A DNA stretch of 64,000 nucleotides from IMG/VR virus record IMGVR_UViG_3300043446_003193, positions 124,001 to 188,000 of that record. One strand, written 5' to 3'. The translations under genes were made by a program, and so were the position numbers. The notes under the pieces are model-generated. The model was not told the DNA's origin. It did no database searches and saw only the letters and a list, made by a program, of their open reading frames with translations. Positions within the stretch are counted from its first letter, which is position 1, and every line of letters starts with the position of its first letter. This document shows, in pieces, positions 1-64,000 of the stretch.

Positions 1-1878
1 TCCAATATATAAATCATCCCAAAGATGTGTAGGGTCTCCTAAACTATATGCACTATATGTTACATTAGTTGCAGGTATTACATTTTGATTTAATGAATTT
101 AAGTAAGATGCAGTTAATGAATTTACTGCGTTTGAAGCAGTTACATATGCTATTGGTGTCCAACTTGCAGTATAAGGTGAACCTGCTGAAACTTGTAAAA
201 CATATCCTGCATAAGATGAACTAATAGAAGGTAAGTCACCACCTATTGTACCAATTGCCCAACCTGCTGCCGCTTCAGGGAATGTAATTAGAGATGAAGT
301 GTTATCCGTTAATACAATTGTTTGAGGAATTATTTTCTCGTAATTACTGTCAAATGTTTGGATATTAACAAATCTATCTCCAAAATTATGTTCAAATCTC
401 CATTCTAAAGAAGATGTAAAACTTTGTTTAACTGTTCTACCATTCACTTCAATTATACCACCAATACCTGCTACCGCGTATCCAGCAACTGGTGTACCAA
501 ATTCTAAAACTAAAGTATTCACATCAGTTGCAGTAATGGTTTGTGGAAGAACTATTTGTCCGGAATTATTATAAACCGTTACATTTGGATATTGTACATT
601 TAAATTATGCGTGAATGTCCAAGTTGCTGCAGAGGTAGTTTGTGTATGTATTTTTCCACCTCCAGTTAATCCGGTCAATAGAGAACCATCACCTTTGAAT
701 GAACCAGTAAATGAACCAGTGAACGGGTCTGTTAAGGTTACAAATTGTGCAGATCCAGATATTAATGTAGGTTTTTCAGTTAATTCAGTAAATGTAATTG
801 GTGTACCTACTTGTCTATATCTTAAATCTAAAGATGCTGTTGTTTGTTCTGAACCACTAATAATTCCGCCTGGTTTATTTGCAATATTGTCCCAAGTTGT
901 TTGAGTTATTGAACCGCTTAAAACATATCTATTATCGTATGAAGCGGTCAATTGTGCAGATGAACTTACTAAACCATTTGATGCAGATATTGGGCCCGTT
1001 ACTTGTAAAGTACCATTAACTATTATTTTATTTCCACCCGTTTGAGTAATAATAGAATCGGAAATGTGGTCATCTCCACTTGCTACCGGAAGATATCCAG
1101 TTGTTAAACCAATTTCATTTCCCAAAGAACCCGTATTTTTAGGTCCTGCTATTAATATTGCCGAACTATATGCTGCTCCAGATGGATTTTCGTATATCCA
1201 ATGATTATTTACCGAATCCCACCAAAGAGAACCGGTTCCAGATGTACTTCCAGAATCTTGTACACTTATACCACCAAAACGAACTGCAGGTGTTGCTGTA
1301 TTTAATAAAACCGTATTTGTTCCAATACTTACTGCCGAACCCGTAATATTTTGAATTGATGATGTACCTTGAACAATTAAATTTTCAGTTACATATAAAG
1401 AACCACTCATTATTTGTGTTCCTTTAAATGTATTTGAACCAGTTGTTGCAAATGAAGATTCAATTACATCTAATCTTGTATCAATTGATGCGGATAAAAC
1501 ATTTGTACTTGCTGCACTTGCACTAAATGATGTTGCAACGGAGGAACTAAAGTCTCCAGTAACAGTTGAAACCGAAGCAGATAATGCTGAAATATTTGCA
1601 TTACTTGCACTTATTGATGTTGCAACGGAAGAAGAAAATGATTGTGTAAATGAATTAATAGCAGATAACGAAGTATCAACCGATGCCGATTTTGCTTCCA
1701 AAGAATTTAATCTCAATGCCTGTGAACCACTATCTGTTGATAATTCATTAAGCCTTTGATTAATTGAAGCGGAAGCAGCTAAAAACGAAGACGATACTGC
1801 TGTATATCTAGGTATTTCTGCTGTTTGTCCGGCTTGCTGTATTAAGGAACCGGTTATAATAGGACTATCTAAAATCAT
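1..1878 (-). CDS. Fibre/virion structural protein, truncated at the left window edge (not in ORF track)
   Basis: ATG at 1878 (MILDSPIITGSLIQQAGQ...). Segments I translated stay in this frame towards position 1. Shares ATTGSNTF, NLIVQG..NIG.N...RFGG..DSGS, QTTWDNIANKP and TWTFTHNL modules with the neighbouring fibre genes. Confidence 0.85.
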   Translation of the reverse strand, partial: MILDSPIITGSLIQQAGQTAEIPRYTAVSSSFLAASASINQRLNELSTDSGSQALRLNSLEAKSASVDTSLSAINSFTQSFSSSVATSISASNANISALSASVSTVTGDFSSSVATSFSASAASTNVLSASIDTRLDVIESSFATTGSNTFKGTQIMSGSLYVTENLIVQGTSSIQNITGSAVSIGTNTVLLNTATPAVRFGGISVQDSGSTSGTGSLWWDSVNNHWIYENPSGAAYSSAILIAGPKNTGSLGNEIGLTTGYLPVASGDDHISDSIITQTGGNKIIVNGTLQVTGPISASNGLVSSSAQLTASYDNRYVLSGSITQTTWDNIANKPGGIISGSEQTTASLDLRYRQVGTPITFTELTEKPTLISGSAQFVTLTDPFTGSFTGSFKGDGSLLTGLTGGGKIHTQTTSAATWTFTHNLNVQYPNVTVYNNSGQIVLPQTITATDVNTLVLEFGTPVAGYAVAGIGGIIEVNGRTVKQSFTSSLEWRFEHNFGDRFVNIQTFDSNYEKIIPQTIVLTDNTSSLITFPEAAAGWAIGTIGGDLPSISSSYAGYVLQVSAGSPYTASWTPIAYVTASNAVNSLTASYLNSLNQNVIPATNVTYSAYSLGDPTHLWDDLYIG

Positions 1879-1896
1879 TTCTCCGTTTTATTTAAG

Positions 1897-1905
1897 TATA
1901 AATAT
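1897..1905 (-). promoter_or_regulatory. Putative late promoter motif ATATTTATA
   Basis: Intergenic, 18 nt upstream of ATG 1878. Confidence 0.65.
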
Positions 1906-1912
1906 CTTTATG

Positions 1913-2236
1913 TTATGGTTTTGGGTATTTTGCTTTTACTTCTAAACATTTTTGTATATAAGCATCAATTTGTTCTTGATCTCCTTTTACAATCCCATCT
2001 AAATAATCCGTAATTGGTGGATATTCCAATTTTCTCCTTCTTTGATAATTCAATGCATTATATTCGGAAATCAATTCTGCTCTTTTTTCTTCAATATCGG
2101 ATGGTAATGTTATAATATTGCCATCCATATCTACAAGTTCTCCATTTATATTAGCACCCTTAATACCATATTTTTCATTTAATACTGAAATATCATCAAT
2201 ATAATCTATATCTATTATTTTATTTTTATTTATCAT
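1913..2236 (-). CDS. Putative tail-fibre assembly chaperone
   Basis: 107 aa directly after a fibre gene. C-terminal YQRRRKLEYPP...VKAKYPKP resembles small phage fibre-associated chaperones. Confidence 0.55.
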   Translation of the reverse strand: MINKNKIIDIDYIDDISVLNEKYGIKGANINGELVDMDGNIITLPSDIEEKRAELISEYNALNYQRRRKLEYPPITDYLDGIVKGDQEQIDAYIQKCLEVKAKYPKP

Positions 2237-2250
2237 AATTATTTATTTTT

Positions 2251-5200
2251 TTATATCCAATATCCCATTATCCATAATCCAATATAATGTGTACCTCCGG
2301 AATAACCAGTAGCTAAATTTGCATAAACACTTCCATTACTATTTACATTTATTATACCACTATCCATAAGACCGTAATATTGAACACCATTTGTTGTATT
2401 TGCGTTGGATGCATCACCATCATGCCATAATACAAATGATCCATAATCTGATCTAGTAAAAGTGCTTGCTGAATATGGGTATGGTCCTCCTGGTCCTGAC
2501 CAAGGATATGGAGTTGTATCAGTTGATGTACCAAATAAAGATACCGCATGATCACCTTGTCCTGCACCACCACTATATCCAGTAATATGATACCAACCCA
2601 ATACTTGAAGTGCTTTTACACCAGATGGTAAACCTAATCCGGTTGTTGAAAATGATGTTTGAACATTACCAGTTACCGATGCACACCATCCAATTGATGT
2701 TGTTAATACACAATATGTGTGTGCTTTGTAGTTTGCGGTACTAATAATTGGAACCGATGGACAAACAGCATTTGGATGTATTGATAATTTTGCCGTGTTA
2801 TTTGTATAGAATACGTGTCTAGAATTTGTTGCATCTCCACTAGAATGATATTGTATATCATAAATTGGTCCAGAAGTAAATCCATGTATAGTTGCTCCAG
2901 AATTAAATAAGTAAAGTTTTAATGAACCATCAGTATATCCACTTGAATAATCATTATTAAATCTTAATGCTGATGGTGTTGCTGTATTTACTTGTGCTGC
3001 ATTGTTTCCCGTATCAATTAAAATATTTCTTTTATCTTTAATTCTAAATCTTTCATCAAAAGTAGAACCATTCCACATTGTGAATATCATATCGGAACAG
3101 TTTGATCCTGCAGACCCACCTATATTACAAACTTTAATTTGTGCGTTACCAAGACCTGCACCGGCTGTACTGTTATCTACTCCAAAATCAATTCCGGTTG
3201 AAGTTCCTGCTGTATTACTACAATTTGTTAAAGTTATAGATGCCGCATATCCTCCAGCAGATACTCCATTTATATGTAACGTGCTTTCCGGAGATGCAGT
3301 TCCTAATCCCATTGCTCCTGAACCTTGACAGAAAAATATTACATTATTTCCTAATTCATTTATATAAAGTGGTTTTGAACCATGTGACTGTATCCAAGAA
3401 TAACTACAACAAGATACACCCATTCTCAAAGTTGCTCCAGTTGGTGAACCTAATCTTAACATACCCGTATTAGAGTCTCCAGTATTACCACATATATCTA
3501 ATAAAAACGATGGAGTACACGTTCCAATTCCAATTTTACCATCACCCTTTATAAACATTAAAGGTTTTGATACACCGCAGTTTGGCGTGGTACTTGTTCC
3601 AAAATAGATACCATTGTTAGGATCACTGCCGGAATAATCATATACTGCTATATGCAATGCTTCACCAAATGTTCCCGCAGTTTGACAAGTATATTCTTTA
3701 TATCCTATAAATCCATTTAATCCATTATCAGTAAATGCTATACCTTGCATTGCTCCATATGCCGAACTGCAGGTTCTCATTTCTATAAGTTGGTGATTAT
3801 CACTATCTATTAAAAGTAATGTATTTGCGTTTGGTGCACCTGCTCCATTTGGACAACTTGCATAAATGTGAACTTTTGCTAATGCAGAATTTGTTCCTAT
3901 ACCAATTTTTCCACCATCTCTTTGTAAATATAAATCTCTAACAACTCCAGCAGGTGTATATGATTGGATTACTGCTCCACATGCAGTTTGTCCACCAATT
4001 CTTAATTCTCCCGTTGAACTTCCAATTCTTGTATGCCAAACATCATAATCACAATAAACGTGTAAAATTGAAGTTGGGCAAGCGGTATTAATACCCACAT
4101 TACCATTTGGTAACCAAGATGTCCTTACAGTTCCACCAACATTATCAAAAACATATAAATTATCTGTACTATCATTATTTAATTGTAACCACCATTTAAT
4201 ATTTCCTGCGGTTGAAAATTGAATATTTGCTTCCGTATTTACATTACATGCTCTATCAATACGAATACCACCAACTCCATCTCCGGTTGTAGAATTATAT
4301 ACTGTAAATTGTAAACAAGGTGTTGATGTTCCTATACCAATTTTACCACCAATTATATTATTACCACCAAAACATGCATTACCAGTAGAACAAACTGTTC
4401 CAGAAGATAATATAGATGGTGAACATACTGCGGTAGAACCATATAATGTAGTTCCACTTAAAGTTCCTCCTACAAATGCACCGGCACATGATGTACCAAA
4501 ACAACCTATTGGTGAACATGCAATTGTAGATGCATAATTAGTTGTTCCACTCATTGTACCACCAATAAATGATGTAGCACATGCTGTACCAAAACATCCT
4601 ATTGGTGAACAAGATATAGTTGATGAATATGTTGTTGTACCTGTTATAGTACCAGTTCCTATTAAATTATTTTTAACACAAGTTGTTGTACCATCATCTA
4701 CAATGCAAGAATCTACAATATGAAAACCACTTTGTACTTTCGGAATGATATTTGTACTTAAACGAGTTTCATTGCCCAAATTATTATAAGTTTCTGGACC
4801 AGTGATCATTATTGATGATGTTAGTGCCGCTCCACTTACAATTTGGTGAACAAATATCCATTCATTATCAACAGAATCAAATAATAACGAACCAGAAACT
4901 TGCGGTGATGAACCACTATCAATTGCTGCCAATCCTGAAAATCTACTTGAAGGGTTTACAGAGTTTACTGTTATTAAATTAGTACCAATATTAAGAGTAC
5001 TTTGAGAAATATATTGTATTGATGATGAACCTTGTACTACTAAATTTTGACTAATATATAACGAACCTGTAATTGTTTGGTCGGCTTTATAAATATTTGA
5101 ACCAGTTGTTGCTAAACTTCCTGTCTTATTTTCTAATGAGTTTAATCTTGAAATATTAGATGCTGATACAGTTTCTAATGAATTAATTCTTGAAATATTA

Positions 5201-5643
5201 GATGCCGAAATTGTTTCCAATGAACCTATTCTACTTAAATTTGAAGCAGATATTGTTTCAATAGAATTTAATCTTGCCGAAGTAGAAGATGTAAATGTAT
5301 TGATATTAGTTATAGAAATATCAACACTTGAACTTTTACTCTCTAAACTATTTAATCTTCCAATATTAGAACCAGAAACTGTCTGTAAAGTAGTTAATTG
5401 AGATGAAACGGAAGAACTAAATGGATTAAATGAAGAAGTAAATACAAAAGCAGAAGCGGAATATCCATTTAATGTATTTGAATTGTCCGCAGTACCAGTT
5501 ATAGTAGTACTTCCTAAATTAATACTATTGATTTGTGAAAAGTTTGCAGTTGATCCTGAAAATGAAATAGTTCCGTCTGCAGATGCTGATATCTGTGCTA
5601 CTATATTTCCACAACTGTCTTTAAATCTATATTGTCCTGCCAT
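2251..5643 (-). CDS. Tail fibre / receptor-binding protein with Cys-rich distal region
   Basis: 1130 aa; coiled-coil repeats, ATTGSN module and repeated G(K/N)(I/V)GIGTxxP fibre repeats. Confidence 0.75.
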   Translation of the reverse strand: MAGQYRFKDSCGNIVAQISASADGTISFSGSTANFSQINSINLGSTTITGTADNSNTLNGYSASAFVFTSSFNPFSSSVSSQLTTLQTVSGSNIGRLNSLESKSSSVDISITNINTFTSSTSARLNSIETISASNLSRIGSLETISASNISRINSLETVSASNISRLNSLENKTGSLATTGSNIYKADQTITGSLYISQNLVVQGSSSIQYISQSTLNIGTNLITVNSVNPSSRFSGLAAIDSGSSPQVSGSLLFDSVDNEWIFVHQIVSGAALTSSIMITGPETYNNLGNETRLSTNIIPKVQSGFHIVDSCIVDDGTTTCVKNNLIGTGTITGTTTYSSTISCSPIGCFGTACATSFIGGTMSGTTNYASTIACSPIGCFGTSCAGAFVGGTLSGTTLYGSTAVCSPSILSSGTVCSTGNACFGGNNIIGGKIGIGTSTPCLQFTVYNSTTGDGVGGIRIDRACNVNTEANIQFSTAGNIKWWLQLNNDSTDNLYVFDNVGGTVRTSWLPNGNVGINTACPTSILHVYCDYDVWHTRIGSSTGELRIGGQTACGAVIQSYTPAGVVRDLYLQRDGGKIGIGTNSALAKVHIYASCPNGAGAPNANTLLLIDSDNHQLIEMRTCSSAYGAMQGIAFTDNGLNGFIGYKEYTCQTAGTFGEALHIAVYDYSGSDPNNGIYFGTSTTPNCGVSKPLMFIKGDGKIGIGTCTPSFLLDICGNTGDSNTGMLRLGSPTGATLRMGVSCCSYSWIQSHGSKPLYINELGNNVIFFCQGSGAMGLGTASPESTLHINGVSAGGYAASITLTNCSNTAGTSTGIDFGVDNSTAGAGLGNAQIKVCNIGGSAGSNCSDMIFTMWNGSTFDERFRIKDKRNILIDTGNNAAQVNTATPSALRFNNDYSSGYTDGSLKLYLFNSGATIHGFTSGPIYDIQYHSSGDATNSRHVFYTNNTAKLSIHPNAVCPSVPIISTANYKAHTYCVLTTSIGWCASVTGNVQTSFSTTGLGLPSGVKALQVLGWYHITGYSGGAGQGDHAVSLFGTSTDTTPYPWSGPGGPYPYSASTFTRSDYGSFVLWHDGDASNANTTNGVQYYGLMDSGIINVNSNGSVYANLATGYSGGTHYIGLWIMGYWI
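4420..4650 (-). repeat. Coding 93-nt (31-aa) Cys-containing tandem repeat
   Basis: GTT.Y.ST..CSPIGCFGT.CA..F.GGT.S repeated about 2.4 times. Confidence 0.8.
5125..5290 (-). repeat. Coding 42-nt (14-aa) tandem repeats
   Basis: RLNSIETISASNLS / RIGSLETISASNIS / RINSLETVSASNIS; related copies near 7765-7910. Confidence 0.8.
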
Positions 5644-5653
5644 TTATTTTTTA

Positions 5654-8191
5654 TTAATAATTATTACCTGATATTGTTATTTTTCCTGTTAAGCTTTCAA
5701 TTGAGAAAATTCTAACTTCTCCCCATACAAAAGATGATGAACCTAAACTTGAAGAGAAATCTACTTTTACTACACTTCTACATGTACCATCAATTGCAAC
5801 GGTCATTGGTGCATGTGTATTAATAGCACATCCAGAACCACCGGTTATTAGGTTACTATCTGTAATAGATGCTGTTCCTCCAACAAATCTATTAACACCA
5901 TATGTTCTTAAAGAAGTCTGTGTATAAGAATCACTTACACCTTGTAATCTTGAACCATATTCAATCGTAAAAATTAATTCTTGGAAACTATCATTATTAT
6001 CTATTGTAACTAAACAAACAGTTCTTGCAGTACCACTTCCAGTAGTTTTTTCAATATAAAATGGAATTTTATACCATTGTCCACCGGTATGGTAATCATA
6101 TCCTTTTCTTGATAATGAACCACCCGAACATATGGTACAAGCAAAACAAGATATACCGGTACTATCAATACGAAGTCTTTGGCCTCCATCTGCTACAGCT
6201 CCAGTTCCGTATAAAACATCTCCAGCTGTTCCTGCATTTGCTCTTGTATAAAATGTTATACCTTCATTATAATACTGCCTAATAAAACTACCATAATATC
6301 CATTATTCATTTGAACAATAGTATTAGCAATAGCTTGGGATGAGATAGCATTATGTCCTAATACTCCCATTTGTCCACTTGGTGTTGCACTTAAAGAATT
6401 ATAAGAATTAACACAATAAACAGAAGAAAATATTGATGTACTAGCAAATAATACAGGTGTACAAACTTGACAACTAAAACAAGCAATTCCTGTTGCTGCA
6501 AACGTCAATCTAGCTGTATAACAAGTACCTATGGATAGAGGAAACGCGCATCTGGTAGATATAAAGTAATCGTCATTGAATACTTGTATGTCGTTAGCAG
6601 CAAAGTGAGTATATCTATTTGAATCACTTTGACCCACTCCAATACCTGTAGCAGTTCCTCCGGTTATAACTTTTAATATTCCTCCTGCTGTATTTACACC
6701 TGCTCCTGAAGTCATGATATTCATTGCTGGTGCACAAACTTGACAACTAAAACAAGCTATACCTGTACTAGTAATACGCAATCTTTCAGTATTTAAGTAA
6801 GTAGCAAAGCGAATTGTATCTGCTACACCGAATCCTATATTTAATTCATTTCCAGAACCTAAAAAAAGTGTTTGCCCCAATGTTCCATCTGCTCTTTTTA
6901 TGAAAATTCCTTTATCATTTGATAAATTTATATTATCTGTTGTAGTAAGTGTTAATGCGCAAACATTACCAGAAAAACAAGCATTACCGCTTCTATCCAA
7001 TAACATTCTACTTGTATAAGTACCAACTCCATTATTTGTATAAACTTGTAAACCTGTTCCAGTTGATAATGCTACTTTCTCATTATATCCCGTTGTTATT
7101 TCAAAGTTGGTACCAGGACTATTAAGACTAAGTCCTGCTGTTGCTTGATTTGAATATCCCCATTGAATATACCCATCTGTAAACCCACCAACTGAACACC
7201 CTTTTATTGTTATTGATGAAGAATTGGTTGTGTTACCCACAACAAGATTACATGCTATTGTTGTAGTATTACCAAAACATGCGGTTCCTGTACCTATTAA
7301 ATTATTTTTAATACAGGTCGTAGTACCATTATCAAATATACAAGAATCAGTAATATGAAAACTATTAGTTGATTTTGGAATTATATTCGTAGTTAAACGA
7401 GTTTCATTACCGATATTATCGTAAGTTTCGGGACCAGTAATTACGGTAGAAGATGTTACAGCAGTGTTTCCTGCATGAACAAAAATCCATTCATTATCAG
7501 TTGAGTCAAAATAAAGTGAGCCACTCTTTCCCGCTGCACTACCACTATCAATTGCAGATATACCAGCAAATCTAACCGATGGGTTTGCGGTATTTAATAG
7601 GACGGTATTTGTACCAATATTAACCGCCGATGCAGTAATGTTTTGAAGTGAAGAACTACCTTGAACTACTAAGTTATTTTGAATATAAACAGTTCCACTT
7701 ATAATTTGGTCTCCGTTAAATGTGTTACTACCAGTAGTTGCTAATGAACCAGTTTTATTTTCTAACGAATTTAATCTTACAATATTTGAAGCGGATATTG
7801 TTTCAATAGAATTTAATCTTGCAGAAGTAGATGAAGTAAATGCTTCTACACTTCCTAATCTTGCGATGTTTGAAGCAGATATTATTTCAATAGAATTTAA
7901 TCTTGCCGTAGCAGATGCTGTAAATGTATTAGTTCCGGAATTACTTGCAGTAAATGAGTTTAATGAAGAAAGAATACCAACTACTTGTTCACTTCCACTA
8001 ACTAAAGTTGGAACACCTGTTAAGTTTGTATAACTAATAGAACCGGTTAATGCTGATGCAGATACTGCTCCTACAATACTTTGGTCACCTACGAATGTAT
8101 TTGAACCAGTTGTTGTATAAGCTCCTAAATCATTAAATGCATCACCATTTACCGAGAAACTACCAGTAATTATCGCTGAATCTATTCTCAT
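5654..8191 (-). CDS. Tail fibre protein, paralogue of 2251..5643
   Basis: 845 aa; N-terminal third closely similar to the 1130-aa gene (SGSL.FDS.DNEWIFVH, ITGPETY.N.GNETRL); ERLRI/GIACFS repeats distally. Confidence 0.75.
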   Translation of the reverse strand: MRIDSAIITGSFSVNGDAFNDLGAYTTTGSNTFVGDQSIVGAVSASALTGSISYTNLTGVPTLVSGSEQVVGILSSLNSFTASNSGTNTFTASATARLNSIEIISASNIARLGSVEAFTSSTSARLNSIETISASNIVRLNSLENKTGSLATTGSNTFNGDQIISGTVYIQNNLVVQGSSSLQNITASAVNIGTNTVLLNTANPSVRFAGISAIDSGSAAGKSGSLYFDSTDNEWIFVHAGNTAVTSSTVITGPETYDNIGNETRLTTNIIPKSTNSFHITDSCIFDNGTTTCIKNNLIGTGTACFGNTTTIACNLVVGNTTNSSSITIKGCSVGGFTDGYIQWGYSNQATAGLSLNSPGTNFEITTGYNEKVALSTGTGLQVYTNNGVGTYTSRMLLDRSGNACFSGNVCALTLTTTDNINLSNDKGIFIKRADGTLGQTLFLGSGNELNIGFGVADTIRFATYLNTERLRITSTGIACFSCQVCAPAMNIMTSGAGVNTAGGILKVITGGTATGIGVGQSDSNRYTHFAANDIQVFNDDYFISTRCAFPLSIGTCYTARLTFAATGIACFSCQVCTPVLFASTSIFSSVYCVNSYNSLSATPSGQMGVLGHNAISSQAIANTIVQMNNGYYGSFIRQYYNEGITFYTRANAGTAGDVLYGTGAVADGGQRLRIDSTGISCFACTICSGGSLSRKGYDYHTGGQWYKIPFYIEKTTGSGTARTVCLVTIDNNDSFQELIFTIEYGSRLQGVSDSYTQTSLRTYGVNRFVGGTASITDSNLITGGSGCAINTHAPMTVAIDGTCRSVVKVDFSSSLGSSSFVWGEVRIFSIESLTGKITISGNNY

Positions 8192-11100
8192 TATTCTCCT
8201 ATTTTATTTTCTAATTGTTTAACTTTTTCCGATAACTCTTTTACTGCTCCGATTAACAATGCTGTTACTTTTGAGTAATCTAACAACATTACTTCTTCGT
8301 ATGTATTTCCTATAAGTATTTCTTTTTTCGTCACTAATTCTGGTTGAACATCATAAACTTCTTGAGCAATCATACCAATTTGTTTAACTCCTTCGTTGTT
8401 GTATTCACTAACCCAATCAAAAGTATATCCGTTTAATTTCTCTACTTTGTCCAATGAGTTTTCAATCAATTCTAAATTAGTTTTTAAACGATTGTCAGAG
8501 GTTGTATTAAAGTTTTGTGCGTCTACATCACCCGTAACAACCAATGAACCAGTGAACTGATATGAACCATTGCCCATATCGTTTAGTCCGTTCATTATTC
8601 TCGGACCACCTTTAGAAAGTATTGCGTTTCCGGCTGTTGGTATTGCAAAAGTTAAAGTTAAAGTATTTGCATTTGTTGCCTTTATCGTTTGTGGTAATAA
8701 CATTTCATCGTTACTATCATAAACATTTACATTAACATATTTGTAGTTAAGTCCGTGATTAATTGTCCAAGTTGATGCCGATGTTGCTTGGTTATAAAGG
8801 TATCTGTCTCCGGATAAGTTTGAAATACCACCAACGGAAACATGCGCAAATCCATTTTCAGCAGATGCAAATGTAATTGTAAGTTGTGTATTAGAAACTT
8901 TTGTTATTTCATCTGGTATAATTACTTTACCACTATTATCATAAATTGTAACTGATGGATAATCGTATTCTAAATTATGCGTAACTGTCCAAGTTGTACT
9001 CGCTACACTTTGTGAATGTAAATATCTACCACTATCAATGTTTGCATTATCCAATATAAGAGAACCAGTAATAATTAATGAACCAGTGATTATTTCAGTA
9101 CCAATAAATGTATTTGAACCAGTAGTTGCTAATCTACTATATCCAATTAATGTATTTATATCGTTTCCAACTTCTACATATCTTAAATCATATGAAGATG
9201 TTAATTGAGCCGCTCCACTTACAATTCCTGCTGGTTTGTTTTCAATATTATCCCAAGTCGTTTGAGTGATACTTCCACTTAAAACATATCTTGTATCATA
9301 AGAAGATGTAAGTTGAGAAGAACCACTAATCAACCCTAAACCATTTGAAAATATTGAACCAGATACTCCGAAAGAACCAGTAACTTCTGCACCATTACCA
9401 CTCACTCTGAATTTTCTTAACCAAGTACTTCCGTTAAATTCTGCAACATTGAATCCACTACCACCACTATTTCTAGTATCAAATACAAATTCAGAAGAAC
9501 CTCTTTGTCCTAAATCTGCATAATTGTTACCAAACATTTGATAATATGGTCCGTATATTGTAGAACCATCAAACATTCCAAACAATGTATTTGCAGTTGC
9601 ACTATGTACTTGCAATTGTCCATTATTTCCTAAAACAATACTTCCAAGAGTTTTTATAGAACCGGTAAACGAATGTATATCATCTGAACTATCACCAAAT
9701 TTAGTAGAACCACTTTCATATGCTACAAAAGATGTAGTTAATTGTGTTTGTATTTGTTGAGCTACTAAAGTTCCAGTAATTGTTAAACTTCCAGTTATTA
9801 CCTGATTACCATTAAAATTATTTGAACCAGTTGTTGCTAAACTTCCACTTTTAAGTTCTAATGATGTTAATCTATTATTTACAGAAGAACTTAATGCAGT
9901 TATGTTTCCGTTACTTGCACTAAATGATGTTGCAACTGAAGAACTAAAATCTCCGGTAACAGTTGATACACTTGCACTTAAAGAAGTTATATTAGCATTA
10001 CTTGCTGAAATAGAAGTTGCAAAAGCTCCACTTACTGAACTCAATGATGCTGAAACTGAAGAACTTAATGAACTTAATTCCGCATCAGTTGCGTATGTTG
10101 TATTCAAAGAAGAACTCCAACTTTCTAAATTTACAAATCTACTATTTAATGAAGAACTAAATGTAGAATATCCAGTTGTTGAACTTAATGTAATTTGAGA
10201 TGAACCAGAAACTAATGTAGGTTTATTTGCTACATTTGTATAAGAAATATATGATGATGTTTGTGAATTTGATACCGATGCACTCACTATTGATTGCCAA
10301 CTTGCAAATCCATTTTGAACTTGTAAAGTATATCCTTCGTAAGAAGCACTAATAGATGGTAATCCACCACCAACACTTGCTACGACTGTACCAGTTGTTG
10401 GATAAGGGAAATAAATTATAGCTTGTCCACTATCTACGGTTTCAATTCTTGATGGTATAACTACATCTCCAGAAGGTCCAAATACTTCAAATACAGGATA
10501 TTTGTCACCAATATTATGTTGGAATATCCAAGTATCAGATGCAACTGATACTGTTAATCTTTTTGAAGTTCCTTGAGTTGATACACCACCAATACTTGCT
10601 ACTGCATAACCGGTTCTAGCTGATGAAAACACAATATCCATTGAAGAAGTAGTCATTGACTCAATTCTTAATGGCTGTATTACTTGATTATTATTATCAT
10701 AAACGGTTACTACCGGATGTAAATTTTCTAAATTATGTGTGAATGACCAAGTTTGAGCTGCTACCGATTGTGATAATTGTGCAAAGTTTACAGTGTCTAA
10801 TGCAATACCGGTACCAGTATTTGTACCAGTAAATGATATTGATGCTGTTCCACTTGCTAATACAACATTTATTCCAGAACCAGTTTCAAAATTTAATTGT
10901 CCTGCAGTTCCTAAAAATGTACTACCCGTTGCAATTGTTACACCACTTCCCGCTGCAATAATACCATATAATCCACTACCATCTCCACTAAATGCACCAG
11001 TAATTGCAGATGCAGAAACTGTTGATGCTGATATATGTGTAATGTTTAATGAATCAATTGATGTTCCACTTAATTGAGATGAACCAGATATTAATCCATC

Positions 11101-11520
11101 TGGTCTATTTGCAATATTATCCCAAGTTGTTTGTGTTATTGAACCACTTAAAACATATCTTGTATCATAAGAAGAAGTTAATTGAGAAGAACCAGAAACA
11201 ATACCGGATGGTTTATTTGCAATATTATCCCAAGTCGTTTGAGTAATACTTCCAATTAAAACATAACGGAAATCTAATGAAGATGTAACTTGATTTGAAG
11301 AACTTACAACATTTGCTAAATTTGGAGCAATAACATTTCCACTTACAAAAAGAGAACCAGAAATAGTTTGGTCACCAATAAAAGTATTTGAGCCGGTAAT
11401 AAAACCATTGACGTTTCTAGTTTCCCATAAACGAGTAGTCTCATTAAAAAATGGGATATGGTTCTGTTTTGGAGAACTTATATTAACTTCTATGGGTTTT
11501 CTACCTATTAACTTTGACAT
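8191..11520 (-). CDS. Fibre protein with C-terminal peptidase S74 intramolecular chaperone
   Basis: C-terminal TSDNRLKTN...LNGYTFDW...GMIAQEV...DYSKVTALLIGAVKEL is the S74 signature; four TW.(F/I/V).H(N/G)L-type domains. Confidence 0.8.
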   Translation of the reverse strand: MSKLIGRKPIEVNISSPKQNHIPFFNETTRLWETRNVNGFITGSNTFIGDQTISGSLFVSGNVIAPNLANVVSSSNQVTSSLDFRYVLIGSITQTTWDNIANKPSGIVSGSSQLTSSYDTRYVLSGSITQTTWDNIANRPDGLISGSSQLSGTSIDSLNITHISASTVSASAITGAFSGDGSGLYGIIAAGSGVTIATGSTFLGTAGQLNFETGSGINVVLASGTASISFTGTNTGTGIALDTVNFAQLSQSVAAQTWSFTHNLENLHPVVTVYDNNNQVIQPLRIESMTTSSMDIVFSSARTGYAVASIGGVSTQGTSKRLTVSVASDTWIFQHNIGDKYPVFEVFGPSGDVVIPSRIETVDSGQAIIYFPYPTTGTVVASVGGGLPSISASYEGYTLQVQNGFASWQSIVSASVSNSQTSSYISYTNVANKPTLVSGSSQITLSSTTGYSTFSSSLNSRFVNLESWSSSLNTTYATDAELSSLSSSVSASLSSVSGAFATSISASNANITSLSASVSTVTGDFSSSVATSFSASNGNITALSSSVNNRLTSLELKSGSLATTGSNNFNGNQVITGSLTITGTLVAQQIQTQLTTSFVAYESGSTKFGDSSDDIHSFTGSIKTLGSIVLGNNGQLQVHSATANTLFGMFDGSTIYGPYYQMFGNNYADLGQRGSSEFVFDTRNSGGSGFNVAEFNGSTWLRKFRVSGNGAEVTGSFGVSGSIFSNGLGLISGSSQLTSSYDTRYVLSGSITQTTWDNIENKPAGIVSGAAQLTSSYDLRYVEVGNDINTLIGYSRLATTGSNTFIGTEIITGSLIITGSLILDNANIDSGRYLHSQSVASTTWTVTHNLEYDYPSVTIYDNSGKVIIPDEITKVSNTQLTITFASAENGFAHVSVGGISNLSGDRYLYNQATSASTWTINHGLNYKYVNVNVYDSNDEMLLPQTIKATNANTLTLTFAIPTAGNAILSKGGPRIMNGLNDMGNGSYQFTGSLVVTGDVDAQNFNTTSDNRLKTNLELIENSLDKVEKLNGYTFDWVSEYNNEGVKQIGMIAQEVYDVQPELVTKKEILIGNTYEEVMLLDYSKVTALLIGAVKELSEKVKQLENKIGE

Positions 11521-11529
11521 CTTCTTCTA

Positions 11530-11877
11530 TTAGTTATTTGCGTTTTCAAGAACTGATAATACTACTTCTAATGATCCAGATTGTGTAGTTCTCATAATCA
11601 ATGCGTCATTTCTTTCTAAAATTACTTTACCAGGAAAAGGATTTAATGCTTCTCCAACTGGAATATGTGCGTTGTATATCAAAGATGATAATGCTAAAGA
11701 ACCACTCTTTTGAACTTGAACCGTTACAGTTTGTTCACTACCGGTAACATTCGTTACTGCAGCAGATAAAAGGATTGTAGCTAAGTCTTGGTCTTCCTGA
11801 TATATTGTGTTACTTCCACTTGCTAAAGTTTTAGTAATTACTCTGAATCTATTTAAAGGTAATTGACTAGTTGCCAT
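11530..11877 (-). CDS. Small virion structural protein
   Basis: 115 aa beta-rich (LNRFR...GKVILE...LSVLE); resembles small proteins that follow beta-helix structural genes in T4-like phages. Confidence 0.55.
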   Translation of the reverse strand: MATSQLPLNRFRVITKTLASGSNTIYQEDQDLATILLSAAVTNVTGSEQTVTVQVQKSGSLALSSLIYNAHIPVGEALNPFPGKVILERNDALIMRTTQSGSLEVVLSVLENANN

Positions 11878-11887
11878 AATTTATTTT

Positions 11888-14800
11888 TTAATTTTCTAAT
11901 GCTAAGTTTAATGGTGTAAATTGTGCCGATAATGCTTTTGTAAATGTTCTACCTTCAATTGTTCCGGTAGCTTGTCTAATTACAAAATCATTTCCTGCAT
12001 AAAAATCACCTGTTTCATCTCCTGATGTGTGGAATACTCTACCACCACTCACTTCGGAAATTCTAATATCATAATTTGTTTCTCCCACACCACCCTGATT
12101 TACAGGTAATGCTAAGAAGTTAACCCCTGCACCTGCATATGAAAAATCATGTGAAGTTGAAGTGATTAATGAACCAAACTCTTCTAAATATTCTTTTCCT
12201 GCTCCTTGAATAACAACTGTATCTATTGTGTTAATAATAACATCAAATAGTTGTCCAATTTTATTTTTTGCAGGAACACTTAAAGTTGTAAAATGTGAAT
12301 CTGGATCAGTTATAATATATTCTTTCATATATTGCCAAGCCAAAACAAAATCACCTGCTAAAGAGCCGGATGTATTTGATATTTGTGGTATCACCGTAAT
12401 TACTCCTTGTGTAAATGATGAAGTTGCTGCAACTGGTAAAGTATATAATCCAGTTCCAGAAATATCTTGTCCTTTAAATAATCCTTGTGTAAATTGTGAA
12501 GTTCTTGCTGCTTTTGGAACTAATAAATCAGCTGCAATAGCATCAACTACTAATCCACTATCTGTTATTGTAGAAGCATATCTACTACCACTTCCACTCA
12601 CATATGATGATGCATAACTACCTGATAAAGCTAGTTTGTTTATCATATATGTTTGTATATTACTCTTTTGTGCCGAAACTAAAAGAGAAGCATCGGTATC
12701 AATTGATGCACTTACTGCTGAAATATCAGGTTTAACTAACATTCTTAAACCTTCTGCTCTTAACCCATAATCACCAAATGTAGTATTTGAGTTTAATAAA
12801 GAAGCATGTCCTCCATCAATACAATATACACCAGTACTACTAAAGTTTGTAAAGAATGATACCAATTGTCCATATCCTCTACCTCTAATACAAATACCAA
12901 TACCATTAAATGCTACCTGTGTGTAAGCATCTACAATCATTGATTTAAGTGGTGAGTAAGGATGTAATACTGAATCATCTACAATCATTCCACCAGGTCC
13001 GTTTCCTACCAATGGATTATTATTTTCATAATCTAAAGGTACATAGAATTTATCAGCCGGCGTTGAAATTGCAGAACAGTTTTGAACATATGGAGAAGTT
13101 ACGATATAAGCGTTTGGTGCGAATGCAAAAAAGAATCCTTGTCTTGGGTCATCTAAATCATCAATTTCACAACCCTCTAATCTTAATCCCCAACAATATG
13201 TACCATTATTCATTAAGAATAAATTCTCACCTTTTGTTCCAGTTGTAGGTCTAACCACAACACTTCTCAAATCATCTCCCAATATAGAAACATTTGATGG
13301 AACTGTAATTGGTGCTTCCTCAACATAGTATCCACTTTTTACTTGAACACTTTGTCTATAAACAGGAAGACCAGGATTTGCTGCTAATGAAGCGGATGCA
13401 GCTGTTATTGCCGCTTTTATAGTTCTGAATGAAGTTGAAAGAGTTTTACCATCGTTTGTATCTAATCCATCTTCACTTACATACCAAACTTTTTCAGTTA
13501 CACCTATATCAGTTAATCCTGCACCAGAACCACTAAGAGCAGTTGCTATTAAAGTTCCACCAACTGTCAAACTATCTCTTAAACTAACTGAACCTGTAAT
13601 TAAAAGTGAACCGGATATTACAACTGAACCTGTAAATTCATGCTTATCGTCTCCGGTATTTCCAAATTTGTTTGAACCAGAAGTATATAGAACAGATGAA
13701 GAAACTAGGGTTACATGATATTCTTTTGCTGTAATAGTTCCAGTTACATCTAAATTACCACTTATTATTTGATTATCTCTAAATGTATTTGAACCCGTTA
13801 ATGCAATCTTATCAATGTTTGTGGTTTGTAATACATCTATTTGAACTGAACCTGAAACTAATGTAGGTTTTTGTCCAATGTTAGAATATAATACATTTGA
13901 TGCGGATGTTGCAGTTGATGCATTACCATACAAAGAACCACTAATTTGTGTAGCTTGTAAAATACTAGCGGATATTGTATTAGTTGAATATAATGAACCC
14001 GTTAATTGATAAGTTCCATTTAATGATTTTGAATTAACCCATTGTCCACCATTAAATACTAATGTATCTCCAGCGGAAATACCACTAATTGCTACATCTG
14101 ATAATCCTCCTAAAGTTACTGAAATTGGATTTGTTCCACTTGCACCAATTCCATTGATACTTCTAAATAATCCACCTTGTATAATTGCCGCAGTATTACT
14201 ATCTGCTAAATTGGTACAGTCTGCTCTTACTAAAAGATACGCTACAAATATTCCGTTTTGTGCCGTATTAGGTGCTTCAACAAATGATTCATTACTAATT
14301 GCGTTTTGTGCATTTAATAATGTAGTGTATTGGCCATTACCATAATAAACTATAAAAGCGTTTGTAGGTGAATTTGGTATCCAAAACACTCTTTGAATTG
14401 TCCATTGATAGTTATTTGGATTTGTACCATCTACGGTTGTTAATAAACCTGTTGTTTGATCAACATATTTTGTTGGGTCAATTACCGAATATCCCGAATT
14501 TCCTACTCCCGTATCAATTATAGAAGTTGAACCACTAAGATGATAACGATATATTTTTGAAGTATTTATTGCACTTTCAGAAATACTTGATGGGTGATTT
14601 GGATTATTAACATAGTTTGCACCTTGTTTATAAGAAACACCGGCTCCTTTTACAATACTTAATGTTGAACCACTTGGAGCCAATGTATGACCTGATATTT
14701 TTAAAGGTCCAAATGCTCTTGTAAAATCATCATTTTGTTGTTGTGCTCCGTATGCAATTTGTGGTGAATTATATACACCAGTTGATACACTTCCGCTTAA

Positions 14801-15562
14801 ATGAAGTACAACACCTAAACTTATTTCAGTATCCCATTGATTTATATCCGCACTACCCCAAGCATTAGTTTGTTGTACATCTTGTCCATATTCATCAATA
14901 CCAACATATGTTATTTTTGCCGAACCAGAATACTTTATCGGTAAATTGGTTTTTGCATCCCAACTTACTTTTTTAACTGTTGGAAATGGATCTTGAGTAA
15001 GGGATGCATTTAACTTAACAATAAGACCCTCACCTGCTGATATACTAAATGTAGTTGAACCAGGCGTAGAACTCAATACACCACCTTTAAGAACACCTGT
15101 GTAAAGATTACTTTCTAGCCATCTTAAACGAGTTACATTGGTATATCCTTCTCCGTTTTGTGAAAAGTATAAATCATTTGTTGAACCGGAAACATAAATA
15201 TAAGATGCTGAAATAGAAGTATCTATATTAGTAGATACTGGCATAAATTGAACATACCCCTTAATAGTTTCACTACCAGATACATTTAATGCTCCAGTTA
15301 AAGATGTTACACCAATTAAAGTATTTGAACCCGTTGTATATAATGATCCTGTAATTACTACATCTCCGATAGTATTTAATGACCCACTATTTTGTGTATT
15401 TGTTGTGAAAATCTCTTGAATAGTTTCACCATTGGAGCCAGATTTTTCAAAATAAATCTTACCATCGTAAGTATTTATCGCTAATTCTCCTAAATCTAAT
15501 TGAGCAGTAGTTGGACGGTTTCCAGCTACGGCACTCCTACGCAACTTAATTGTTTGGGCCAT
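11888..15562 (-). CDS. Fibre/spike with Mtd_N-like N-terminus and pectin-lyase-like beta-helix
   Basis: N-terminal IKLRRS...P...L.LGELAINTYDGKIYF; internal WYVS.DG.D.NDG...FRTIKAA...VKSGYYVE..PI.VP..VSI.GDDLR is a typical beta-helix cap. Confidence 0.7.
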   Translation of the reverse strand: MAQTIKLRRSAVAGNRPTTAQLDLGELAINTYDGKIYFEKSGSNGETIQEIFTTNTQNSGSLNTIGDVVITGSLYTTGSNTLIGVTSLTGALNVSGSETIKGYVQFMPVSTNIDTSISASYIYVSGSTNDLYFSQNGEGYTNVTRLRWLESNLYTGVLKGGVLSSTPGSTTFSISAGEGLIVKLNASLTQDPFPTVKKVSWDAKTNLPIKYSGSAKITYVGIDEYGQDVQQTNAWGSADINQWDTEISLGVVLHLSGSVSTGVYNSPQIAYGAQQQNDDFTRAFGPLKISGHTLAPSGSTLSIVKGAGVSYKQGANYVNNPNHPSSISESAINTSKIYRYHLSGSTSIIDTGVGNSGYSVIDPTKYVDQTTGLLTTVDGTNPNNYQWTIQRVFWIPNSPTNAFIVYYGNGQYTTLLNAQNAISNESFVEAPNTAQNGIFVAYLLVRADCTNLADSNTAAIIQGGLFRSINGIGASGTNPISVTLGGLSDVAISGISAGDTLVFNGGQWVNSKSLNGTYQLTGSLYSTNTISASILQATQISGSLYGNASTATSASNVLYSNIGQKPTLVSGSVQIDVLQTTNIDKIALTGSNTFRDNQIISGNLDVTGTITAKEYHVTLVSSSVLYTSGSNKFGNTGDDKHEFTGSVVISGSLLITGSVSLRDSLTVGGTLIATALSGSGAGLTDIGVTEKVWYVSEDGLDTNDGKTLSTSFRTIKAAITAASASLAANPGLPVYRQSVQVKSGYYVEEAPITVPSNVSILGDDLRSVVVRPTTGTKGENLFLMNNGTYCWGLRLEGCEIDDLDDPRQGFFFAFAPNAYIVTSPYVQNCSAISTPADKFYVPLDYENNNPLVGNGPGGMIVDDSVLHPYSPLKSMIVDAYTQVAFNGIGICIRGRGYGQLVSFFTNFSSTGVYCIDGGHASLLNSNTTFGDYGLRAEGLRMLVKPDISAVSASIDTDASLLVSAQKSNIQTYMINKLALSGSYASSYVSGSGSRYASTITDSGLVVDAIAADLLVPKAARTSQFTQGLFKGQDISGTGLYTLPVAATSSFTQGVITVIPQISNTSGSLAGDFVLAWQYMKEYIITDPDSHFTTLSVPAKNKIGQLFDVIINTIDTVVIQGAGKEYLEEFGSLITSTSHDFSYAGAGVNFLALPVNQGGVGETNYDIRISEVSGGRVFHTSGDETGDFYAGNDFVIRQATGTIEGRTFTKALSAQFTPLNLALEN

Positions 15563-15614
15563 ATCTATGGTTCTTATTACAGTATATACTAAAAAATGAC
15601 TTATATAAGTCTCT

Positions 15615-15623
15615 TATAAATAT
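15615..15623 (-). promoter_or_regulatory. Putative late promoter motif ATATTTATA
   Basis: Directly after a terminator, upstream of 15562. Confidence 0.65.
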
Positions 15624-15652
15624 AAAAGGATTGATGTTTCCACCAATCCTTT
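15624..15652 (-). terminator. Intrinsic terminator
   Basis: Minus strand AAAGGATTGGTG-GAAA-CATCAATCCTTTT: long stem, GAAA loop, U tract, downstream of 15680..17593. Confidence 0.75.
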
Positions 15653-15679
15653 CCAATTTAATTTTTTATGTTCGTTCTA

Positions 15680-17593
15680 TTAGAAATATCCACCATCAAT
15701 TTTAGATGAGAATTCTAATTTACCATCACTTTCTCTATATCCTAAAATACCAGTCAATACATTTGTAGTAGCTGTTGTAGAAACATATCCTAACTCATTT
15801 GAAGAGTTTCTGAATAATATTGCCGATGAGTTTGTATTTGCATCAGTTCCACCCGCATGCGCTAAAGTTACTTTACCTTTAATGTATGTTTGACCAGATG
15901 AACCGGTTACGATTAATGCGTCTGTGTAATAAGAGAATACTGTTCCGTTATCAATTAAATAAGAATCTCCAATTGCACTTGCTCCAGTTGCTTTTGGTAA
16001 AGTGTTTGGAGTTAAACTAATTTCAGAACCTTGAGTACCATAAGTAGTTGTAATTACTTTACCACTCTGTAAACTAGATGAAACTAATAAGAAATAATCA
16101 TTTGTTGAATCCCAAAGTAAAGATGAAGATATGTTATTAGAACCACTATCCATCATCTCAATACCTGCGTATCTTTGATAAGGTGCGTAAGCGTTTAATC
16201 TAATAATGTTATCATCAATTTCAAGAGTTGATGCGGATAATATGATTTGATTTGCCGAACCTAAAACAGTTAAGTTACCTGCAATAGTAGTTGAACCACT
16301 AACATATAAATTCTTACCGATACCAACACCACCACTTACGATTAATGCTCCATCGTTCCAAGTTGAGTTTTGAGTTGTATTAGAAATAGTTGTAATACCG
16401 GTTACTGATACATTACCTGCTGTTTCTAATTTAATCTTTTCAGAACCATTAGTTGTATCAATTGTAATGTACGGATTTGAAGCTTCTTTTAATACATAAG
16501 CGTTTGCAACATTATCTTCAATTACTTCATTGATTGATGTGATTGAATTACCAATAGTAACTAATTCTGAATTATCAGTTGTTGTGATTGCTACATAGTT
16601 ATTAGCTCCTTCAGCAATTGTTAATGCGTTTGATGTATTATCTTTTAATGCAATGTTAGTTGCTGCATTTGCTACATTAATTGTACCACCACTAACAAAA
16701 AGGTTATCGGTAATTCTAACATTACCTGCACTAACATTTATACCACCACTTACATTTAAAGAACCCGTTTGAGTTGTATTACCTAATTGAGATAATGAAC
16801 CTGTAAGAGCTACTGAAGATGAAATGAAAACTGATGCAGTTGCTGTTAATCTATCAGTTGAATCCGTACCAAATGTAGCAGAACCACTAACAGTAATATT
16901 GTTATAGATTTGAACATCGGATAAATTGATGTTTTGAATATTTGCAGTACCACTAACATGTAAGTTTCTCCAAGCTTGAGTACCACTACCTAAATCAAAT
17001 GCGTTATTAACATCTGGTAGGATTGATGAACTAACTTCACCACCAAAAATAATTTGGTCAGTATTAAAATCACCAATATTAATATTACCACCCAAAGTGA
17101 TATTACCTTTAATATTTGCGTTTCCTTGTAATTCTAAATTTGATGCAGAAATATCACCACTTGCAGAAATGTTTTGAGAAAGAGTTAAACTACCTGTTAA
17201 ATTTACAGAACCATTTAATTGATCAATTGTAAGTTTAGTAACACTTCTTCCTTCTAAGTTACCAGTTAAATCAATATTTGTATTTCCACCACCACCAACA
17301 TTACCTAATATATAAAGAGCTTGGTCATTAGTTGAATAAAATGGAGTACCATCTAATACAGAACCATAAGTTGCAGTTGCAATTGATGGTGCGTTTGTAC
17401 CGGTATAAATTTTTGATACCGCTACGTGCGCTCCAGCTACTCCCTCATCATTTACATTTGGGGAACCTATTAATACGAAAGGACCGTTTAAGTCATTAAT
17501 TGAGCCGGATGCGATAATTAATTCGGCGTTTCTAGCAGTAGTTGTTTTTACACTACCTATACTACCCCTACGATGTTTTATAATTTGAGCCAT
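15680..17593 (-). CDS. Fibre/adaptor protein (Mtd_N-like start, C-terminal IDGGYF)
   Basis: 637 aa; MAQIIKHRRG start, GALIVSGGVGIGKNLYVSG fibre repeat, ends KIDGGYF. Confidence 0.65.
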   Translation of the reverse strand: MAQIIKHRRGSIGSVKTTTARNAELIIASGSINDLNGPFVLIGSPNVNDEGVAGAHVAVSKIYTGTNAPSIATATYGSVLDGTPFYSTNDQALYILGNVGGGGNTNIDLTGNLEGRSVTKLTIDQLNGSVNLTGSLTLSQNISASGDISASNLELQGNANIKGNITLGGNINIGDFNTDQIIFGGEVSSSILPDVNNAFDLGSGTQAWRNLHVSGTANIQNINLSDVQIYNNITVSGSATFGTDSTDRLTATASVFISSSVALTGSLSQLGNTTQTGSLNVSGGINVSAGNVRITDNLFVSGGTINVANAATNIALKDNTSNALTIAEGANNYVAITTTDNSELVTIGNSITSINEVIEDNVANAYVLKEASNPYITIDTTNGSEKIKLETAGNVSVTGITTISNTTQNSTWNDGALIVSGGVGIGKNLYVSGSTTIAGNLTVLGSANQIILSASTLEIDDNIIRLNAYAPYQRYAGIEMMDSGSNNISSSLLWDSTNDYFLLVSSSLQSGKVITTTYGTQGSEISLTPNTLPKATGASAIGDSYLIDNGTVFSYYTDALIVTGSSGQTYIKGKVTLAHAGGTDANTNSSAILFRNSSNELGYVSTTATTNVLTGILGYRESDGKLEFSSKIDGGYF

Positions 17594-17626
17594 TTGCTTT
17601 ACTTTATTGTTATGGTTATTCTAATC

Positions 17627-17635
17627 TATAAATAT
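17627..17635 (-). promoter_or_regulatory. Putative late promoter motif ATATTTATA
   Basis: Intergenic, upstream of 17593. Confidence 0.65.
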
Positions 17636-17670
17636 GTTTTTTTCATATAAAAGTGATGATTTGGATTAAA

Positions 17671-18009
17671 TTAAAAAAATCCACCCAGATCTATAACACC
17701 TACATTCTGCATTGAACTATCTGCAACAGGTGAAGTAGTACCAACTGTTCCAACTCTTTGAATATAAACTGAAGCGGAAACTGCTGTTCTATTAATCGCA
17801 TCTAAACTTGCAGAAACTTGATTATCAACCACCGCCATTGCTCCACTTACAATTACTGAATACTCATCATCAGTTCTTGCCTTAAATGTTGATGATCCAG
17901 AAACTATTAATGCAGATCCGGTTGAATTTCCTACGATTACTACCGAACCTGTAATTGGAACATCAAAATTACTAAAATCTATTTGTTTAGGTTGAATTAA
18001 CTCTGCCAT
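17671..18009 (-). CDS. Small virion adaptor protein
   Basis: 112 aa, TGS/SGS-rich, ends VIDLGGFF. Confidence 0.55.
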   Translation of the reverse strand: MAELIQPKQIDFSNFDVPITGSVVIVGNSTGSALIVSGSSTFKARTDDEYSVIVSGAMAVVDNQVSASLDAINRTAVSASVYIQRVGTVGTTSPVADSSMQNVGVIDLGGFF

Positions 18010-18034
18010 TATCTACTTTGTGTATATTATTATC

Positions 18035-18043
18035 TATAAATAT
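18035..18043 (-). promoter_or_regulatory. Putative late promoter motif ATATTTATA
   Basis: Intergenic, upstream of 18009. Confidence 0.65.
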
Positions 18044-18049
18044 TATTAA

Positions 18050-19144
18050 TTATAGTTTCGTTATTGTTATATATCCTGAACCTGAATTATATCTACTTAA
18101 ATTTGTTATTGCACTTCCACTAAATGTAGATAATCCATCATAATTTCCATCAGATGTTGATATCGTAGTTGCAGTTGATATGATATAAGAACTACCACCC
18201 CCACCACCATCAGATGCAGGTTGAGAACTTCCCCAAGAACCGGCACCTCCGGCATATCCACCACCACCACCACCGGCAATAGGAGTTCCACCGCCACCAC
18301 CACCAAATCCACCTGCAGTTGCATTTGCGGGTGTATATGTTAATGCAGGTAATCCACCAACTGCACCACTTACAAATGCAAAACCTCCTGCACCATGTGA
18401 ACCCAGTTGTGTCATTGTAAATGTTCCGTCACCTCTCATACCATTTCCTAAAAATCCACCACCACCACCTCCATCGTAAAGATTTGAAGATACTACCGAT
18501 GCAGTATTTATATGAGAACGACCTCCTAAACTTCCTGTTCCACCGGGAGCGTTATGTCTTGATAATGAACCGGTTGTTGCGGTTGAACCATTACCTGCCA
18601 ACGAACCACTTTTTAGTATTCCACCAAATCCCATAACATCACCACTATATGCACCTTGCCCACCTGCACCACCTGCTACTAAATAAGGAGTATTTGAACC
18701 TGATAAAACAAAGAATGAACCTCCGCCTCCGCCTACACCAACATATGATAATCCAGATGTTGCTGTATTTAAACTTCTTTGACCAACAACCATTGTAAAC
18801 TTTTGTCCTTGTGTTAGAGGAACTCTGGCTTTAACAATTGCTCCCATAGAACCAGAATATATTCTTGGATATGAACTAATACCACTTGCTGCACCCGCTA
18901 CTTCAATTTCATAAGTTGCAGTTTCAGGTACTGTCCATATTTGATAACCTTGAAATGAACCAGTTGTAAAAAATAAAGGATTTAAAAAATAACTACCAGA
19001 TGTAGAACCCGTATATGCTGCTAATATCGCAGTACCCAAAGGACCGGTTGAACCACTAATTCCTACTGTTGTAAAAGTAAACGATGTAAATGGATATAAT
19101 GCTAAAGAACCTATTGTAAATCCATTTGAAAATTGTATTGCCAT
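18050..19144 (-). CDS. Glycine-rich domain protein (ALK/LTK-type Gly_rich), probable fibre tip
   Basis: GYQIWTVP...YEIEVAGA...VVGQ...GGGGGSF...LVAGGAGG...GGFGGGGG...GGGGGGY.GG pattern. Confidence 0.7.
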   Translation of the reverse strand: MAIQFSNGFTIGSLALYPFTSFTFTTVGISGSTGPLGTAILAAYTGSTSGSYFLNPLFFTTGSFQGYQIWTVPETATYEIEVAGAASGISSYPRIYSGSMGAIVKARVPLTQGQKFTMVVGQRSLNTATSGLSYVGVGGGGGSFFVLSGSNTPYLVAGGAGGQGAYSGDVMGFGGILKSGSLAGNGSTATTGSLSRHNAPGGTGSLGGRSHINTASVVSSNLYDGGGGGGFLGNGMRGDGTFTMTQLGSHGAGGFAFVSGAVGGLPALTYTPANATAGGFGGGGGGTPIAGGGGGGYAGGAGSWGSSQPASDGGGGGSSYIISTATTISTSDGNYDGLSTFSGSAITNLSRYNSGSGYITITKL

Positions 19145-19156
19145 AATTTATACTAT

Positions 19157-21649
19157 TTAGAATAATCTCGCAACACCTTTAATATTAAATGTTCCCGTTT
19201 CAGTTACTTTAATTTGTATATTTCCACCAGATTGTCCAATTGACATTGCAGGTGATGGTCCACCTGCGCCCGATGTTTGTTTACCATTTTGTGATATACC
19301 TGCGTTTACTCCATAAGATGCAAATTGATAGTTTGCAGAAGTTGCAGTTGAGTTTGTAGTATTTACCATCAAAATATCAAATGTTCCACCATTGTAAGAT
19401 GCAGTTGGATAACTCACCAATACATATGCTGTTGGGTTTGTTACTGCTGTATAACTAAATGCGGTTGATGTAGAACCCAATGAAGATTGTAATGTTGCAA
19501 TACTTGCTGATATATTTTGGTCAGATGTGGTAGTACTCGCCGATAATGCATAAAGTGAAGCACTTACCGTATTAAATGATGAACCAGTCCAACTATTAAA
19601 TGATGCGGTTGAAAGTAATGATGAAGTTTGAAATTGTGATGATACACCATTACTATTTCCTACCCAAGCATACCCACTTTGTAAACTTGCGGTAAATGAA
19701 CCACTTATATTAACTGCTCCTGTAATTTCAGCTATTCCATTGTTTTGAATATATAAACTACTACCACTTGTTAATGATAAAACAGAACCAGATGGTATTG
19801 ATAAAGATGAACTTATTAGTGCTACGGAACTTACAGTTAAAGAACCTGTAATAATTTGATTACCATTAAATGCGTTTGAACCGGTAGTTGCAAATGAAGA
19901 TGTTAATTGAGAACTTCCACTAATTACACCAGTAGGTAATAATGAAATAATTTGTGAACTACCACTAACAATACCTCTACCCGTTGTTTCATAACTTCCA
20001 CTTACAAACCCAAAAGAAGATATTTGTGCAGAACTACTAATTGTTCCGGCAGGCGTTCCTGCTACGGTTAAGTTTACTATTCTCGTATTAAATGAAGAAC
20101 TATCTGTTGTATATGATGATGTAAATGTATTAAATGATGAAGTTGTTGTATATCCCCAATTAGTTGTTTGCAACGATGAAGATATAATTCCTCTACCAAT
20201 TATTTCATAACTTCCACTTACAAAGCCAAATGAAGATATTTGTGTAGAACTACTAATTGTTCCAACAGGTATTGTTGAAGAACTAATAAATCCTAATGAG
20301 GTTATTTGTGCAGAAGAACTAATTGTTCCTGCAGGAGAGCTTCCACTTAAATCATATCTTGCATCAAGTGAAGATGTAAGTTGCGAAGAACCACTAATTG
20401 TTCCAGATGGTAATTGTGCTGAACTACTTATTATTCCTCTACCAATTATTTCATAACTTCCACTAACAAATCCAAATGATGTAATTTGTGTAGAAGAACT
20501 TATTAAATTAGATGGTAATGGTTGAACACTACCACTTAATGTATATCTTAAATCATATGAAGATGTTAATTGTGAAGAACTACTAATTGCTCCACTTAAA
20601 CTTGTCAAATATGAACCACTAACAAATCCCAAAGATGTAATTTGTGTAGATGAAGATATAATATTTCTACCAATTGTTTCATATGAACCCGTATTTGATT
20701 CTAATGAGTTTAATCTATCTACTAAACTTGCTGTTGAAAAACTTGCTGTAAAATTATTAAGTGATGATAAATCTACAAATGATTGTGTGGATACTTGAAC
20801 TCCGTTTATTGTTAATCCACCTACTATTTGAACACTACCACTTAAAATTTGAGTATCATTTAATTGGTCTCCAAATTGATTACTACCACTTGCATAAATT
20901 ACAGAAGATGTTTCATATAAAGTATGTAAATTAGTTACAGTTAAATTATCAATAGTTGTTCCATTTAATTGAGTACTACTACTGATTATTCCTCTACCTG
21001 TTGCTTCAAACTCAGTAATTTGTGCAGATGAACTATAAACTCCACTTCCACCCAATACTTGCGAACTTGCACTTACCACTCCCGTTGGTAATAAACTTAT
21101 GATAGAACCACTTAAAATACCTCTACCAGTAGTTTCGTAAGAACCACTCACAAAACCAAATGATGTTATTTGTGATGAACCACTAATTAATGCAGGTTTA
21201 TTTACAATTGTATCAAAATTAGTTGAACCGGTTATACCTGCCGCGGCGGATATTGGTGCTAATATATCAATTGTTGTACCACTAATACCATCAATTCTTC
21301 TTAAATATGCTCTATCATTTGCAGTTAATTGATTTGCAACAAATGATGTACCTGTTTGAGTATCTGTAAATGTGTTTGATCCAGTTATTGCAAATCCTAA
21401 ATCATTTATTTGTTGAGATGATGATATTGTCCCATTTGGTATATTTGTAGATGCTGTAAATGATGCGGTATAATTTTCTAATGAAGTTAATCTTTGATCA
21501 TCTAATGTATTTATACTATCTTTTACTGCATTACTAACAACACTTAATCCCAATTTATAGGTCGTACCTCTATCAATACCCACTATTTGAGTTTCAAGTG
21601 ATGCACTTGTGAGTGGTATTAGTTGCGATATTCTTTTTCCTTGACTCAT
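19157..21649 (-). CDS. Ser-rich repetitive fibre/decoration protein
   Basis: 830 aa; KRISQL N-terminal module and many GTISSSxQI / GFVSGSYE..GRGII repeats. Confidence 0.7.
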   Translation of the reverse strand: MSQGKRISQLIPLTSASLETQIVGIDRGTTYKLGLSVVSNAVKDSINTLDDQRLTSLENYTASFTASTNIPNGTISSSQQINDLGFAITGSNTFTDTQTGTSFVANQLTANDRAYLRRIDGISGTTIDILAPISAAAGITGSTNFDTIVNKPALISGSSQITSFGFVSGSYETTGRGILSGSIISLLPTGVVSASSQVLGGSGVYSSSAQITEFEATGRGIISSSTQLNGTTIDNLTVTNLHTLYETSSVIYASGSNQFGDQLNDTQILSGSVQIVGGLTINGVQVSTQSFVDLSSLNNFTASFSTASLVDRLNSLESNTGSYETIGRNIISSSTQITSLGFVSGSYLTSLSGAISSSSQLTSSYDLRYTLSGSVQPLPSNLISSSTQITSFGFVSGSYEIIGRGIISSSAQLPSGTISGSSQLTSSLDARYDLSGSSPAGTISSSAQITSLGFISSSTIPVGTISSSTQISSFGFVSGSYEIIGRGIISSSLQTTNWGYTTTSSFNTFTSSYTTDSSSFNTRIVNLTVAGTPAGTISSSAQISSFGFVSGSYETTGRGIVSGSSQIISLLPTGVISGSSQLTSSFATTGSNAFNGNQIITGSLTVSSVALISSSLSIPSGSVLSLTSGSSLYIQNNGIAEITGAVNISGSFTASLQSGYAWVGNSNGVSSQFQTSSLLSTASFNSWTGSSFNTVSASLYALSASTTTSDQNISASIATLQSSLGSTSTAFSYTAVTNPTAYVLVSYPTASYNGGTFDILMVNTTNSTATSANYQFASYGVNAGISQNGKQTSGAGGPSPAMSIGQSGGNIQIKVTETGTFNIKGVARLF
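19900..21200 (-). repeat. Coding Ser-rich repeats in the 830-aa gene
   Basis: Multiple SSSxQI(T/S)S(F/L)GFVSGSYE..GRGI units. Confidence 0.8.
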
Positions 21650-21650
21650 T

Positions 21651-22280
21651 TTATAATATTATTTCTTCATCATTTTCGGTTAATATATTGATATTATCTT
21701 CCGTATCTAATATAAATTGTACAAATTTACCTTTTACATAAATATTTGTCTTATTTTTATTAGTTTCATCAATTCCAATAAATTCATTAATTATTAAATG
21801 AACTCCTGTTTCGGATTGTTCAAAACTAAGATAAGTTGGTGTTCTAACTCCATTAACATATACATCAAAATTTGCTTCATATAATTCAGTAACCGCCTGT
21901 ATATAAACATTATTAAAAGTTAATCTAATCCTTCTGTCATCTAAAATATCAATATAATCTGGTTGACGAAATATCCAGTTTGCTGTAATATCTAATATTT
22001 CATCTCTAAATCCTAAAACTAAATCCTTTTCACTTCTTTTAATAGTAGTCGGAATTAACGCTTGACGAGTTTTAGAATTAAATGTTTTTCTGCTTCTACT
22101 ATCAAATGATGTTTCATAATCATAAGTTTGAACCGATGCCAAACTTCCAGAAAATGTTTCCCCTTGAATTTTTAAATCATTTGCAAGTTTGTCAATAAAA
22201 GATGCACCTGGTATTTTATTAATATCAGTTTTAGGTACTACCTTATCTAATTTTCTTGTATTTGAATTAAATATTTTCAT
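21651..22280 (-). CDS. Neck-associated structural protein
   Basis: FDVYVNG beta domain as in the two upstream genes; acidic C-terminal ILDTEDNINILTENDEEIIL. Confidence 0.5.
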   Translation of the reverse strand: MKIFNSNTRKLDKVVPKTDINKIPGASFIDKLANDLKIQGETFSGSLASVQTYDYETSFDSRSRKTFNSKTRQALIPTTIKRSEKDLVLGFRDEILDITANWIFRQPDYIDILDDRRIRLTFNNVYIQAVTELYEANFDVYVNGVRTPTYLSFEQSETGVHLIINEFIGIDETNKNKTNIYVKGKFVQFILDTEDNINILTENDEEIIL

Positions 22281-22603
22281 TACCCTCTATATTCTACGTC
22301 TGCAGAAAGATATACTTTATCTCTTTCGTTTAGAACGTATGGAAAATTTGATTTTTTAAATTTTATATTAACACCATCTGAACTTTCTTCAATAAGATAA
22401 TCTACTGGATTGATTATTACGGTATTTATGTAAACTAAAATTCTATTTTCGTTTTTTTGTCTTTTTATTTCTCTTAAATAGAGTTTAAAAAACCAAAATT
22501 TTGCAACAAAAGTATAATAAGTTTCATCAACACTTTTAAATGTACAAAGTGCTTGATTATCGGTATTGTAGGTATTAACCATATCCAAAAAACTATTCTT
22601 CAT
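22280..22603 (-). CDS. Neck-associated hypothetical protein
   Basis: 107 aa, ILVYIN motif paralogous to the C-terminal domain of 22603..23703; coupled start/stop. Confidence 0.5.
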   Translation of the reverse strand: MKNSFLDMVNTYNTDNQALCTFKSVDETYYTFVAKFWFFKLYLREIKRQKNENRILVYINTVIINPVDYLIEESSDGVNIKFKKSNFPYVLNERDKVYLSADVEYRG

Positions 22604-23703
22604 TATAAATCAATAAATTTACCTATTATTGCAACTTCATAACCAGTAGTTTCTACATTATATCCTAAAACTCCACTATCAAATGTTATTGTTAAATTAT
22701 TTCCTGTTATTAATTTTGAATACGCGCCAACTTCCTCATATACTCTAATACCATTTATATAAACTTTCAAATTATCGTTATTACCAACGGTTGATGAAAG
22801 GATTGACGGTACTGGTATAAATTTAATATCAGAAGTTATAAAAATATTTTGTGCACTTGCTGTTAATATTTTTGAATTATTAAGATTTAACCAATCAATT
22901 ATATCTTTATTATCATAATATGGTGATGGTTTTGTTAGCACTCCTTCTAATCTTCCGTTTCCTGTTACATCCGTTTCGGTAGTAATAACTACTTTCTTTG
23001 TAGACATTGATTTTTTAATAGTTGATTGTTCATCAAACTTTTCAGGAAGTAAATATGCTTTTACATTAAGATTGAATTCTACTCTATTGATTCTTTCAGT
23101 ACCTTCACCAACTTCATTTACAACATTGAACTCAGATACTTCTGTTCTAAATTTAAAACGGTCTTTATCTCCCCAATATTGTCCAGTATAGTTTAATTGT
23201 TCAATTACCTGATTTAATTGTTCAGTAAAGTTTGTCCAACCCATACATTCATAATTCACTTCCACATATTCTGGCATTTGAATTTTATAAATTTCGTATT
23301 TAGGTTTTGAAGTTGTACCTAATAATGTAAAACGGTCGTATCTATTATCTTTTGAATATTTTGTTACTCCTTGATATGAAACGTGTCTTTTTAACATCGG
23401 CATTGCTTCATCTTTTGCAATTGACGTTCTTCTAATCATCAATAATGGTAATTGTATTTTACCATGTATGTCTCTAAAAACACCTTGTCTTCTTGCACCA
23501 TTCCATCTTTCCGAATTACCATATATTACAGGTATTTTTAACGCTTTACCATTATCATCTAATGTTGGTAAAACAGTATCTTCTAAATAAGACATCATTG
23601 CATAATCAATATCAAAGAGAGATACACTTTGTTTAAAGTCTCCTTTGTTTGATTTTAGTTGATTTCCCCTATTTAATGTTTCTTTTAATGGATTTGTAGA
23701 CAT
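22603..23703 (-). CDS. Tail terminator / sheath-stabiliser-like protein (T4 gp15-like)
   Basis: KIPVIYG..ERW...LPLLMI...PEYVEVNYE pattern; third gene after the capsid gene. Confidence 0.55.
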   Translation of the reverse strand: MSTNPLKETLNRGNQLKSNKGDFKQSVSLFDIDYAMMSYLEDTVLPTLDDNGKALKIPVIYGNSERWNGARRQGVFRDIHGKIQLPLLMIRRTSIAKDEAMPMLKRHVSYQGVTKYSKDNRYDRFTLLGTTSKPKYEIYKIQMPEYVEVNYECMGWTNFTEQLNQVIEQLNYTGQYWGDKDRFKFRTEVSEFNVVNEVGEGTERINRVEFNLNVKAYLLPEKFDEQSTIKKSMSTKKVVITTETDVTGNGRLEGVLTKPSPYYDNKDIIDWLNLNNSKILTASAQNIFITSDIKFIPVPSILSSTVGNNDNLKVYINGIRVYEEVGAYSKLITGNNLTITFDSGVLGYNVETTGYEVAIIGKFIDL

Positions 23704-23704
23704 T

Positions 23705-24160
23705 TTAGTTTATTCTTTCTTCTATGTTAAGATTTGATTTAGATACCATAAATGTTTGACAAACAACACTAAAATTATTACCAGGTTGTCCACCTACTAA
23801 TTGTACTTCGGTTGTATTATCAATCTCATAGTATGCTGTATTGAAATAAATGATATCACCTATTTCTGGATATATTCCTTTTTCTTCTAACATCCATCTA
23901 TCCAATTTGAATGTTACATTTTGATCAGTTTCGGCTCCAAATCCTTCGTATCTAGCAGTTTCTGGATCTTTGTTAATTAAAGCAAATACTTCTACACCAG
24001 GATGCCAGGTTTTGTTTATAGATTCTCCATAAATGTTTACCTTTGTTTCATTTAAATTAATTTTAAATAAAACAACTTTATTTTGAACTACATCGTCTAC
24101 TACTTCTCTAGCAAGACTTTTAAATAATTCTATATCTCTACCTACTAAAAATTTTGGCAT
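23705..24160 (-). CDS. Neck/head-closure protein (T4 gp14-like)
   Basis: NIYGES...PEIGDIIYF...YYEI motifs; synteny. Confidence 0.6.
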   Translation of the reverse strand: MPKFLVGRDIELFKSLAREVVDDVVQNKVVLFKINLNETKVNIYGESINKTWHPGVEVFALINKDPETARYEGFGAETDQNVTFKLDRWMLEEKGIYPEIGDIIYFNTAYYEIDNTTEVQLVGGQPGNNFSVVCQTFMVSKSNLNIEERIN

Positions 24161-24161
24161 A

Positions 24162-25358
24162 TTATCCTACATATAATTTTAAAGGAACTTTTCTTAACAT
24201 TTCTTGGTGGTGATTTGATTCATGCGCTTGTTTTTCAAACACATTCTTTCTACTCATCTCTTCTAAATTTTCTCTTAATTGCGTTACTAATAAATCTTTT
24301 TCCACTTGTGCTTCTGCTCTTAACGCTGCACCATCCAATGCAATTTCTCCATCTGGAATAGGAACAGAGGAATATTTTTCTCTAATAGCTCCTAATAATT
24401 CTTTAGATAATGCAAGAGTATATTTTCTAATCCATTGTTTACCCACATCATTAATATTTGAATACTGAATAAAATCATATGGAATATCAGAATAATCAGA
24501 AAGTGAATCGGCTTGAATTGTTTGAGAATCATGTTCAAATTCATCTCTACTCATATATTCAAAATAAACTCTATTCATTCCTGTTCCAGTTGGTACTGGA
24601 AATATTTCTAATTTATTATCTACAATATTAAATGTATGTGCAGATTTTCTTATGTGATCATTAAATTCAATTTGTTGCATTCTTAGAACATCTTCATATA
24701 AAGGCATCATTAAGAATTGTGCTGCAGGTGAGTAGTTACCAAATCCTAATTCTGAAATTAAGTTTAGAGTACCTTGTGCACCAACTGAATATGGGTCAAA
24801 GAAACGAGTGATAGCAGGAATTGCTTCGTGATATACTCTGGTTACATCTATTGTTGAACTTCCTGAAAACAATGTTTGAAAAGATGAAGAAGTTTCAACA
24901 TCTATTGCCTGTTTCATAATATCATATATCTGAACTGATGCGGTTAAATCAACATATGCTTTCTTTATTGCGGTAGAACCACCCACACCCGCTTGAGTTC
25001 CGTATTGTTGTGCCATACGAATCGCAGTAGGAAGAAATGAACCATCAACAAGTGTTTGAGAAAAATTTGAAACTTTTCCCTTTGGTTGGCCTCTTAAAAT
25101 ATCAAGATTATTACGAAGGTTAAATTGATTTACTTGAGAAGAATATTCTGAAGTTGCTTCTTCAAAACAAGCCCAAATTTGTTCATTTTCCAATTCAATA
25201 TTTACAATTGGATAACCTAATCTTTTTGCTACCCAAGTTGCAGTTTTTGGTGCATCTAATCTAAATTCGCTATCGGAATCGTATAATCCAAAAGGAGTTG
25301 ATGAACCTGATATAAATGAGCCAGATATTGAACCAGACCAATAAGTGTTTGCAGACAT
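24162..25358 (-). CDS. Neck/adaptor protein (T4 gp13-like)
   Basis: RLGYPIVNIEL...WIRKYTLALSKELLG.IR.KY...LDG..L..EA..E motifs. Confidence 0.75.
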   Translation of the reverse strand: MSANTYWSGSISGSFISGSSTPFGLYDSDSEFRLDAPKTATWVAKRLGYPIVNIELENEQIWACFEEATSEYSSQVNQFNLRNNLDILRGQPKGKVSNFSQTLVDGSFLPTAIRMAQQYGTQAGVGGSTAIKKAYVDLTASVQIYDIMKQAIDVETSSSFQTLFSGSSTIDVTRVYHEAIPAITRFFDPYSVGAQGTLNLISELGFGNYSPAAQFLMMPLYEDVLRMQQIEFNDHIRKSAHTFNIVDNKLEIFPVPTGTGMNRVYFEYMSRDEFEHDSQTIQADSLSDYSDIPYDFIQYSNINDVGKQWIRKYTLALSKELLGAIREKYSSVPIPDGEIALDGAALRAEAQVEKDLLVTQLRENLEEMSRKNVFEKQAHESNHHQEMLRKVPLKLYVG

Positions 25359-25384
25359 AATAAAAATTTATAGTTTTATACTAC

Positions 25385-25393
25385 TATAAATAT
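25385..25393 (-). promoter_or_regulatory. Putative late promoter motif ATATTTATA
   Basis: After the capsid terminator, upstream of the neck gene. Confidence 0.65.
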
Positions 25394-25398
25394 AGAAA

Positions 25399-25432
25399 TA
25401 AAAAAAGAGGAGATATTTCTACCCCCTCTTTC
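25399..25432 (-). terminator. Intrinsic terminator after the major capsid gene
   Basis: Minus strand AAGAGGGGGTA-GAAA-TATCTCCTCTTTTTT. Confidence 0.85.
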
Positions 25433-25457
25433 TTTTTATTACTCTAATCCGTTAAGA

Positions 25458-27083
25458 TTATAAAGTGTTTAAACCGTTTACGATAATCTTACCGTAGAAT
25501 TCTGGTCTAACGATCTTCTTAGCGTAACGAGTCATAACTCCTCTTCTTGGAGTGAAGTTAGTTGGATCGTACACTAAAGGAGTCATAATCAATGGAACAT
25601 ATGGAGCGTATACAGCACCTGTCTCAAAGAAGTTAGAACCTTTAAATCCTAATAAGATAACGTTCTCAGTCATGTATGGGTTTTTGTAAACATCATATCT
25701 GTTAGAGATAGAACCGATGTTAGTTACACCTGCAGCAAATTGTAAAGCATCTTTACCAGGATTTGCAGAGAAACCGTTCATTGATTCCAAAATAGTTGCA
25801 ACGTTTGGAGATACTACTACGAAGTTAGCACCACCTCTCATTGTTAACTGATGGATTTTGTTAGATACCTTTTGTAATTTGATACCTAAAGTTTGATACC
25901 AAGTACTCTTAGTGTATGCAGAAGCAGCTGCTGCGTTAGAATCTACCGCGAATGCTCCAGTTGCACTATTGTAATCGTATCCAACTCTTGCATCCCAATA
26001 ATCAGTTGTGAATGCGTTTTGTTGTAACATTTCTAAGATTTCCAAATCAATTTCTAAAGAAATGTACTCAGATAACATTTGAGTTAACTCAGCTTCAGCG
26101 TCTACACTATGGTAAGCATTTAAGTCTTGAGCTAATTCAGGAGTCCAAATTGCTTTCAACTTACGAGTCTTAGCAACGATTGGTTCTGATTTCAATTCTA
26201 ATTCAATTTCTGGAATGTCTAAGTTTGAACCTTTATCTTCAAAGTCACCTCTGTTTTCAGCAGATGGTTGCTTATGATAAGATAATGTAGCACCACCAGC
26301 ACTTACACCACCTGCAGATCCTGTACCGTAGAATTCTACTGAAGTACCATTGATCTTAGTGTATTTAGGATAGTAGTTGTTAGCTGTGATAGAACCAGAT
26401 TGTAAGATTTCAAATGCTCTTACACCGTTCCAATCAGCATCAGTTGGTAAAGTTACAGTTACTTTTTTGATACCACCAGCTGCTAAAGAAGCAGATAAGT
26501 CAGCGTCAAAATTGATATCAGCCCAAGATGCAGTTGCAACTGTTGCGTCTAACGCTGCTGATGTATCGTTGATTGTATAACCAAATCTTCCAGCTCCGTA
26601 AAGACCACCTTCAGCAACTTGAGTAGAACCCAATTTGTTACCGTGAGATGCTTCAGAGTTGTAAGTTAAGTTATCCTTACCGAAAGTACCACCTTTACCG
26701 AATAATGAATTACCGTTAAAGTCTGGGTTACCAGCTTGTGAAGTACCATATTTGAAGTCCATGTAGAAAATAAGACCTGAAGGTAAGTTCATAGGTTGTA
26801 CTGAAACGAATTCTTTAGCTGCGATAGAACCGAAGATTCTTCTTACTAAAGGTAACGCAACACCAGCCCATTCTTCAGAACCTGCTGAAGTACCTGTTCT
26901 TGTAGCCTCATCCAATAATTGCTTAGCTTGGTTTTCTAACATTACTGCCATACCATGCTTAGTAGTTTCTGAACCTACTCCTTCAAGTAAGCCAGTTTTT
27001 TCCCATTTGCTTTTCAAACCTCTAGTTTGCTCAAGCATTACGCTCTGTGGGTTAGCGCCTGTCATTAATTTTTTTAAGTCCAT
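25458..27083 (-). CDS. Major capsid protein (T4 gp23 family)
   Basis: LPLVRR, VSVQPMNLPSGLIFY, AKTRKLKA.WT.ELAQDL.A.H..DAEAEL, YAPYVPL, F.PRRGVMTRY are gp23 signatures. Confidence 0.97.
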   Translation of the reverse strand: MDLKKLMTGANPQSVMLEQTRGLKSKWEKTGLLEGVGSETTKHGMAVMLENQAKQLLDEATRTGTSAGSEEWAGVALPLVRRIFGSIAAKEFVSVQPMNLPSGLIFYMDFKYGTSQAGNPDFNGNSLFGKGGTFGKDNLTYNSEASHGNKLGSTQVAEGGLYGAGRFGYTINDTSAALDATVATASWADINFDADLSASLAAGGIKKVTVTLPTDADWNGVRAFEILQSGSITANNYYPKYTKINGTSVEFYGTGSAGGVSAGGATLSYHKQPSAENRGDFEDKGSNLDIPEIELELKSEPIVAKTRKLKAIWTPELAQDLNAYHSVDAEAELTQMLSEYISLEIDLEILEMLQQNAFTTDYWDARVGYDYNSATGAFAVDSNAAAASAYTKSTWYQTLGIKLQKVSNKIHQLTMRGGANFVVVSPNVATILESMNGFSANPGKDALQFAAGVTNIGSISNRYDVYKNPYMTENVILLGFKGSNFFETGAVYAPYVPLIMTPLVYDPTNFTPRRGVMTRYAKKIVRPEFYGKIIVNGLNTL

Positions 27084-27106
27084 TGTATGTACTTTTAATT
27101 GTTTGT

Positions 27107-28324
27107 TTATTTAATAATACCTGCTAATTTCTTAAATCTGTCAGAAAAATCAGCTGATTCAGCAATTACTTGCTTAGCTGCTGCTGGCTTAGTAGATTTT
27201 ACTGCTTTGCTAGCGATTCCTTCAGAAATAGATTTTTTAGTAGATTTGTTAGATGAAGAATATTTGAAATTCTCTGCTAATGTAGAGTAAACCAATTTAA
27301 CTTCTCTAACTGATTTTGTTCTATCCAAAGTTTCAATCACTTTAACTTTTTGTTCGTTAGTCATGTTGTGTGCTCTGAATAATTTGTTAGCGAATAACAA
27401 CTTAGCGTTCAATAAGTTCACTTCGTTGATTGTTTTTTGTAAAGACTTGATAGTTTTGTAAGCTTCGTTAAGTTCTTTTTCTTTTTCTTCTTCTTCAGCT
27501 TCGTCAACTTTCTCTTTATCGTCTTTCATATCCGCTTCCATTTCACGTAAGATTTCTTCTAAATCAACAACGTCTTTGTCATCTTCTTTAGATTCTTCTT
27601 CGTTGGTTACAACCACTTTAGGGTCTTCACCTTTGTCTGTACCTGCTTCAGAACCATCTGCTAAATTTTCGTTTTTAGCTTCTTCATCTTCTTCAGCTTC
27701 GTACATAGGTTTTTCTTCTTCTTCAGAATCTTCACCTTCTAATTGAGCTTCTAATTCTCTGATGATAGCTTCTAAGTCCATGTCATCTTCTGTTTCTTCT
27801 TCTTCAGAACCAGTTACGTCATAGTCTTCACCATCTTCTTCTCCTGTCTCATCCGCACCCGCAGTAAATGCTGGTAATTCTTCTTCAGAATCTTCTCCTT
27901 CTAATTCTGCTAATCTAGCTTTTAATTGAGCGATTTCGTCTTGTTTTGCAACTTCGTCATCACCAGCTTGATCATCAGCGAAAGGATTTTCTTCTTCAGA
28001 GATATCTGCTACCTTTTTGAAATCATCAACTTGTGCACCTGGTTCGCCAGATGTTGTTTCAGTTGAACCTGCTTCAAATTCAGTATCAGCGTCTAATGTA
28101 GGATTAGATGTAGATGCACCAATGTTTGATGAATCTAATTCTTCGTCAACTTTTTCAGCTTCTTTATCTTCAGCTTCAGCTTCTGCTCTTAACTTTGCAG
28201 ATAAGATAGATTGAAGTCTTGGAGTGAAAGCCTCTTCAAGTGCGATTTTTGCGTTTGCTAAAGCAGTTTCTTTTACAGCTTTGGCATCAGCGATTGCTTC
28301 TTTCAATAATTTTGAATTTGCCAT
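27107..28324 (-). CDS. Prohead core scaffold protein (gp22-like)
   Basis: Very acidic coiled-coil protein directly upstream of the capsid gene; ends FKKLAGIIK. Confidence 0.75.
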   Translation of the reverse strand: MANSKLLKEAIADAKAVKETALANAKIALEEAFTPRLQSILSAKLRAEAEAEDKEAEKVDEELDSSNIGASTSNPTLDADTEFEAGSTETTSGEPGAQVDDFKKVADISEEENPFADDQAGDDEVAKQDEIAQLKARLAELEGEDSEEELPAFTAGADETGEEDGEDYDVTGSEEEETEDDMDLEAIIRELEAQLEGEDSEEEEKPMYEAEEDEEAKNENLADGSEAGTDKGEDPKVVVTNEEESKEDDKDVVDLEEILREMEADMKDDKEKVDEAEEEEKEKELNEAYKTIKSLQKTINEVNLLNAKLLFANKLFRAHNMTNEQKVKVIETLDRTKSVREVKLVYSTLAENFKYSSSNKSTKKSISEGIASKAVKSTKPAAAKQVIAESADFSDRFKKLAGIIK

Positions 28325-28470
28325 CTTTTTTCCTTAAATTTTGTTGTGAAGTTATTCTTGTAGGGAACTCCAATGTAATTATGTTGATTGTTCGGTCACA
28401 CCTTATAAGAGAAGGGTATTCATTAACCAACGATGTCTTGTAATCTTATAATAAAAATAAGATATTTGAG

Positions 28471-28479
28471 AATAAATAT
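28471..28479 (-). promoter_or_regulatory. Putative late promoter motif variant ATATTTATT
   Basis: Upstream of the scaffold-capsid unit. Confidence 0.55.
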
Positions 28480-28489
28480 ATAAAATTTT

Positions 28490-28510
28490 TAGAAAACTAA
28501 AGAAAATTAG
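28490..28510 (+). repeat. AGAAAACTAA-AGAAAATTAG tandem (candidate operator)
   Basis: TAGAAAACTAAAGAAAA (17 nt) is identical to 55574-55590. Confidence 0.7.
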
Positions 28511-28686
28511 TGATTATACTTATTTTTTCTTATAGTTTCTTCTTTTTGTAACCTTTTTTTAATAGAAGGTTTAGTAAAGTTCTTTCTTTCTCTAAGTTCT
28601 TCTATTTGTTTTATGGACTGAACTTTCTTTTTATATTCCTTTAATGCCCACTCTATGTTTCCGTTTTTCACGTTAACTATTAACAT
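28507..28686 (-). CDS. rpsU: 30S ribosomal protein bS21 (phage-encoded; 59 aa, absent from ORF track)
   Basis: My translation: MLIVNVKNGNIEWALKEYKKKVQSIKQIEELRERKNFTKPSIKKRLQKEETIRKNKYNH*. It has the S21 pattern V...NIE.ALK..K.K......ELR.R..F.KPS..R, with an MLI(I/V) start as in Bacteroidota S21. Confidence 0.9.
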   Translation of the reverse strand: MLIVNVKNGNIEWALKEYKKKVQSIKQIEELRERKNFTKPSIKKRLQKEETIRKNKYNH

Positions 28687-28692
28687 AACTAA

Positions 28693-28992
28693 TTAATATG
28701 GTGTTTGATATTCCAATTGTTTTTTTAATTCTCTTTCGTATTCCTTTTCAATTTTATCTAAATCATCTTTAGCAGATTTAATATCTTCTTGATGTTTTTT
28801 TAATTGATAAAGATATTGGTTTTTTCTATCTTCGTTTTGTTCATCAAAATATGCTTTACTCATCATTTTTTGACGAGTTGTTAATCCTTCATATTTTCTT
28901 ATAGCATCAATGTATGCAGATGATGCTTTTCTAAAACCGGCTCTTATTTTAACTGCTTCTTCTTTTAAAGGAATTAGATTTATTAGTTTCAT
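28693..28992 (-). CDS. Putative internal head protein
   Basis: Coiled-coil 99 aa beginning MKLINLIPLKEE. Confidence 0.5.
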   Translation of the reverse strand: MKLINLIPLKEEAVKIRAGFRKASSAYIDAIRKYEGLTTRQKMMSKAYFDEQNEDRKNQYLYQLKKHQEDIKSAKDDLDKIEKEYERELKKQLEYQTPY

Positions 28993-29363
28993 TATTGTAA
29001 ATTAACTAATTTATATTTTGTAGAATATAATAAAGTTACAATCGTATCAATATCGTTTTGTAACCAACTCATTTGTAACTTTTCATCTTTTCTTAATTTC
29101 TCAACTGCTTTACAAAGTTTTTCAAAATAAGAAATTATATTTTTGATATCATTGTTAGTATCAATACCACTTACTGGTTGAACTTTGATTAATCCGTACT
29201 GTCCTTGATATGCTTCCACTAATCCATCTACTAATCCACCAATTGAATCGTAATATGTACCTAAAGCCAAATGAGCAGATAATGCACCAACACCTTTAAC
29301 TCCCCAATGGAAAGCATGTGCTTGTGTTCTACTGTGTAATAATAATGATGCTAATTGTTCCAT
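28992..29363 (-). CDS. Ferritin/Dps-like four-helix protein (DUF5856-like)
   Basis: QAH.FHW...HLALG.YYD.I..LVD.LVE.YQG.YG...LQN.ID.I..L...T.YKL pattern. Confidence 0.75.
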   Translation of the reverse strand: MEQLASLLLHSRTQAHAFHWGVKGVGALSAHLALGTYYDSIGGLVDGLVEAYQGQYGLIKVQPVSGIDTNNDIKNIISYFEKLCKAVEKLRKDEKLQMSWLQNDIDTIVTLLYSTKYKLVNLQ

Positions 29364-29792
29364 TTATTTACAAGTTTTACATTCGTTAATTCCCAGTCTT
29401 TGTTTCATCACATCTTCAGAAATATCTGCTATTTCAAAATATCTTCCTAATACATGTCCCATATCTTCATAAAGAGCCTCTAATCTTTGTTGTTGTGCTC
29501 TAGCTTCTACTGCTTCCTTTTCAAATGAAGTTTGTAACTTTTTAAGTTCATTCATATTTCTCTTAATAGTTACTCTATCAAACCAATCTCCACCTTCTCT
29601 TAAAGTATATTCTTGTGCTGCATCTGCAATACCACCCAATGTTTCTGCAATTTGCATAATATCAGATTTTCTACTCATACCTTCTCTATGTTGGTTATAT
29701 GTAGAAATTATTTCTAAGAAGTGTTTTTTTAATTCAGAAGGCAATTGTTCTAATTGTTCTTCTTCTTTCAATAAATCTTTTAACTTTATCAT
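29364..29792 (-). CDS. Putative internal head protein
   Basis: 142 aa helical, begins MIKLKDLLKEEE. Confidence 0.5.
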   Translation of the reverse strand: MIKLKDLLKEEEQLEQLPSELKKHFLEIISTYNQHREGMSRKSDIMQIAETLGGIADAAQEYTLREGGDWFDRVTIKRNMNELKKLQTSFEKEAVEARAQQQRLEALYEDMGHVLGRYFEIADISEDVMKQRLGINECKTCK

Positions 29793-30067
29793 CTATGTAC
29801 GATTTTATACTTTTTTAATCTTTGTACTGCCTGAGATAAGTCCTGTGGAGTCATATCTAATGCGTCTACTAATTTAGCAATAACTAATTGTTCTTTTTTT
29901 CTTGGTAAGTTATATGATTTAATAACTTGCAATGCTCTATCTAAAAATCTTTCTACTTTAGAAGGTAGATTAACATCCATATCTTCCAAATCTTCATTCA
30001 TTTCTTCTTTTGAAAGAACTACTGCAGTTGTATAATTAGCCGGTATTAAGTTTATTAACTTTGCCAT
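29789..30067 (-). CDS. Putative internal head protein
   Basis: 92 aa, begins MAKLINLIP; ATGA overlap with the next gene. Confidence 0.5.
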   Translation of the reverse strand: MAKLINLIPANYTTAVVLSKEEMNEDLEDMDVNLPSKVERFLDRALQVIKSYNLPRKKEQLVIAKLVDALDMTPQDLSQAVQRLKKYKIVHR

Positions 30068-30068
30068 A

Positions 30069-30659
30069 TTAGTTTAATTCAATTATGATTTCTCTCATTA
30101 AATCCTGTGATTTACACCACTTACCACATTCTTCTGCCATCTGTTTCCATTGTTTAGATTCGTTCATTGGTGCCATAAATGCTCCATGTGTAGATGGATT
30201 AGAAACAAAATCCCAACCTACTAATTCAAAATCTTCTTGAACCATTACAGTTCCATCTCTTAATTCTTTAACAGACCCTAAACCTCTTGATGAAATACCT
30301 AAACGAATATTATTCTTTAATAATTCTTTTAATATGTTACCAGATGGAGTTGAAAGTATTTCTACTACACCACATACATCATCACCTTCCCAAAAAATTT
30401 CTCTAATATTGTGAGATACATTTTTTAAGTTAATTACTGGAGAATCCGGATGGTCTAATTCACCCAACGCTCTTCTTTCTTTAATGAGTTGTTCGTATTT
30501 TTTACACTCTCTTTCCAATATTTCACGTGGATATCTTCTACCATTTTGGTTTGCAGCCCCAGCTCTTTGAAGAATGCCCTTAACTAAATAAGTACCATTT
30601 TCTTCTTGTTGAAGTTTTGCTTCAAATAAGTGTGTTTCTATTAATAGTCCTTTGTTCAT
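30069..30659 (-). CDS. Prohead core protease (T4 gp21 family)
   Basis: NQNGRRYP, ALGELDHP, INL.NVSH, TPSGNI, LGISSRGLGS, DFVSNPST..AF signatures. Confidence 0.95.
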   Translation of the reverse strand: MNKGLLIETHLFEAKLQQEENGTYLVKGILQRAGAANQNGRRYPREILERECKKYEQLIKERRALGELDHPDSPVINLKNVSHNIREIFWEGDDVCGVVEILSTPSGNILKELLKNNIRLGISSRGLGSVKELRDGTVMVQEDFELVGWDFVSNPSTHGAFMAPMNESKQWKQMAEECGKWCKSQDLMREIIIELN

Positions 30660-30952
30660 TAGTCTTTTTTTCTTAATGCTGCTAAATCAGAACCTTCAAT
30701 TTCTCCGTCTTTATCAACATCAATTTGTTTTTGCTTATCAGTCAATTCTGCTTCATTATATCCTCTTAATCTACCTTCTGATTTTGCTTTATAAGCAGTA
30801 TCAACCGCATTAAAGAATTTTTTCTTATCATCATCACTCATAGAGCTGATATCTTTGCCACTCTTATCTAACATATGTTTAAACAATTGCTGATAATCGT
30901 TTTCTTCTTTAACTACCTGACGGATAAGTTCTTTTAATTGTGATGTTTTCAT
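30659..30952 (-). CDS. Putative internal head protein with EF-hand-like loop
   Basis: MKTSQLKELIRQVVKEE start; C-terminal DVDKDGEIEGSD. Confidence 0.55.
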   Translation of the reverse strand: MKTSQLKELIRQVVKEENDYQQLFKHMLDKSGKDISSMSDDDKKKFFNAVDTAYKAKSEGRLRGYNEAELTDKQKQIDVDKDGEIEGSDLAALRKKD

Positions 30953-31549
30953 TTATTCTGATATTTTACGAATTTGTTGCTCTAATTTTATCAATCTTTC
31001 CTTTATAGTATAAATATGTTTATTTGTTCTTTTCCAAAAATTCTGATTACTTACACCACTTTCTTGCTTTATTTTACCATACCAATTCAAAAACCTTTCC
31101 ATTTCAGCAAGTTGTTTACTTATATTAGAAATTCCTTTTCCTATTTTGTGTGTTGCAGGAACATTTTCTTTTTTAAGTTCTAACCAACGATTTTCTTTAA
31201 CAACACTATATCCAGTTAAATCTGCTTGCCTTTTTCCTTTAGATTTTTCATCACCTTTTTTAGTGAACGCATATGGAGTATTATAAGGACCAGCCGCATC
31301 GCTAGTTGTCATTTCATCAACCATTCGTTCTCTAACCATTTTACGAATGATTTCTTTTATTTTTTGAAGTTCTTCTTCCTTTTTATCAGGTAATCCAGCG
31401 TGTTTTGTAGATGCAAAATCTTTAGCATCTTTATCGGACATTGAATCTGCTGCTTTTTGTACTTCTGGAGATGGGTTTTCCATATCACCTTTTTGAGCGG
31501 CATGAACCATTCCCATAAATCTTTGTTGTGCTTTAGATACTGCTGGCAT
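30953..31549 (-). CDS. DUF3008-like multi-module head protein
   Basis: MPAVSKAQQRFMG...DFASTKH.GLP.K N-terminal module followed by further modules after Glu sites. Confidence 0.6.
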   Translation of the reverse strand: MPAVSKAQQRFMGMVHAAQKGDMENPSPEVQKAADSMSDKDAKDFASTKHAGLPDKKEEELQKIKEIIRKMVRERMVDEMTTSDAAGPYNTPYAFTKKGDEKSKGKRQADLTGYSVVKENRWLELKKENVPATHKIGKGISNISKQLAEMERFLNWYGKIKQESGVSNQNFWKRTNKHIYTIKERLIKLEQQIRKISE

Positions 31550-31565
31550 TTTTAATAAATTTAAA

Positions 31566-31802
31566 TTATTGTAATACTATAACCGAACCGGTTAAATTAA
31601 TTAATGCTGCAGGATAACAAGGAAATATCTGATGGTTATCTATTGAAGCCAAACTTATACTACCACCACCCTCTAATGCTATACTTCCACTAGGATTTCC
31701 TTCCCCTCTCATTATACCCCAAACATTTGGATAGTTTGTACCTGGACCTAATGCAACTGAAGAAGATACTATTGTTACTTTGTATGCTCTATAATTTGTC
31801 AT
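31566..31802 (-). CDS. Small hypothetical (likely exterior head) protein
   Basis: 78 aa beta-rich, contains SSS, SGS and TGS. Confidence 0.5.
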   Translation of the reverse strand: MTNYRAYKVTIVSSSVALGPGTNYPNVWGIMRGEGNPSGSIALEGGGSISLASIDNHQIFPCYPAALINLTGSVIVLQ

Positions 31803-31805
31803 TTT

Positions 31806-32681
31806 TTATTTTTTTATTGATTCCTTTAATTCTTTTAATAATTCATAACTCATCATCAATGCAGATAAATGTTGTTCTTTAATCTTTTTTACAGATTTAA
31901 TTTTTTTAATATTTGCAATTGTTTCTGCTAATTTGATTTTAGTAACTTTATCTGAAATTTTTGAACCAACTTCTTTTAAATTAGTAACTATGTTTGAAAC
32001 TTCATTACTAACATATTCATTTAACTTACCAGTATTATTGATATTGTTGATATATTCTCTCAATAATCCTTTTTGTTCTTCAGTAAGGTTTTTGTATTTT
32101 GTATTAAAACTTTCTACTAATAACTTGTAAGATACTGCTCTTAAATCCTCATCTTGTTTTTTATATTCTTCTAAAACAGCATCTTTCATTTTAGAATCTT
32201 TATTTTGAATAGAAGAGTTGATAATATTTTCTGCAATTGTAAAACGAGATGAAACTATATCAGTTGGGTCAAATTGTTCATCTGATGTAACTGTTTCAAA
32301 AATTTTATAAATAGATGCTAATGTTTTATAATTAGAAATTGGAGATTTAATAAACTCATCTAAATTATAAGTTTCTTTAATCTCTTTAATAAGATTATAT
32401 TTTTCTTTTGTAAGTTTTTTCTCGTCTAATCTTTTACGAGCTTCTAAAATCGTATTGATGAATTGATCAGCTTTTGATTCTGAATTATATTTTTCATTAA
32501 TAAGATATTGGTATAATTTCAATTCTTTTGATAATTCTTTTTTAGAATTAAAATATTCTTTTAGAATTTTTTCTGCTACGGACTTATTTGCAGACATTAT
32601 TTCTGCGGTAATTTGTCTTACTAGTAATTCAAATATAAAACCAGTATTTTTAAATTTAGAATGTTTAATTTTTTTCATCAA
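31806..32681 (-). CDS. Conserved head-morphogenesis protein downstream of portal
   Basis: 291 aa helical, KHSKFKNTG.IFELLVR; ATG at 32678 is the likelier start. Confidence 0.55.
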   Translation of the reverse strand: MMKKIKHSKFKNTGFIFELLVRQITAEIMSANKSVAEKILKEYFNSKKELSKELKLYQYLINEKYNSESKADQFINTILEARKRLDEKKLTKEKYNLIKEIKETYNLDEFIKSPISNYKTLASIYKIFETVTSDEQFDPTDIVSSRFTIAENIINSSIQNKDSKMKDAVLEEYKKQDEDLRAVSYKLLVESFNTKYKNLTEEQKGLLREYINNINNTGKLNEYVSNEVSNIVTNLKEVGSKISDKVTKIKLAETIANIKKIKSVKKIKEQHLSALMMSYELLKELKESIKK

Positions 32682-32699
32682 TTGATATAGTTAATCAGA

Positions 32700-32708
32700 T
32701 ATAAATAT
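32700..32708 (-). promoter_or_regulatory. Putative late promoter motif ATATTTATA
   Basis: Intergenic, upstream of 32681. Confidence 0.65.
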
Positions 32709-32725
32709 ATTTTTCTATTAGTTTA

Positions 32726-34474
32726 TTACTCTTTTGTTAAATCTTCTGTCAAAATCTTCTTTTTGTTACCATTCATATCTTTGAAAACTTCTAAATATGA
32801 ATTTTTTGGAACATATTTTTTAACAGAACCTTCTTTCGCTTTAAGAGTTTTTATTCCTAATGGGTCTCTACCTTCTGGATGGTCATCCTTACCATATCTA
32901 ACTGGGTCTTTAGGTCTACCAACCCCATCTTCCTCTAATTCTGCTTTTAATTTATTTAATTCTTCTTCAACATTTGTAGGGCCTTCGGTTCCAGTTTCTT
33001 TTGCTGGATCTACACCCTGTGTTTCAATTGATGTTAAACGGAATGTTTGTTTAGTATCTTCTAATATTGAAAGTGTTTGCTCATCTTGTTCATCTTTAGC
33101 CATTCCCATTATAGCTTGATACATCCATTCTTTAGAGAACATTTTTGTTTGTTGCATTTGTTGAATTAATGCAACTTTAGATGTATACAACTCTACTTTC
33201 TCTTGCTCATAAATTTTAGATGGAATAGTTAATTCCAATGTAAAGTTTGTTAAACGGTCATCATCAATACCTTGTGCGTATAAGTGGATGATTGCAATTT
33301 TGGTTAATTCAGAAACCATAACTCTTTGTATTCTCTCAATGGTTTTTGCAAATCTAACATCCATCGCTGCAAGAGTTGCTTTACCATTTGTATCTTCTTC
33401 ATATCCTAAATATGCTTTTGGAATTTGAAGTGCTGCCATCAATTTATTTTTAAGATAATTGATGTCTTCAATCATATTGTATTCCAACCCTTTTAGAGTA
33501 TCAATTGAAGTACCATTATCATTACCTCTTACTGGCATATAATAATCTTCAATCAAATTCTGTATATTGTATTTTAAATTATATTCACCCGTTCTTTCAT
33601 CAACAAATGGAACTTTTTTAGATGCATTTATAATTTTTTGCATGTAGTTATCTACCTCATTTGGTGGAATATTACCTACATCAATTTTAAAGATTCGTTT
33701 TTCAGGTGCTCTCATTACTCTATGAATCAACATAGCATCTTCCATCAACATCAATTGTTTCCAAACTCTTCTTGCACCTTCTAACATTGATTTACCATAT
33801 GGAAGGAAGTTGGAATCGTTATTTAAACGGAAGTGAGCAACTTCATAATTTTCAAATTCTTTTTTAGGAGTTTGTCCATAAGAACCCAATGGGTTTTGAT
33901 ATGGAGCGTATACAAATTTAACTCTTTGTGGATTTTGTTGGTCAAACCCTTCAACTCTACTAACTTCATATGAAGAAAGTGGCATAACATTTACAATACC
34001 AATTCCTTCTTCTGCTGCGATTTCTAATTGTAAATATAAATCACCATATTTTACTAAATTTCTTGTCCATGGCCATAAGTTAAATTCAACATTTAAAATA
34101 TCGTAGAAAAGATTTTCTAATATTTGTTTTACATTATCATCTTCGTGATGAATTTTTAAAACATTACCCATTTCATTTCTAGCAGTACACTCATCTGCAT
34201 ATGTATTTAATGCTGATGATAGTATTGGGTCTGTATCCATTGAATCGTAATCTCTGAACAAGTCAATTCTAACTTGTTGATATGCCATTGATGATTCAAT
34301 GTTACCAGTTCCATAATTTGTAACCTTTAATTTCATAAAGCGGTCAACAAGATTAGTGGTCATATTTTGCCACTCATCTGTATCAATTACTTTAACTCCC
34401 TTTTCGGTTTTACGAACTATGGTGTTTGTTGAAAATAATTTTTGTAACCTGCCTAATACTGATTTATCTGCCAT
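32726..34474 (-). CDS. Portal protein (T4 gp20 family)
   Basis: LMLMEDAMLIHR.MRAPE.RIF.IDVGN.P, EDYY.P.RG...T.IDTL.G, EDI.Y...KL..AL.IP. Confidence 0.95.
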   Translation of the reverse strand: MADKSVLGRLQKLFSTNTIVRKTEKGVKVIDTDEWQNMTTNLVDRFMKLKVTNYGTGNIESSMAYQQVRIDLFRDYDSMDTDPILSSALNTYADECTARNEMGNVLKIHHEDDNVKQILENLFYDILNVEFNLWPWTRNLVKYGDLYLQLEIAAEEGIGIVNVMPLSSYEVSRVEGFDQQNPQRVKFVYAPYQNPLGSYGQTPKKEFENYEVAHFRLNNDSNFLPYGKSMLEGARRVWKQLMLMEDAMLIHRVMRAPEKRIFKIDVGNIPPNEVDNYMQKIINASKKVPFVDERTGEYNLKYNIQNLIEDYYMPVRGNDNGTSIDTLKGLEYNMIEDINYLKNKLMAALQIPKAYLGYEEDTNGKATLAAMDVRFAKTIERIQRVMVSELTKIAIIHLYAQGIDDDRLTNFTLELTIPSKIYEQEKVELYTSKVALIQQMQQTKMFSKEWMYQAIMGMAKDEQDEQTLSILEDTKQTFRLTSIETQGVDPAKETGTEGPTNVEEELNKLKAELEEDGVGRPKDPVRYGKDDHPEGRDPLGIKTLKAKEGSVKKYVPKNSYLEVFKDMNGNKKKILTEDLTKE

Positions 34475-34494
34475 TTTGTTTTATATAATTTTTT

Positions 34495-34525
34495 TGAAGA
34501 TACGAAAAATAATTGGAATTACCAA
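34495..34525 (-). promoter_or_regulatory. Bacteroidota-type promoter (variant) upstream of portal
   Basis: Minus strand TTG-N20-TATCTTCA. Confidence 0.5.
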
Positions 34526-35586
34526 GCTCTACAACTCCAATATCTTGCTTTCCATCTTGGGCCTGGATTATCACAATTATGTCTCGCTCTAAAATTCTTT
34601 CTTCTTTCTGGATTATCTTTTTTAATAACCATTCTCTTTCCTTTTGCAGATGTACCACCAAATCCAAAGTTTACTTTAACAACATTTCCTTTGTCGTTTT
34701 TAACATATACTTTAAATTTCTTTACATCACCTTGCATTGGTTTACCTAATTTAACACTTCTACCTTGATATTCTGCTTCATATACACAATTACAATTTGC
34801 CTCTGCAAGTTGTTTGGTATATTCTCTCATAAATTTAATAAAATCATGAGTATCTTGTTCGTTTTCTACATCATACTCATCAATTTCTGTTGCGTCATCT
34901 CCATAGTATCCACCAGGTTGGTCGTTTTCTTTTACAGGTACACAGTTTGGAACCATTTTACCATTTTTCATTTTACCACCAATTTCTCTATATCCATCCC
35001 AACATTCATGTAATGCATTTAGTTCTCCTAAACTTTCATCACATTTTCTCCAACCACCACCTTTTTCTTTGTAGTTTTTTGCGGCCCATCCATTTGCATA
35101 TGCTGATGGGTATACATCAAATTTAGACTTAGCAGCGGATTTAGATGCTGCCCATTTACCAGGGTCTGTTGGGCAATTCTTTTCTAAGAATAAATTTAGT
35201 TTTTCTTCTATATTCATAGTTTCATTTTTTTTCTTTCCTGCGCAATGTGCTTTTTGACTAAAACCTTTTGGATTATTACAGTCTATACTATTTTTATATT
35301 TTTGACTCCAATCTTCATTTTTTGGTTTAGTAGAAACATATATAGGTGTTTTACCTTGTCCACTACTATCTTTACCACCTCTTCCCGCATCGTTTTGTGC
35401 AGCTCTCTTTCTACGAGTTGCACTTTCTTTCTCTTTCTTACTCATTCCGGCAGCTTTTGCAGCGGGAACACATTTGGCATATCCACTTTTATCTCCAGAA
35501 GTTCCACATGGTGGGTGTTTACCATCAACTTTCTTGCCGATGTTTACCCATTTTTCTTTAAACCATTTATTTAAATCTTCGTTCAT
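34519..35586 (-). CDS. Multi-module basic Cys/Trp-rich protein (candidate polyprotein)
   Basis: 355 aa made of about five short basic modules separated by acidic xxE linkers. Confidence 0.7.
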   Translation of the reverse strand: MNEDLNKWFKEKWVNIGKKVDGKHPPCGTSGDKSGYAKCVPAAKAAGMSKKEKESATRRKRAAQNDAGRGGKDSSGQGKTPIYVSTKPKNEDWSQKYKNSIDCNNPKGFSQKAHCAGKKKNETMNIEEKLNLFLEKNCPTDPGKWAASKSAAKSKFDVYPSAYANGWAAKNYKEKGGGWRKCDESLGELNALHECWDGYREIGGKMKNGKMVPNCVPVKENDQPGGYYGDDATEIDEYDVENEQDTHDFIKFMREYTKQLAEANCNCVYEAEYQGRSVKLGKPMQGDVKKFKVYVKNDKGNVVKVNFGFGGTSAKGKRMVIKKDNPERRKNFRARHNCDNPGPRWKARYWSCRAW

Positions 35587-35603
35587 CTATAAGAGTTTCA
35601 ACA

Positions 35604-35612
35604 TATAAATAT
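35604..35612 (-). promoter_or_regulatory. Putative late promoter motif ATATTTATA
   Basis: Intergenic, upstream of 35586. Confidence 0.65.
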
Positions 35613-35617
35613 AAAAT

Positions 35618-37225
35618 TTATCCAATTAACCAGGTTAAATTTTCTGTTCCTTTTTTTCCTAAATCCATTTCATATGGATTTTGTTTTAAATGGTTAGTGG
35701 ATATTAATCCTTCATATTTGTTTATTTGTGTTGCACCTAACATACTTTTAGTTAAGTCAATACCTTCTTGTTTTAAACGAAGTGCTGTATTTCTAACCCA
35801 AAGTCCAATTGCCATAGCCATTGTCAAGTCATCATTATAACCCTTCATAGCTTCTGCTCTTCCAGCTTGCCAAATAAATGTAAATAATTCATCTATCAAT
35901 CTACCAGAACGAATAAGGATATCTTTATCGTTTATGTAGGTATCTAATGTTGAAATAATAAGAGGACGAGTTTTTGATGTAGTAGAGAATCCTGCAACCA
36001 TTTTCTTTTCATCTCTATAAAATTTACTACTCATTTGTTTTTCTACATCAATATATTTTAAATCAACACTCATATAAAATAGATTTCCGTATCCTCTATC
36101 TATACATTGTTGAATTGTAGACCATCCTACGTTTGAGTTTTCTACTACTAGTAATGCGTTGTTCCATTCGGTTGCAACGGCTACTAAAAAGTTTCCAAAG
36201 TCTTTTGTTTCAATTTTACCTCTATATTCTGCAACTTGAGAACTATCCTCAATATCAATAACCTGAAAAGTAGAATAATCCGAACCATCTCCTCTCGCTA
36301 CGTCGGCCACTACCATATATTGTCTATTATAATTTGGATGTTCCCATTTCCAATAGTTACCATCAAACCCAGTTTTTTCTATCGGGTCCATCACATATGT
36401 ATCTTTATACCACATCAATAATTGAGGATCTATTACAGTGTCACCAGAAGATACGAAGTCACAGTCACATTCTTGTGCTGCACCTTTAACTCCTAAGATT
36501 CTTGTTTGTTCATCTCTCCACGCTTGATTTCTTTCAGGGTGTACAGTCCAATGTAGATTAATACAATTAAACCCGTTTGAACCATTTTCTCCTTCAACCC
36601 ACATTTTATGGAACCAGTTACCCACACCATTAGGAGTAGATAATACAATAGCAGCACCACCCGTTGAAAGTGTTGACTGTGCTGATAACCAAATTTCATC
36701 AATATCTCTAATGAATGCGGCCTCATCCACAACTAATAGGGATAGGGCTTCCGAACGTCCTGCATCAGGAGAACTTGCAATTGCTTTTACTTGAGAACCA
36801 TTTTTTAATTTAAGAGAAAGTTTGTTATCTTCAGCTGCTGCGGTTGAACCATCTCTTAACCAAACAGGAAGAAGGTCATGCATTACTCTAACCTTTTCAA
36901 CAAGGTTTTTGGCTACCGTAACTTTTGTTGCAATAACCAATGCATTAAAATCTTGATTAAATAACATTTTCCAAAGAATGTATCCTGCAGAAAGTGTTGA
37001 AAGACCTAACTGACGGGATTTAAGAATAATGTTAAAACGATTATCTTTAAAATCTGTTAAACATCCCTCCTGGAAAGGATAAAGGTGAAAGGGTATTTTT
37101 CCTCTCACCGGGTGCTGAATTACACAATATTTTTTCATAAAGTAAATGGGGTCTCCCGCACACTTACGATATTCTTCAGCGATTATCTCTTTCAGGCTCT
37201 TCTTTGGTTGAGCTTGAGCTTGCAT
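35618..37225 (-). CDS. Terminase large subunit (T4 gp17 family)
   Basis: Walker A ILKSRQLGLST, Walker B LLVVDEAAF, STPNG, RNase H-like ADVARGDGSDYS and NDDL.MA. Confidence 0.96.
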   Translation of the reverse strand: MQAQAQPKKSLKEIIAEEYRKCAGDPIYFMKKYCVIQHPVRGKIPFHLYPFQEGCLTDFKDNRFNIILKSRQLGLSTLSAGYILWKMLFNQDFNALVIATKVTVAKNLVEKVRVMHDLLPVWLRDGSTAAAEDNKLSLKLKNGSQVKAIASSPDAGRSEALSLLVVDEAAFIRDIDEIWLSAQSTLSTGGAAIVLSTPNGVGNWFHKMWVEGENGSNGFNCINLHWTVHPERNQAWRDEQTRILGVKGAAQECDCDFVSSGDTVIDPQLLMWYKDTYVMDPIEKTGFDGNYWKWEHPNYNRQYMVVADVARGDGSDYSTFQVIDIEDSSQVAEYRGKIETKDFGNFLVAVATEWNNALLVVENSNVGWSTIQQCIDRGYGNLFYMSVDLKYIDVEKQMSSKFYRDEKKMVAGFSTTSKTRPLIISTLDTYINDKDILIRSGRLIDELFTFIWQAGRAEAMKGYNDDLTMAMAIGLWVRNTALRLKQEGIDLTKSMLGATQINKYEGLISTNHLKQNPYEMDLGKKGTENLTWLIG

Positions 37226-37872
37226 TATTTTTTAAATTTAATCTTCCAATATACACCTGCCCCAACATATGGTGATAAAGAACCATTTGTTCCATCAACC
37301 GTTCTGTTTGCAACGCCGGCACCTAATTGGTAAATTTTATCTTTTTTAGTTTTTACTATAACACCTGCACCTATATTAGATACCACATCTGCTTTATTAA
37401 ATCCACCATTGAATCCATAATATACTTGTGTTTTAGGTAATTCTTTAACAATAAGAGTTTCTTTAATTTCTCTTTGTTTTACACTTGCATTGAAAGTTCT
37501 ACCTAAAATTTTATTTTGTGTAATAGTATCTGTTACTGCTACTGTACCCAATGAATCAGGCAATCTTAAAGTATCTTTATAAACATTTTTAGCAAAGAAA
37601 TCTTTTAATAACGCTGCTGTGTCTACTATTGTAGGAATTACAACTTCTTTTTCAACAATTGTTTCGTGATAAATATCTGCACCTTTTTTAGTTACAACTT
37701 TAGTTTTTACAACTTCAAATGTATCAATATCATGTTTAATAACTTCATATTTTTTACCATCAATTCTAACAGTTCTTCCTGGCATTTTACCACCTGGATT
37801 AAAATACTCCAATAATACGATTACAACTAATACCGCAATTGCGATGTTTTTTAAATTTAATAATTTTTTCAT
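37225..37872 (-). CDS. Membrane-anchored protein, candidate lysis/spanin-like
   Basis: N-terminal hydrophobic helix, extended stalk, C-terminal amphipathic beta-strands ending YVGAGVYWKIKF. Confidence 0.55.
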   Translation of the reverse strand: MKKLLNLKNIAIAVLVVIVLLEYFNPGGKMPGRTVRIDGKKYEVIKHDIDTFEVVKTKVVTKKGADIYHETIVEKEVVIPTIVDTAALLKDFFAKNVYKDTLRLPDSLGTVAVTDTITQNKILGRTFNASVKQREIKETLIVKELPKTQVYYGFNGGFNKADVVSNIGAGVIVKTKKDKIYQLGAGVANRTVDGTNGSLSPYVGAGVYWKIKFKK

Positions 37873-37876
37873 AATT

Positions 37877-38545
37877 TTATTTTTTAATTAATTCTGGATG
37901 ATTTAACTCAACCAACTTTTCTTCTAATAACCTTTTTCTTTCAATCAATAATTCTATTGCTTCATAAGAATTATCAATATCTTTTTTTAAATCTTTTTTT
38001 ACTTTTTCAATGTCAACATCCCAATCCCATTTTGAAATTGTACCATCTTCATTAACCATTTCAATTTGTTGTTTCACTCCACCTAAAGCCTCTTCCAATC
38101 TATCTTTATATTCTCTTATAAAAGCCAATTTATTTCTGGTTATTTTATAATCTTCATAGTACGGATATGTACCATCTATCTTTAGATTTGTTTCTAGTTT
38201 TGCTAAACAATTTGTACATAATCCTGTTTTACGGATTAGTTTTTTGTCTGCCCAACTATATTTTCCAGTCTCACATTTTTCATCAGAACAAGTATTTAAT
38301 TTTTGTAAATACTGTCTAACATCATCCATTTGTGAATGAGCGATTTTAAAACCTTCTTTTTGTTCCCAAGTCTTACCATCAGAATCGGTCCAGATTTCTC
38401 CAACCTTTCTTTTTTGCTCACTTTCTTTTTCATAACCAAATACTCTTTGAGTATTATCTTCTCTTCCAAAAACCGTGTCTATAATGAGTTTACGAGATTT
38501 GTGCATCCCTTTTGCTTTCTCATCAAAACTTTTTCTTTTTGCCAT
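37877..38545 (-). CDS. Hypothetical protein with putative Zn site
   Basis: CSDEKC...LCTNC; lies upstream of the terminase. Confidence 0.6.
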   Translation of the reverse strand: MAKRKSFDEKAKGMHKSRKLIIDTVFGREDNTQRVFGYEKESEQKRKVGEIWTDSDGKTWEQKEGFKIAHSQMDDVRQYLQKLNTCSDEKCETGKYSWADKKLIRKTGLCTNCLAKLETNLKIDGTYPYYEDYKITRNKLAFIREYKDRLEEALGGVKQQIEMVNEDGTISKWDWDVDIEKVKKDLKKDIDNSYEAIELLIERKRLLEEKLVELNHPELIKK

Positions 38546-38564
38546 TGTAACTGTTTAATTTATA

Positions 38565-38573
38565 TATAAATAT
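38565..38573 (-). promoter_or_regulatory. Putative late promoter motif ATATTTATA
   Basis: Intergenic, upstream of 38545. Confidence 0.65.
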
Positions 38574-38581
38574 ATATTGTC

Positions 38582-41500
38582 TTATTCATAAAAAATACCA
38601 AGTATCTGATTTAATGGTGCGAATGTACCTGTAAGTTTATATGTTTTTCCATTATAAAAGAATACCAGTCCTTCATTTGCCACTATTCTTTCAATTCCAC
38701 CCAATCTATTCAATCTACTCAATTCTTGTTTTAATTTTTGAATTTGTGCAGGATTGCCAGAAGTTTTAACTTGATCGGCAACTGTTTTTAATCGTGATTT
38801 CATTGAACGAATTGCCTTATCAGGATGAACCGTCAATACACTACCAACAAATTCTAAAACATCTGCACCTACTCCTAAAAATATTTCTTCAAATGGTTTG
38901 ATATTATCTTTTTGTTGTTTTGCAACATTTACTTTATCATTATTCATTGCCCAGTCTTGTAACTTAGGATTTGATATTGTATTTAATCTAAAAGATTTAT
39001 CACCAAATGCCCATCTTCTAATTAAAGCTTCTTTTGTAAGTTTATCAACTTTAACAGGTGCGTTTGATGTAATCCACCAATCCCACCAACTTTGATGATA
39101 ATCTGCTACATTATCTGAATCTTTTAATCCAAATTCGGATTGTAATTTTGAAATCTTAGAAAGATATTTTGATTGTTTAGAACTTAAATCTTCTGATTTT
39201 GGAATTTCAGTTATTGGTGGTCCTTGAATTGTGTATTTAGATTGAACATCTGCATTTACTTGCTTAATCATACCTGCTAATACACTCTCTGCTCCATCCA
39301 CCTTACCAACAGCGTTTCCTTTTTCATCATATTCTATACAATTGTGAAATACTAAAAGTGCTTGTCCGTAAGGAATAACATTTACCGAAGTTGGCCAAAT
39401 TACTTCAATATTCATAAATTTGGTTCCTTCACCAAATACTTTTTCTCTTTGTTTTTGAGATAATGCAGATACTGCTGCTGAAAGGTCTTTCATTGCGTAA
39501 TTATATGCATCTGTTAAACCACCTCTTCCGCCAAATTTTGATGCAACATCTTCAATGCCCATTGCACTTGCTCCACCATTTGATAAATGTCCTTTATTTC
39601 TAGCTGCAATTAATCTACCATTTTTCCAGCTGATTGCTAACGCCTGTCCATCGGTTTTTTCTCTTACTACACCTAAATCCCCATTAAGTGCTTTTGTAAC
39701 GATATCTTTAAGGTGTCCAAATGTCAAATCCATATCATCAAATGGATGACTCATATGACCATATGCCCCACCTTCCATTAATAGACCTTCTTTTAAAAAT
39801 TCAGTTGGTTTTTCATCAAATCTAGGTAGGTTTCTTGCAGAATATTTTACAGTATATTGGGTTTCATCTTCATCACCCCATATTGCATCTGCTATTGGAA
39901 AATCCATCTGCGTATATCCACCACTATAATACCAATCATCTCCTTTATTTACACCATCGTCTGCGTCTAATTTTCTAGTATGTCCTTTTGGTAAATAAGC
40001 ACCATCGGCTTGAGAATCTGCATCAGCTAATCCACTTATTTCATTTATATACATTTCAATATCTTCGTATAATTTTGAAATTTGTTCGTCAAAGTTAGGT
40101 TTGATGTTTAATTCTTTTTCCATTTTAGTTATCTCATCATATCCCATATTTCTCAATGATCTTGCAACATCATTTGCTTTATATCCGTTTGGATTTCCGA
40201 ATAAGTATGCATTTATTCTTTTTCTGAATGTTGAATTTTTATATGCATCAATTAAATTTTTAAAATGAACATCATTGGAACCCATTTCATCTATTTTACG
40301 AAATGTAGTTGCCTGTCTTCCATTTATTGTTGGCATTCCATGATCATCCTTTCCAATATCTTTAACTTGTACCTTTTTATTTTTAAACTTACCCATTAAA
40401 ATAGTATCACCCGTATCAACATCTACATTAACATCTTCTTTGTTAATTTCAATTGCTGCCAGTTGCTTTTTAGCAGATGCTAACGAATCATGAGTTCCTA
40501 ATCTATCTCCACCATTTTTTGGATATACAACATATTTGTCACCAACTTTTTTTATGGTTTCGTTTACATTTTCATTGTAGATTTGTTTGTTGATTCTACC
40601 ATATTCTCTCATTAGAATTCCTGCAACTGCATGTGCTTGGTTTTCTATTGGAGAACCATCTGCACCATCTTTTTCTAAATTTCTAACTAACCCCAATTCA
40701 TCTTGCTTTCTATGAACCATTTCATGTGCAAGAGTTCTTAGGATATCTGCTGTTAATCTACCTTCGGTTGCAACATATATGGATTTATCTTCAGGATTAT
40801 ATCCACCTAAACTTGTTTTTACTTCTGCGAATTCTCTTCCACCAACTAATGTAACATTTGGTGTTTCTTTTAATTTTAATCTTTTAGTTGCAAATTCTAC
40901 AAAATGTTGAATAGATTGTTGTTTTGTTTCTGATAAATTTTCATTTAAAGAAAACTTACTAATCATTTTTTTATTATTCCAACTATCTGCTATTTTTTCC
41001 GCAATTTCAGGAGTAATATCCATATTTTCTATTCTTTCTGCAATTGCGGCTGCAAATATATTTAGTGCACTTGCTTCATCAATATCTTCGGCAAAAATAG
41101 CAGCTTTTCCTACACCAGTTGCAACTACTTCTGTTACAGCATGTGGTATCAATTCCATAGCCGTATGTTTTACCAACCCAGCAGCACCATGTGCCAATCC
41201 GCCACCAACTGCTGCAAATAATGCTGTTGTAGCTATTTTAATACCAACGGATTTTAAAGCTTTTTTCTGCTTATCATCTAATTTACCACCAGCCATTAAA
41301 GTTTTTACACTACTACCAGCTGTTTTAAATGTATCATATTCATGCTTCAAACCATGCATAATTGCATGTCCAGCACCTTTTGCTTTGTCCATTATAGCCT
41401 GACCCCAACTTCTTCTCTCATCGTGTCCTTCTTTTTTATTTAATAACTTAGAAAAAGTTTGTTTTTCTTCTTTACTCCAATTTTTTACTTTTTCTTGTAT

Positions 41501-42667
41501 TCTTTTTACTTGACCTTCTTTTGTATTTCCTGATTTTTCTTTTTGTGCATTTTTTTCAGCATCAGATTTTAATTCTACACCAGATAATTTTTGTTCTGGA
41601 GGCGGACCTTGTTGGGTATCAGAATCGGTTCCTATTGGAGAAGTTTTTTCTTTATCTATTTTTCCTTGAGTGGTTTGTCCTTGTTTTGTTGGTTGTCCAG
41701 GCTCAGATGGTTTAGCTGCTTGAGTTGCTGCTTTTCCAGGTTCTTCTTTTTTCTTTGGTTGATTAGCAGGAGCATCGGCTGGCCCAGCTATTTTAGCAGC
41801 TTGAATATGTGCAGGATGCTCTTTAGGTAATCGTAATGCATCTCTTGCTTTAATTTTCTTTTGTTGTCCTTTTGAATTTGTATATGTTATATCAACGTCT
41901 AATGCAGGATTTTCAGCTTCTCCAAAATATTGATTTGTAAATTCTTCAAACATTTCATTGGTAATGTAGTTTTGAATTATTTCAGAAATAGGATCATATA
42001 CATAATCATCGTCTGTTGTAGCTACTGCTCTAATTTCTTTATTCTTTTTTTCAATAGCCTCTACATCTTCTTTTGAAGGGTATCCTCTATATAATTCTTC
42101 GTTAAGTTTGGTTGTTATCATTTTGAATATTTCTCTATCAAATTTTGGATATGCTTTTAAGAAAAACTTTTTAGCTTTTTCTTTATCATTACTTCCCAAT
42201 CCTTTTCTAACTTGAGTTCCACTAATTGGATTTGGTTCTGGAGGGATAGGATATGTATAACCAATTTCATCATAACCATATCCAGATTTTCCGTTATATG
42301 GTTTGAAATATTTACCTTGTAACCTTGTTGCATCTTTTTCACCAACTGCTGCAATATAAGCAGTAGTTTTTCCATCAAACTTTCCAAGTATTTCTACCGG
42401 TCTATATGGGTTAGAAACTTTAACAAATTTTGAAGCAGGAACTCCAAACATTGTAGTTGCTATTTCTTTTTTTTCTTTAAAAGTAAATGGTGATTTATCT
42501 GAAGATGTATCATTAGAACTTGCTATATAGACATTTGCTTCTCCAAACTGAGAAACTAATCTTTGATACGCATCATAATGTCCTCTGTGAAATGGTTGAA
42601 AACGACCACCGTATATTACGATAGTTTTTTTAACCTCTGGTTTATTCACTTCTTTTATTAAATTCAT
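38582..42667 (-). CDS. Multidomain protein: HxGH nucleotidyltransferase + HExxH metallopeptidase-like + RNA-ligase-like (DUF6267-like) domain
   Basis: YGGRFQPFHRGH at the N-terminus; LRTLAHEMVH mid-protein; C-terminal GHMSHPFD...EKTDG...EGLVF...YKLTG. Confidence 0.75.
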   Translation of the reverse strand: MNLIKEVNKPEVKKTIVIYGGRFQPFHRGHYDAYQRLVSQFGEANVYIASSNDTSSDKSPFTFKEKKEIATTMFGVPASKFVKVSNPYRPVEILGKFDGKTTAYIAAVGEKDATRLQGKYFKPYNGKSGYGYDEIGYTYPIPPEPNPISGTQVRKGLGSNDKEKAKKFFLKAYPKFDREIFKMITTKLNEELYRGYPSKEDVEAIEKKNKEIRAVATTDDDYVYDPISEIIQNYITNEMFEEFTNQYFGEAENPALDVDITYTNSKGQQKKIKARDALRLPKEHPAHIQAAKIAGPADAPANQPKKKEEPGKAATQAAKPSEPGQPTKQGQTTQGKIDKEKTSPIGTDSDTQQGPPPEQKLSGVELKSDAEKNAQKEKSGNTKEGQVKRIQEKVKNWSKEEKQTFSKLLNKKEGHDERRSWGQAIMDKAKGAGHAIMHGLKHEYDTFKTAGSSVKTLMAGGKLDDKQKKALKSVGIKIATTALFAAVGGGLAHGAAGLVKHTAMELIPHAVTEVVATGVGKAAIFAEDIDEASALNIFAAAIAERIENMDITPEIAEKIADSWNNKKMISKFSLNENLSETKQQSIQHFVEFATKRLKLKETPNVTLVGGREFAEVKTSLGGYNPEDKSIYVATEGRLTADILRTLAHEMVHRKQDELGLVRNLEKDGADGSPIENQAHAVAGILMREYGRINKQIYNENVNETIKKVGDKYVVYPKNGGDRLGTHDSLASAKKQLAAIEINKEDVNVDVDTGDTILMGKFKNKKVQVKDIGKDDHGMPTINGRQATTFRKIDEMGSNDVHFKNLIDAYKNSTFRKRINAYLFGNPNGYKANDVARSLRNMGYDEITKMEKELNIKPNFDEQISKLYEDIEMYINEISGLADADSQADGAYLPKGHTRKLDADDGVNKGDDWYYSGGYTQMDFPIADAIWGDEDETQYTVKYSARNLPRFDEKPTEFLKEGLLMEGGAYGHMSHPFDDMDLTFGHLKDIVTKALNGDLGVVREKTDGQALAISWKNGRLIAARNKGHLSNGGASAMGIEDVASKFGGRGGLTDAYNYAMKDLSAAVSALSQKQREKVFGEGTKFMNIEVIWPTSVNVIPYGQALLVFHNCIEYDEKGNAVGKVDGAESVLAGMIKQVNADVQSKYTIQGPPITEIPKSEDLSSKQSKYLSKISKLQSEFGLKDSDNVADYHQSWWDWWITSNAPVKVDKLTKEALIRRWAFGDKSFRLNTISNPKLQDWAMNNDKVNVAKQQKDNIKPFEEIFLGVGADVLEFVGSVLTVHPDKAIRSMKSRLKTVADQVKTSGNPAQIQKLKQELSRLNRLGGIERIVANEGLVFFYNGKTYKLTGTFAPLNQILGIFYE

Positions 42668-42670
42668 GTC

Positions 42671-42679
42671 TATAAATAT
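42671..42679 (-). promoter_or_regulatory. Putative late promoter motif ATATTTATA
   Basis: Ends 3 nt before ATG 42667. Confidence 0.55.
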
Positions 42680-42720
42680 CTTAAATGTTGTACTTTTAGC
42701 TTTTTAGTAACTTTTTTAAT

Positions 42721-42751
42721 CAAACATAGTGAAAATTTTTGAAATTTCCAA
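42721..42751 (-). promoter_or_regulatory. Bacteroidota housekeeping-sigma promoter
   Basis: Minus strand TTG-N20-TATGTTTG, a full match to the -33 TTG / -7 TAnnTTTG consensus, upstream of 42667. Confidence 0.7.
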
Positions 42752-44140
42752 TTAAAGTTTTACATTTATCATCCAAGCATTTTCTGCAAATTGTTCTTTT
42801 GATACTAATTCGTATTGAACTTGATTTATACCATCTTCCTTATAATTTATTTTTCCTTCCTGCATTTCCTTAACAAATCTTCTTTCGTTTTTTGCAGTTG
42901 GTTCACCCTTTATCCATTCTCCATTTACAAATCCCTCACTAGGATGTGGTAATGCGTAAAATCTTCCATTTCTTCTATATGGTGTATTATTACTACTTAC
43001 TTTAAATGTTTCATTTGTTATCTCTACATTATGTATCAATAAATCAGAAATTACATTATTTTTATCTTTTAAAAAATCAGATATATTTTCAGGTAAAACT
43101 ACATCATTGTAAATTTTAATATCTGCAATCTTTCCTTTTAAATAATTTGCTATAATTGGATTACATTCACTGCATGGATTTTTACCAATTAAAATATCAT
43201 TATTATATTTTTTTAATTTACCTTCAAATTCATGCGGTTTATATTCCAATGTTTCTGTTCTTGTATTTTTAATTAAATTACTATTACAATAAAAATATAT
43301 TTTATTTTCTTTAGAGTCTACCGAAACTGTTATCCATGTCCATTCTCCAAATCCTCTTTTTATCCATGCATAAATTTGATTATCGTTTTGAGAATATAAA
43401 GAAGCGGATATTGCTCTAGAATTATTAAATCCTATAAAATAAGATTCTTTTTTATCTATACTTAAAATTGGATATTCTACATATCGTTTATCTTTTATAC
43501 CTATTAACCATTCTTTATATTTTTCAGGCTGATCTTCAATTTTACACAAAATAGATAATGTATGTGATTGGGATAATAATTCCGATATACCAGTATCTTT
43601 TGGAATCGTTATATAAGAATTCTCTCCATCAAAATTAAAACAAGGAATATCATTGTATTCAAAAAATAAATTATCTTCTGTTAATCCTTCAAAACGACAT
43701 CTCCAAAATAGGTCATCATCTTCCATACCCCAATCCCAATATTCATTAGAGTAACCATTTGTTGCTTCTACCTGTTCTTTATTCATTAATACAACACCAC
43801 CGAAGTATTGTTCATAGTTTAATCTATATTTGTATTTAGATACGGCGGTTGCAATATGTGTTGGAAACTTGTCTGGATATGAATAATCACAACTATCGTT
43901 TTCCGGTAACATATCTACATCGTGAAAAGCAACATAATCACATCCATCTTCAAATGCATGTTTGGCTGCAATATTTTTCATCGCACCTCTATTGAATAAT
44001 TTATCATCCGTTTGGTGTACAATATAAAATTGATGTGGAATTCCTTTTTTGTTTAAAAATTTTGTAAGATGAGGAACTAACATTTTAAGATGATATTCCC
44101 TATCTCTATAAGGAACACATATTCCGAGTTTTTTTATCAT
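42752..44140 (-). CDS. GT7 (beta-1,4-galactosyltransferase-like) glycosyltransferase with inserted LamG/ConA-like domain
   Basis: VPYRDR..HL, FNRG, FHDVD, YFGGV, NGYSN.YW.WG.EDDD GT7 motifs; insert with FNFDG..SYI...W..ITV...GKIADIKIYN; GT7 C-terminus resumes at RF..LPH...DGIN.V.Y. Confidence 0.85.
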   Translation of the reverse strand: MIKKLGICVPYRDREYHLKMLVPHLTKFLNKKGIPHQFYIVHQTDDKLFNRGAMKNIAAKHAFEDGCDYVAFHDVDMLPENDSCDYSYPDKFPTHIATAVSKYKYRLNYEQYFGGVVLMNKEQVEATNGYSNEYWDWGMEDDDLFWRCRFEGLTEDNLFFEYNDIPCFNFDGENSYITIPKDTGISELLSQSHTLSILCKIEDQPEKYKEWLIGIKDKRYVEYPILSIDKKESYFIGFNNSRAISASLYSQNDNQIYAWIKRGFGEWTWITVSVDSKENKIYFYCNSNLIKNTRTETLEYKPHEFEGKLKKYNNDILIGKNPCSECNPIIANYLKGKIADIKIYNDVVLPENISDFLKDKNNVISDLLIHNVEITNETFKVSSNNTPYRRNGRFYALPHPSEGFVNGEWIKGEPTAKNERRFVKEMQEGKINYKEDGINQVQYELVSKEQFAENAWMINVKL

Positions 44141-44142
44141 AA

Positions 44143-44607
44143 CTATTTTCCTTTAGGAGACACATAAATTGTATCTCTTATAAGTATTTGTTTTTCCGTA
44201 TAAGGAGCATATACGGATGTATTATAACATTTAATATCTAAAAAATGACCAGCTTTTGTTGTTGGCATATTGACATATTCTATATTATTTATTTCTATTT
44301 CATTTAATTTATAATCTAATATTTTTATATTATTTCCTTCCTTTATTTGGGTATATAATTCATTTATTCTTATTTCCAATATTTCATCTGATTCATTTTT
44401 ATATAAAACATATGAATCTGGATGAAAAATAATTCCATCAATTTTGTAATAGTTTGGTTCTTTCAAAACTTTAGTAAACTCTATTGTTGCGGTTTTATAT
44501 TTTTCCTCAACAGGGCAATATCCTGTTAATGAGTTTACCTTTGGCTTTAAATCAATAATATTTTTAATTATTAATTCGTTATATTTTATATTCTCAAATA
44601 AATTCAT
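44143..44607 (-). CDS. Hypothetical protein
   Basis: 154 aa ORF packed between the Hint-domain gene and the GT7 gene. Confidence 0.6.
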   Translation of the reverse strand: MNLFENIKYNELIIKNIIDLKPKVNSLTGYCPVEEKYKTATIEFTKVLKEPNYYKIDGIIFHPDSYVLYKNESDEILEIRINELYTQIKEGNNIKILDYKLNEIEINNIEYVNMPTTKAGHFLDIKCYNTSVYAPYTEKQILIRDTIYVSPKGK

Positions 44608-44609
44608 AA

Positions 44610-47600
44610 TTAAGGAGTTATTTTACCACCTGGCCCTAAAACGTTGTGTACTAATATATTATTTGCAAAGTAAGTATCATTTGTTTCAACATCTAATGAA
44701 ATAAATTCATCTAATTCATCAACTCTTATTTTTTCTTCAATCATTTCCCAGTTACCATCTAAATTATACATCATATCACCAACTATAACGTCTTCTGCTC
44801 TTAAAAATTTATATTCATTATCTCTTTTTATAAAAATAGGATGTTCAAAAGTTATTTTTAATTTATCATTTATTACATAATGATAATGCCAGACTCCACT
44901 TGTAACAGATTTTACGGCACTCATAGAATCTACATAATCAAAAGTATTTGTAGAAAATGTTTTCCATGCATCTTCTTCTTCAGAAAATCCATCAATAGAA
45001 ATATTTTTTAATAAATCCCCTTCTATCAAATCTTCAACATTTTTTTCACTACCATCCCACATTAAAATTTTTGTACCTTTTGCTAAACACGTTCCGCCAC
45101 CTGTACAATCACAACCTGCTCCTGTGTATTTATATATCAAACAAGAGGAATTTGCTGTTCCAGAACACCCACTTTCAGATACTGCATATATTTCATAATA
45201 TATTGGGTTATCACATGCAATACTACTTATACTAAAAGCATATGATGTACCAAATGAACGAGAACCTTGATTTAATATACTACCTTCCGGTCCATAATCA
45301 AATGTACATTTATACCAAACTACATAATAAGTCGCCGCATTTTGTGCGTTTGCAGTACCTGTTCTGGAAAATGCGTATGTTAAAGTACCACAAGTTGGAG
45401 TATCCAATGAAACAGTAGGTGCAGTTATATTTCCAGATGCAGCTACTGCATTATATGAAATTGCACTATTTGTTGCGGTTGTTGATAATAATGTATCTGA
45501 TGAATTATATATTTTCGCTCTAAAATACATAGTAGTACCACTTGTTAGTGATATAAAAGCAGCATAATTAGTATTTGCTGTAATACTTGTAAATGTTTCT
45601 GCCGCCGTCCAAGTTGAATTATCCGTACTTTTTTCTATTACCAATTTTGTAGCAGTATCAATTTGACCAACCGAATATGTAGCAGTTACTCCACCACATA
45701 CTACTGATTTAGATACAAATGATAATGTATTTACTACACCTCTATTTCTTAATACAATATAATAATCAGTTCCTTGAGAAGTATCTGTTGATGATTTTTG
45801 CCCATGTATACGATATGTAGTTGTTACTCCTAAAGTAGCACTACTTACAACTCTTGCAGCTAAATAGTAATTACCATTTGTATATGGTAGACTGTTTCCA
45901 GAAGTATCACCTGTATTATATAATTGGAAGGTTTTTATATTTAGCGCACCTTCACCCTGTTGTGGAGATGTATTATCTGCTGTTTCCCAAAGTCCATTAT
46001 ATGTGTTTTGAAACATTCTAAACATACCATATGCGCCGGTTCCTGGTGCATTTCCGGAATCTACTGATACTGTCATTGTAGTATACGCACCTGGGAAATT
46101 ACTCCAAGTGTATTTATTATCCATTGATAATACGGTATGTATGGATGCCAAAGCCTTTGTGTTCGGTTCTAAATTATCAAATGTAATTACAGAAGAATTT
46201 GTACTAAATGTACCGCCAGTTCTACCACTCCAGGTATCTAAATTTATAATTCTAGTAGGAGTATATGTTGGTCCTTGATATGCGTATATACCATATAGTG
46301 TTGCAGGGGTATTTAATGTAAAAGTATAATCTAAATCTTCAACTAATTGATTTGCAGTCCAACTAGAATATTTTATTGTACCCCAGTCATCGGTTGCTTT
46401 TACTCTCATTTTATATGTACTACCAAAACTCAAACCAGTAAATGTAATACCCGATTGTGTTGTAAGAACAGTACCATTAGTATCTGCTATTTGGTATTCA
46501 ACTGTTATATTATCAGCAGTTAAATCAATAGTTCCATCATTTGAATCATATGTTAATAATCCTGCATATATACTCATTTCAGTATATCCTTTTGTAAATG
46601 CTACACTAGGAGTTCCTGTTATTGATGCTAATCTTTTACCCTTTACTGTTATTGAAATATCTTTAGACCTTTCACTACCAGCATTAATATATAAAGTCCA
46701 TGCATTAGTTGTACCGGAGTAAGTATATAAGTTACCCCACCATGTATAAGTTACTGTTCCTCTTGATGAAGAACTTAAAGTAGTTTTTGATGTTGTTGCC
46801 AACTTTCTACAAAATGTAGTACTGGTATTTGTTCTTATCAAATAAGTGCCATTATACGGGTTTGCACCATTAAAACTAAGTGGAGATGCTTGCATTCTAT
46901 TATTATCTAACCAAACATACCAATATCCACCCTGTGAGTTTGTCTCAGTTGGACCGTTTGTTGTATATGATGCATCTAATGTAAAATTAACTCCTCTAAT
47001 AGCATATCCGTCAACAAACCCACTTCCTCCTTTTACCACATCAATTGTTCCAGGTTCTCTAGTAACAGTAACTGTTTTATTAGTTAAAGTATGATAATAA
47101 TATAATCCTGAACTTATTGTATATGTTAAATAAACCGAACCATATCCATCACCAATTGTAGATGAATTACAAATTGCATCATATAAACTAAGTGCAGAAA
47201 AAGAAAAAGAAGCTACTGAATCTGGGTCTATTTGTGCATCAGTTAAACTTTGTCCTCCCGCACTTCCCCCATTTGGATAATATGCATCCAATCTTGCAGA
47301 TATTTTAGTGAAATTGCCAGATGATCTGGTTACTGAAAAAACAACAGACTGAACTTGAGAAAGTGTACCGGAATTTATGTTAGATGTTAAAGAATATCCG
47401 TATCCTTGATTTGGATACCCATATACTGTCACACTTGTTTCATTAAAATCAGATTGTCTATATGTACCACCAGATGCTTTTACATGATAATACCAAGTTT
47501 GATCAGCAGATGGAGCAGTCCAACCATTATGTGCTGTTGTATAAGTACCACTATTCAAATCTGCATAAGTTCCTCCAGACCCTACTTTGTATTGAAAGTT

Positions 47601-49406
47601 ATCATAAGTAAATGCAGTTGCTAATGATTTTGTTATACTAATAGAACCATTTGAATATTCTCTTCCAGTTACCCAACTTGCACCCAATCCAATTTGACTT
47701 TGATTTATTTTAAAACGAACACTAAAATTATCAGTTAATACAAATCCATTTCCATCTGTAATTGTGGCCGTATGTGTTGATGTTCCATCATTTGCAGATG
47801 TCGCAGGATTATTAACAGTTATAGTAATTACTCCAGATGCCGTTTTTGCTCCTGATGCGGAAACCGTGCTATCGGTTGACGTAGCAGAAACACTTGTAAC
47901 AGAAAATCCATTATCATTTGAACCATTAATAGTAACCGTTCCTGTAAAAGTTCTATTAGCTCCTGTTAAAACATAATCTTGATCATCAATTGTTAAAACT
48001 CCCTTTTGTGGTATTAATATATCTCCGGTTTCTGTATATCCGGATACAAATGTAGAATTGCCATCGCTTCTTCTTGCTCTTACTCTTGCTTTTGCATATT
48101 GTGCAGTTGTAGTTTTACCTGCAATAGTTACCGAAGGTGTTACATTTGTACCGGCTGCAACCAAAGAAGTCCATGCTCCATAAGAACCACCACTATCTTT
48201 AACAGCATAATCTATATCATAATTTAAAGTAGTTCCACTTACAGCTGCAGTCAAAGCAGTGACCGTTACACCAAATGATTGTCCAAAAGCAGAATATGCT
48301 GCACTAATAGATGGTGAAACCATAGCAACAGTTACATTCGTAGTTGTATGATTTCTAACACTACTATTACTACTATTTGTAATATTTACTCTAAGAGATT
48401 GACTACCTAAAGTATTATAATAAATTGATAAATTTTGAGAAGTTGATGTAGAAATACTTGCTCCTGTTAATACCCAATTATAAGATATTGCAATAGAATC
48501 GGGATTATATAAAACTGTTGAAGTAACAGAATATGCAACAAAAGGTTCTACACTCGTAGAAGCACCAATTGATACCGCCATTGGTCTTCTAAATGTAGTT
48601 GCCGTAGTACTTGCCGTATCAAATGGGTTTGCCGAATCTTTGACCACAATAGTATAATCATCATCGGCCGTATTACTTGAATTATTAAAAGTTGCAGTAT
48701 TTACATCTGCAGAACCATAACCTGCTCCATTAAAATTATAATAATACGGAGAAACACCACCTGCAACATTCACAGTAAAATCTACGGAACCGGTAGTATA
48801 ATTATACGTTCCTGCGCCAGTAAATGATGGAGAAGTTGTAACTGATGTAATTGTTAAATCAACTGCATTTACAAAAACTGTTTTAGAATCATTTGCTTGT
48901 TTATTTGAAGAGTTTATTCTAAGTTCTAATCGTAATGTGTTTGTAGAATTTGGTACAATATATGTATTACTATTATCAACATAAAAGTCAGAAGCATTAG
49001 TTACATTTCCGGTAAGAGTTGCAGGAAATACATTTGTTCCAGTATATACACCATTTACCCAGATTTTAATATATGCCGTTTCTCCGGACTGCATACCCGT
49101 CACAGTATATGTAAAATCTAATCTTTTACCTGATTGAGCATTTGTATTAGCAGGACTAGTTAAAGTATTTATTGTAATTGCAGGAACTTTACCTTCAAAT
49201 TCTACAAACTCATATTGACTTCCAGTAGGCCTTGCTCCAGTACTTGGGTTTAATACTCCGACAGTATTTGGTAAATCTCTGACAGTATTTGGGTCAACTG
49301 TACCGGTCAAAAATTGATTTGCAACATATGAACCACTTACTGTCGTAGTTGCAGTGTTAAGACCGGCAGAAGAACCTAAATCTCCAATTCGTATATTACT
49401 TGCCAT
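44610..49406 (-). CDS. Large Ig/FN3-like repeat tail protein with C-terminal Hint domain
   Basis: S/T-rich beta-sandwich repeats; GGT|CLAKGTKILMWDG...T.EHP...TYFANNILVHN. Confidence 0.8.
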   Translation of the reverse strand: MASNIRIGDLGSSAGLNTATTTVSGSYVANQFLTGTVDPNTVRDLPNTVGVLNPSTGARPTGSQYEFVEFEGKVPAITINTLTSPANTNAQSGKRLDFTYTVTGMQSGETAYIKIWVNGVYTGTNVFPATLTGNVTNASDFYVDNSNTYIVPNSTNTLRLELRINSSNKQANDSKTVFVNAVDLTITSVTTSPSFTGAGTYNYTTGSVDFTVNVAGGVSPYYYNFNGAGYGSADVNTATFNNSSNTADDDYTIVVKDSANPFDTASTTATTFRRPMAVSIGASTSVEPFVAYSVTSTVLYNPDSIAISYNWVLTGASISTSTSQNLSIYYNTLGSQSLRVNITNSSNSSVRNHTTTNVTVAMVSPSISAAYSAFGQSFGVTVTALTAAVSGTTLNYDIDYAVKDSGGSYGAWTSLVAAGTNVTPSVTIAGKTTTAQYAKARVRARRSDGNSTFVSGYTETGDILIPQKGVLTIDDQDYVLTGANRTFTGTVTINGSNDNGFSVTSVSATSTDSTVSASGAKTASGVITITVNNPATSANDGTSTHTATITDGNGFVLTDNFSVRFKINQSQIGLGASWVTGREYSNGSISITKSLATAFTYDNFQYKVGSGGTYADLNSGTYTTAHNGWTAPSADQTWYYHVKASGGTYRQSDFNETSVTVYGYPNQGYGYSLTSNINSGTLSQVQSVVFSVTRSSGNFTKISARLDAYYPNGGSAGGQSLTDAQIDPDSVASFSFSALSLYDAICNSSTIGDGYGSVYLTYTISSGLYYYHTLTNKTVTVTREPGTIDVVKGGSGFVDGYAIRGVNFTLDASYTTNGPTETNSQGGYWYVWLDNNRMQASPLSFNGANPYNGTYLIRTNTSTTFCRKLATTSKTTLSSSSRGTVTYTWWGNLYTYSGTTNAWTLYINAGSERSKDISITVKGKRLASITGTPSVAFTKGYTEMSIYAGLLTYDSNDGTIDLTADNITVEYQIADTNGTVLTTQSGITFTGLSFGSTYKMRVKATDDWGTIKYSSWTANQLVEDLDYTFTLNTPATLYGIYAYQGPTYTPTRIINLDTWSGRTGGTFSTNSSVITFDNLEPNTKALASIHTVLSMDNKYTWSNFPGAYTTMTVSVDSGNAPGTGAYGMFRMFQNTYNGLWETADNTSPQQGEGALNIKTFQLYNTGDTSGNSLPYTNGNYYLAARVVSSATLGVTTTYRIHGQKSSTDTSQGTDYYIVLRNRGVVNTLSFVSKSVVCGGVTATYSVGQIDTATKLVIEKSTDNSTWTAAETFTSITANTNYAAFISLTSGTTMYFRAKIYNSSDTLLSTTATNSAISYNAVAASGNITAPTVSLDTPTCGTLTYAFSRTGTANAQNAATYYVVWYKCTFDYGPEGSILNQGSRSFGTSYAFSISSIACDNPIYYEIYAVSESGCSGTANSSCLIYKYTGAGCDCTGGGTCLAKGTKILMWDGSEKNVEDLIEGDLLKNISIDGFSEEEDAWKTFSTNTFDYVDSMSAVKSVTSGVWHYHYVINDKLKITFEHPIFIKRDNEYKFLRAEDVIVGDMMYNLDGNWEMIEEKIRVDELDEFISLDVETNDTYFANNILVHNVLGPGGKITP

Positions 49407-52400
49407 TAGATAAAACCTGTTTTAAAGTATTTACTTCTTTTTTTAAATTTTGTATTTGTTTAACCATAATTGGAATTAGTTCATTATATTTTATGGTTAA
49501 ATACTCTCCCATTATTCTTCCATCTGTTAAATTTGGATATATTTTTTCAACATCTTGTGCAATAAATCCATAATGTTTTTTATTTTCACTATCAGAATTC
49601 CAACTATATGCAACCGGATGTAATCTATCCATATCTTCAATTTCAGTTTCATCTATATCAACTATATTTTTTTTCAATCTTATATCAGAACTAAGTGATG
49701 TTGAAAAACCGGCAATATCACCTTTTACATGCAATTCTCCATAGTGAGCAAAATATCCTGCAGATTTTATATTTGCATTAGCAGCTGTTGGTGTAGCAAT
49801 ATCTTCAACTTTAAGAAAATTACCAGTACTATCCTGTGAACTATTAAATAATGCCTGTAATCCTCTTTCTGAAATTTCTACTTGTTTTGTTAATGAAGTA
49901 GCTGTTAAAGATAATCCTTTTGCATAATAATTTGTTGAAGATGGTGAATATGAATCTACTCCAATACTTTCTGCCCAAATTGCATATCCAGCTGGTATAG
50001 TACCAAATCCAAATAAAGTAAATGAATCATAATAATCAATATGCCATCTTGTTTTTCTATAATTCGCAACCAAACCATTTGATTTTGTAGTGGATATTTG
50101 TAATGGGTTTGTTGTTTTACCAAGAGTTATAAATTGAAAAGAAGTATCTGCAAATTCTTCTTGAGTACTTGTAGTAGATGGAGAAACTGTTCTAGAAATT
50201 GAACCAATTGATGTTCCACCATAAGATAATGTACTTGTTACAGTTGCAGTACCAGTAACCGAATCAAAAGAAGTATAAAAATCAATATATTGTCCATCCA
50301 TTTGTGAAAGAGTAGTATATGATGTTCCTTTTTTAGTATTAAAATATGATATAAAAGCAGTAACAGCTGCTTCAGCACTACCACCTATCCATCCTCTAGT
50401 GATAGAAGAATAATAATTTAAATTCGTTGGGTCTTGACTTAAATTATATTTTATATGATATGCAATATTTAGAGCTGCTTGATCAACAGTTGAAAAAGTA
50501 CCAGTAGAAGCTACATATGTATACTCCATTGTTGGAGCATTGTTCCATTCTAAATCAATTCTATATTTAACCGATGCGTTAATTGAATATGTTGATGTAG
50601 CAGATAAACTGGTATACATATTAGTACTTGTTGCCGACAAAGTAGCTACCGTAGAACCATTAACATTATACAAATACAAATTTTGTGGTGTTGAAGTTCC
50701 TATACTAAAATAAGTTTGAGCGGTAGTTGCCGTTATTGCACTACCTGCTCCTGGAACTGTTGTTAACAATTCACCTGGATGAATAAGTACACGGTTTCCT
50801 GCATAGGTACTTTCCCCTGTAATTTGAATATAATTATCAGCCCCAGTTCCTCCAGCATTTAAAGTAATTTTATCTTTAGAAATGCTATTTTGACCAATAA
50901 CCCACCCACCAATAGTACCATCAGTAGCAGTTATTTTTCCAGATATGTTCGCGTTGGAAGCTACTAAAGCACCTGCAGTATCTACTCTAAATGGAGCAGA
51001 GTTAAATGCCGTATTACCCGCATGAAATCCTGCAATTGACATTACCGCTTGTGAATTACCGGATGAATTACCTGCTATTACTCTTGATTGACCACCATCT
51101 AATATCACACCATTTGTTGCAGTACCACCAATTAATTTTCCTGCTTGAATTTCAAATCCACCAATTGATCCAGTTTGAGCAGTTAATGTTGTTGCAGATA
51201 TTGCACCACCAATATCAACTATATTTGTTGCAGATGCATCGTATTTAAAATAATTACTACCACTAACAAAACTTACTTTTGGTACAAATGAACTTCCACT
51301 AATTCCTAACCAAATACCATTAGTACCATATGATTGAACTCCTTGACCTATTGAAACAAATGGTTTGGTAGTTCCACCTGCTAATGTTATATTTGCAGCA
51401 GAACCAGATGCATTAGTACCAATATTTAAAGTATTTTTAACATACGATTCATCAAATATTGCAATCTTAGCTGCAACAAAGAAATCTTGTGTTCCCAAAT
51501 ATTCCCAATAAGAATTGCTTGCTCCATCGGTAGGTGCATTTCCAGTTGTTTGCTGTAATGTTGCGTAATATTTTGTAACACCTCCTGAACTTTGATAAAC
51601 GGCATCTCTTCTTGAAGAACCCGCAACAGTTGTGTAATAATAAGTTGTGCCTGCTGCATATTCTCCTCTTAACACAATACCAGGACCCGTCGCTCCGGTA
51701 TTTCCATCAGTACCATCCGATGAAACATTTACATTATGTGTTTTATAAAAAGTTGTAGAAGTTCCTTCCGAATCTACATATGATCCGGTAATGCTTACAA
51801 TTAATCCACTTGTAGAAGATGGTGTAGAAGGTGTTATTGTTGTATATCCATCACCATCTACACCGGCATTTGTACCATTTGTTACAGAAGATATTCTAAA
51901 TGAAGGTATAACATATGGAGAAGTGGCATCATACGCATATGCACTACCACCTTCATTTACATATAATTTAAATGAAGAAGGAGTACCATATGAACCTGCT
52001 GTACTTTTTGTAATAGTTTGTCCATCTTTTTCAATTGATACAACTACCGCCGGTGGTGCCGCTAATGCTTTAGAAACGGTAGCTACAACATTTTTAGTAC
52101 CAGATGTACCTTCACTATCGGTATAGTTTACAGGTATTGTTACTTGAGCAGTTGAACCAGTTATTGAAGATGCCGTTGATGTTATTGTTATAACATTTGA
52201 CGAAACTGTTCCTGCCAATCCATTTGTATATGTTGGTGTACCTATTGAAGTAAATCTACTTGTACCAGATTCCAAAGCAGTTATCGTTAATGCGGTTGGA
52301 GTAGCAGAACCACTTGTTTTTGAATTTGCATTTATTGATTGTGCAGATGGAGATACTGCTACTAATACATTTGGTGTACCTGCTTTAGCTTTTGAATATG

Positions 52401-55400
52401 TTACTAATTTTACAAATGTACTATCACTTCCTCTACCATCTCTGTAAGTTACTTTTAAATTTATACTACCACTATCAGCGGATAACGCGGTTATAGAATA
52501 GTTGTTATTTGTAAGTACTGCTGTTACATTTGAAGATGATGAAATACTTGCACTAAATTTATTGTTTCCAATTGTAGATGCGTATGAAATATCTTCACTT
52601 CCAACTTTTACTGATATAGAACCACTACTTGCTAAAAACCCACCAAAAACAGTTCCACCAGAATATGCAGGAAATGTTGTATTTTCGTTTGATACTGTCA
52701 CTGCAATTTGTGATTCAGCTATTACCGGAGTAATTGTAATTGTATCACTATAAACTGCATTATTTAAATCATAAGCAGTAAATGTATATGTTGTTGCGCC
52801 AGATGAATATGAATAATCACTACCATTTATACTATATGATTGTACACCGGTGGTATTATTGTTAGAACCAACGGTCAAAGCTGGTTTACTACTACCACTA
52901 GTTACAGTAATTTCATTTGTAGTACTTCCTAAATTATTTCTTTTTACATCAATTGTTATAGTTTGTCCAGATGGTGATAAACTCAAATCGGTCATTTTAT
53001 AAAAAAACTGATTAGCGTTAGAAACTGCATTTAAGTTTTTACTCTTATCACCTTTTAATACACCTTCCAATTGTACCGAAGATGAATATCCTCCTTTATT
53101 AAAATAATAAGTTCCTTTATGTGTAAGTTGGGTAGGAGTAGCATATGACCAAGATGCTACATTTGTACCTAGCATTGCAACATCGTGTTGATCATCTCCA
53201 CTAAAAACACGATAAACAGACTCGGTAGATTTTCCTATATATTCGGTAGATATTAAAGCTAATTTTGGTAAATAAGAACCAGAAGTTATGTAAATACTAC
53301 CAGAAACAATGTTATTTGTTAGCTTTATATCAATAAAATCATTAAGTTGTGCAGGAACATTATTATCGTCTGGATCATACACAAATTGATTTTTATTAGC
53401 AATTGCAATGAAATTTTGACCATCAATACCATCTGCACCAACAGCTCCTTGATCAACTCTATAAATGTTTACCAAATCTCTTACATCTTCGCAAGATGCC
53501 GTATATTGAACTCTACTAATTTTTGATGAAGATATTGATCCAGTAAAATTAGAAACCAAAAGAGTTGCGGATGTTTCCGTTACATTTGTTAATAAACCAG
53601 GATAAAAAGGTTCAGATGCATAAACCGATGGATTAATGTAATCACCATTTGCATCAAATGCTGAAGAGTAGAATGTTACAGAACCGGTTAATCCTATTTT
53701 TGAAATATCAAAATTTATTGAAGATACTCCAATTGTTTCTCCTGAGCCAGAAAAACTAAATAGTGTATTATCTGGAGTTACTGTTAATGATTTTTGAACA
53801 ATTGTATCTGTTCCACCAGTAAATGTAATTTCTTTTTCTAAAGTAACAGGTACATAATTGTTATTAATATCGTAAAATTCAAAACGAAAATCGTAAGTAT
53901 CATTATTTACTTTAGTCGGAACATTTACATTTAGAGTAACTTCATTAGGAGAAAAGTTTGTTTCTTGAGAAGCTCGTAAACTTATGTTTGATAAATACCA
54001 TTCTCCTTGATGAATATTAAAAAATATTTGTCCCTGCCCATCAGTATCTGGTTTAAAATTTATTTGTTGTTTATCAAATCTTCTAAAAGATTCACTAACA
54101 TTAAATTCACCTAAAAGTTTTCCATATCCAAGATCAGAGTCCTCAACTACGAATGCCGGTCCAACACCAAACACATTTAATTTTCCATAACCAAAAGAAG
54201 ATGATTGCAATAAAAGACTGAAATCTAATTGATATTCAGTATTACTTAGAAAATCAATATCATTGTGATTATAAAAAACTCTCTGTGGATGTTGTGTTGT
54301 ATTTAAAGTATTATCGTCTTGTAGTTTTACTGAAGATGCTAATACTGAATCATTTTGTGTAGCAGTATAATATGTATTTTCTTCATGTTTTTTATATTTC
54401 CAAAAATCATCTATTATTTTTTGAGATGAAAATTGTCCTATTCTAACATTTACACTTCCACTATATGCATCAGTTTGAAATAGTTCATTTGATTCTAACT
54501 GAATATCTTCTAATAAACTATAATTTCCAATATCTGATTTTCTTTTACCAAATATTTTCAAACGATTTACATCACCACTAAATGTTTCCAAATTAGCTAT
54601 TTTTATTTTAGCATAAGAAGAACTAATTGCAGAGTTTGTTAAAGTTACACTTTCGTTATATGGTAATGTAAATGATGCGGAAGAAAAATCAGTTACATAT
54701 TGTACGGCGTTTGTGGCATTTGAAGATGTTTCATAATAAGGAATTGTTGCTAATGCTTTTTTAGAATTAACAACATCTTTTATAATTGTAGAATATGATT
54801 GATTTAATCCAGTTATCGTAATTGTTTCACCTTCCATAGATGATGAAAAATTACTTCCACTAATTTTTAATTCATAAATTGTATCACCTTTGAAAGTTCT
54901 AAAATTTGAACCAGATGTAGGTTGTACCGAAACACCATCAACACTTCCACTAATAGTTACTCTATTTACAGTTCTATTGTATATTGGTAAAATTGTTTCA
55001 GTTATATCTACCGTCGGTCTACGATAGAAACGAATCTTTGTTGTATTTGCAATAATAGGATTTACATTCACTACTTTTTGCCATCTAACATTATATTGAT
55101 TTTCCCAGTTTGAAGGGATTGGTGTTAGTAATCCATTAGCATCTTCATATTCACTTAATTCTCCTAATATAGTAATTGTACATGGACCAAATGCAGTATC
55201 TGGATAAACATATACTGCCACTACTTTTGAAGTTCCTTCATAATATTCAGGAATACCTTCTCCTGGTTCGTGATAAATTACATTTCCTAATGCATCTTTA
55301 ATTTCTATCTTTATAAGAGTATCGGCAACTAATTCAGGAGAACCCTGAATTAAAAAAGAGTTTTTACCACCAGAAAAAGTTCCAGGTAGTTCGGTGATTC

Positions 55401-55491
55401 TAAAGTATCTACTATTTGGATCAGTATCTTCTAAAAATATATTATATCTCTCTAAATTTTCTGGAAATAGAGTCTTTTTAAGAATGGCCAT
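49396..55491 (-). CDS. Giant tail/central fibre protein with C-terminal peptidase S74 chaperone
   Basis: 2031 aa; G.IGG(F/W).I repeats; ends SSDIRLKKNI...PVAYSWN...GFIAQDV...YNELIPIMV. Confidence 0.8.
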   Translation of the reverse strand: MAILKKTLFPENLERYNIFLEDTDPNSRYFRITELPGTFSGGKNSFLIQGSPELVADTLIKIEIKDALGNVIYHEPGEGIPEYYEGTSKVVAVYVYPDTAFGPCTITILGELSEYEDANGLLTPIPSNWENQYNVRWQKVVNVNPIIANTTKIRFYRRPTVDITETILPIYNRTVNRVTISGSVDGVSVQPTSGSNFRTFKGDTIYELKISGSNFSSSMEGETITITGLNQSYSTIIKDVVNSKKALATIPYYETSSNATNAVQYVTDFSSASFTLPYNESVTLTNSAISSSYAKIKIANLETFSGDVNRLKIFGKRKSDIGNYSLLEDIQLESNELFQTDAYSGSVNVRIGQFSSQKIIDDFWKYKKHEENTYYTATQNDSVLASSVKLQDDNTLNTTQHPQRVFYNHNDIDFLSNTEYQLDFSLLLQSSSFGYGKLNVFGVGPAFVVEDSDLGYGKLLGEFNVSESFRRFDKQQINFKPDTDGQGQIFFNIHQGEWYLSNISLRASQETNFSPNEVTLNVNVPTKVNNDTYDFRFEFYDINNNYVPVTLEKEITFTGGTDTIVQKSLTVTPDNTLFSFSGSGETIGVSSINFDISKIGLTGSVTFYSSAFDANGDYINPSVYASEPFYPGLLTNVTETSATLLVSNFTGSISSSKISRVQYTASCEDVRDLVNIYRVDQGAVGADGIDGQNFIAIANKNQFVYDPDDNNVPAQLNDFIDIKLTNNIVSGSIYITSGSYLPKLALISTEYIGKSTESVYRVFSGDDQHDVAMLGTNVASWSYATPTQLTHKGTYYFNKGGYSSSVQLEGVLKGDKSKNLNAVSNANQFFYKMTDLSLSPSGQTITIDVKRNNLGSTTNEITVTSGSSKPALTVGSNNNTTGVQSYSINGSDYSYSSGATTYTFTAYDLNNAVYSDTITITPVIAESQIAVTVSNENTTFPAYSGGTVFGGFLASSGSISVKVGSEDISYASTIGNNKFSASISSSSNVTAVLTNNNYSITALSADSGSINLKVTYRDGRGSDSTFVKLVTYSKAKAGTPNVLVAVSPSAQSINANSKTSGSATPTALTITALESGTSRFTSIGTPTYTNGLAGTVSSNVITITSTASSITGSTAQVTIPVNYTDSEGTSGTKNVVATVSKALAAPPAVVVSIEKDGQTITKSTAGSYGTPSSFKLYVNEGGSAYAYDATSPYVIPSFRISSVTNGTNAGVDGDGYTTITPSTPSSTSGLIVSITGSYVDSEGTSTTFYKTHNVNVSSDGTDGNTGATGPGIVLRGEYAAGTTYYYTTVAGSSRRDAVYQSSGGVTKYYATLQQTTGNAPTDGASNSYWEYLGTQDFFVAAKIAIFDESYVKNTLNIGTNASGSAANITLAGGTTKPFVSIGQGVQSYGTNGIWLGISGSSFVPKVSFVSGSNYFKYDASATNIVDIGGAISATTLTAQTGSIGGFEIQAGKLIGGTATNGVILDGGQSRVIAGNSSGNSQAVMSIAGFHAGNTAFNSAPFRVDTAGALVASNANISGKITATDGTIGGWVIGQNSISKDKITLNAGGTGADNYIQITGESTYAGNRVLIHPGELLTTVPGAGSAITATTAQTYFSIGTSTPQNLYLYNVNGSTVATLSATSTNMYTSLSATSTYSINASVKYRIDLEWNNAPTMEYTYVASTGTFSTVDQAALNIAYHIKYNLSQDPTNLNYYSSITRGWIGGSAEAAVTAFISYFNTKKGTSYTTLSQMDGQYIDFYTSFDSVTGTATVTSTLSYGGTSIGSISRTVSPSTTSTQEEFADTSFQFITLGKTTNPLQISTTKSNGLVANYRKTRWHIDYYDSFTLFGFGTIPAGYAIWAESIGVDSYSPSSTNYYAKGLSLTATSLTKQVEISERGLQALFNSSQDSTGNFLKVEDIATPTAANANIKSAGYFAHYGELHVKGDIAGFSTSLSSDIRLKKNIVDIDETEIEDMDRLHPVAYSWNSDSENKKHYGFIAQDVEKIYPNLTDGRIMGEYLTIKYNELIPIMVKQIQNLKKEVNTLKQVLSNGK

Positions 55492-55502
55492 TAATCTTTT
55501 TA

Positions 55503-55511
55503 CATAAATAT
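55503..55511 (-). promoter_or_regulatory. Putative late promoter motif variant ATATTTATG
   Basis: Upstream of 55491. Confidence 0.55.
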
Positions 55512-55532
55512 TCTCAAAAAAATAATCTTCAC

Positions 55533-55541
55533 ATATTTATA
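55533..55541 (+). promoter_or_regulatory. Putative late promoter motif ATATTTATA (plus strand)
   Basis: Upstream of the only plus-strand gene, 55602. Confidence 0.6.
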
Positions 55542-55544
55542 TAA

Positions 55545-55594
55545 AGAAAACTAATAAATACTATATTGTATTATAGAAAACTAAAGAAAACTAA
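55545..55594 (+). repeat. Three AGAAAACTAA direct repeats (candidate operator)
   Basis: Copies start at 55545, 55575 and 55585. Confidence 0.8.
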
Positions 55595-55601
55595 ATAAGT
55601 T

Positions 55602-55787
55602 ATGAAATACGCAATGTTGCAAATTAAAAAAGAAACCCATGAACTTCTCAAATCATATTGTGAAGAACACGGGTTTAAAATGGGTAGTTTAGTTGAAAAT
55701 CTAATCAAAAAACACGTTGGTGTTTCAAAACCTCAATCAGGTGTGTTGAAGGCTGATAAAGTTACTGTTAGAAATCAATCTTACTAA
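55602..55787 (+). CDS. Small DNA-binding regulator, ribbon-helix-helix-like
   Basis: Only credible plus-strand gene. A short beta strand (YAMLQI) precedes two helices (ETHELLKSYCEEHG.KM..LVE.LI); it has its own upstream ATATTTATA motif. Confidence 0.7.
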   Translation: MKYAMLQIKKETHELLKSYCEEHGFKMGSLVENLIKKHVGVSKPQSGVLKADKVTVRNQSY

Positions 55788-58700
55788 ATCCATTCTCTTT
55801 TTTTATTTCTATTAATCCATCTACGATATCTCTCATAGCATCTAAGTGAGAAATAACCCAAATGAAATCAAATTGAGTTTTAAGATATTGCATCATTCCG
55901 AATAGGGATGATAGATTATCACTATCTAATGTACCAAATCCCTCATCAATCACTAAGAAGTTTGGTCTAGGTAATCCACATATGTTTATCAATGCAACTC
56001 TGATTGCTAAACCACTAATAAACTTTTCCATACCACTACACATTTCTAATGCCCATTCTTGATCCTCGTAAACTATCTTTGCGTTGATATTCTTGCCATC
56101 TACTTCCATTACAACCCCGAAATCAACTACTTGTCCTAAGATATTATTTACTTCCGTTTGAATAACCGGTAATGCTTTAGAAATTAATTCATATGGAATA
56201 CCATCTCTCTTTACAGCATCTAAATAATAGGTGTATAGGCGGTTCTTTTCTTCTAAATCCTTAACTTCATCCATTTTAGCTTTGATACCGTCTATAAACG
56301 ATTGCAATTGAGAAATAGAACCATTTACAGAAGTTATATCTTTATTAATTTGTTTAATTACTTTATCAACTTCTGATTTAAGAATTTCTTTTTCTTTAAT
56401 TTGTTTTTCTAATTGTTTGTTTGTTTCAATTGTATCTTCGTTTTCGTAATATTTTTCAATATCTTCTTCAACTTTATCCAATTGAGTTTGTAATAATTCT
56501 TCTTTTGTTTCTAAACCTTTGTATTCCATTTCGGCTTTCTCTAATATAACTTTTATTCTGGAATATCTTGTTTTGATTTCTTGTAATTCATTATATTGTT
56601 CTTCTACACCTTCCATAGTATCCAATGTTTGTTGAATACCTGTACAATTAACCAATGCTTCTCTAAATTCTTCTTTCAATTGAGGTAATAATTCTTTTAC
56701 TCTCATTGCATCTTTTACAAAAGTATTATCACAACAAAACTCACAATTTGGGTCGTATTTATGATTATTCAAATGTGCAATCGTTTCTTCTGCAGAACTT
56801 ACATGCACTTTTGCAATATCATAAGTTTTAGTTGCTTCGGTTAATGCTTTTTGTTCTTTTTGATAATTTGAATATGCCGTTTCAATATCAACGCCGCCAA
56901 ATGATTTCTTATCTTCTATTGATTGTGATAATTCATTAAGGGTATTGGTATGATTTTCTATTTTAGTTTCAGTATTGGTATATTCCGTTTCTAAATCTTC
57001 AATTTGTTTTGTAATTAATTTTCTTTTATCTTCCAAAGTGGGTAAATCTAAATTAGAATCAATTGGTGCAAGTTGTCTTGTTAATCCTAACACCTCGTTC
57101 TCAATACTTTCTTTTATTTTTGCTTCAGAATTTAATTGTTGTTGTAATTCTTTTAATTCACCTTTTTTATATTTAATCTCAATACCTTTATTTGCCAATT
57201 CTGTTGTAAAATCAGTTTTCTTAAAATTTTTGATAAGAACACTTACTTCTCTAATATCTTCTACTGCTGTATCAAACAACTTATCAAAGATATTCAATCC
57301 CATAAATTGTGCCAATAAATCTTTTCTTTCACTTTGTGATTTATCAATGAATAGTGCATTATTCCCTTGCAGAGATAATGCAGTTAATACGAAATCCTCA
57401 TACTTACCAACATATTGTTCAATGATGGTGTTTGTATCTCTTCTTTCTGTTCCATTAAGTGAAGTTCTTTCATCTCCATCCATTTTATAGAACTCAACAT
57501 CTACTTTTACATTCTTTCCTTTGTTGATTGTTTTAGCAGTTCTTTCAATAAAATATCTTTCACCATTAATATCAAATTCTAACTTACATTTGAAATCGGT
57601 TTTACGATTATTCATTATGTTTGCTGCTTTGAATGCTCTACTACTCTTATCGTATAAACAAAATGAAATAGAGTCAAATAGAGATGATTTACCACTTGCA
57701 TTTGGTGCAAATAATCCCATCAATCCGTTTAATTTACTGAAATCAATAACATTGTCCTCACCATAGGAGAACATGTTACTAAACTCAAACTTTATAGGTT
57801 TCCATTGGATATTTCTTGCAACATCATCTAATACAATTCTACTATTAATATCTCTATTGATTGTTTCCAATTCAGATAAATCTTTATCTGTCACAAATGG
57901 CATCATTCTCTTAACATAATCATGTATTAAAGAGTTTTGATGGTTTACATCTGTAATATCTTCAAAATCTAATTTGTTTTGTCTATTTCCGGTCTTTAAT
58001 TTGGAAAGTGAATCCGTTCTAATGATTGTAAAATCTTCAAGTCCGTATCTCATCTTAATTTCTGTCAATACTTTCTTTGTATCGGCAGTATCGGTATTAG
58101 ATAAACGAACTCTCAATCTTGCATTCTTTGGCATATTGTTTACAACCGGAACTACACCATTATCTACATCCAAAGTATAATAACCATAATCGTTTGGTAA
58201 ATCAACACTCTCATAAGTTAGAGTATCCATATCCCAAACTAAGAAACCATGTTTATCTAATGTTTCACCGAAGTTTTGTTGAACCAATGAACCAGCATAA
58301 ACTACCTTACAACCTGCCGGACTAATCATCTCTTGTCTTTTATGAATATCACCCAATAGAGCTAAATCATATCCATCAAATATATCGGTTGTAAAATGTC
58401 TACTACTAACCACATAACCCACATCCGTAATAGAATTATCCACGGGGCCGTGGAATAATGCAATCTTTGTTTTTGCATCAATATCTTCTGCTTTAGGCCA
58501 ATTATCTTTATTATCAAAAATAGAATAAACAGCGAATGCAGTATCACCATATTTCCAAACTTGTGTATCTCTTAAATAATAAAAATTATCCAAATTCAAT
58601 GCTTCTACAATTGGAGTAAGAACATCAATTCTATCCAAATTATTCATATTACAATCGTGATTACCTGTAATAAGAATTGTAGGTGCTAATTTTGCACACT

Positions 58701-58914
58701 CCGTAAATAACCAACTAATCTCTCTAACTAATTCAGGAGACATTTCCAATTTAGCATGAGCAATATCACCTGCTAAATAAATGATTGCATTTTCCGTTCC
58801 TCTATTACGGATTTCCTCAAACATTTTTTCAAATACTTGTCTATACTCTTTGTGTCGTTTCACGTTACGGATATGTACGTCCGCAATATGGTAAATTGTT
58901 TTTAATTTACTCAT
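55768..58914 (-). CDS. Fused SbcD/Mre11 (gp47) - SbcC/Rad50 (gp46) recombination nuclease
   Basis: Phosphoesterase motifs ADVH, GDIAH, GNHD, GDIH; Walker A NASGKSS, Zn hook CEFC, signature SGME, Walker B IDEGFG, ISH. Confidence 0.92.
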   Translation of the reverse strand: MSKLKTIYHIADVHIRNVKRHKEYRQVFEKMFEEIRNRGTENAIIYLAGDIAHAKLEMSPELVREISWLFTECAKLAPTILITGNHDCNMNNLDRIDVLTPIVEALNLDNFYYLRDTQVWKYGDTAFAVYSIFDNKDNWPKAEDIDAKTKIALFHGPVDNSITDVGYVVSSRHFTTDIFDGYDLALLGDIHKRQEMISPAGCKVVYAGSLVQQNFGETLDKHGFLVWDMDTLTYESVDLPNDYGYYTLDVDNGVVPVVNNMPKNARLRVRLSNTDTADTKKVLTEIKMRYGLEDFTIIRTDSLSKLKTGNRQNKLDFEDITDVNHQNSLIHDYVKRMMPFVTDKDLSELETINRDINSRIVLDDVARNIQWKPIKFEFSNMFSYGEDNVIDFSKLNGLMGLFAPNASGKSSLFDSISFCLYDKSSRAFKAANIMNNRKTDFKCKLEFDINGERYFIERTAKTINKGKNVKVDVEFYKMDGDERTSLNGTERRDTNTIIEQYVGKYEDFVLTALSLQGNNALFIDKSQSERKDLLAQFMGLNIFDKLFDTAVEDIREVSVLIKNFKKTDFTTELANKGIEIKYKKGELKELQQQLNSEAKIKESIENEVLGLTRQLAPIDSNLDLPTLEDKRKLITKQIEDLETEYTNTETKIENHTNTLNELSQSIEDKKSFGGVDIETAYSNYQKEQKALTEATKTYDIAKVHVSSAEETIAHLNNHKYDPNCEFCCDNTFVKDAMRVKELLPQLKEEFREALVNCTGIQQTLDTMEGVEEQYNELQEIKTRYSRIKVILEKAEMEYKGLETKEELLQTQLDKVEEDIEKYYENEDTIETNKQLEKQIKEKEILKSEVDKVIKQINKDITSVNGSISQLQSFIDGIKAKMDEVKDLEEKNRLYTYYLDAVKRDGIPYELISKALPVIQTEVNNILGQVVDFGVVMEVDGKNINAKIVYEDQEWALEMCSGMEKFISGLAIRVALINICGLPRPNFLVIDEGFGTLDSDNLSSLFGMMQYLKTQFDFIWVISHLDAMRDIVDGLIEIKKENGFSKIDF

Positions 58915-59870
58915 AAACTATTTATTTTATTTAACAATAATTCTTCCGAAGTAAATTCTTTAGTTTTCTTTAGTTCTTCGTAGAATTTTTCATACCCCAT
59001 ATCGGCGGCATCTTTATCTTTTAAATACATCATTTTAACCTGTATTCCATTCTTTCTAAAATACTCTGCTGCTTTCAATGCCTCACTTATCGCATCGTTA
59101 TCTAATGAAATAATGATATCACTAACACCACTCATAAAGATTTTCTCAACTAATGATTTTGAAGGAAACTTACCTAATAGTGGAATGGCATTTCTTTTAA
59201 TTGTAATTGCATCAAATACACCCTCACAAAGTATAATTGGTTCATTCCAATTTACCTGAGAATCAAAACAAATTATATTTTTACTAATTGGTGGGTTTTT
59301 ATATTTCATCTTCTCTTCTGGATAATAAGAACGAGAAACAAAATAATTTAATGAACCATCGGAATTATAAGAAGGTATAATAACCCTTCTAGCGTATAAT
59401 CCTTCCATACAATATCCTATATTATATTTTATAATATCTTTTTCAGTAATACCCCTTTCAGTAAGATAATGCATGGCATGTTTATATTCAGGATTAAACC
59501 CTTTAGGAACCTCATTAAGAGGTTTAAATTCTTTTGGTAGGGAAATGAACACCTTTGTATCGGCATCCTCTAATTGTGGGTTATATTGAGAATCTCCATA
59601 TATTTCTCTAATAATAGAAATAGTCTTTCTATCAACATCCAACTTTTTTAATAAGGATGTTAGTTTTTTACCACCACTATTACACGTCCAACAATGCCAC
59701 TTTTGAGTTTCGGTATTAACTTGTAACTTTTGTTTGTGGTGATTACAAAACGGGCAATAAAATGCCAATTCGTTACCCCTTAATACGGAATAACTACCCA
59801 ACGCATTAGATAGCGTGGTCGTAACTATATTTTTATCAGTTTGCTTCAACACAACTGTAATATACAACAA
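58911..59870 (-). CDS. DNA primase (Zn finger + TOPRIM)
   Basis: CPFC...HCWTC, ILCEGVFD, LDND, KD motifs; the true start may be the in-frame GTG at 59852. Confidence 0.9.
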   Translation of the reverse strand: MLYITVVLKQTDKNIVTTTLSNALGSYSVLRGNELAFYCPFCNHHKQKLQVNTETQKWHCWTCNSGGKKLTSLLKKLDVDRKTISIIREIYGDSQYNPQLEDADTKVFISLPKEFKPLNEVPKGFNPEYKHAMHYLTERGITEKDIIKYNIGYCMEGLYARRVIIPSYNSDGSLNYFVSRSYYPEEKMKYKNPPISKNIICFDSQVNWNEPIILCEGVFDAITIKRNAIPLLGKFPSKSLVEKIFMSGVSDIIISLDNDAISEALKAAEYFRKNGIQVKMMYLKDKDAADMGYEKFYEELKKTKEFTSEELLLNKINSL

Positions 59871-59888
59871 ATATTTGATATTACCAAA
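59857..59888 (-). promoter_or_regulatory. Bacteroidota-type promoter (variant) upstream of primase
   Basis: Minus strand TTTG-N20-TATATTAC; shares TTGGTAAT with the portal-upstream site. Confidence 0.5.
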
Positions 59889-59905
59889 TATTTACATAAG
59901 TATTT

Positions 59906-60319
59906 TTACTCAGAAAACCAAGAATCCGGTATTTCTTTATCTGCATACTTAAATCCGTGTTTATCACACCAATCTCCGTATGTAGTTTTGGATTTTTTGT
60001 TGATTTTATTCTTAGAATTGGAAAATACGAATCGTATATCTAAATTAGGATTTTGTTCCTTTACCAGTAAGTGTTTCTTACGGTCTGCAATTACAAACCT
60101 ACCCTTTGTTTCTACTCTTATCCCGTTTGGTAACTTAAAATCAGGATTGTAAGTATGTTCAGAAGCAGGTATAGTATAAGATACTTTTTCGGATTCATAT
60201 TGAACCTCAATACCCCTAGCTGAAATTTGATTAGAAATGTTTTCTTCAAGACCTGACTTAAACCCATACTTTTTTGCAACCCATTTAGGATTGTTCTTTT
60301 TTGTAACTTTTTTAGCCAT
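59906..60319 (-). CDS. T7 endonuclease I-like Holliday junction resolvase
   Basis: FKSGLEE...YE...Y.PDF.LPNGI.VETKGRF...DRKKH. Confidence 0.9.
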   Translation of the reverse strand: MAKKVTKKNNPKWVAKKYGFKSGLEENISNQISARGIEVQYESEKVSYTIPASEHTYNPDFKLPNGIRVETKGRFVIADRKKHLLVKEQNPNLDIRFVFSNSKNKINKKSKTTYGDWCDKHGFKYADKEIPDSWFSE

Positions 60320-60324
60320 TAAGT

Positions 60325-60537
60325 TTATTTAGTTTTTAATGTGTCTGAGTATTTTTTCTCATTCACTTCTCCACCTCTACCTGTTTTAAATTTAGCCGCA
60401 GTTAATACTTGCTCATCTGCTTTTTTCAAATCATTTGTAGTATATGGAGTTTTTGCTGCAACACCAGCGTCAAATCCAATTTTATCAACACCTAATGCTG
60501 ATTGTTGTGCTTTGTATGTATCTAATATTGTTGCCAT
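60325..60537 (-). CDS. Hypothetical protein
   Basis: 70 aa with an upstream ATATTTATA motif. Confidence 0.65.
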   Translation of the reverse strand: MATILDTYKAQQSALGVDKIGFDAGVAAKTPYTTNDLKKADEQVLTAAKFKTGRGGEVNEKKYSDTLKTK

Positions 60538-60554
60538 CTGTTTTGTATTTTAAA

Positions 60555-60563
60555 TATAAATAT
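60555..60563 (-). promoter_or_regulatory. Putative late promoter motif ATATTTATA
   Basis: Upstream of 60537. Confidence 0.65.
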
Positions 60564-60567
60564 AAGA

Positions 60568-61521
60568 TTATGTGTCAAATCGTACAATAAAATTAACTGT
60601 CAAATCATGTTCTGACTTTATTGGTTGTGGTAATTTTGCAACCGCCAATAAATCACAGTTATCATCATACAATCCAATTGTTGTAATAAATGGTGCTAAA
60701 AAAGAGCCAGTTGAATCTACCGAACTACTAACATCCCAATGATCAAACCCACCTGATATAGCGGAATTTACAGATGAACCAAATCTATAATCTAATATAT
60801 CACCATTTTCTAATACTGATTTTTTACGAATGTATTTTGCGGGTTGGGTTGTATATAATTTTTGTATTTTATTATCTGCTGTGTTTAATTCATATTCTCC
60901 ACCAACACTAACTATTGCAGTTGGATTTGTTGAAACATTGAATTCATCTTGCTCACAAATCAAAAGATATTCGTGCTCATAAATTGTTTCGGTAGATTTA
61001 TATTGTATATCCCATGTACCACCTAATTTTGAATTAGAACCACTTGTAATTACAACCAATCCTTGATTGTAAAATACATTTCCAATTCTATGATTACTTC
61101 CGCTCAATACTAAATTACTATACTTATCATCTACATAGTAAGTTCCACCATCATTTAATAAAACCGAACCCTTTTTTATTCCATCACCAATACAATTTTG
61201 TGGTATTGATATTACTTTTGCTGAACCACTTAAAAATCTTTCTGGATTTGTTTCATCATATACATTTGTTTTACTACCTAATCTATAAAATGGGTCATTT
61301 TCTTTTCCATTATAAAATTGGGCTCTAAGCTGTCCAAATACAGAATATTTGTTATATATTGACCCACTTAATAATCCGGTAGTAATTGTATTTGCATCAT
61401 TAGATGTATAGTTACCATCTACTGCTTCCAATAGTGTAACTCCTGCTGATGTTTTATCCCATTCTTTATAAGCTTTGAATGGTCTAATACTAATATCTGA
61501 TTTAGGTATTCTTTTTAACAT
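60568..61521 (-). CDS. Baseplate/tail structural protein
   Basis: Ends PFITTIGLYDD...LLAVAKL..PI; paralogous to 61595..62818. Confidence 0.6.
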   Translation of the reverse strand: MLKRIPKSDISIRPFKAYKEWDKTSAGVTLLEAVDGNYTSNDANTITTGLLSGSIYNKYSVFGQLRAQFYNGKENDPFYRLGSKTNVYDETNPERFLSGSAKVISIPQNCIGDGIKKGSVLLNDGGTYYVDDKYSNLVLSGSNHRIGNVFYNQGLVVITSGSNSKLGGTWDIQYKSTETIYEHEYLLICEQDEFNVSTNPTAIVSVGGEYELNTADNKIQKLYTTQPAKYIRKKSVLENGDILDYRFGSSVNSAISGGFDHWDVSSSVDSTGSFLAPFITTIGLYDDNCDLLAVAKLPQPIKSEHDLTVNFIVRFDT

Positions 61522-61527
61522 ATCGTA

Positions 61528-61536
61528 TATAAATAT
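61528..61536 (-). promoter_or_regulatory. Putative late promoter motif ATATTTATA
   Basis: After a terminator, 6 nt before ATG 61521. Confidence 0.65.
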
Positions 61537-61545
61537 CTCAAAACT

Positions 61546-61570
61546 AAAAACCCACCAAATTAAGGTGGGT
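61546..61570 (-). terminator. Intrinsic terminator
   Basis: Minus strand ACCCACC-TTAATTT-GGTGGGTTTTT. Confidence 0.8.
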
Positions 61571-61594
61571 CATAGTTTTTATTTTATTCTCCGA

Positions 61595-62818
61595 TTAGAA
61601 GTCTAATTTAACTTTGATTGCAATCTCTTTATCAAAAGATTTTTCAATTGGTTTTGAAGTTTTAGCTACTGCTAATAATTCATTTGCGTCATCATACAAT
61701 CCAACAGTTGTAATGAAAACCTTAGGGTCTTTTTCAAATGTTGATTGAACGAATTGTCCAACTGAACCAGTTACGAATGTTGGGTTATTTGAGAAGTTAA
61801 ATTCTCTATTGTTTGCTCTTACGAAATAATGAGAGGTTGAAACATTCTCAGTTCTACGAGCTTGGAAATCTGCACCTAAATTAATTGCTTTAAATAAATT
61901 GATAGAACCAGTTAAGTTGTGATAAACACCACTTTGAGAACTAGTTGCACCCGCTAAATTACCACCAACACTTGCACTTATTGCAGATGGGTTTAATAAG
62001 ATAACACCCATATCAGGATAGAATAAACCATATCCTTTACCATTTGATGCTGTGTATGTACTAATAGATGATGTTAAAGCAGAACCAATGTTTAATGAAC
62101 CACTAACAATATTATAAACTCTACCTGCAGTTGTTACATTCTCATCTGTACCACCACTATCATCAATTAATGTAATTAAACCAACTGAACCAGAAAGTTT
62201 CAATGAGAAGTTTCCTGGGTCCAATCTTTCTTTATATCTTGCTCTATTTACATTAATTGCGTAGAAATTAGTTAAATCGTGTCCAGCTGCAGTTGAACCA
62301 CTATATACACTAAAGTACGGGTCAGCAGAATCTAATAATACATTTCTAAATTGGTTATAAACCGCTTTAGTAGGCATTGTAGATGAATCATCTTGTGTTA
62401 ATGTTGGTGCACCATATCCATCAACATCACCATACGCAATTGAGAATTGAACCTCTGCTGTATCTGATGATGGAGTTGCGTTATAAACATCAATATAGTA
62501 CTTACCACTTGCATCTGCAACTTGTGTTGAAGATGTATAGGCAACTGTCAATGAACCGGTATCACCACTCCATATACCAGAAGTTACTATTTCTGTTTTG
62601 TTAGTTACTTTATCAATTGCACCAAATTTTTTATAAATACCATTTGAAATAGTATTTGTATCTGCACTAATTTGTTCTCCTTGTCCTAAAAATGTGTTTA
62701 CGATTCTAACTAATTCGTTAGTATCTACCGGAGTACCTGTTGTATTTGCAGCAGTCGCTAAGTACTGTGATAAGTTACTTGCTAAAAGGGCTCCTCTATT
62801 GTCTCTTATTAATGCCAT
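61595..62818 (-). CDS. Baseplate/tail structural protein
   Basis: EFNFSNNPT...VFITTVGLYDDANELLAVAK.SKPI.K C-terminal domain. Confidence 0.6.
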   Translation of the reverse strand: MALIRDNRGALLASNLSQYLATAANTTGTPVDTNELVRIVNTFLGQGEQISADTNTISNGIYKKFGAIDKVTNKTEIVTSGIWSGDTGSLTVAYTSSTQVADASGKYYIDVYNATPSSDTAEVQFSIAYGDVDGYGAPTLTQDDSSTMPTKAVYNQFRNVLLDSADPYFSVYSGSTAAGHDLTNFYAINVNRARYKERLDPGNFSLKLSGSVGLITLIDDSGGTDENVTTAGRVYNIVSGSLNIGSALTSSISTYTASNGKGYGLFYPDMGVILLNPSAISASVGGNLAGATSSQSGVYHNLTGSINLFKAINLGADFQARRTENVSTSHYFVRANNREFNFSNNPTFVTGSVGQFVQSTFEKDPKVFITTVGLYDDANELLAVAKTSKPIEKSFDKEIAIKVKLDF

Positions 62819-62826
62819 AGTTTATA

Positions 62827-63450
62827 TTATTGAACGTAAGTTACTGTTACTGGAATAGTTTGTGAACCACCCGTTTCATTACCATAAACTGTGATTGTAG
62901 TTTTGATAGTAGATGTTAATGAACGGTTAGGAATAAATTTGAAAGATAAACCTTTAGCGATAGCTGCTGTTGCAGATACATCATCACCAATGAATACTGG
63001 TACTGAACCTACGTCAGATGTTACACCTTCACCTACAATATCACCTGCGTTTTTATTTGCCAATAGAATTGTATATCCTAAACTTCTATTTCCCGCTGGA
63101 GATGTAGTTGGTGATAAAGCAACTTCACCACTTCTTTGATTTACTGAAATATTAGGAACACCAAATTCAACAACAGGAATTCTAGTTGTGCTTTTTGGTA
63201 ATGTTACTAATTTGTATTTCATTACTTGAGTTTCATCTGGATTAGCTTCCAACACTGGCATATTTTTAATTGCCGCGTCGTAATATGCAGAACCCAATGG
63301 ATGAGCTGGCTCATATAAACTGTAATCAATTTCATCATCTGCTAAAGCAAATTGAGTGATGTTAATTCCTCCACCTGCTGCTAATTTCTCTCTACCTTTT
63401 TTGGTAAGAATAGCATCTACTGTTAATTCGGTGTTACTTAAATATCCCAT
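62827..63450 (-). CDS. Baseplate wedge-like structural protein
   Basis: DAILTKKGRE.LA...ITQFALADDEIDY N-terminus typical of baseplate/collar-like proteins. Confidence 0.55.
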   Translation of the reverse strand: MGYLSNTELTVDAILTKKGREKLAAGGGINITQFALADDEIDYSLYEPAHPLGSAYYDAAIKNMPVLEANPDETQVMKYKLVTLPKSTTRIPVVEFGVPNISVNQRSGEVALSPTTSPAGNRSLGYTILLANKNAGDIVGEGVTSDVGSVPVFIGDDVSATAAIAKGLSFKFIPNRSLTSTIKTTITVYGNETGGSQTIPVTVTYVQ

Positions 63451-63471
63451 AGTATTGTATTAATCGTTTGA

Positions 63472-63480
63472 TATAAATAT
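63472..63480 (-). promoter_or_regulatory. Putative late promoter motif ATATTTATA
   Basis: Upstream of 63450. Confidence 0.65.
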
Positions 63481-63498
63481 AATAATTTTCAAATTCCG

Positions 63499-64000
63499 TT
63501 ATTCTACTTCCAAAATTGGTTCACTTGCATCTCTACCTGCCTTATTAACTCTCAATGTATTAGGATTAGTAGTAAATACTTCTACTGGAGGAGTACCGTC
63601 TAATGTAGTCGCTGCAGTATTTTTGGAACCTCTAAAGAAAGAATTTTCTAATCCTCTTGTTAAATCGGAAGTATTTCTAAAGTGAGTAGGTAAGTATCCA
63701 TTTAATGGAGTTACACTAACAATACTTCCAGTTCCTGCATTTATAGTTTTTGAACCAGAAAATGGTTGTACATTTAAATATGTTTCATAATATACAGAAG
63801 ATGTTAGTTCAACTCCACCTCTTTCATCTCCCTTACCATTAACAACCACTTTATATTTAACAATATCTCTTCTTTTTTGTTCTTTAATTAAATCAACTTT
63901 GATTCTTTCTTTTACCGTTCTATTATTTTCATCAATATATGTTCTAATAGCATATCCGTTTTGTGCATATATTCCGAATCCAATTGTTTCATAATCAGTT
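63499..64000 (-). CDS. Structural protein, 5'-truncated at the right window edge
   Basis: The frame of the tracked 116-aa ORF stays open to 63999 (TDYETIGFGIYAQNGY...). Confidence 0.75.
   Translation of the reverse strand, partial: TDYETIGFGIYAQNGYAIRTYIDENNRTVKERIKVDLIKEQKRRDIVKYKVVVNGKGDERGGVELTSSVYYETYLNVQPFSGSKTINAGTGSIVSVTPLNGYLPTHFRNTSDLTRGLENSFFRGSKNTAATTLDGTPPVEVFTTNPNTLRVNKAGRDASEPILEVE

What the first reader, a model, noticed from the sequence alone, without database searches (positions are those of the whole stretch)
42752..44140. GT7 catalytic domain split by an inserted LamG-like lectin domain
Seen: after WGMEDDDLFWR a roughly 200-aa LamG/ConA-like segment intervenes, then the GT7 C-terminal part resumes (RFYALPH...DGINQVQY). 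Established: GT7 is best known from animal beta-1,4-galactosyltransferases, where this region lies near the acceptor site. Inference: the insert selects acceptor glycans or virion proteins.
Basis: partly seen in the sequence, partly recalled or inferred. Interest (0 to 1): 0.6.

Follow-up and report, generated by a model that had tools for sequence, protein, structure and literature searches.

The report
Phage GT7 glycosyltransferase with nested LamG
A freshwater jumbo-phage gene encodes an animal-type (GT7) galactosyltransferase with a lectin-like LamG domain built into the middle of its catalytic domain; it belongs to a large, unstudied, phage-only family whose genes sit beside tail-fibre genes, which suggests it adds sugars to the fibres.

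Summary
ORF 42752..44140 (-), 462 aa, matches Pfam Glyco_transf_7N and Glyco_transf_7C at residues 3-155. A Laminin_G_3 domain follows, and the GT7 core resumes at about residue 392. A confident AF2 model (pLDDT 87, pTM 0.83) superposes on Drosophila beta4GalT7 across both flanks (Z 26.5). Residues about 161-386 form a LamG/pentraxin beta-sandwich (Z 17-19).

All donor, metal and catalytic motifs are intact, and there is no membrane anchor. Insert-free 219-aa phage GT7 proteins fix the insertion point: the beta-hairpin just before the metal-binding His that opens the lid loop.

The architecture is widespread in phages. It occurs on 374 IMG/VR contigs and in dozens of 50%-identity clusters, all labelled Uroviricota. 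It was absent from 50,697 deposited phage genomes and from all but three MAGs among 185,579 species genomes. Every member is annotated as hypothetical.

In the window the gene is the last of a tightly packed four-gene tail-fibre unit. In the sister clade, paired paralogues lie in glycan cassettes downstream of (Gly-Thr/Ser-Ser)n collagen-like fibres.

Best reading: a cytoplasmic UDP-hexose beta-transferase whose LamG module targets glycosylated fibre proteins. The acceptor is inferred, not shown. Rated a new variant of a known kind; interest 0.6.

The parts
42752..44140 (-). Complete gene for the 462-aa GT7-LamG protein (P0001); stop codon at 42752-42754
   Evidence: The start is supported by the shared N-terminus of 33 homologues.
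43670..44140 (-). GT7 catalytic core, N-terminal part (residues 1-157): UDP-binding P-Y-R-x-R and F-N-R motifs, D-V-D, W-G-x-E-D-D-D
   Evidence: Pfam Glyco_transf_7N and 7C. PDB phmmer E 2.6e-36 to beta4GalT7. Mean pairwise identity 75% in A1 and 49% in A3.
42968..43669 (-). Nested LamG/pentraxin-like beta-sandwich with its two-stranded connector (residues about 158-391)
   Evidence: Pfam Laminin_G_3 171-354. VIA-align Z 17-19 to PAPP-A LNS and PTX3, range 161-386. Boundaries from insert-free relatives. Present at 228-280 aa in all 53 diverged relatives; 47 of 53 hit LamG_3.
42755..42967 (-). GT7 catalytic core, C-terminal part (residues 392-462): L-P-H metal/lid hinge, lid loop and helix, DG-x-N-x-x-x-Y strand
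   Evidence: VIA-align to 3lw6_A covers model 1..462. Colinear HMM stretch 431-453. H399, N418 and G437 are conserved in A3.
43913..43921 (-). D74-V-D76, the DxD metal/UDP motif (aligns with bovine beta4GalT1 D252-V-D254)
   Evidence: Alignments. Invariant in A1 and A3. Role taken from PMC4202792.
43712..43732 (-). W137-G-M-E140-D141-D-D143: small flexible loop Trp and catalytic base
   Evidence: D141 aligns with Drosophila beta4GalT7 D211. This is visible because the D211N mutant chain differs at exactly that column. D141 is invariant in A3.
42944..42946 (-). H399, the candidate metal ligand at the N-terminal hinge of the lid, eight residues after the insert ends
   Evidence: At least 90% conserved in A3. 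In insert-free P0236 the equivalent L-N-H aligns with the M344/H347 segment of beta4GalT1. Metal site taken from PMC7565966. The exact column is ambiguous.
43805..43816 (-). Y109-E-Q-Y112, aligned with beta4GalT1 Y286 (acceptor contact) and Y289 (donor Gal versus GalNAc selector)
   Evidence: Alignment. Y286 role from PMC4202792; Y289 role from my own knowledge. Position 109 is a fixed F/Y difference between the two paralogue clades.
49396..55491 (-). First gene of the unit: 2031-aa fibre protein with C-terminal Peptidase_S74 (endosialidase-type intramolecular chaperone); 24% Ser+Thr
44610..49406 (-). Second gene: 1598-aa protein, 26% Ser+Thr, with a weak C-terminal Hint-like match; overlaps the previous gene by 11 nt
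44143..44607 (-). Third gene: 154-aa protein of unknown function, two bases before the GT start; found upstream of the GT gene in the clade-A loci whose gene order was printed, except L015

Best explanation
The gene encodes a soluble, cytoplasmic, metal-dependent inverting glycosyltransferase of family GT7. It most likely moves galactose (or another hexose) from a UDP-sugar onto the 4-OH of a sugar already present on the acceptor. The catalytic domain is a minimal GT7 core without the animal stem and membrane anchor. A roughly 230-aa LamG/pentraxin-type beta-sandwich is nested at the tip of the beta-hairpin that leads into the metal-binding His and the flexible lid loop.

I propose that the LamG module is a built-in acceptor-targeting (lectin or protein-docking) domain. 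It would hold a glycan-bearing macromolecule so that the catalytic pocket can extend its glycan, much as the lectin domain does in ppGalNAc-transferases, or as alpha-lactalbumin does in trans for beta4GalT1. The most likely acceptors are Ser/Thr-rich virion fibre proteins made late in infection. Other phage-encoded transferases (GT2 and GT4 types) would supply the priming sugars.

What is shown: the architecture, the fold, the intact catalytic motifs, the family distribution and the gene order. What is inferred: the donor identity, the role of the LamG module, and fibre proteins as acceptor.

My probabilities: nested architecture 0.95 or more; active GT7-type enzyme about 0.8; LamG as acceptor-targeting module about 0.5; fibre or virion glycoprotein as acceptor about 0.35-0.4.
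For: Architecture and fold. ESM Atlas models of other clusters superpose on the whole two-domain model (TM 0.85 over 449 residues), so the domain arrangement appears fixed.

Catalytic competence: P10/R12/R14, F49-N50-R51, D74-V-D76, G114-G115, W137, E140-D141 and H399 are invariant or nearly so across 53 relatives down to 25% identity. D141 aligns with the catalytic D211 of beta4GalT7.

Soluble: the alignment starts at residue 2-4 of the protein, and the highest 19-residue hydropathy is 0.64.

Lectin-like, specificity-type behaviour of the insert:
- Its best fold matches are ligand-binding LamG, pentraxin and CBM40 modules.
- Pfam Sialidase N-terminal and Pentaxin hits occur in 11 and 9 of 53 relatives.
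- Insert identity is 21% against 49% for the core.
- No free-standing close relative of the insert was found.

Link to fibres:
- In the window the gene is the last of four abutting or overlapping genes that begin with an S74-chaperone fibre. The intergenic motif ATATTTATA (12 of 16 copies lie in the 4.5% intergenic DNA, P 1e-13) is absent inside this block.
- The same neighbourhood (fibre genes upstream, the 1361-aa gene and terminase downstream) recurs in the clade-A loci. In L015 the fibre gene is a different family but still carries S74.
- In clade B the cassette lies 3-7.5 kb downstream, on the same strand, of collagen-like fibres. Their repeats are Gly-(Thr 54%/Ser 37%)-(Ser 81%), up to 329 triplets, and at least two scanned examples carry S74. 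This holds in 20 of 39 loci with enough upstream DNA.

Other transferases that could prime: GT2 x3, GT4-like, and a HAD-NTP-transferase fusion in the same genome. A GT2-like gene lies directly upstream of the paralogue pair in clade B. All characterised GT7 enzymes use sugar acceptors (my knowledge; PMC4202792).
Against: No biochemical or binding evidence exists, and the acceptor rests on gene order alone.
- Synteny across related phages is inherited, so the 20 loci are not 20 independent events.
- High Ser+Thr content is typical of phage fibres in general.
- The window's fibres lack the (G-T/S-S)n repeats, and the genome has no collagen repeat above the Pfam cut-off.
- The phage's main glycan cluster lies about 105 kb away.
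- The spatial relation of the LamG domain to the acceptor pocket could not be measured.
- Few insert residues are conserved family-wide. That also fits a merely structural domain.
- Fixed differences between the two paralogue clades lie mostly in the GT7 core rather than the insert.
Confidence: 0.45

Rival explanations
1. The enzyme works on a non-protein glycan in the infected cell, such as a lipid-linked oligosaccharide, LPS or capsule precursor, or a phage-specified polysaccharide. The LamG domain would bind that polysaccharide, in the way a CBM binds its substrate in glycoside hydrolases.
For: Relatives sit in large cassettes resembling polysaccharide loci: NDP-sugar epimerase/dehydratase, DegT aminotransferase, UDP-glucose dehydrogenase, mannose-1-P guanylyltransferase, methyltransferases and GT2. 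A source names some insert-free relatives 'glycosyltransferase involved in capsule biosynthesis'. LamG/CBM40-type folds commonly bind free glycans.
Against: The protein has no membrane segment. No Wzx, Wzy or initiating phosphoglycosyltransferase families appeared among the Pfam hits listed for the neighbouring genes, although these families were not searched for specifically. The gene is in a fibre unit in the window's clade. The family is essentially absent from cellular genomes: 3 MAG contigs in 185,579 species.
Confidence: 0.25
2. The enzyme glycosylates phage DNA (hydroxymethylated bases) to evade restriction, and the LamG domain grips DNA or a replisome partner.
For: DNA glycosylation is the classical role of phage glycosyltransferases in T4-like phages (cited in PMC12619734). 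The head and packaging genes of this phage are T4-like.
Against: The complete 209-kb genome has no thymidylate-synthase/dCMP-hydroxymethylase homologue. No TET/JBP hit was found, but the control for that search was uninformative. To my knowledge, the known DNA glucosyltransferases are GT-B or other folds, not GT7. The gene lies among late structural genes, not replication genes. LamG folds are not DNA binders.
Confidence: 0.05
3. The enzyme is a normal GT7 transferase, but the LamG insert does not recognise the acceptor. It would serve as a scaffold, for example for oligomerisation, for docking to another enzyme of the pathway or to an assembly chaperone, or for controlling lid closure.
For: Few insert residues are conserved across the family. 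The fixed paralogue differences lie mainly in the core, including acceptor-loop positions 109 and 136. The high pTM and the reproducible domain arrangement suggest a rigid structural unit. The insertion sits at the hinge of the lid.
Against: The domain has been retained at 228-280 aa in every diverged member over deep divergence, while insert-free enzymes work without it. This argues for an added function, and LamG/pentraxin/CBM40 relatives are typically ligand binders.
Confidence: 0.2

Closest known systems
Animal beta-1,4-galactosyltransferase 7 (Drosophila 3lw6/4lw3, human 4irp/4irq) and beta4GalT1 (GT7)
   Same: Same GT-A catalytic core: Z 26.5, rmsd 2.0 over 210 residues, 33-41% identity. 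Same D-V-D, F-N-R, W-G-x-E-D-D-D and DG-x-N-x-x-x-Y motifs, and the catalytic Asp is conserved (D141 = D211).
   Different: No stem or transmembrane anchor, and the first roughly 46 positions of the Glyco_transf_7N profile are missing. A 230-aa LamG domain is nested in the hairpin before the metal-binding His. A single L-P-H replaces the M-x-x-H of beta4GalT1. The protein is cytoplasmic and phage-encoded, and its acceptor is unknown.
Insert-free phage GT7 proteins of about 219 aa (P0236, P0218, P0198, P0222)
   Same: Closest relatives of the core: 48-55% identity over residues 1-160. Also found on large phage-like contigs within glycan clusters. Also lack the animal N-terminal region.
   Different: They have a short hairpin of about 12 residues where P0001 carries the LamG domain, and they align end to end with beta4GalT1 (E 1.6e-43). 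Their neighbours differ: GT11, Nucleotid_trans, Methyltransf_21 and UDP-galactopyranose mutase.
Lactose synthase (beta4GalT1 plus alpha-lactalbumin)
   Same: A GT7 enzyme whose acceptor choice is set by an extra protein module that acts beside the closed lid (PMC4202792, PMC7565966).
   Different: Alpha-lactalbumin is a separate lysozyme-fold protein acting in trans. Here the extra module is a covalently nested LamG fold. The analogy is functional only and untested.
Polypeptide GalNAc-transferases (GT27: GT-A catalytic domain plus ricin-type lectin domain)
   Same: A GT-A transferase fused to a lectin module that reads earlier glycosylation on Ser/Thr-rich substrates and steers further sugar addition (my knowledge). 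This is the working model proposed here.
   Different: A different GT family. The lectin is C-terminal and flexibly tethered, not nested, and it has a beta-trefoil fold rather than a LamG fold.
Virion glycosylation systems: mycobacteriophage capsid and tail-tube O-glycosylation (Freeman et al. 2023, cited); glycosylated collagen-like BclA of Bacillus anthracis; Mimivirus collagen glycosylation (the last two from my knowledge)
   Same: Virus- or cell-encoded transferases encoded next to structural genes that decorate surface proteins. Collagen-like Gly-X-Thr repeats serve as dense O-glycosylation substrates.
   Different: To my knowledge, none of these uses a GT7 enzyme or a nested lectin domain. 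Glycosylation of the fibres discussed here has not been shown.

Membership tests
CAZy GT7 / Pfam Glyco_transf_7N + Glyco_transf_7C | Significant match to both family profiles above the curated cut-offs | tested here: met
   7N scores 74.8 bits (cut-off 27) and 7C scores 73.3 bits (cut-off 23). All 53 diverged relatives match both profiles.
CAZy GT7 / Pfam Glyco_transf_7N + Glyco_transf_7C | GT-A fold superposable on solved beta4GalT structures, including the C-terminal strands | tested here: met
   3lw6_A: Z 26.5, rmsd 2.0, 210 of 241 residues, model range 1..462. Foldseek E 3.5e-15.
CAZy GT7 / Pfam Glyco_transf_7N + Glyco_transf_7C | DxD metal/UDP motif and the W-G-x-E-D-D motif with the catalytic Asp | tested here: met
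   D74-V-D76 and W137-G-M-E-D141-D-D are aligned column for column. D141 falls at the D211N position of 4lw3. These residues are invariant in A3.
CAZy GT7 / Pfam Glyco_transf_7N + Glyco_transf_7C | Metal-binding Met/His at the start of a long flexible lid loop | tested here: inconclusive
   H399 is at least 90% conserved and sits in the right segment. HMMER aligns this segment in two different ways, and no coordinates were available to check the geometry. pLDDT dips to 68 in residues 401-410, as expected for a lid.
CAZy GT7 / Pfam Glyco_transf_7N + Glyco_transf_7C | Inverting transfer of Gal or GalNAc from a UDP-sugar to the 4-OH of a sugar acceptor | not testable with these tools
   Needs an enzyme assay. 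A Tyr at the beta4GalT1 Y289-equivalent position (Y112) suggests a Gal/Glc donor rather than GalNAc; this is inference from my own knowledge.
CAZy GT7 / Pfam Glyco_transf_7N + Glyco_transf_7C | Type II membrane topology with stem region (animal members) | tested here: not met
   The alignment begins at residue 2-4, no hydrophobic segment is present (maximum 0.64), and 7N profile positions 1-46 are absent. This feature belongs to the animal Golgi enzymes, not to the catalytic family.
LamG / concanavalin A-like lectin superfamily (Pfam Laminin_G_3) | Profile match above the cut-off | tested here: met
   30.7 bits against 27.6, residues 171-354, covering the whole profile 1-151. 47 of 53 relatives match, best E 4.9e-25.
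LamG / concanavalin A-like lectin superfamily (Pfam Laminin_G_3) | Two-sheet jelly-roll beta-sandwich fold | tested here: met
   The model is all-beta in this range. Z 14-19 to PAPP-A LNS, pentraxins, neurexin/laminin LG and CBM40, with 155-186 residues aligned.
LamG / concanavalin A-like lectin superfamily (Pfam Laminin_G_3) | Ligand-binding (often Ca2+-dependent) site on the sandwich rim | not testable with these tools
   No coordinates or ligand prediction were available. The conserved F-N-N-S-R and I-E-Y-P motifs in the closer subfamily are candidates only and are not conserved family-wide.

The most novel reading that the evidence does not exclude
Freshwater and other aquatic jumbo phages carry a phage-only lineage of GT7 enzymes that acquired a nested LamG 'reader' domain and then duplicated. 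Together with GT2-type primers (and radical-SAM enzymes in some lineages), they would build a dense mucin-like or collagen-like O-glycan coat on tail fibres, including fibres made of hundreds of Gly-Thr-Ser triplets. The LamG domain would read the growing glycan or peptide and couple that recognition to lid closure. This would be a new mode of acceptor control in GT-A transferases and a new class of heavily glycosylated phage fibres.
Probability: 0.25. Interest if true: 0.8.

Novelty: new variant of a known kind. Interest (0 to 1): 0.6.

Why it matters
GT7 is treated as an essentially metazoan Golgi family. Here it appears as a large, diverse lineage restricted to tailed phages, in a minimal soluble form and in a form with a lectin-type domain nested at the lid hinge.

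If the LamG module steers acceptor choice, this would be a natural one-chain counterpart of the beta4GalT1/alpha-lactalbumin specifier system. It would also be a compact, cytoplasmically expressed scaffold for glyco-engineering.

If the acceptors are fibres, including (Gly-Thr-Ser)n collagen-like fibres, then virion glycosylation extends well beyond mycobacteriophages into abundant freshwater jumbo phages. That would bear on host recognition, particle stability and grazing or defence evasion.

The hypothesis is directly testable: express the protein, run UDP-sugar assays with and without the insert, and carry out glycoproteomics on related isolates.

Tried and rejected
1. Deposited phage genomes. 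tblastn of P0001 and of the insert-free P0236 against 50,697 INPHARED records, plus megablast of 12 kb of the window, found nothing. No annotated or cultured reference exists.
2. PHROGs gave no family for P0001.
3. Origin of the insert. BLAST of the insert against all 1,369 neighbour proteins, including free-standing LamG proteins, gave no hits outside the family. The word-index search with the insert alone found only truncated family members. The origin remains untraced.
4. Literature. Searches on GT7, galactosyltransferase, Glyco_transf_7C and B4GALT7 combined with phage terms found no description of phage GT7 enzymes. The 'moraphage' paper mentions core glycosyltransferases without family detail, and I could not link that lineage to this one.
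5. DNA-modification partners. No thymidylate-synthase-like hydroxymethylase was found. The TET/JBP search was blank, but its control was uninformative.
6. Partners of the sister clade in the window's genome. No radical SAM, epimerase, collagen repeat above the Pfam cut-off or prolyl-hydroxylase-type oxygenase was found. None of these is an obligatory partner.
7. The 154-aa neighbour. It has no Pfam family and no significant similarity to the Hint proteins nearby.
8. Sigma-70 promoter and terminator scans of the fibre block were at or below shuffle expectation.
9. The paralogue fixed-difference analysis did not single out the insert.
10. No complex-prediction job was sent. Gene adjacency alone did not justify one, and enzyme-substrate pairs are poorly detected.
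11. Read laying was not used. No RNA run holds the stretch.
12. One script call returned no answer and was repeated.
Full report
**1. The object**

The window is bases 124001-188000 of a 209,443-bp IMG/VR virus record that CheckV rates complete. Every ORF of 200 aa or more lies on the minus strand, and GC content is about 32%.
- PHROGs identify a T4-type major head protein, portal and large terminase in the window.
- The nearest cultured capsids are Microcystis phage Mel-JY01 (55%) and Flavobacterium phage vB_FspM_immuto (53%).
- Near-identical DNA occurs only in freshwater metagenomes.

The finding is ORF 42752..44140 (-), 462 aa, stored as P0001.

**2. Checking the observation**

Pfam gives three domains, all above the curated cut-offs:
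- Glyco_transf_7N, residues 3-86.
- Glyco_transf_7C, residues 95-155. This match stops at profile position 62 of 78.
- Laminin_G_3, residues 171-354.

phmmer against PDB aligns residues 2-154 with beta4GalT7 and beta4GalT1 at E 2.6e-36 to 1e-29. A family profile adds a colinear, individually non-significant match of the DG-x-N-x-x-x-Y strand near the C-terminus.

An AF2 model built on 34 homologues is confident: pLDDT 87.4, pTM 0.83.
- VIA-align places 210 of the 241 residues of Drosophila beta4GalT7 on model range 1..462 (Z 26.5, rmsd 2.0).
- Residues 161/164-376/386 match LamG/pentraxin sandwiches: PAPP-A Z 18.7, PTX3 17.7, a Bacteroides carbohydrate-binding protein 16.5, sialidase CBM40 14.5. 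Foldseek agrees.
- ESM Atlas models of other clusters superpose on the whole two-domain model (TM 0.85 over 449 residues). The relative placement of the two domains is therefore reproducible.

The insert is about 230 aa rather than about 200.

**3. Where exactly the insert sits**

A search with residues 1-160 found complete GT7 proteins of about 219 aa on large contigs, 48-55% identical over that part.
- In the joint alignment they lack everything between about residue 158 and about residue 391 of P0001.
- One of them, P0236, aligns end to end with beta4GalT1 (E 1.6e-43). Its short hairpin and L-N-H align with the segment of beta4GalT1 that ends in Met344/His347.
- Those two residues, with Asp254, form metal site I (PMC7565966). 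They belong to the long flexible loop, whose closure over the donor creates the acceptor site (PMC4202792).

The LamG domain therefore replaces the turn of the hairpin immediately before the lid hinge. H399, eight residues after the insert, is the candidate metal ligand. The model shows long connecting strands (158-171, 373-382, 388-396) and lower confidence at 401-410, as expected for a lid. The distance from the LamG domain to the acceptor pocket could not be measured, because no coordinates are returned.

**4. Is it an active enzyme?**

The UDP-binding, metal-binding and catalytic residues are invariant or nearly so, both in 34 close relatives and in 53 relatives down to 25% identity. They are:
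- P10-Y-R12-x-R14
- F49-N-R51
- D74-V-D76
- Y109/Y112-F-G-G
- W137-G-x-E140-D141-D-D
- H399 and G437

D141 falls on the column of the catalytic Asp211 of Drosophila beta4GalT7. This can be seen directly because the D211N mutant chain differs at exactly that column.

There is no hydrophobic segment (maximum 19-residue hydropathy 0.64), and the protein starts at the first core strand. It is a soluble cytoplasmic enzyme, unlike the animal Golgi proteins. A Tyr at the position of beta4GalT1 Tyr289 suggests a Gal/Glc rather than a GalNAc donor; this rests on my own knowledge and is inference.

**5. The family**

- The word-index search found 1,857 proteins. The best 120 are all 447-506 aa with the same architecture apart from one truncated 330-aa fragment, and the only source names are 'hypothetical protein' and one 'unnamed protein product'.
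- The exhaustive representative search found 5,301 GT7-like representatives (203 at E 1e-30 or better). Dozens of these are 450-510-aa clusters down to 27% identity.
- In 53 such representatives the insert is always present at 228-280 aa. Of these, 47 hit Laminin_G_3, 11 hit the sialidase N-terminal lectin domain and 9 hit Pentaxin.
- The insert evolves faster than the core: mean pairwise identity is 21%, against 49% for the N-terminal core. Few insert residues are conserved family-wide.
- IMG/VR holds 374 contigs that encode a relative, ten of them longer than 200 kb.
- All ESM Atlas clusters with this architecture are labelled Viruses/Uroviricota.
- Among 185,579 species-representative genomes only three MAG contigs carry it, one of them a 248-kb contig binned as Flavobacteriaceae.
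- None of 50,697 deposited phage genomes has any GT7 match.

**6. Gene context**

I called ORFs on 83 fetched loci plus the window and clustered the proteins.

Clade A comprises the window and L005-L015, at 59-78% identity.
- It has one copy in a conserved order: giant fibre genes, a 154-aa gene, the GT, a 1361-1454-aa multidomain gene, two small genes, then terminase.
- In the window, the 2031-aa protein carries a C-terminal Peptidase_S74 fibre chaperone, and the 1598-aa protein ends in a weak Hint-like match.
- The four genes overlap or are two bases apart.
- A motif, ATATTTATA on the coding strand, lies 4-53 nt upstream of most of the genes it marks. Twelve of its 16 copies fall in the 4.5% of DNA that is intergenic (P 1e-13). 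None lies inside the four-gene block. A near-match precedes the block and a perfect copy follows it.
- The GT therefore appears to be the last gene of a fibre transcription unit.

Clade B comprises about 72 loci at 46-51% identity.
- It has two, sometimes three, tandem paralogues.
- These sit in a conserved cassette: free-standing LamG or C1q-like proteins, Methyltransf_24, a GT2-like protein, a roughly 79-aa protein, the GT7-LamG pair, then one to five radical-SAM proteins and sugar-nucleotide enzymes.
- In 20 of the 39 loci with at least 7.5 kb of upstream DNA, a collagen-like ORF lies 3-7.5 kb upstream. It is on the same strand in all but one of them.
- The repeats of these ORFs are Gly-(Thr 54%/Ser 37%)-(Ser 81%), up to 329 triplets, and two of the three scanned also carry Peptidase_S74.

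A FastTree rooted on the insert-free proteins separates an upstream-copy clade from a downstream-copy clade. It places the window's protein, with clade A, inside the downstream-copy clade. This is a quick tree and should be read with caution. Fixed differences between the two copies lie mostly in the core, including positions aligned with acceptor-contacting Tyr286 and the Trp314 loop of beta4GalT1. That pattern fits two enzymes with different acceptors acting in sequence.

**7. The rest of the window's genome**

- A separate glycan cluster lies at about 50-62 kb: three GT2, a GT4-like protein, Methyltransf_24 and a HAD-nucleotidyltransferase fusion.
- There is no radical SAM, no epimerase, no collagen repeat above the Pfam cut-off, no prolyl-hydroxylase-type oxygenase and no thymidylate-synthase-type hydroxymethylase.

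**8. Interpretation**

Shown:
- A nested LamG-in-GT7 architecture.
- Intact catalytic machinery.
- A phage-only family of considerable depth.
- Linkage to fibre genes in two clades.

Inferred: the enzyme extends a sugar on a glycan-bearing macromolecule, because all characterised GT7 enzymes use sugar acceptors. The LamG module supplies acceptor targeting, and the acceptors are Ser/Thr-rich fibre proteins primed by other phage transferases.

Rivals are action on a lipid-linked or free polysaccharide, DNA glycosylation, and a non-targeting structural role for the insert. DNA glycosylation is disfavoured by the missing hydroxymethylase and the late-gene context. None of the rivals is excluded by experiment.

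**9. Comparison and novelty**

By every feature that could be tested, the catalytic part belongs to GT7. The exceptions are the animal membrane topology, which is not met, and the exact metal ligand, which is inconclusive. The insert belongs to the LamG/ConA-like superfamily.

I found no description of phage GT7 enzymes or of a lectin domain nested in a GT7 core. The closest working analogies are ppGalNAc-transferases with their lectin domain and lactose synthase with alpha-lactalbumin. I rate it a new variant of a known kind, interest 0.6.

Noticed in passing
window, + strand coordinates 1897, 15615, 17627, 18035, 25385, 32700, 35604, 38565, 42671, 60555, 61528, 63472: A conserved intergenic motif, ATATTTATA on the coding (-) strand, lies 4-53 nt upstream of the start codons of most genes it marks. 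Twelve of its 16 occurrences fall in the 4.5% of the window that is intergenic (binomial P 1e-13). It is probably a phage promoter element. A near-match sits 16 nt upstream of the 2031-aa fibre gene.
   Followed up: partly
window 1-16000 and genome C1:101000-140500, plus 173420-173692: At least 14 large ORFs share a roughly 120-aa N-terminal domain (tblastn E 1e-12 to 1e-26), and four ORFs carry Peptidase_S74 chaperone domains. The phage seems to encode an unusually large set of different fibres on a common attachment domain.
   Followed up: partly
window 38582-42667 (-): A 1361-aa multidomain protein lies directly downstream of the GT and is conserved there in clade A. It has an N-terminal cytidylyltransferase/NMN-adenylyltransferase-like domain (G-R-F-Q-P-F-H-x-G-H), a low-complexity Lys/Pro/Gln-rich linker, an H-E-x-x-H motif and a K-T-D-G ligase-like motif. 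Only the first of these is supported by Pfam.
   Followed up: partly
window 44610-49406 (-), residues about 1440-1590: The 1598-aa Ser/Thr-rich fibre-like protein ends in a weak Hint/intein-like segment (PT-HINT E 0.004). In L015 a separate 230-aa PT-HINT protein (E 1.4e-5) occupies the slot of the 154-aa gene. This may be a self-cleaving fibre terminus.
   Followed up: partly
window 55768-58914 (-): A single 1048-aa ORF fuses a calcineurin-like phosphoesterase (Mre11/SbcD-type) with an SMC/Rad50/SbcC-type ATPase.
   Followed up: no
L021:24-4262, L046:1894-4068, L026:66-2144 and 17 further clade-B loci: Collagen-like phage fibre proteins are built almost entirely of Gly-Thr-Ser / Gly-Ser-Ser triplets, up to 329 triplets, and two of the three scanned carry Peptidase_S74 chaperone ends. 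They lie upstream of the glycan cassette.
   Followed up: partly
L002-L004, L021-L084 (clade B cassettes): One to five paralogous radical-SAM proteins of about 460 aa (170 copies in 68 loci) directly follow the GT7-LamG pair. A conserved acidic helical protein of about 79 aa precedes the pair. Their roles are unknown.
   Followed up: no
genome C1:50400-62000 (locus L092): A second glycan cluster lies outside the window: three GT2, one GT4-like protein, Methyltransf_24 and a HAD-phosphatase/NTP-transferase fusion. The same fusion is also seen beside the insert-free GT7 genes in L087.
   Followed up: partly
L085/L086 and L087/L088: The insert-free 219-aa GT7 genes sit on other large phage-like contigs. 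Their neighbours are GT11 (fucosyltransferase-type), GT2, Nucleotid_trans, Methyltransf_21, UDP-galactopyranose mutase, a ClpB-like ATPase, a ribosomal protein S21 gene and an Mtd_N (diversity-generating retroelement target) protein.
   Followed up: no
protein P0029: A 506-aa 'unnamed protein product, partial [Cyprideis torosa]' (an ostracod) scores 528 bits against the phage protein. It probably reflects phage DNA in that animal assembly rather than an animal gene.
   Followed up: no
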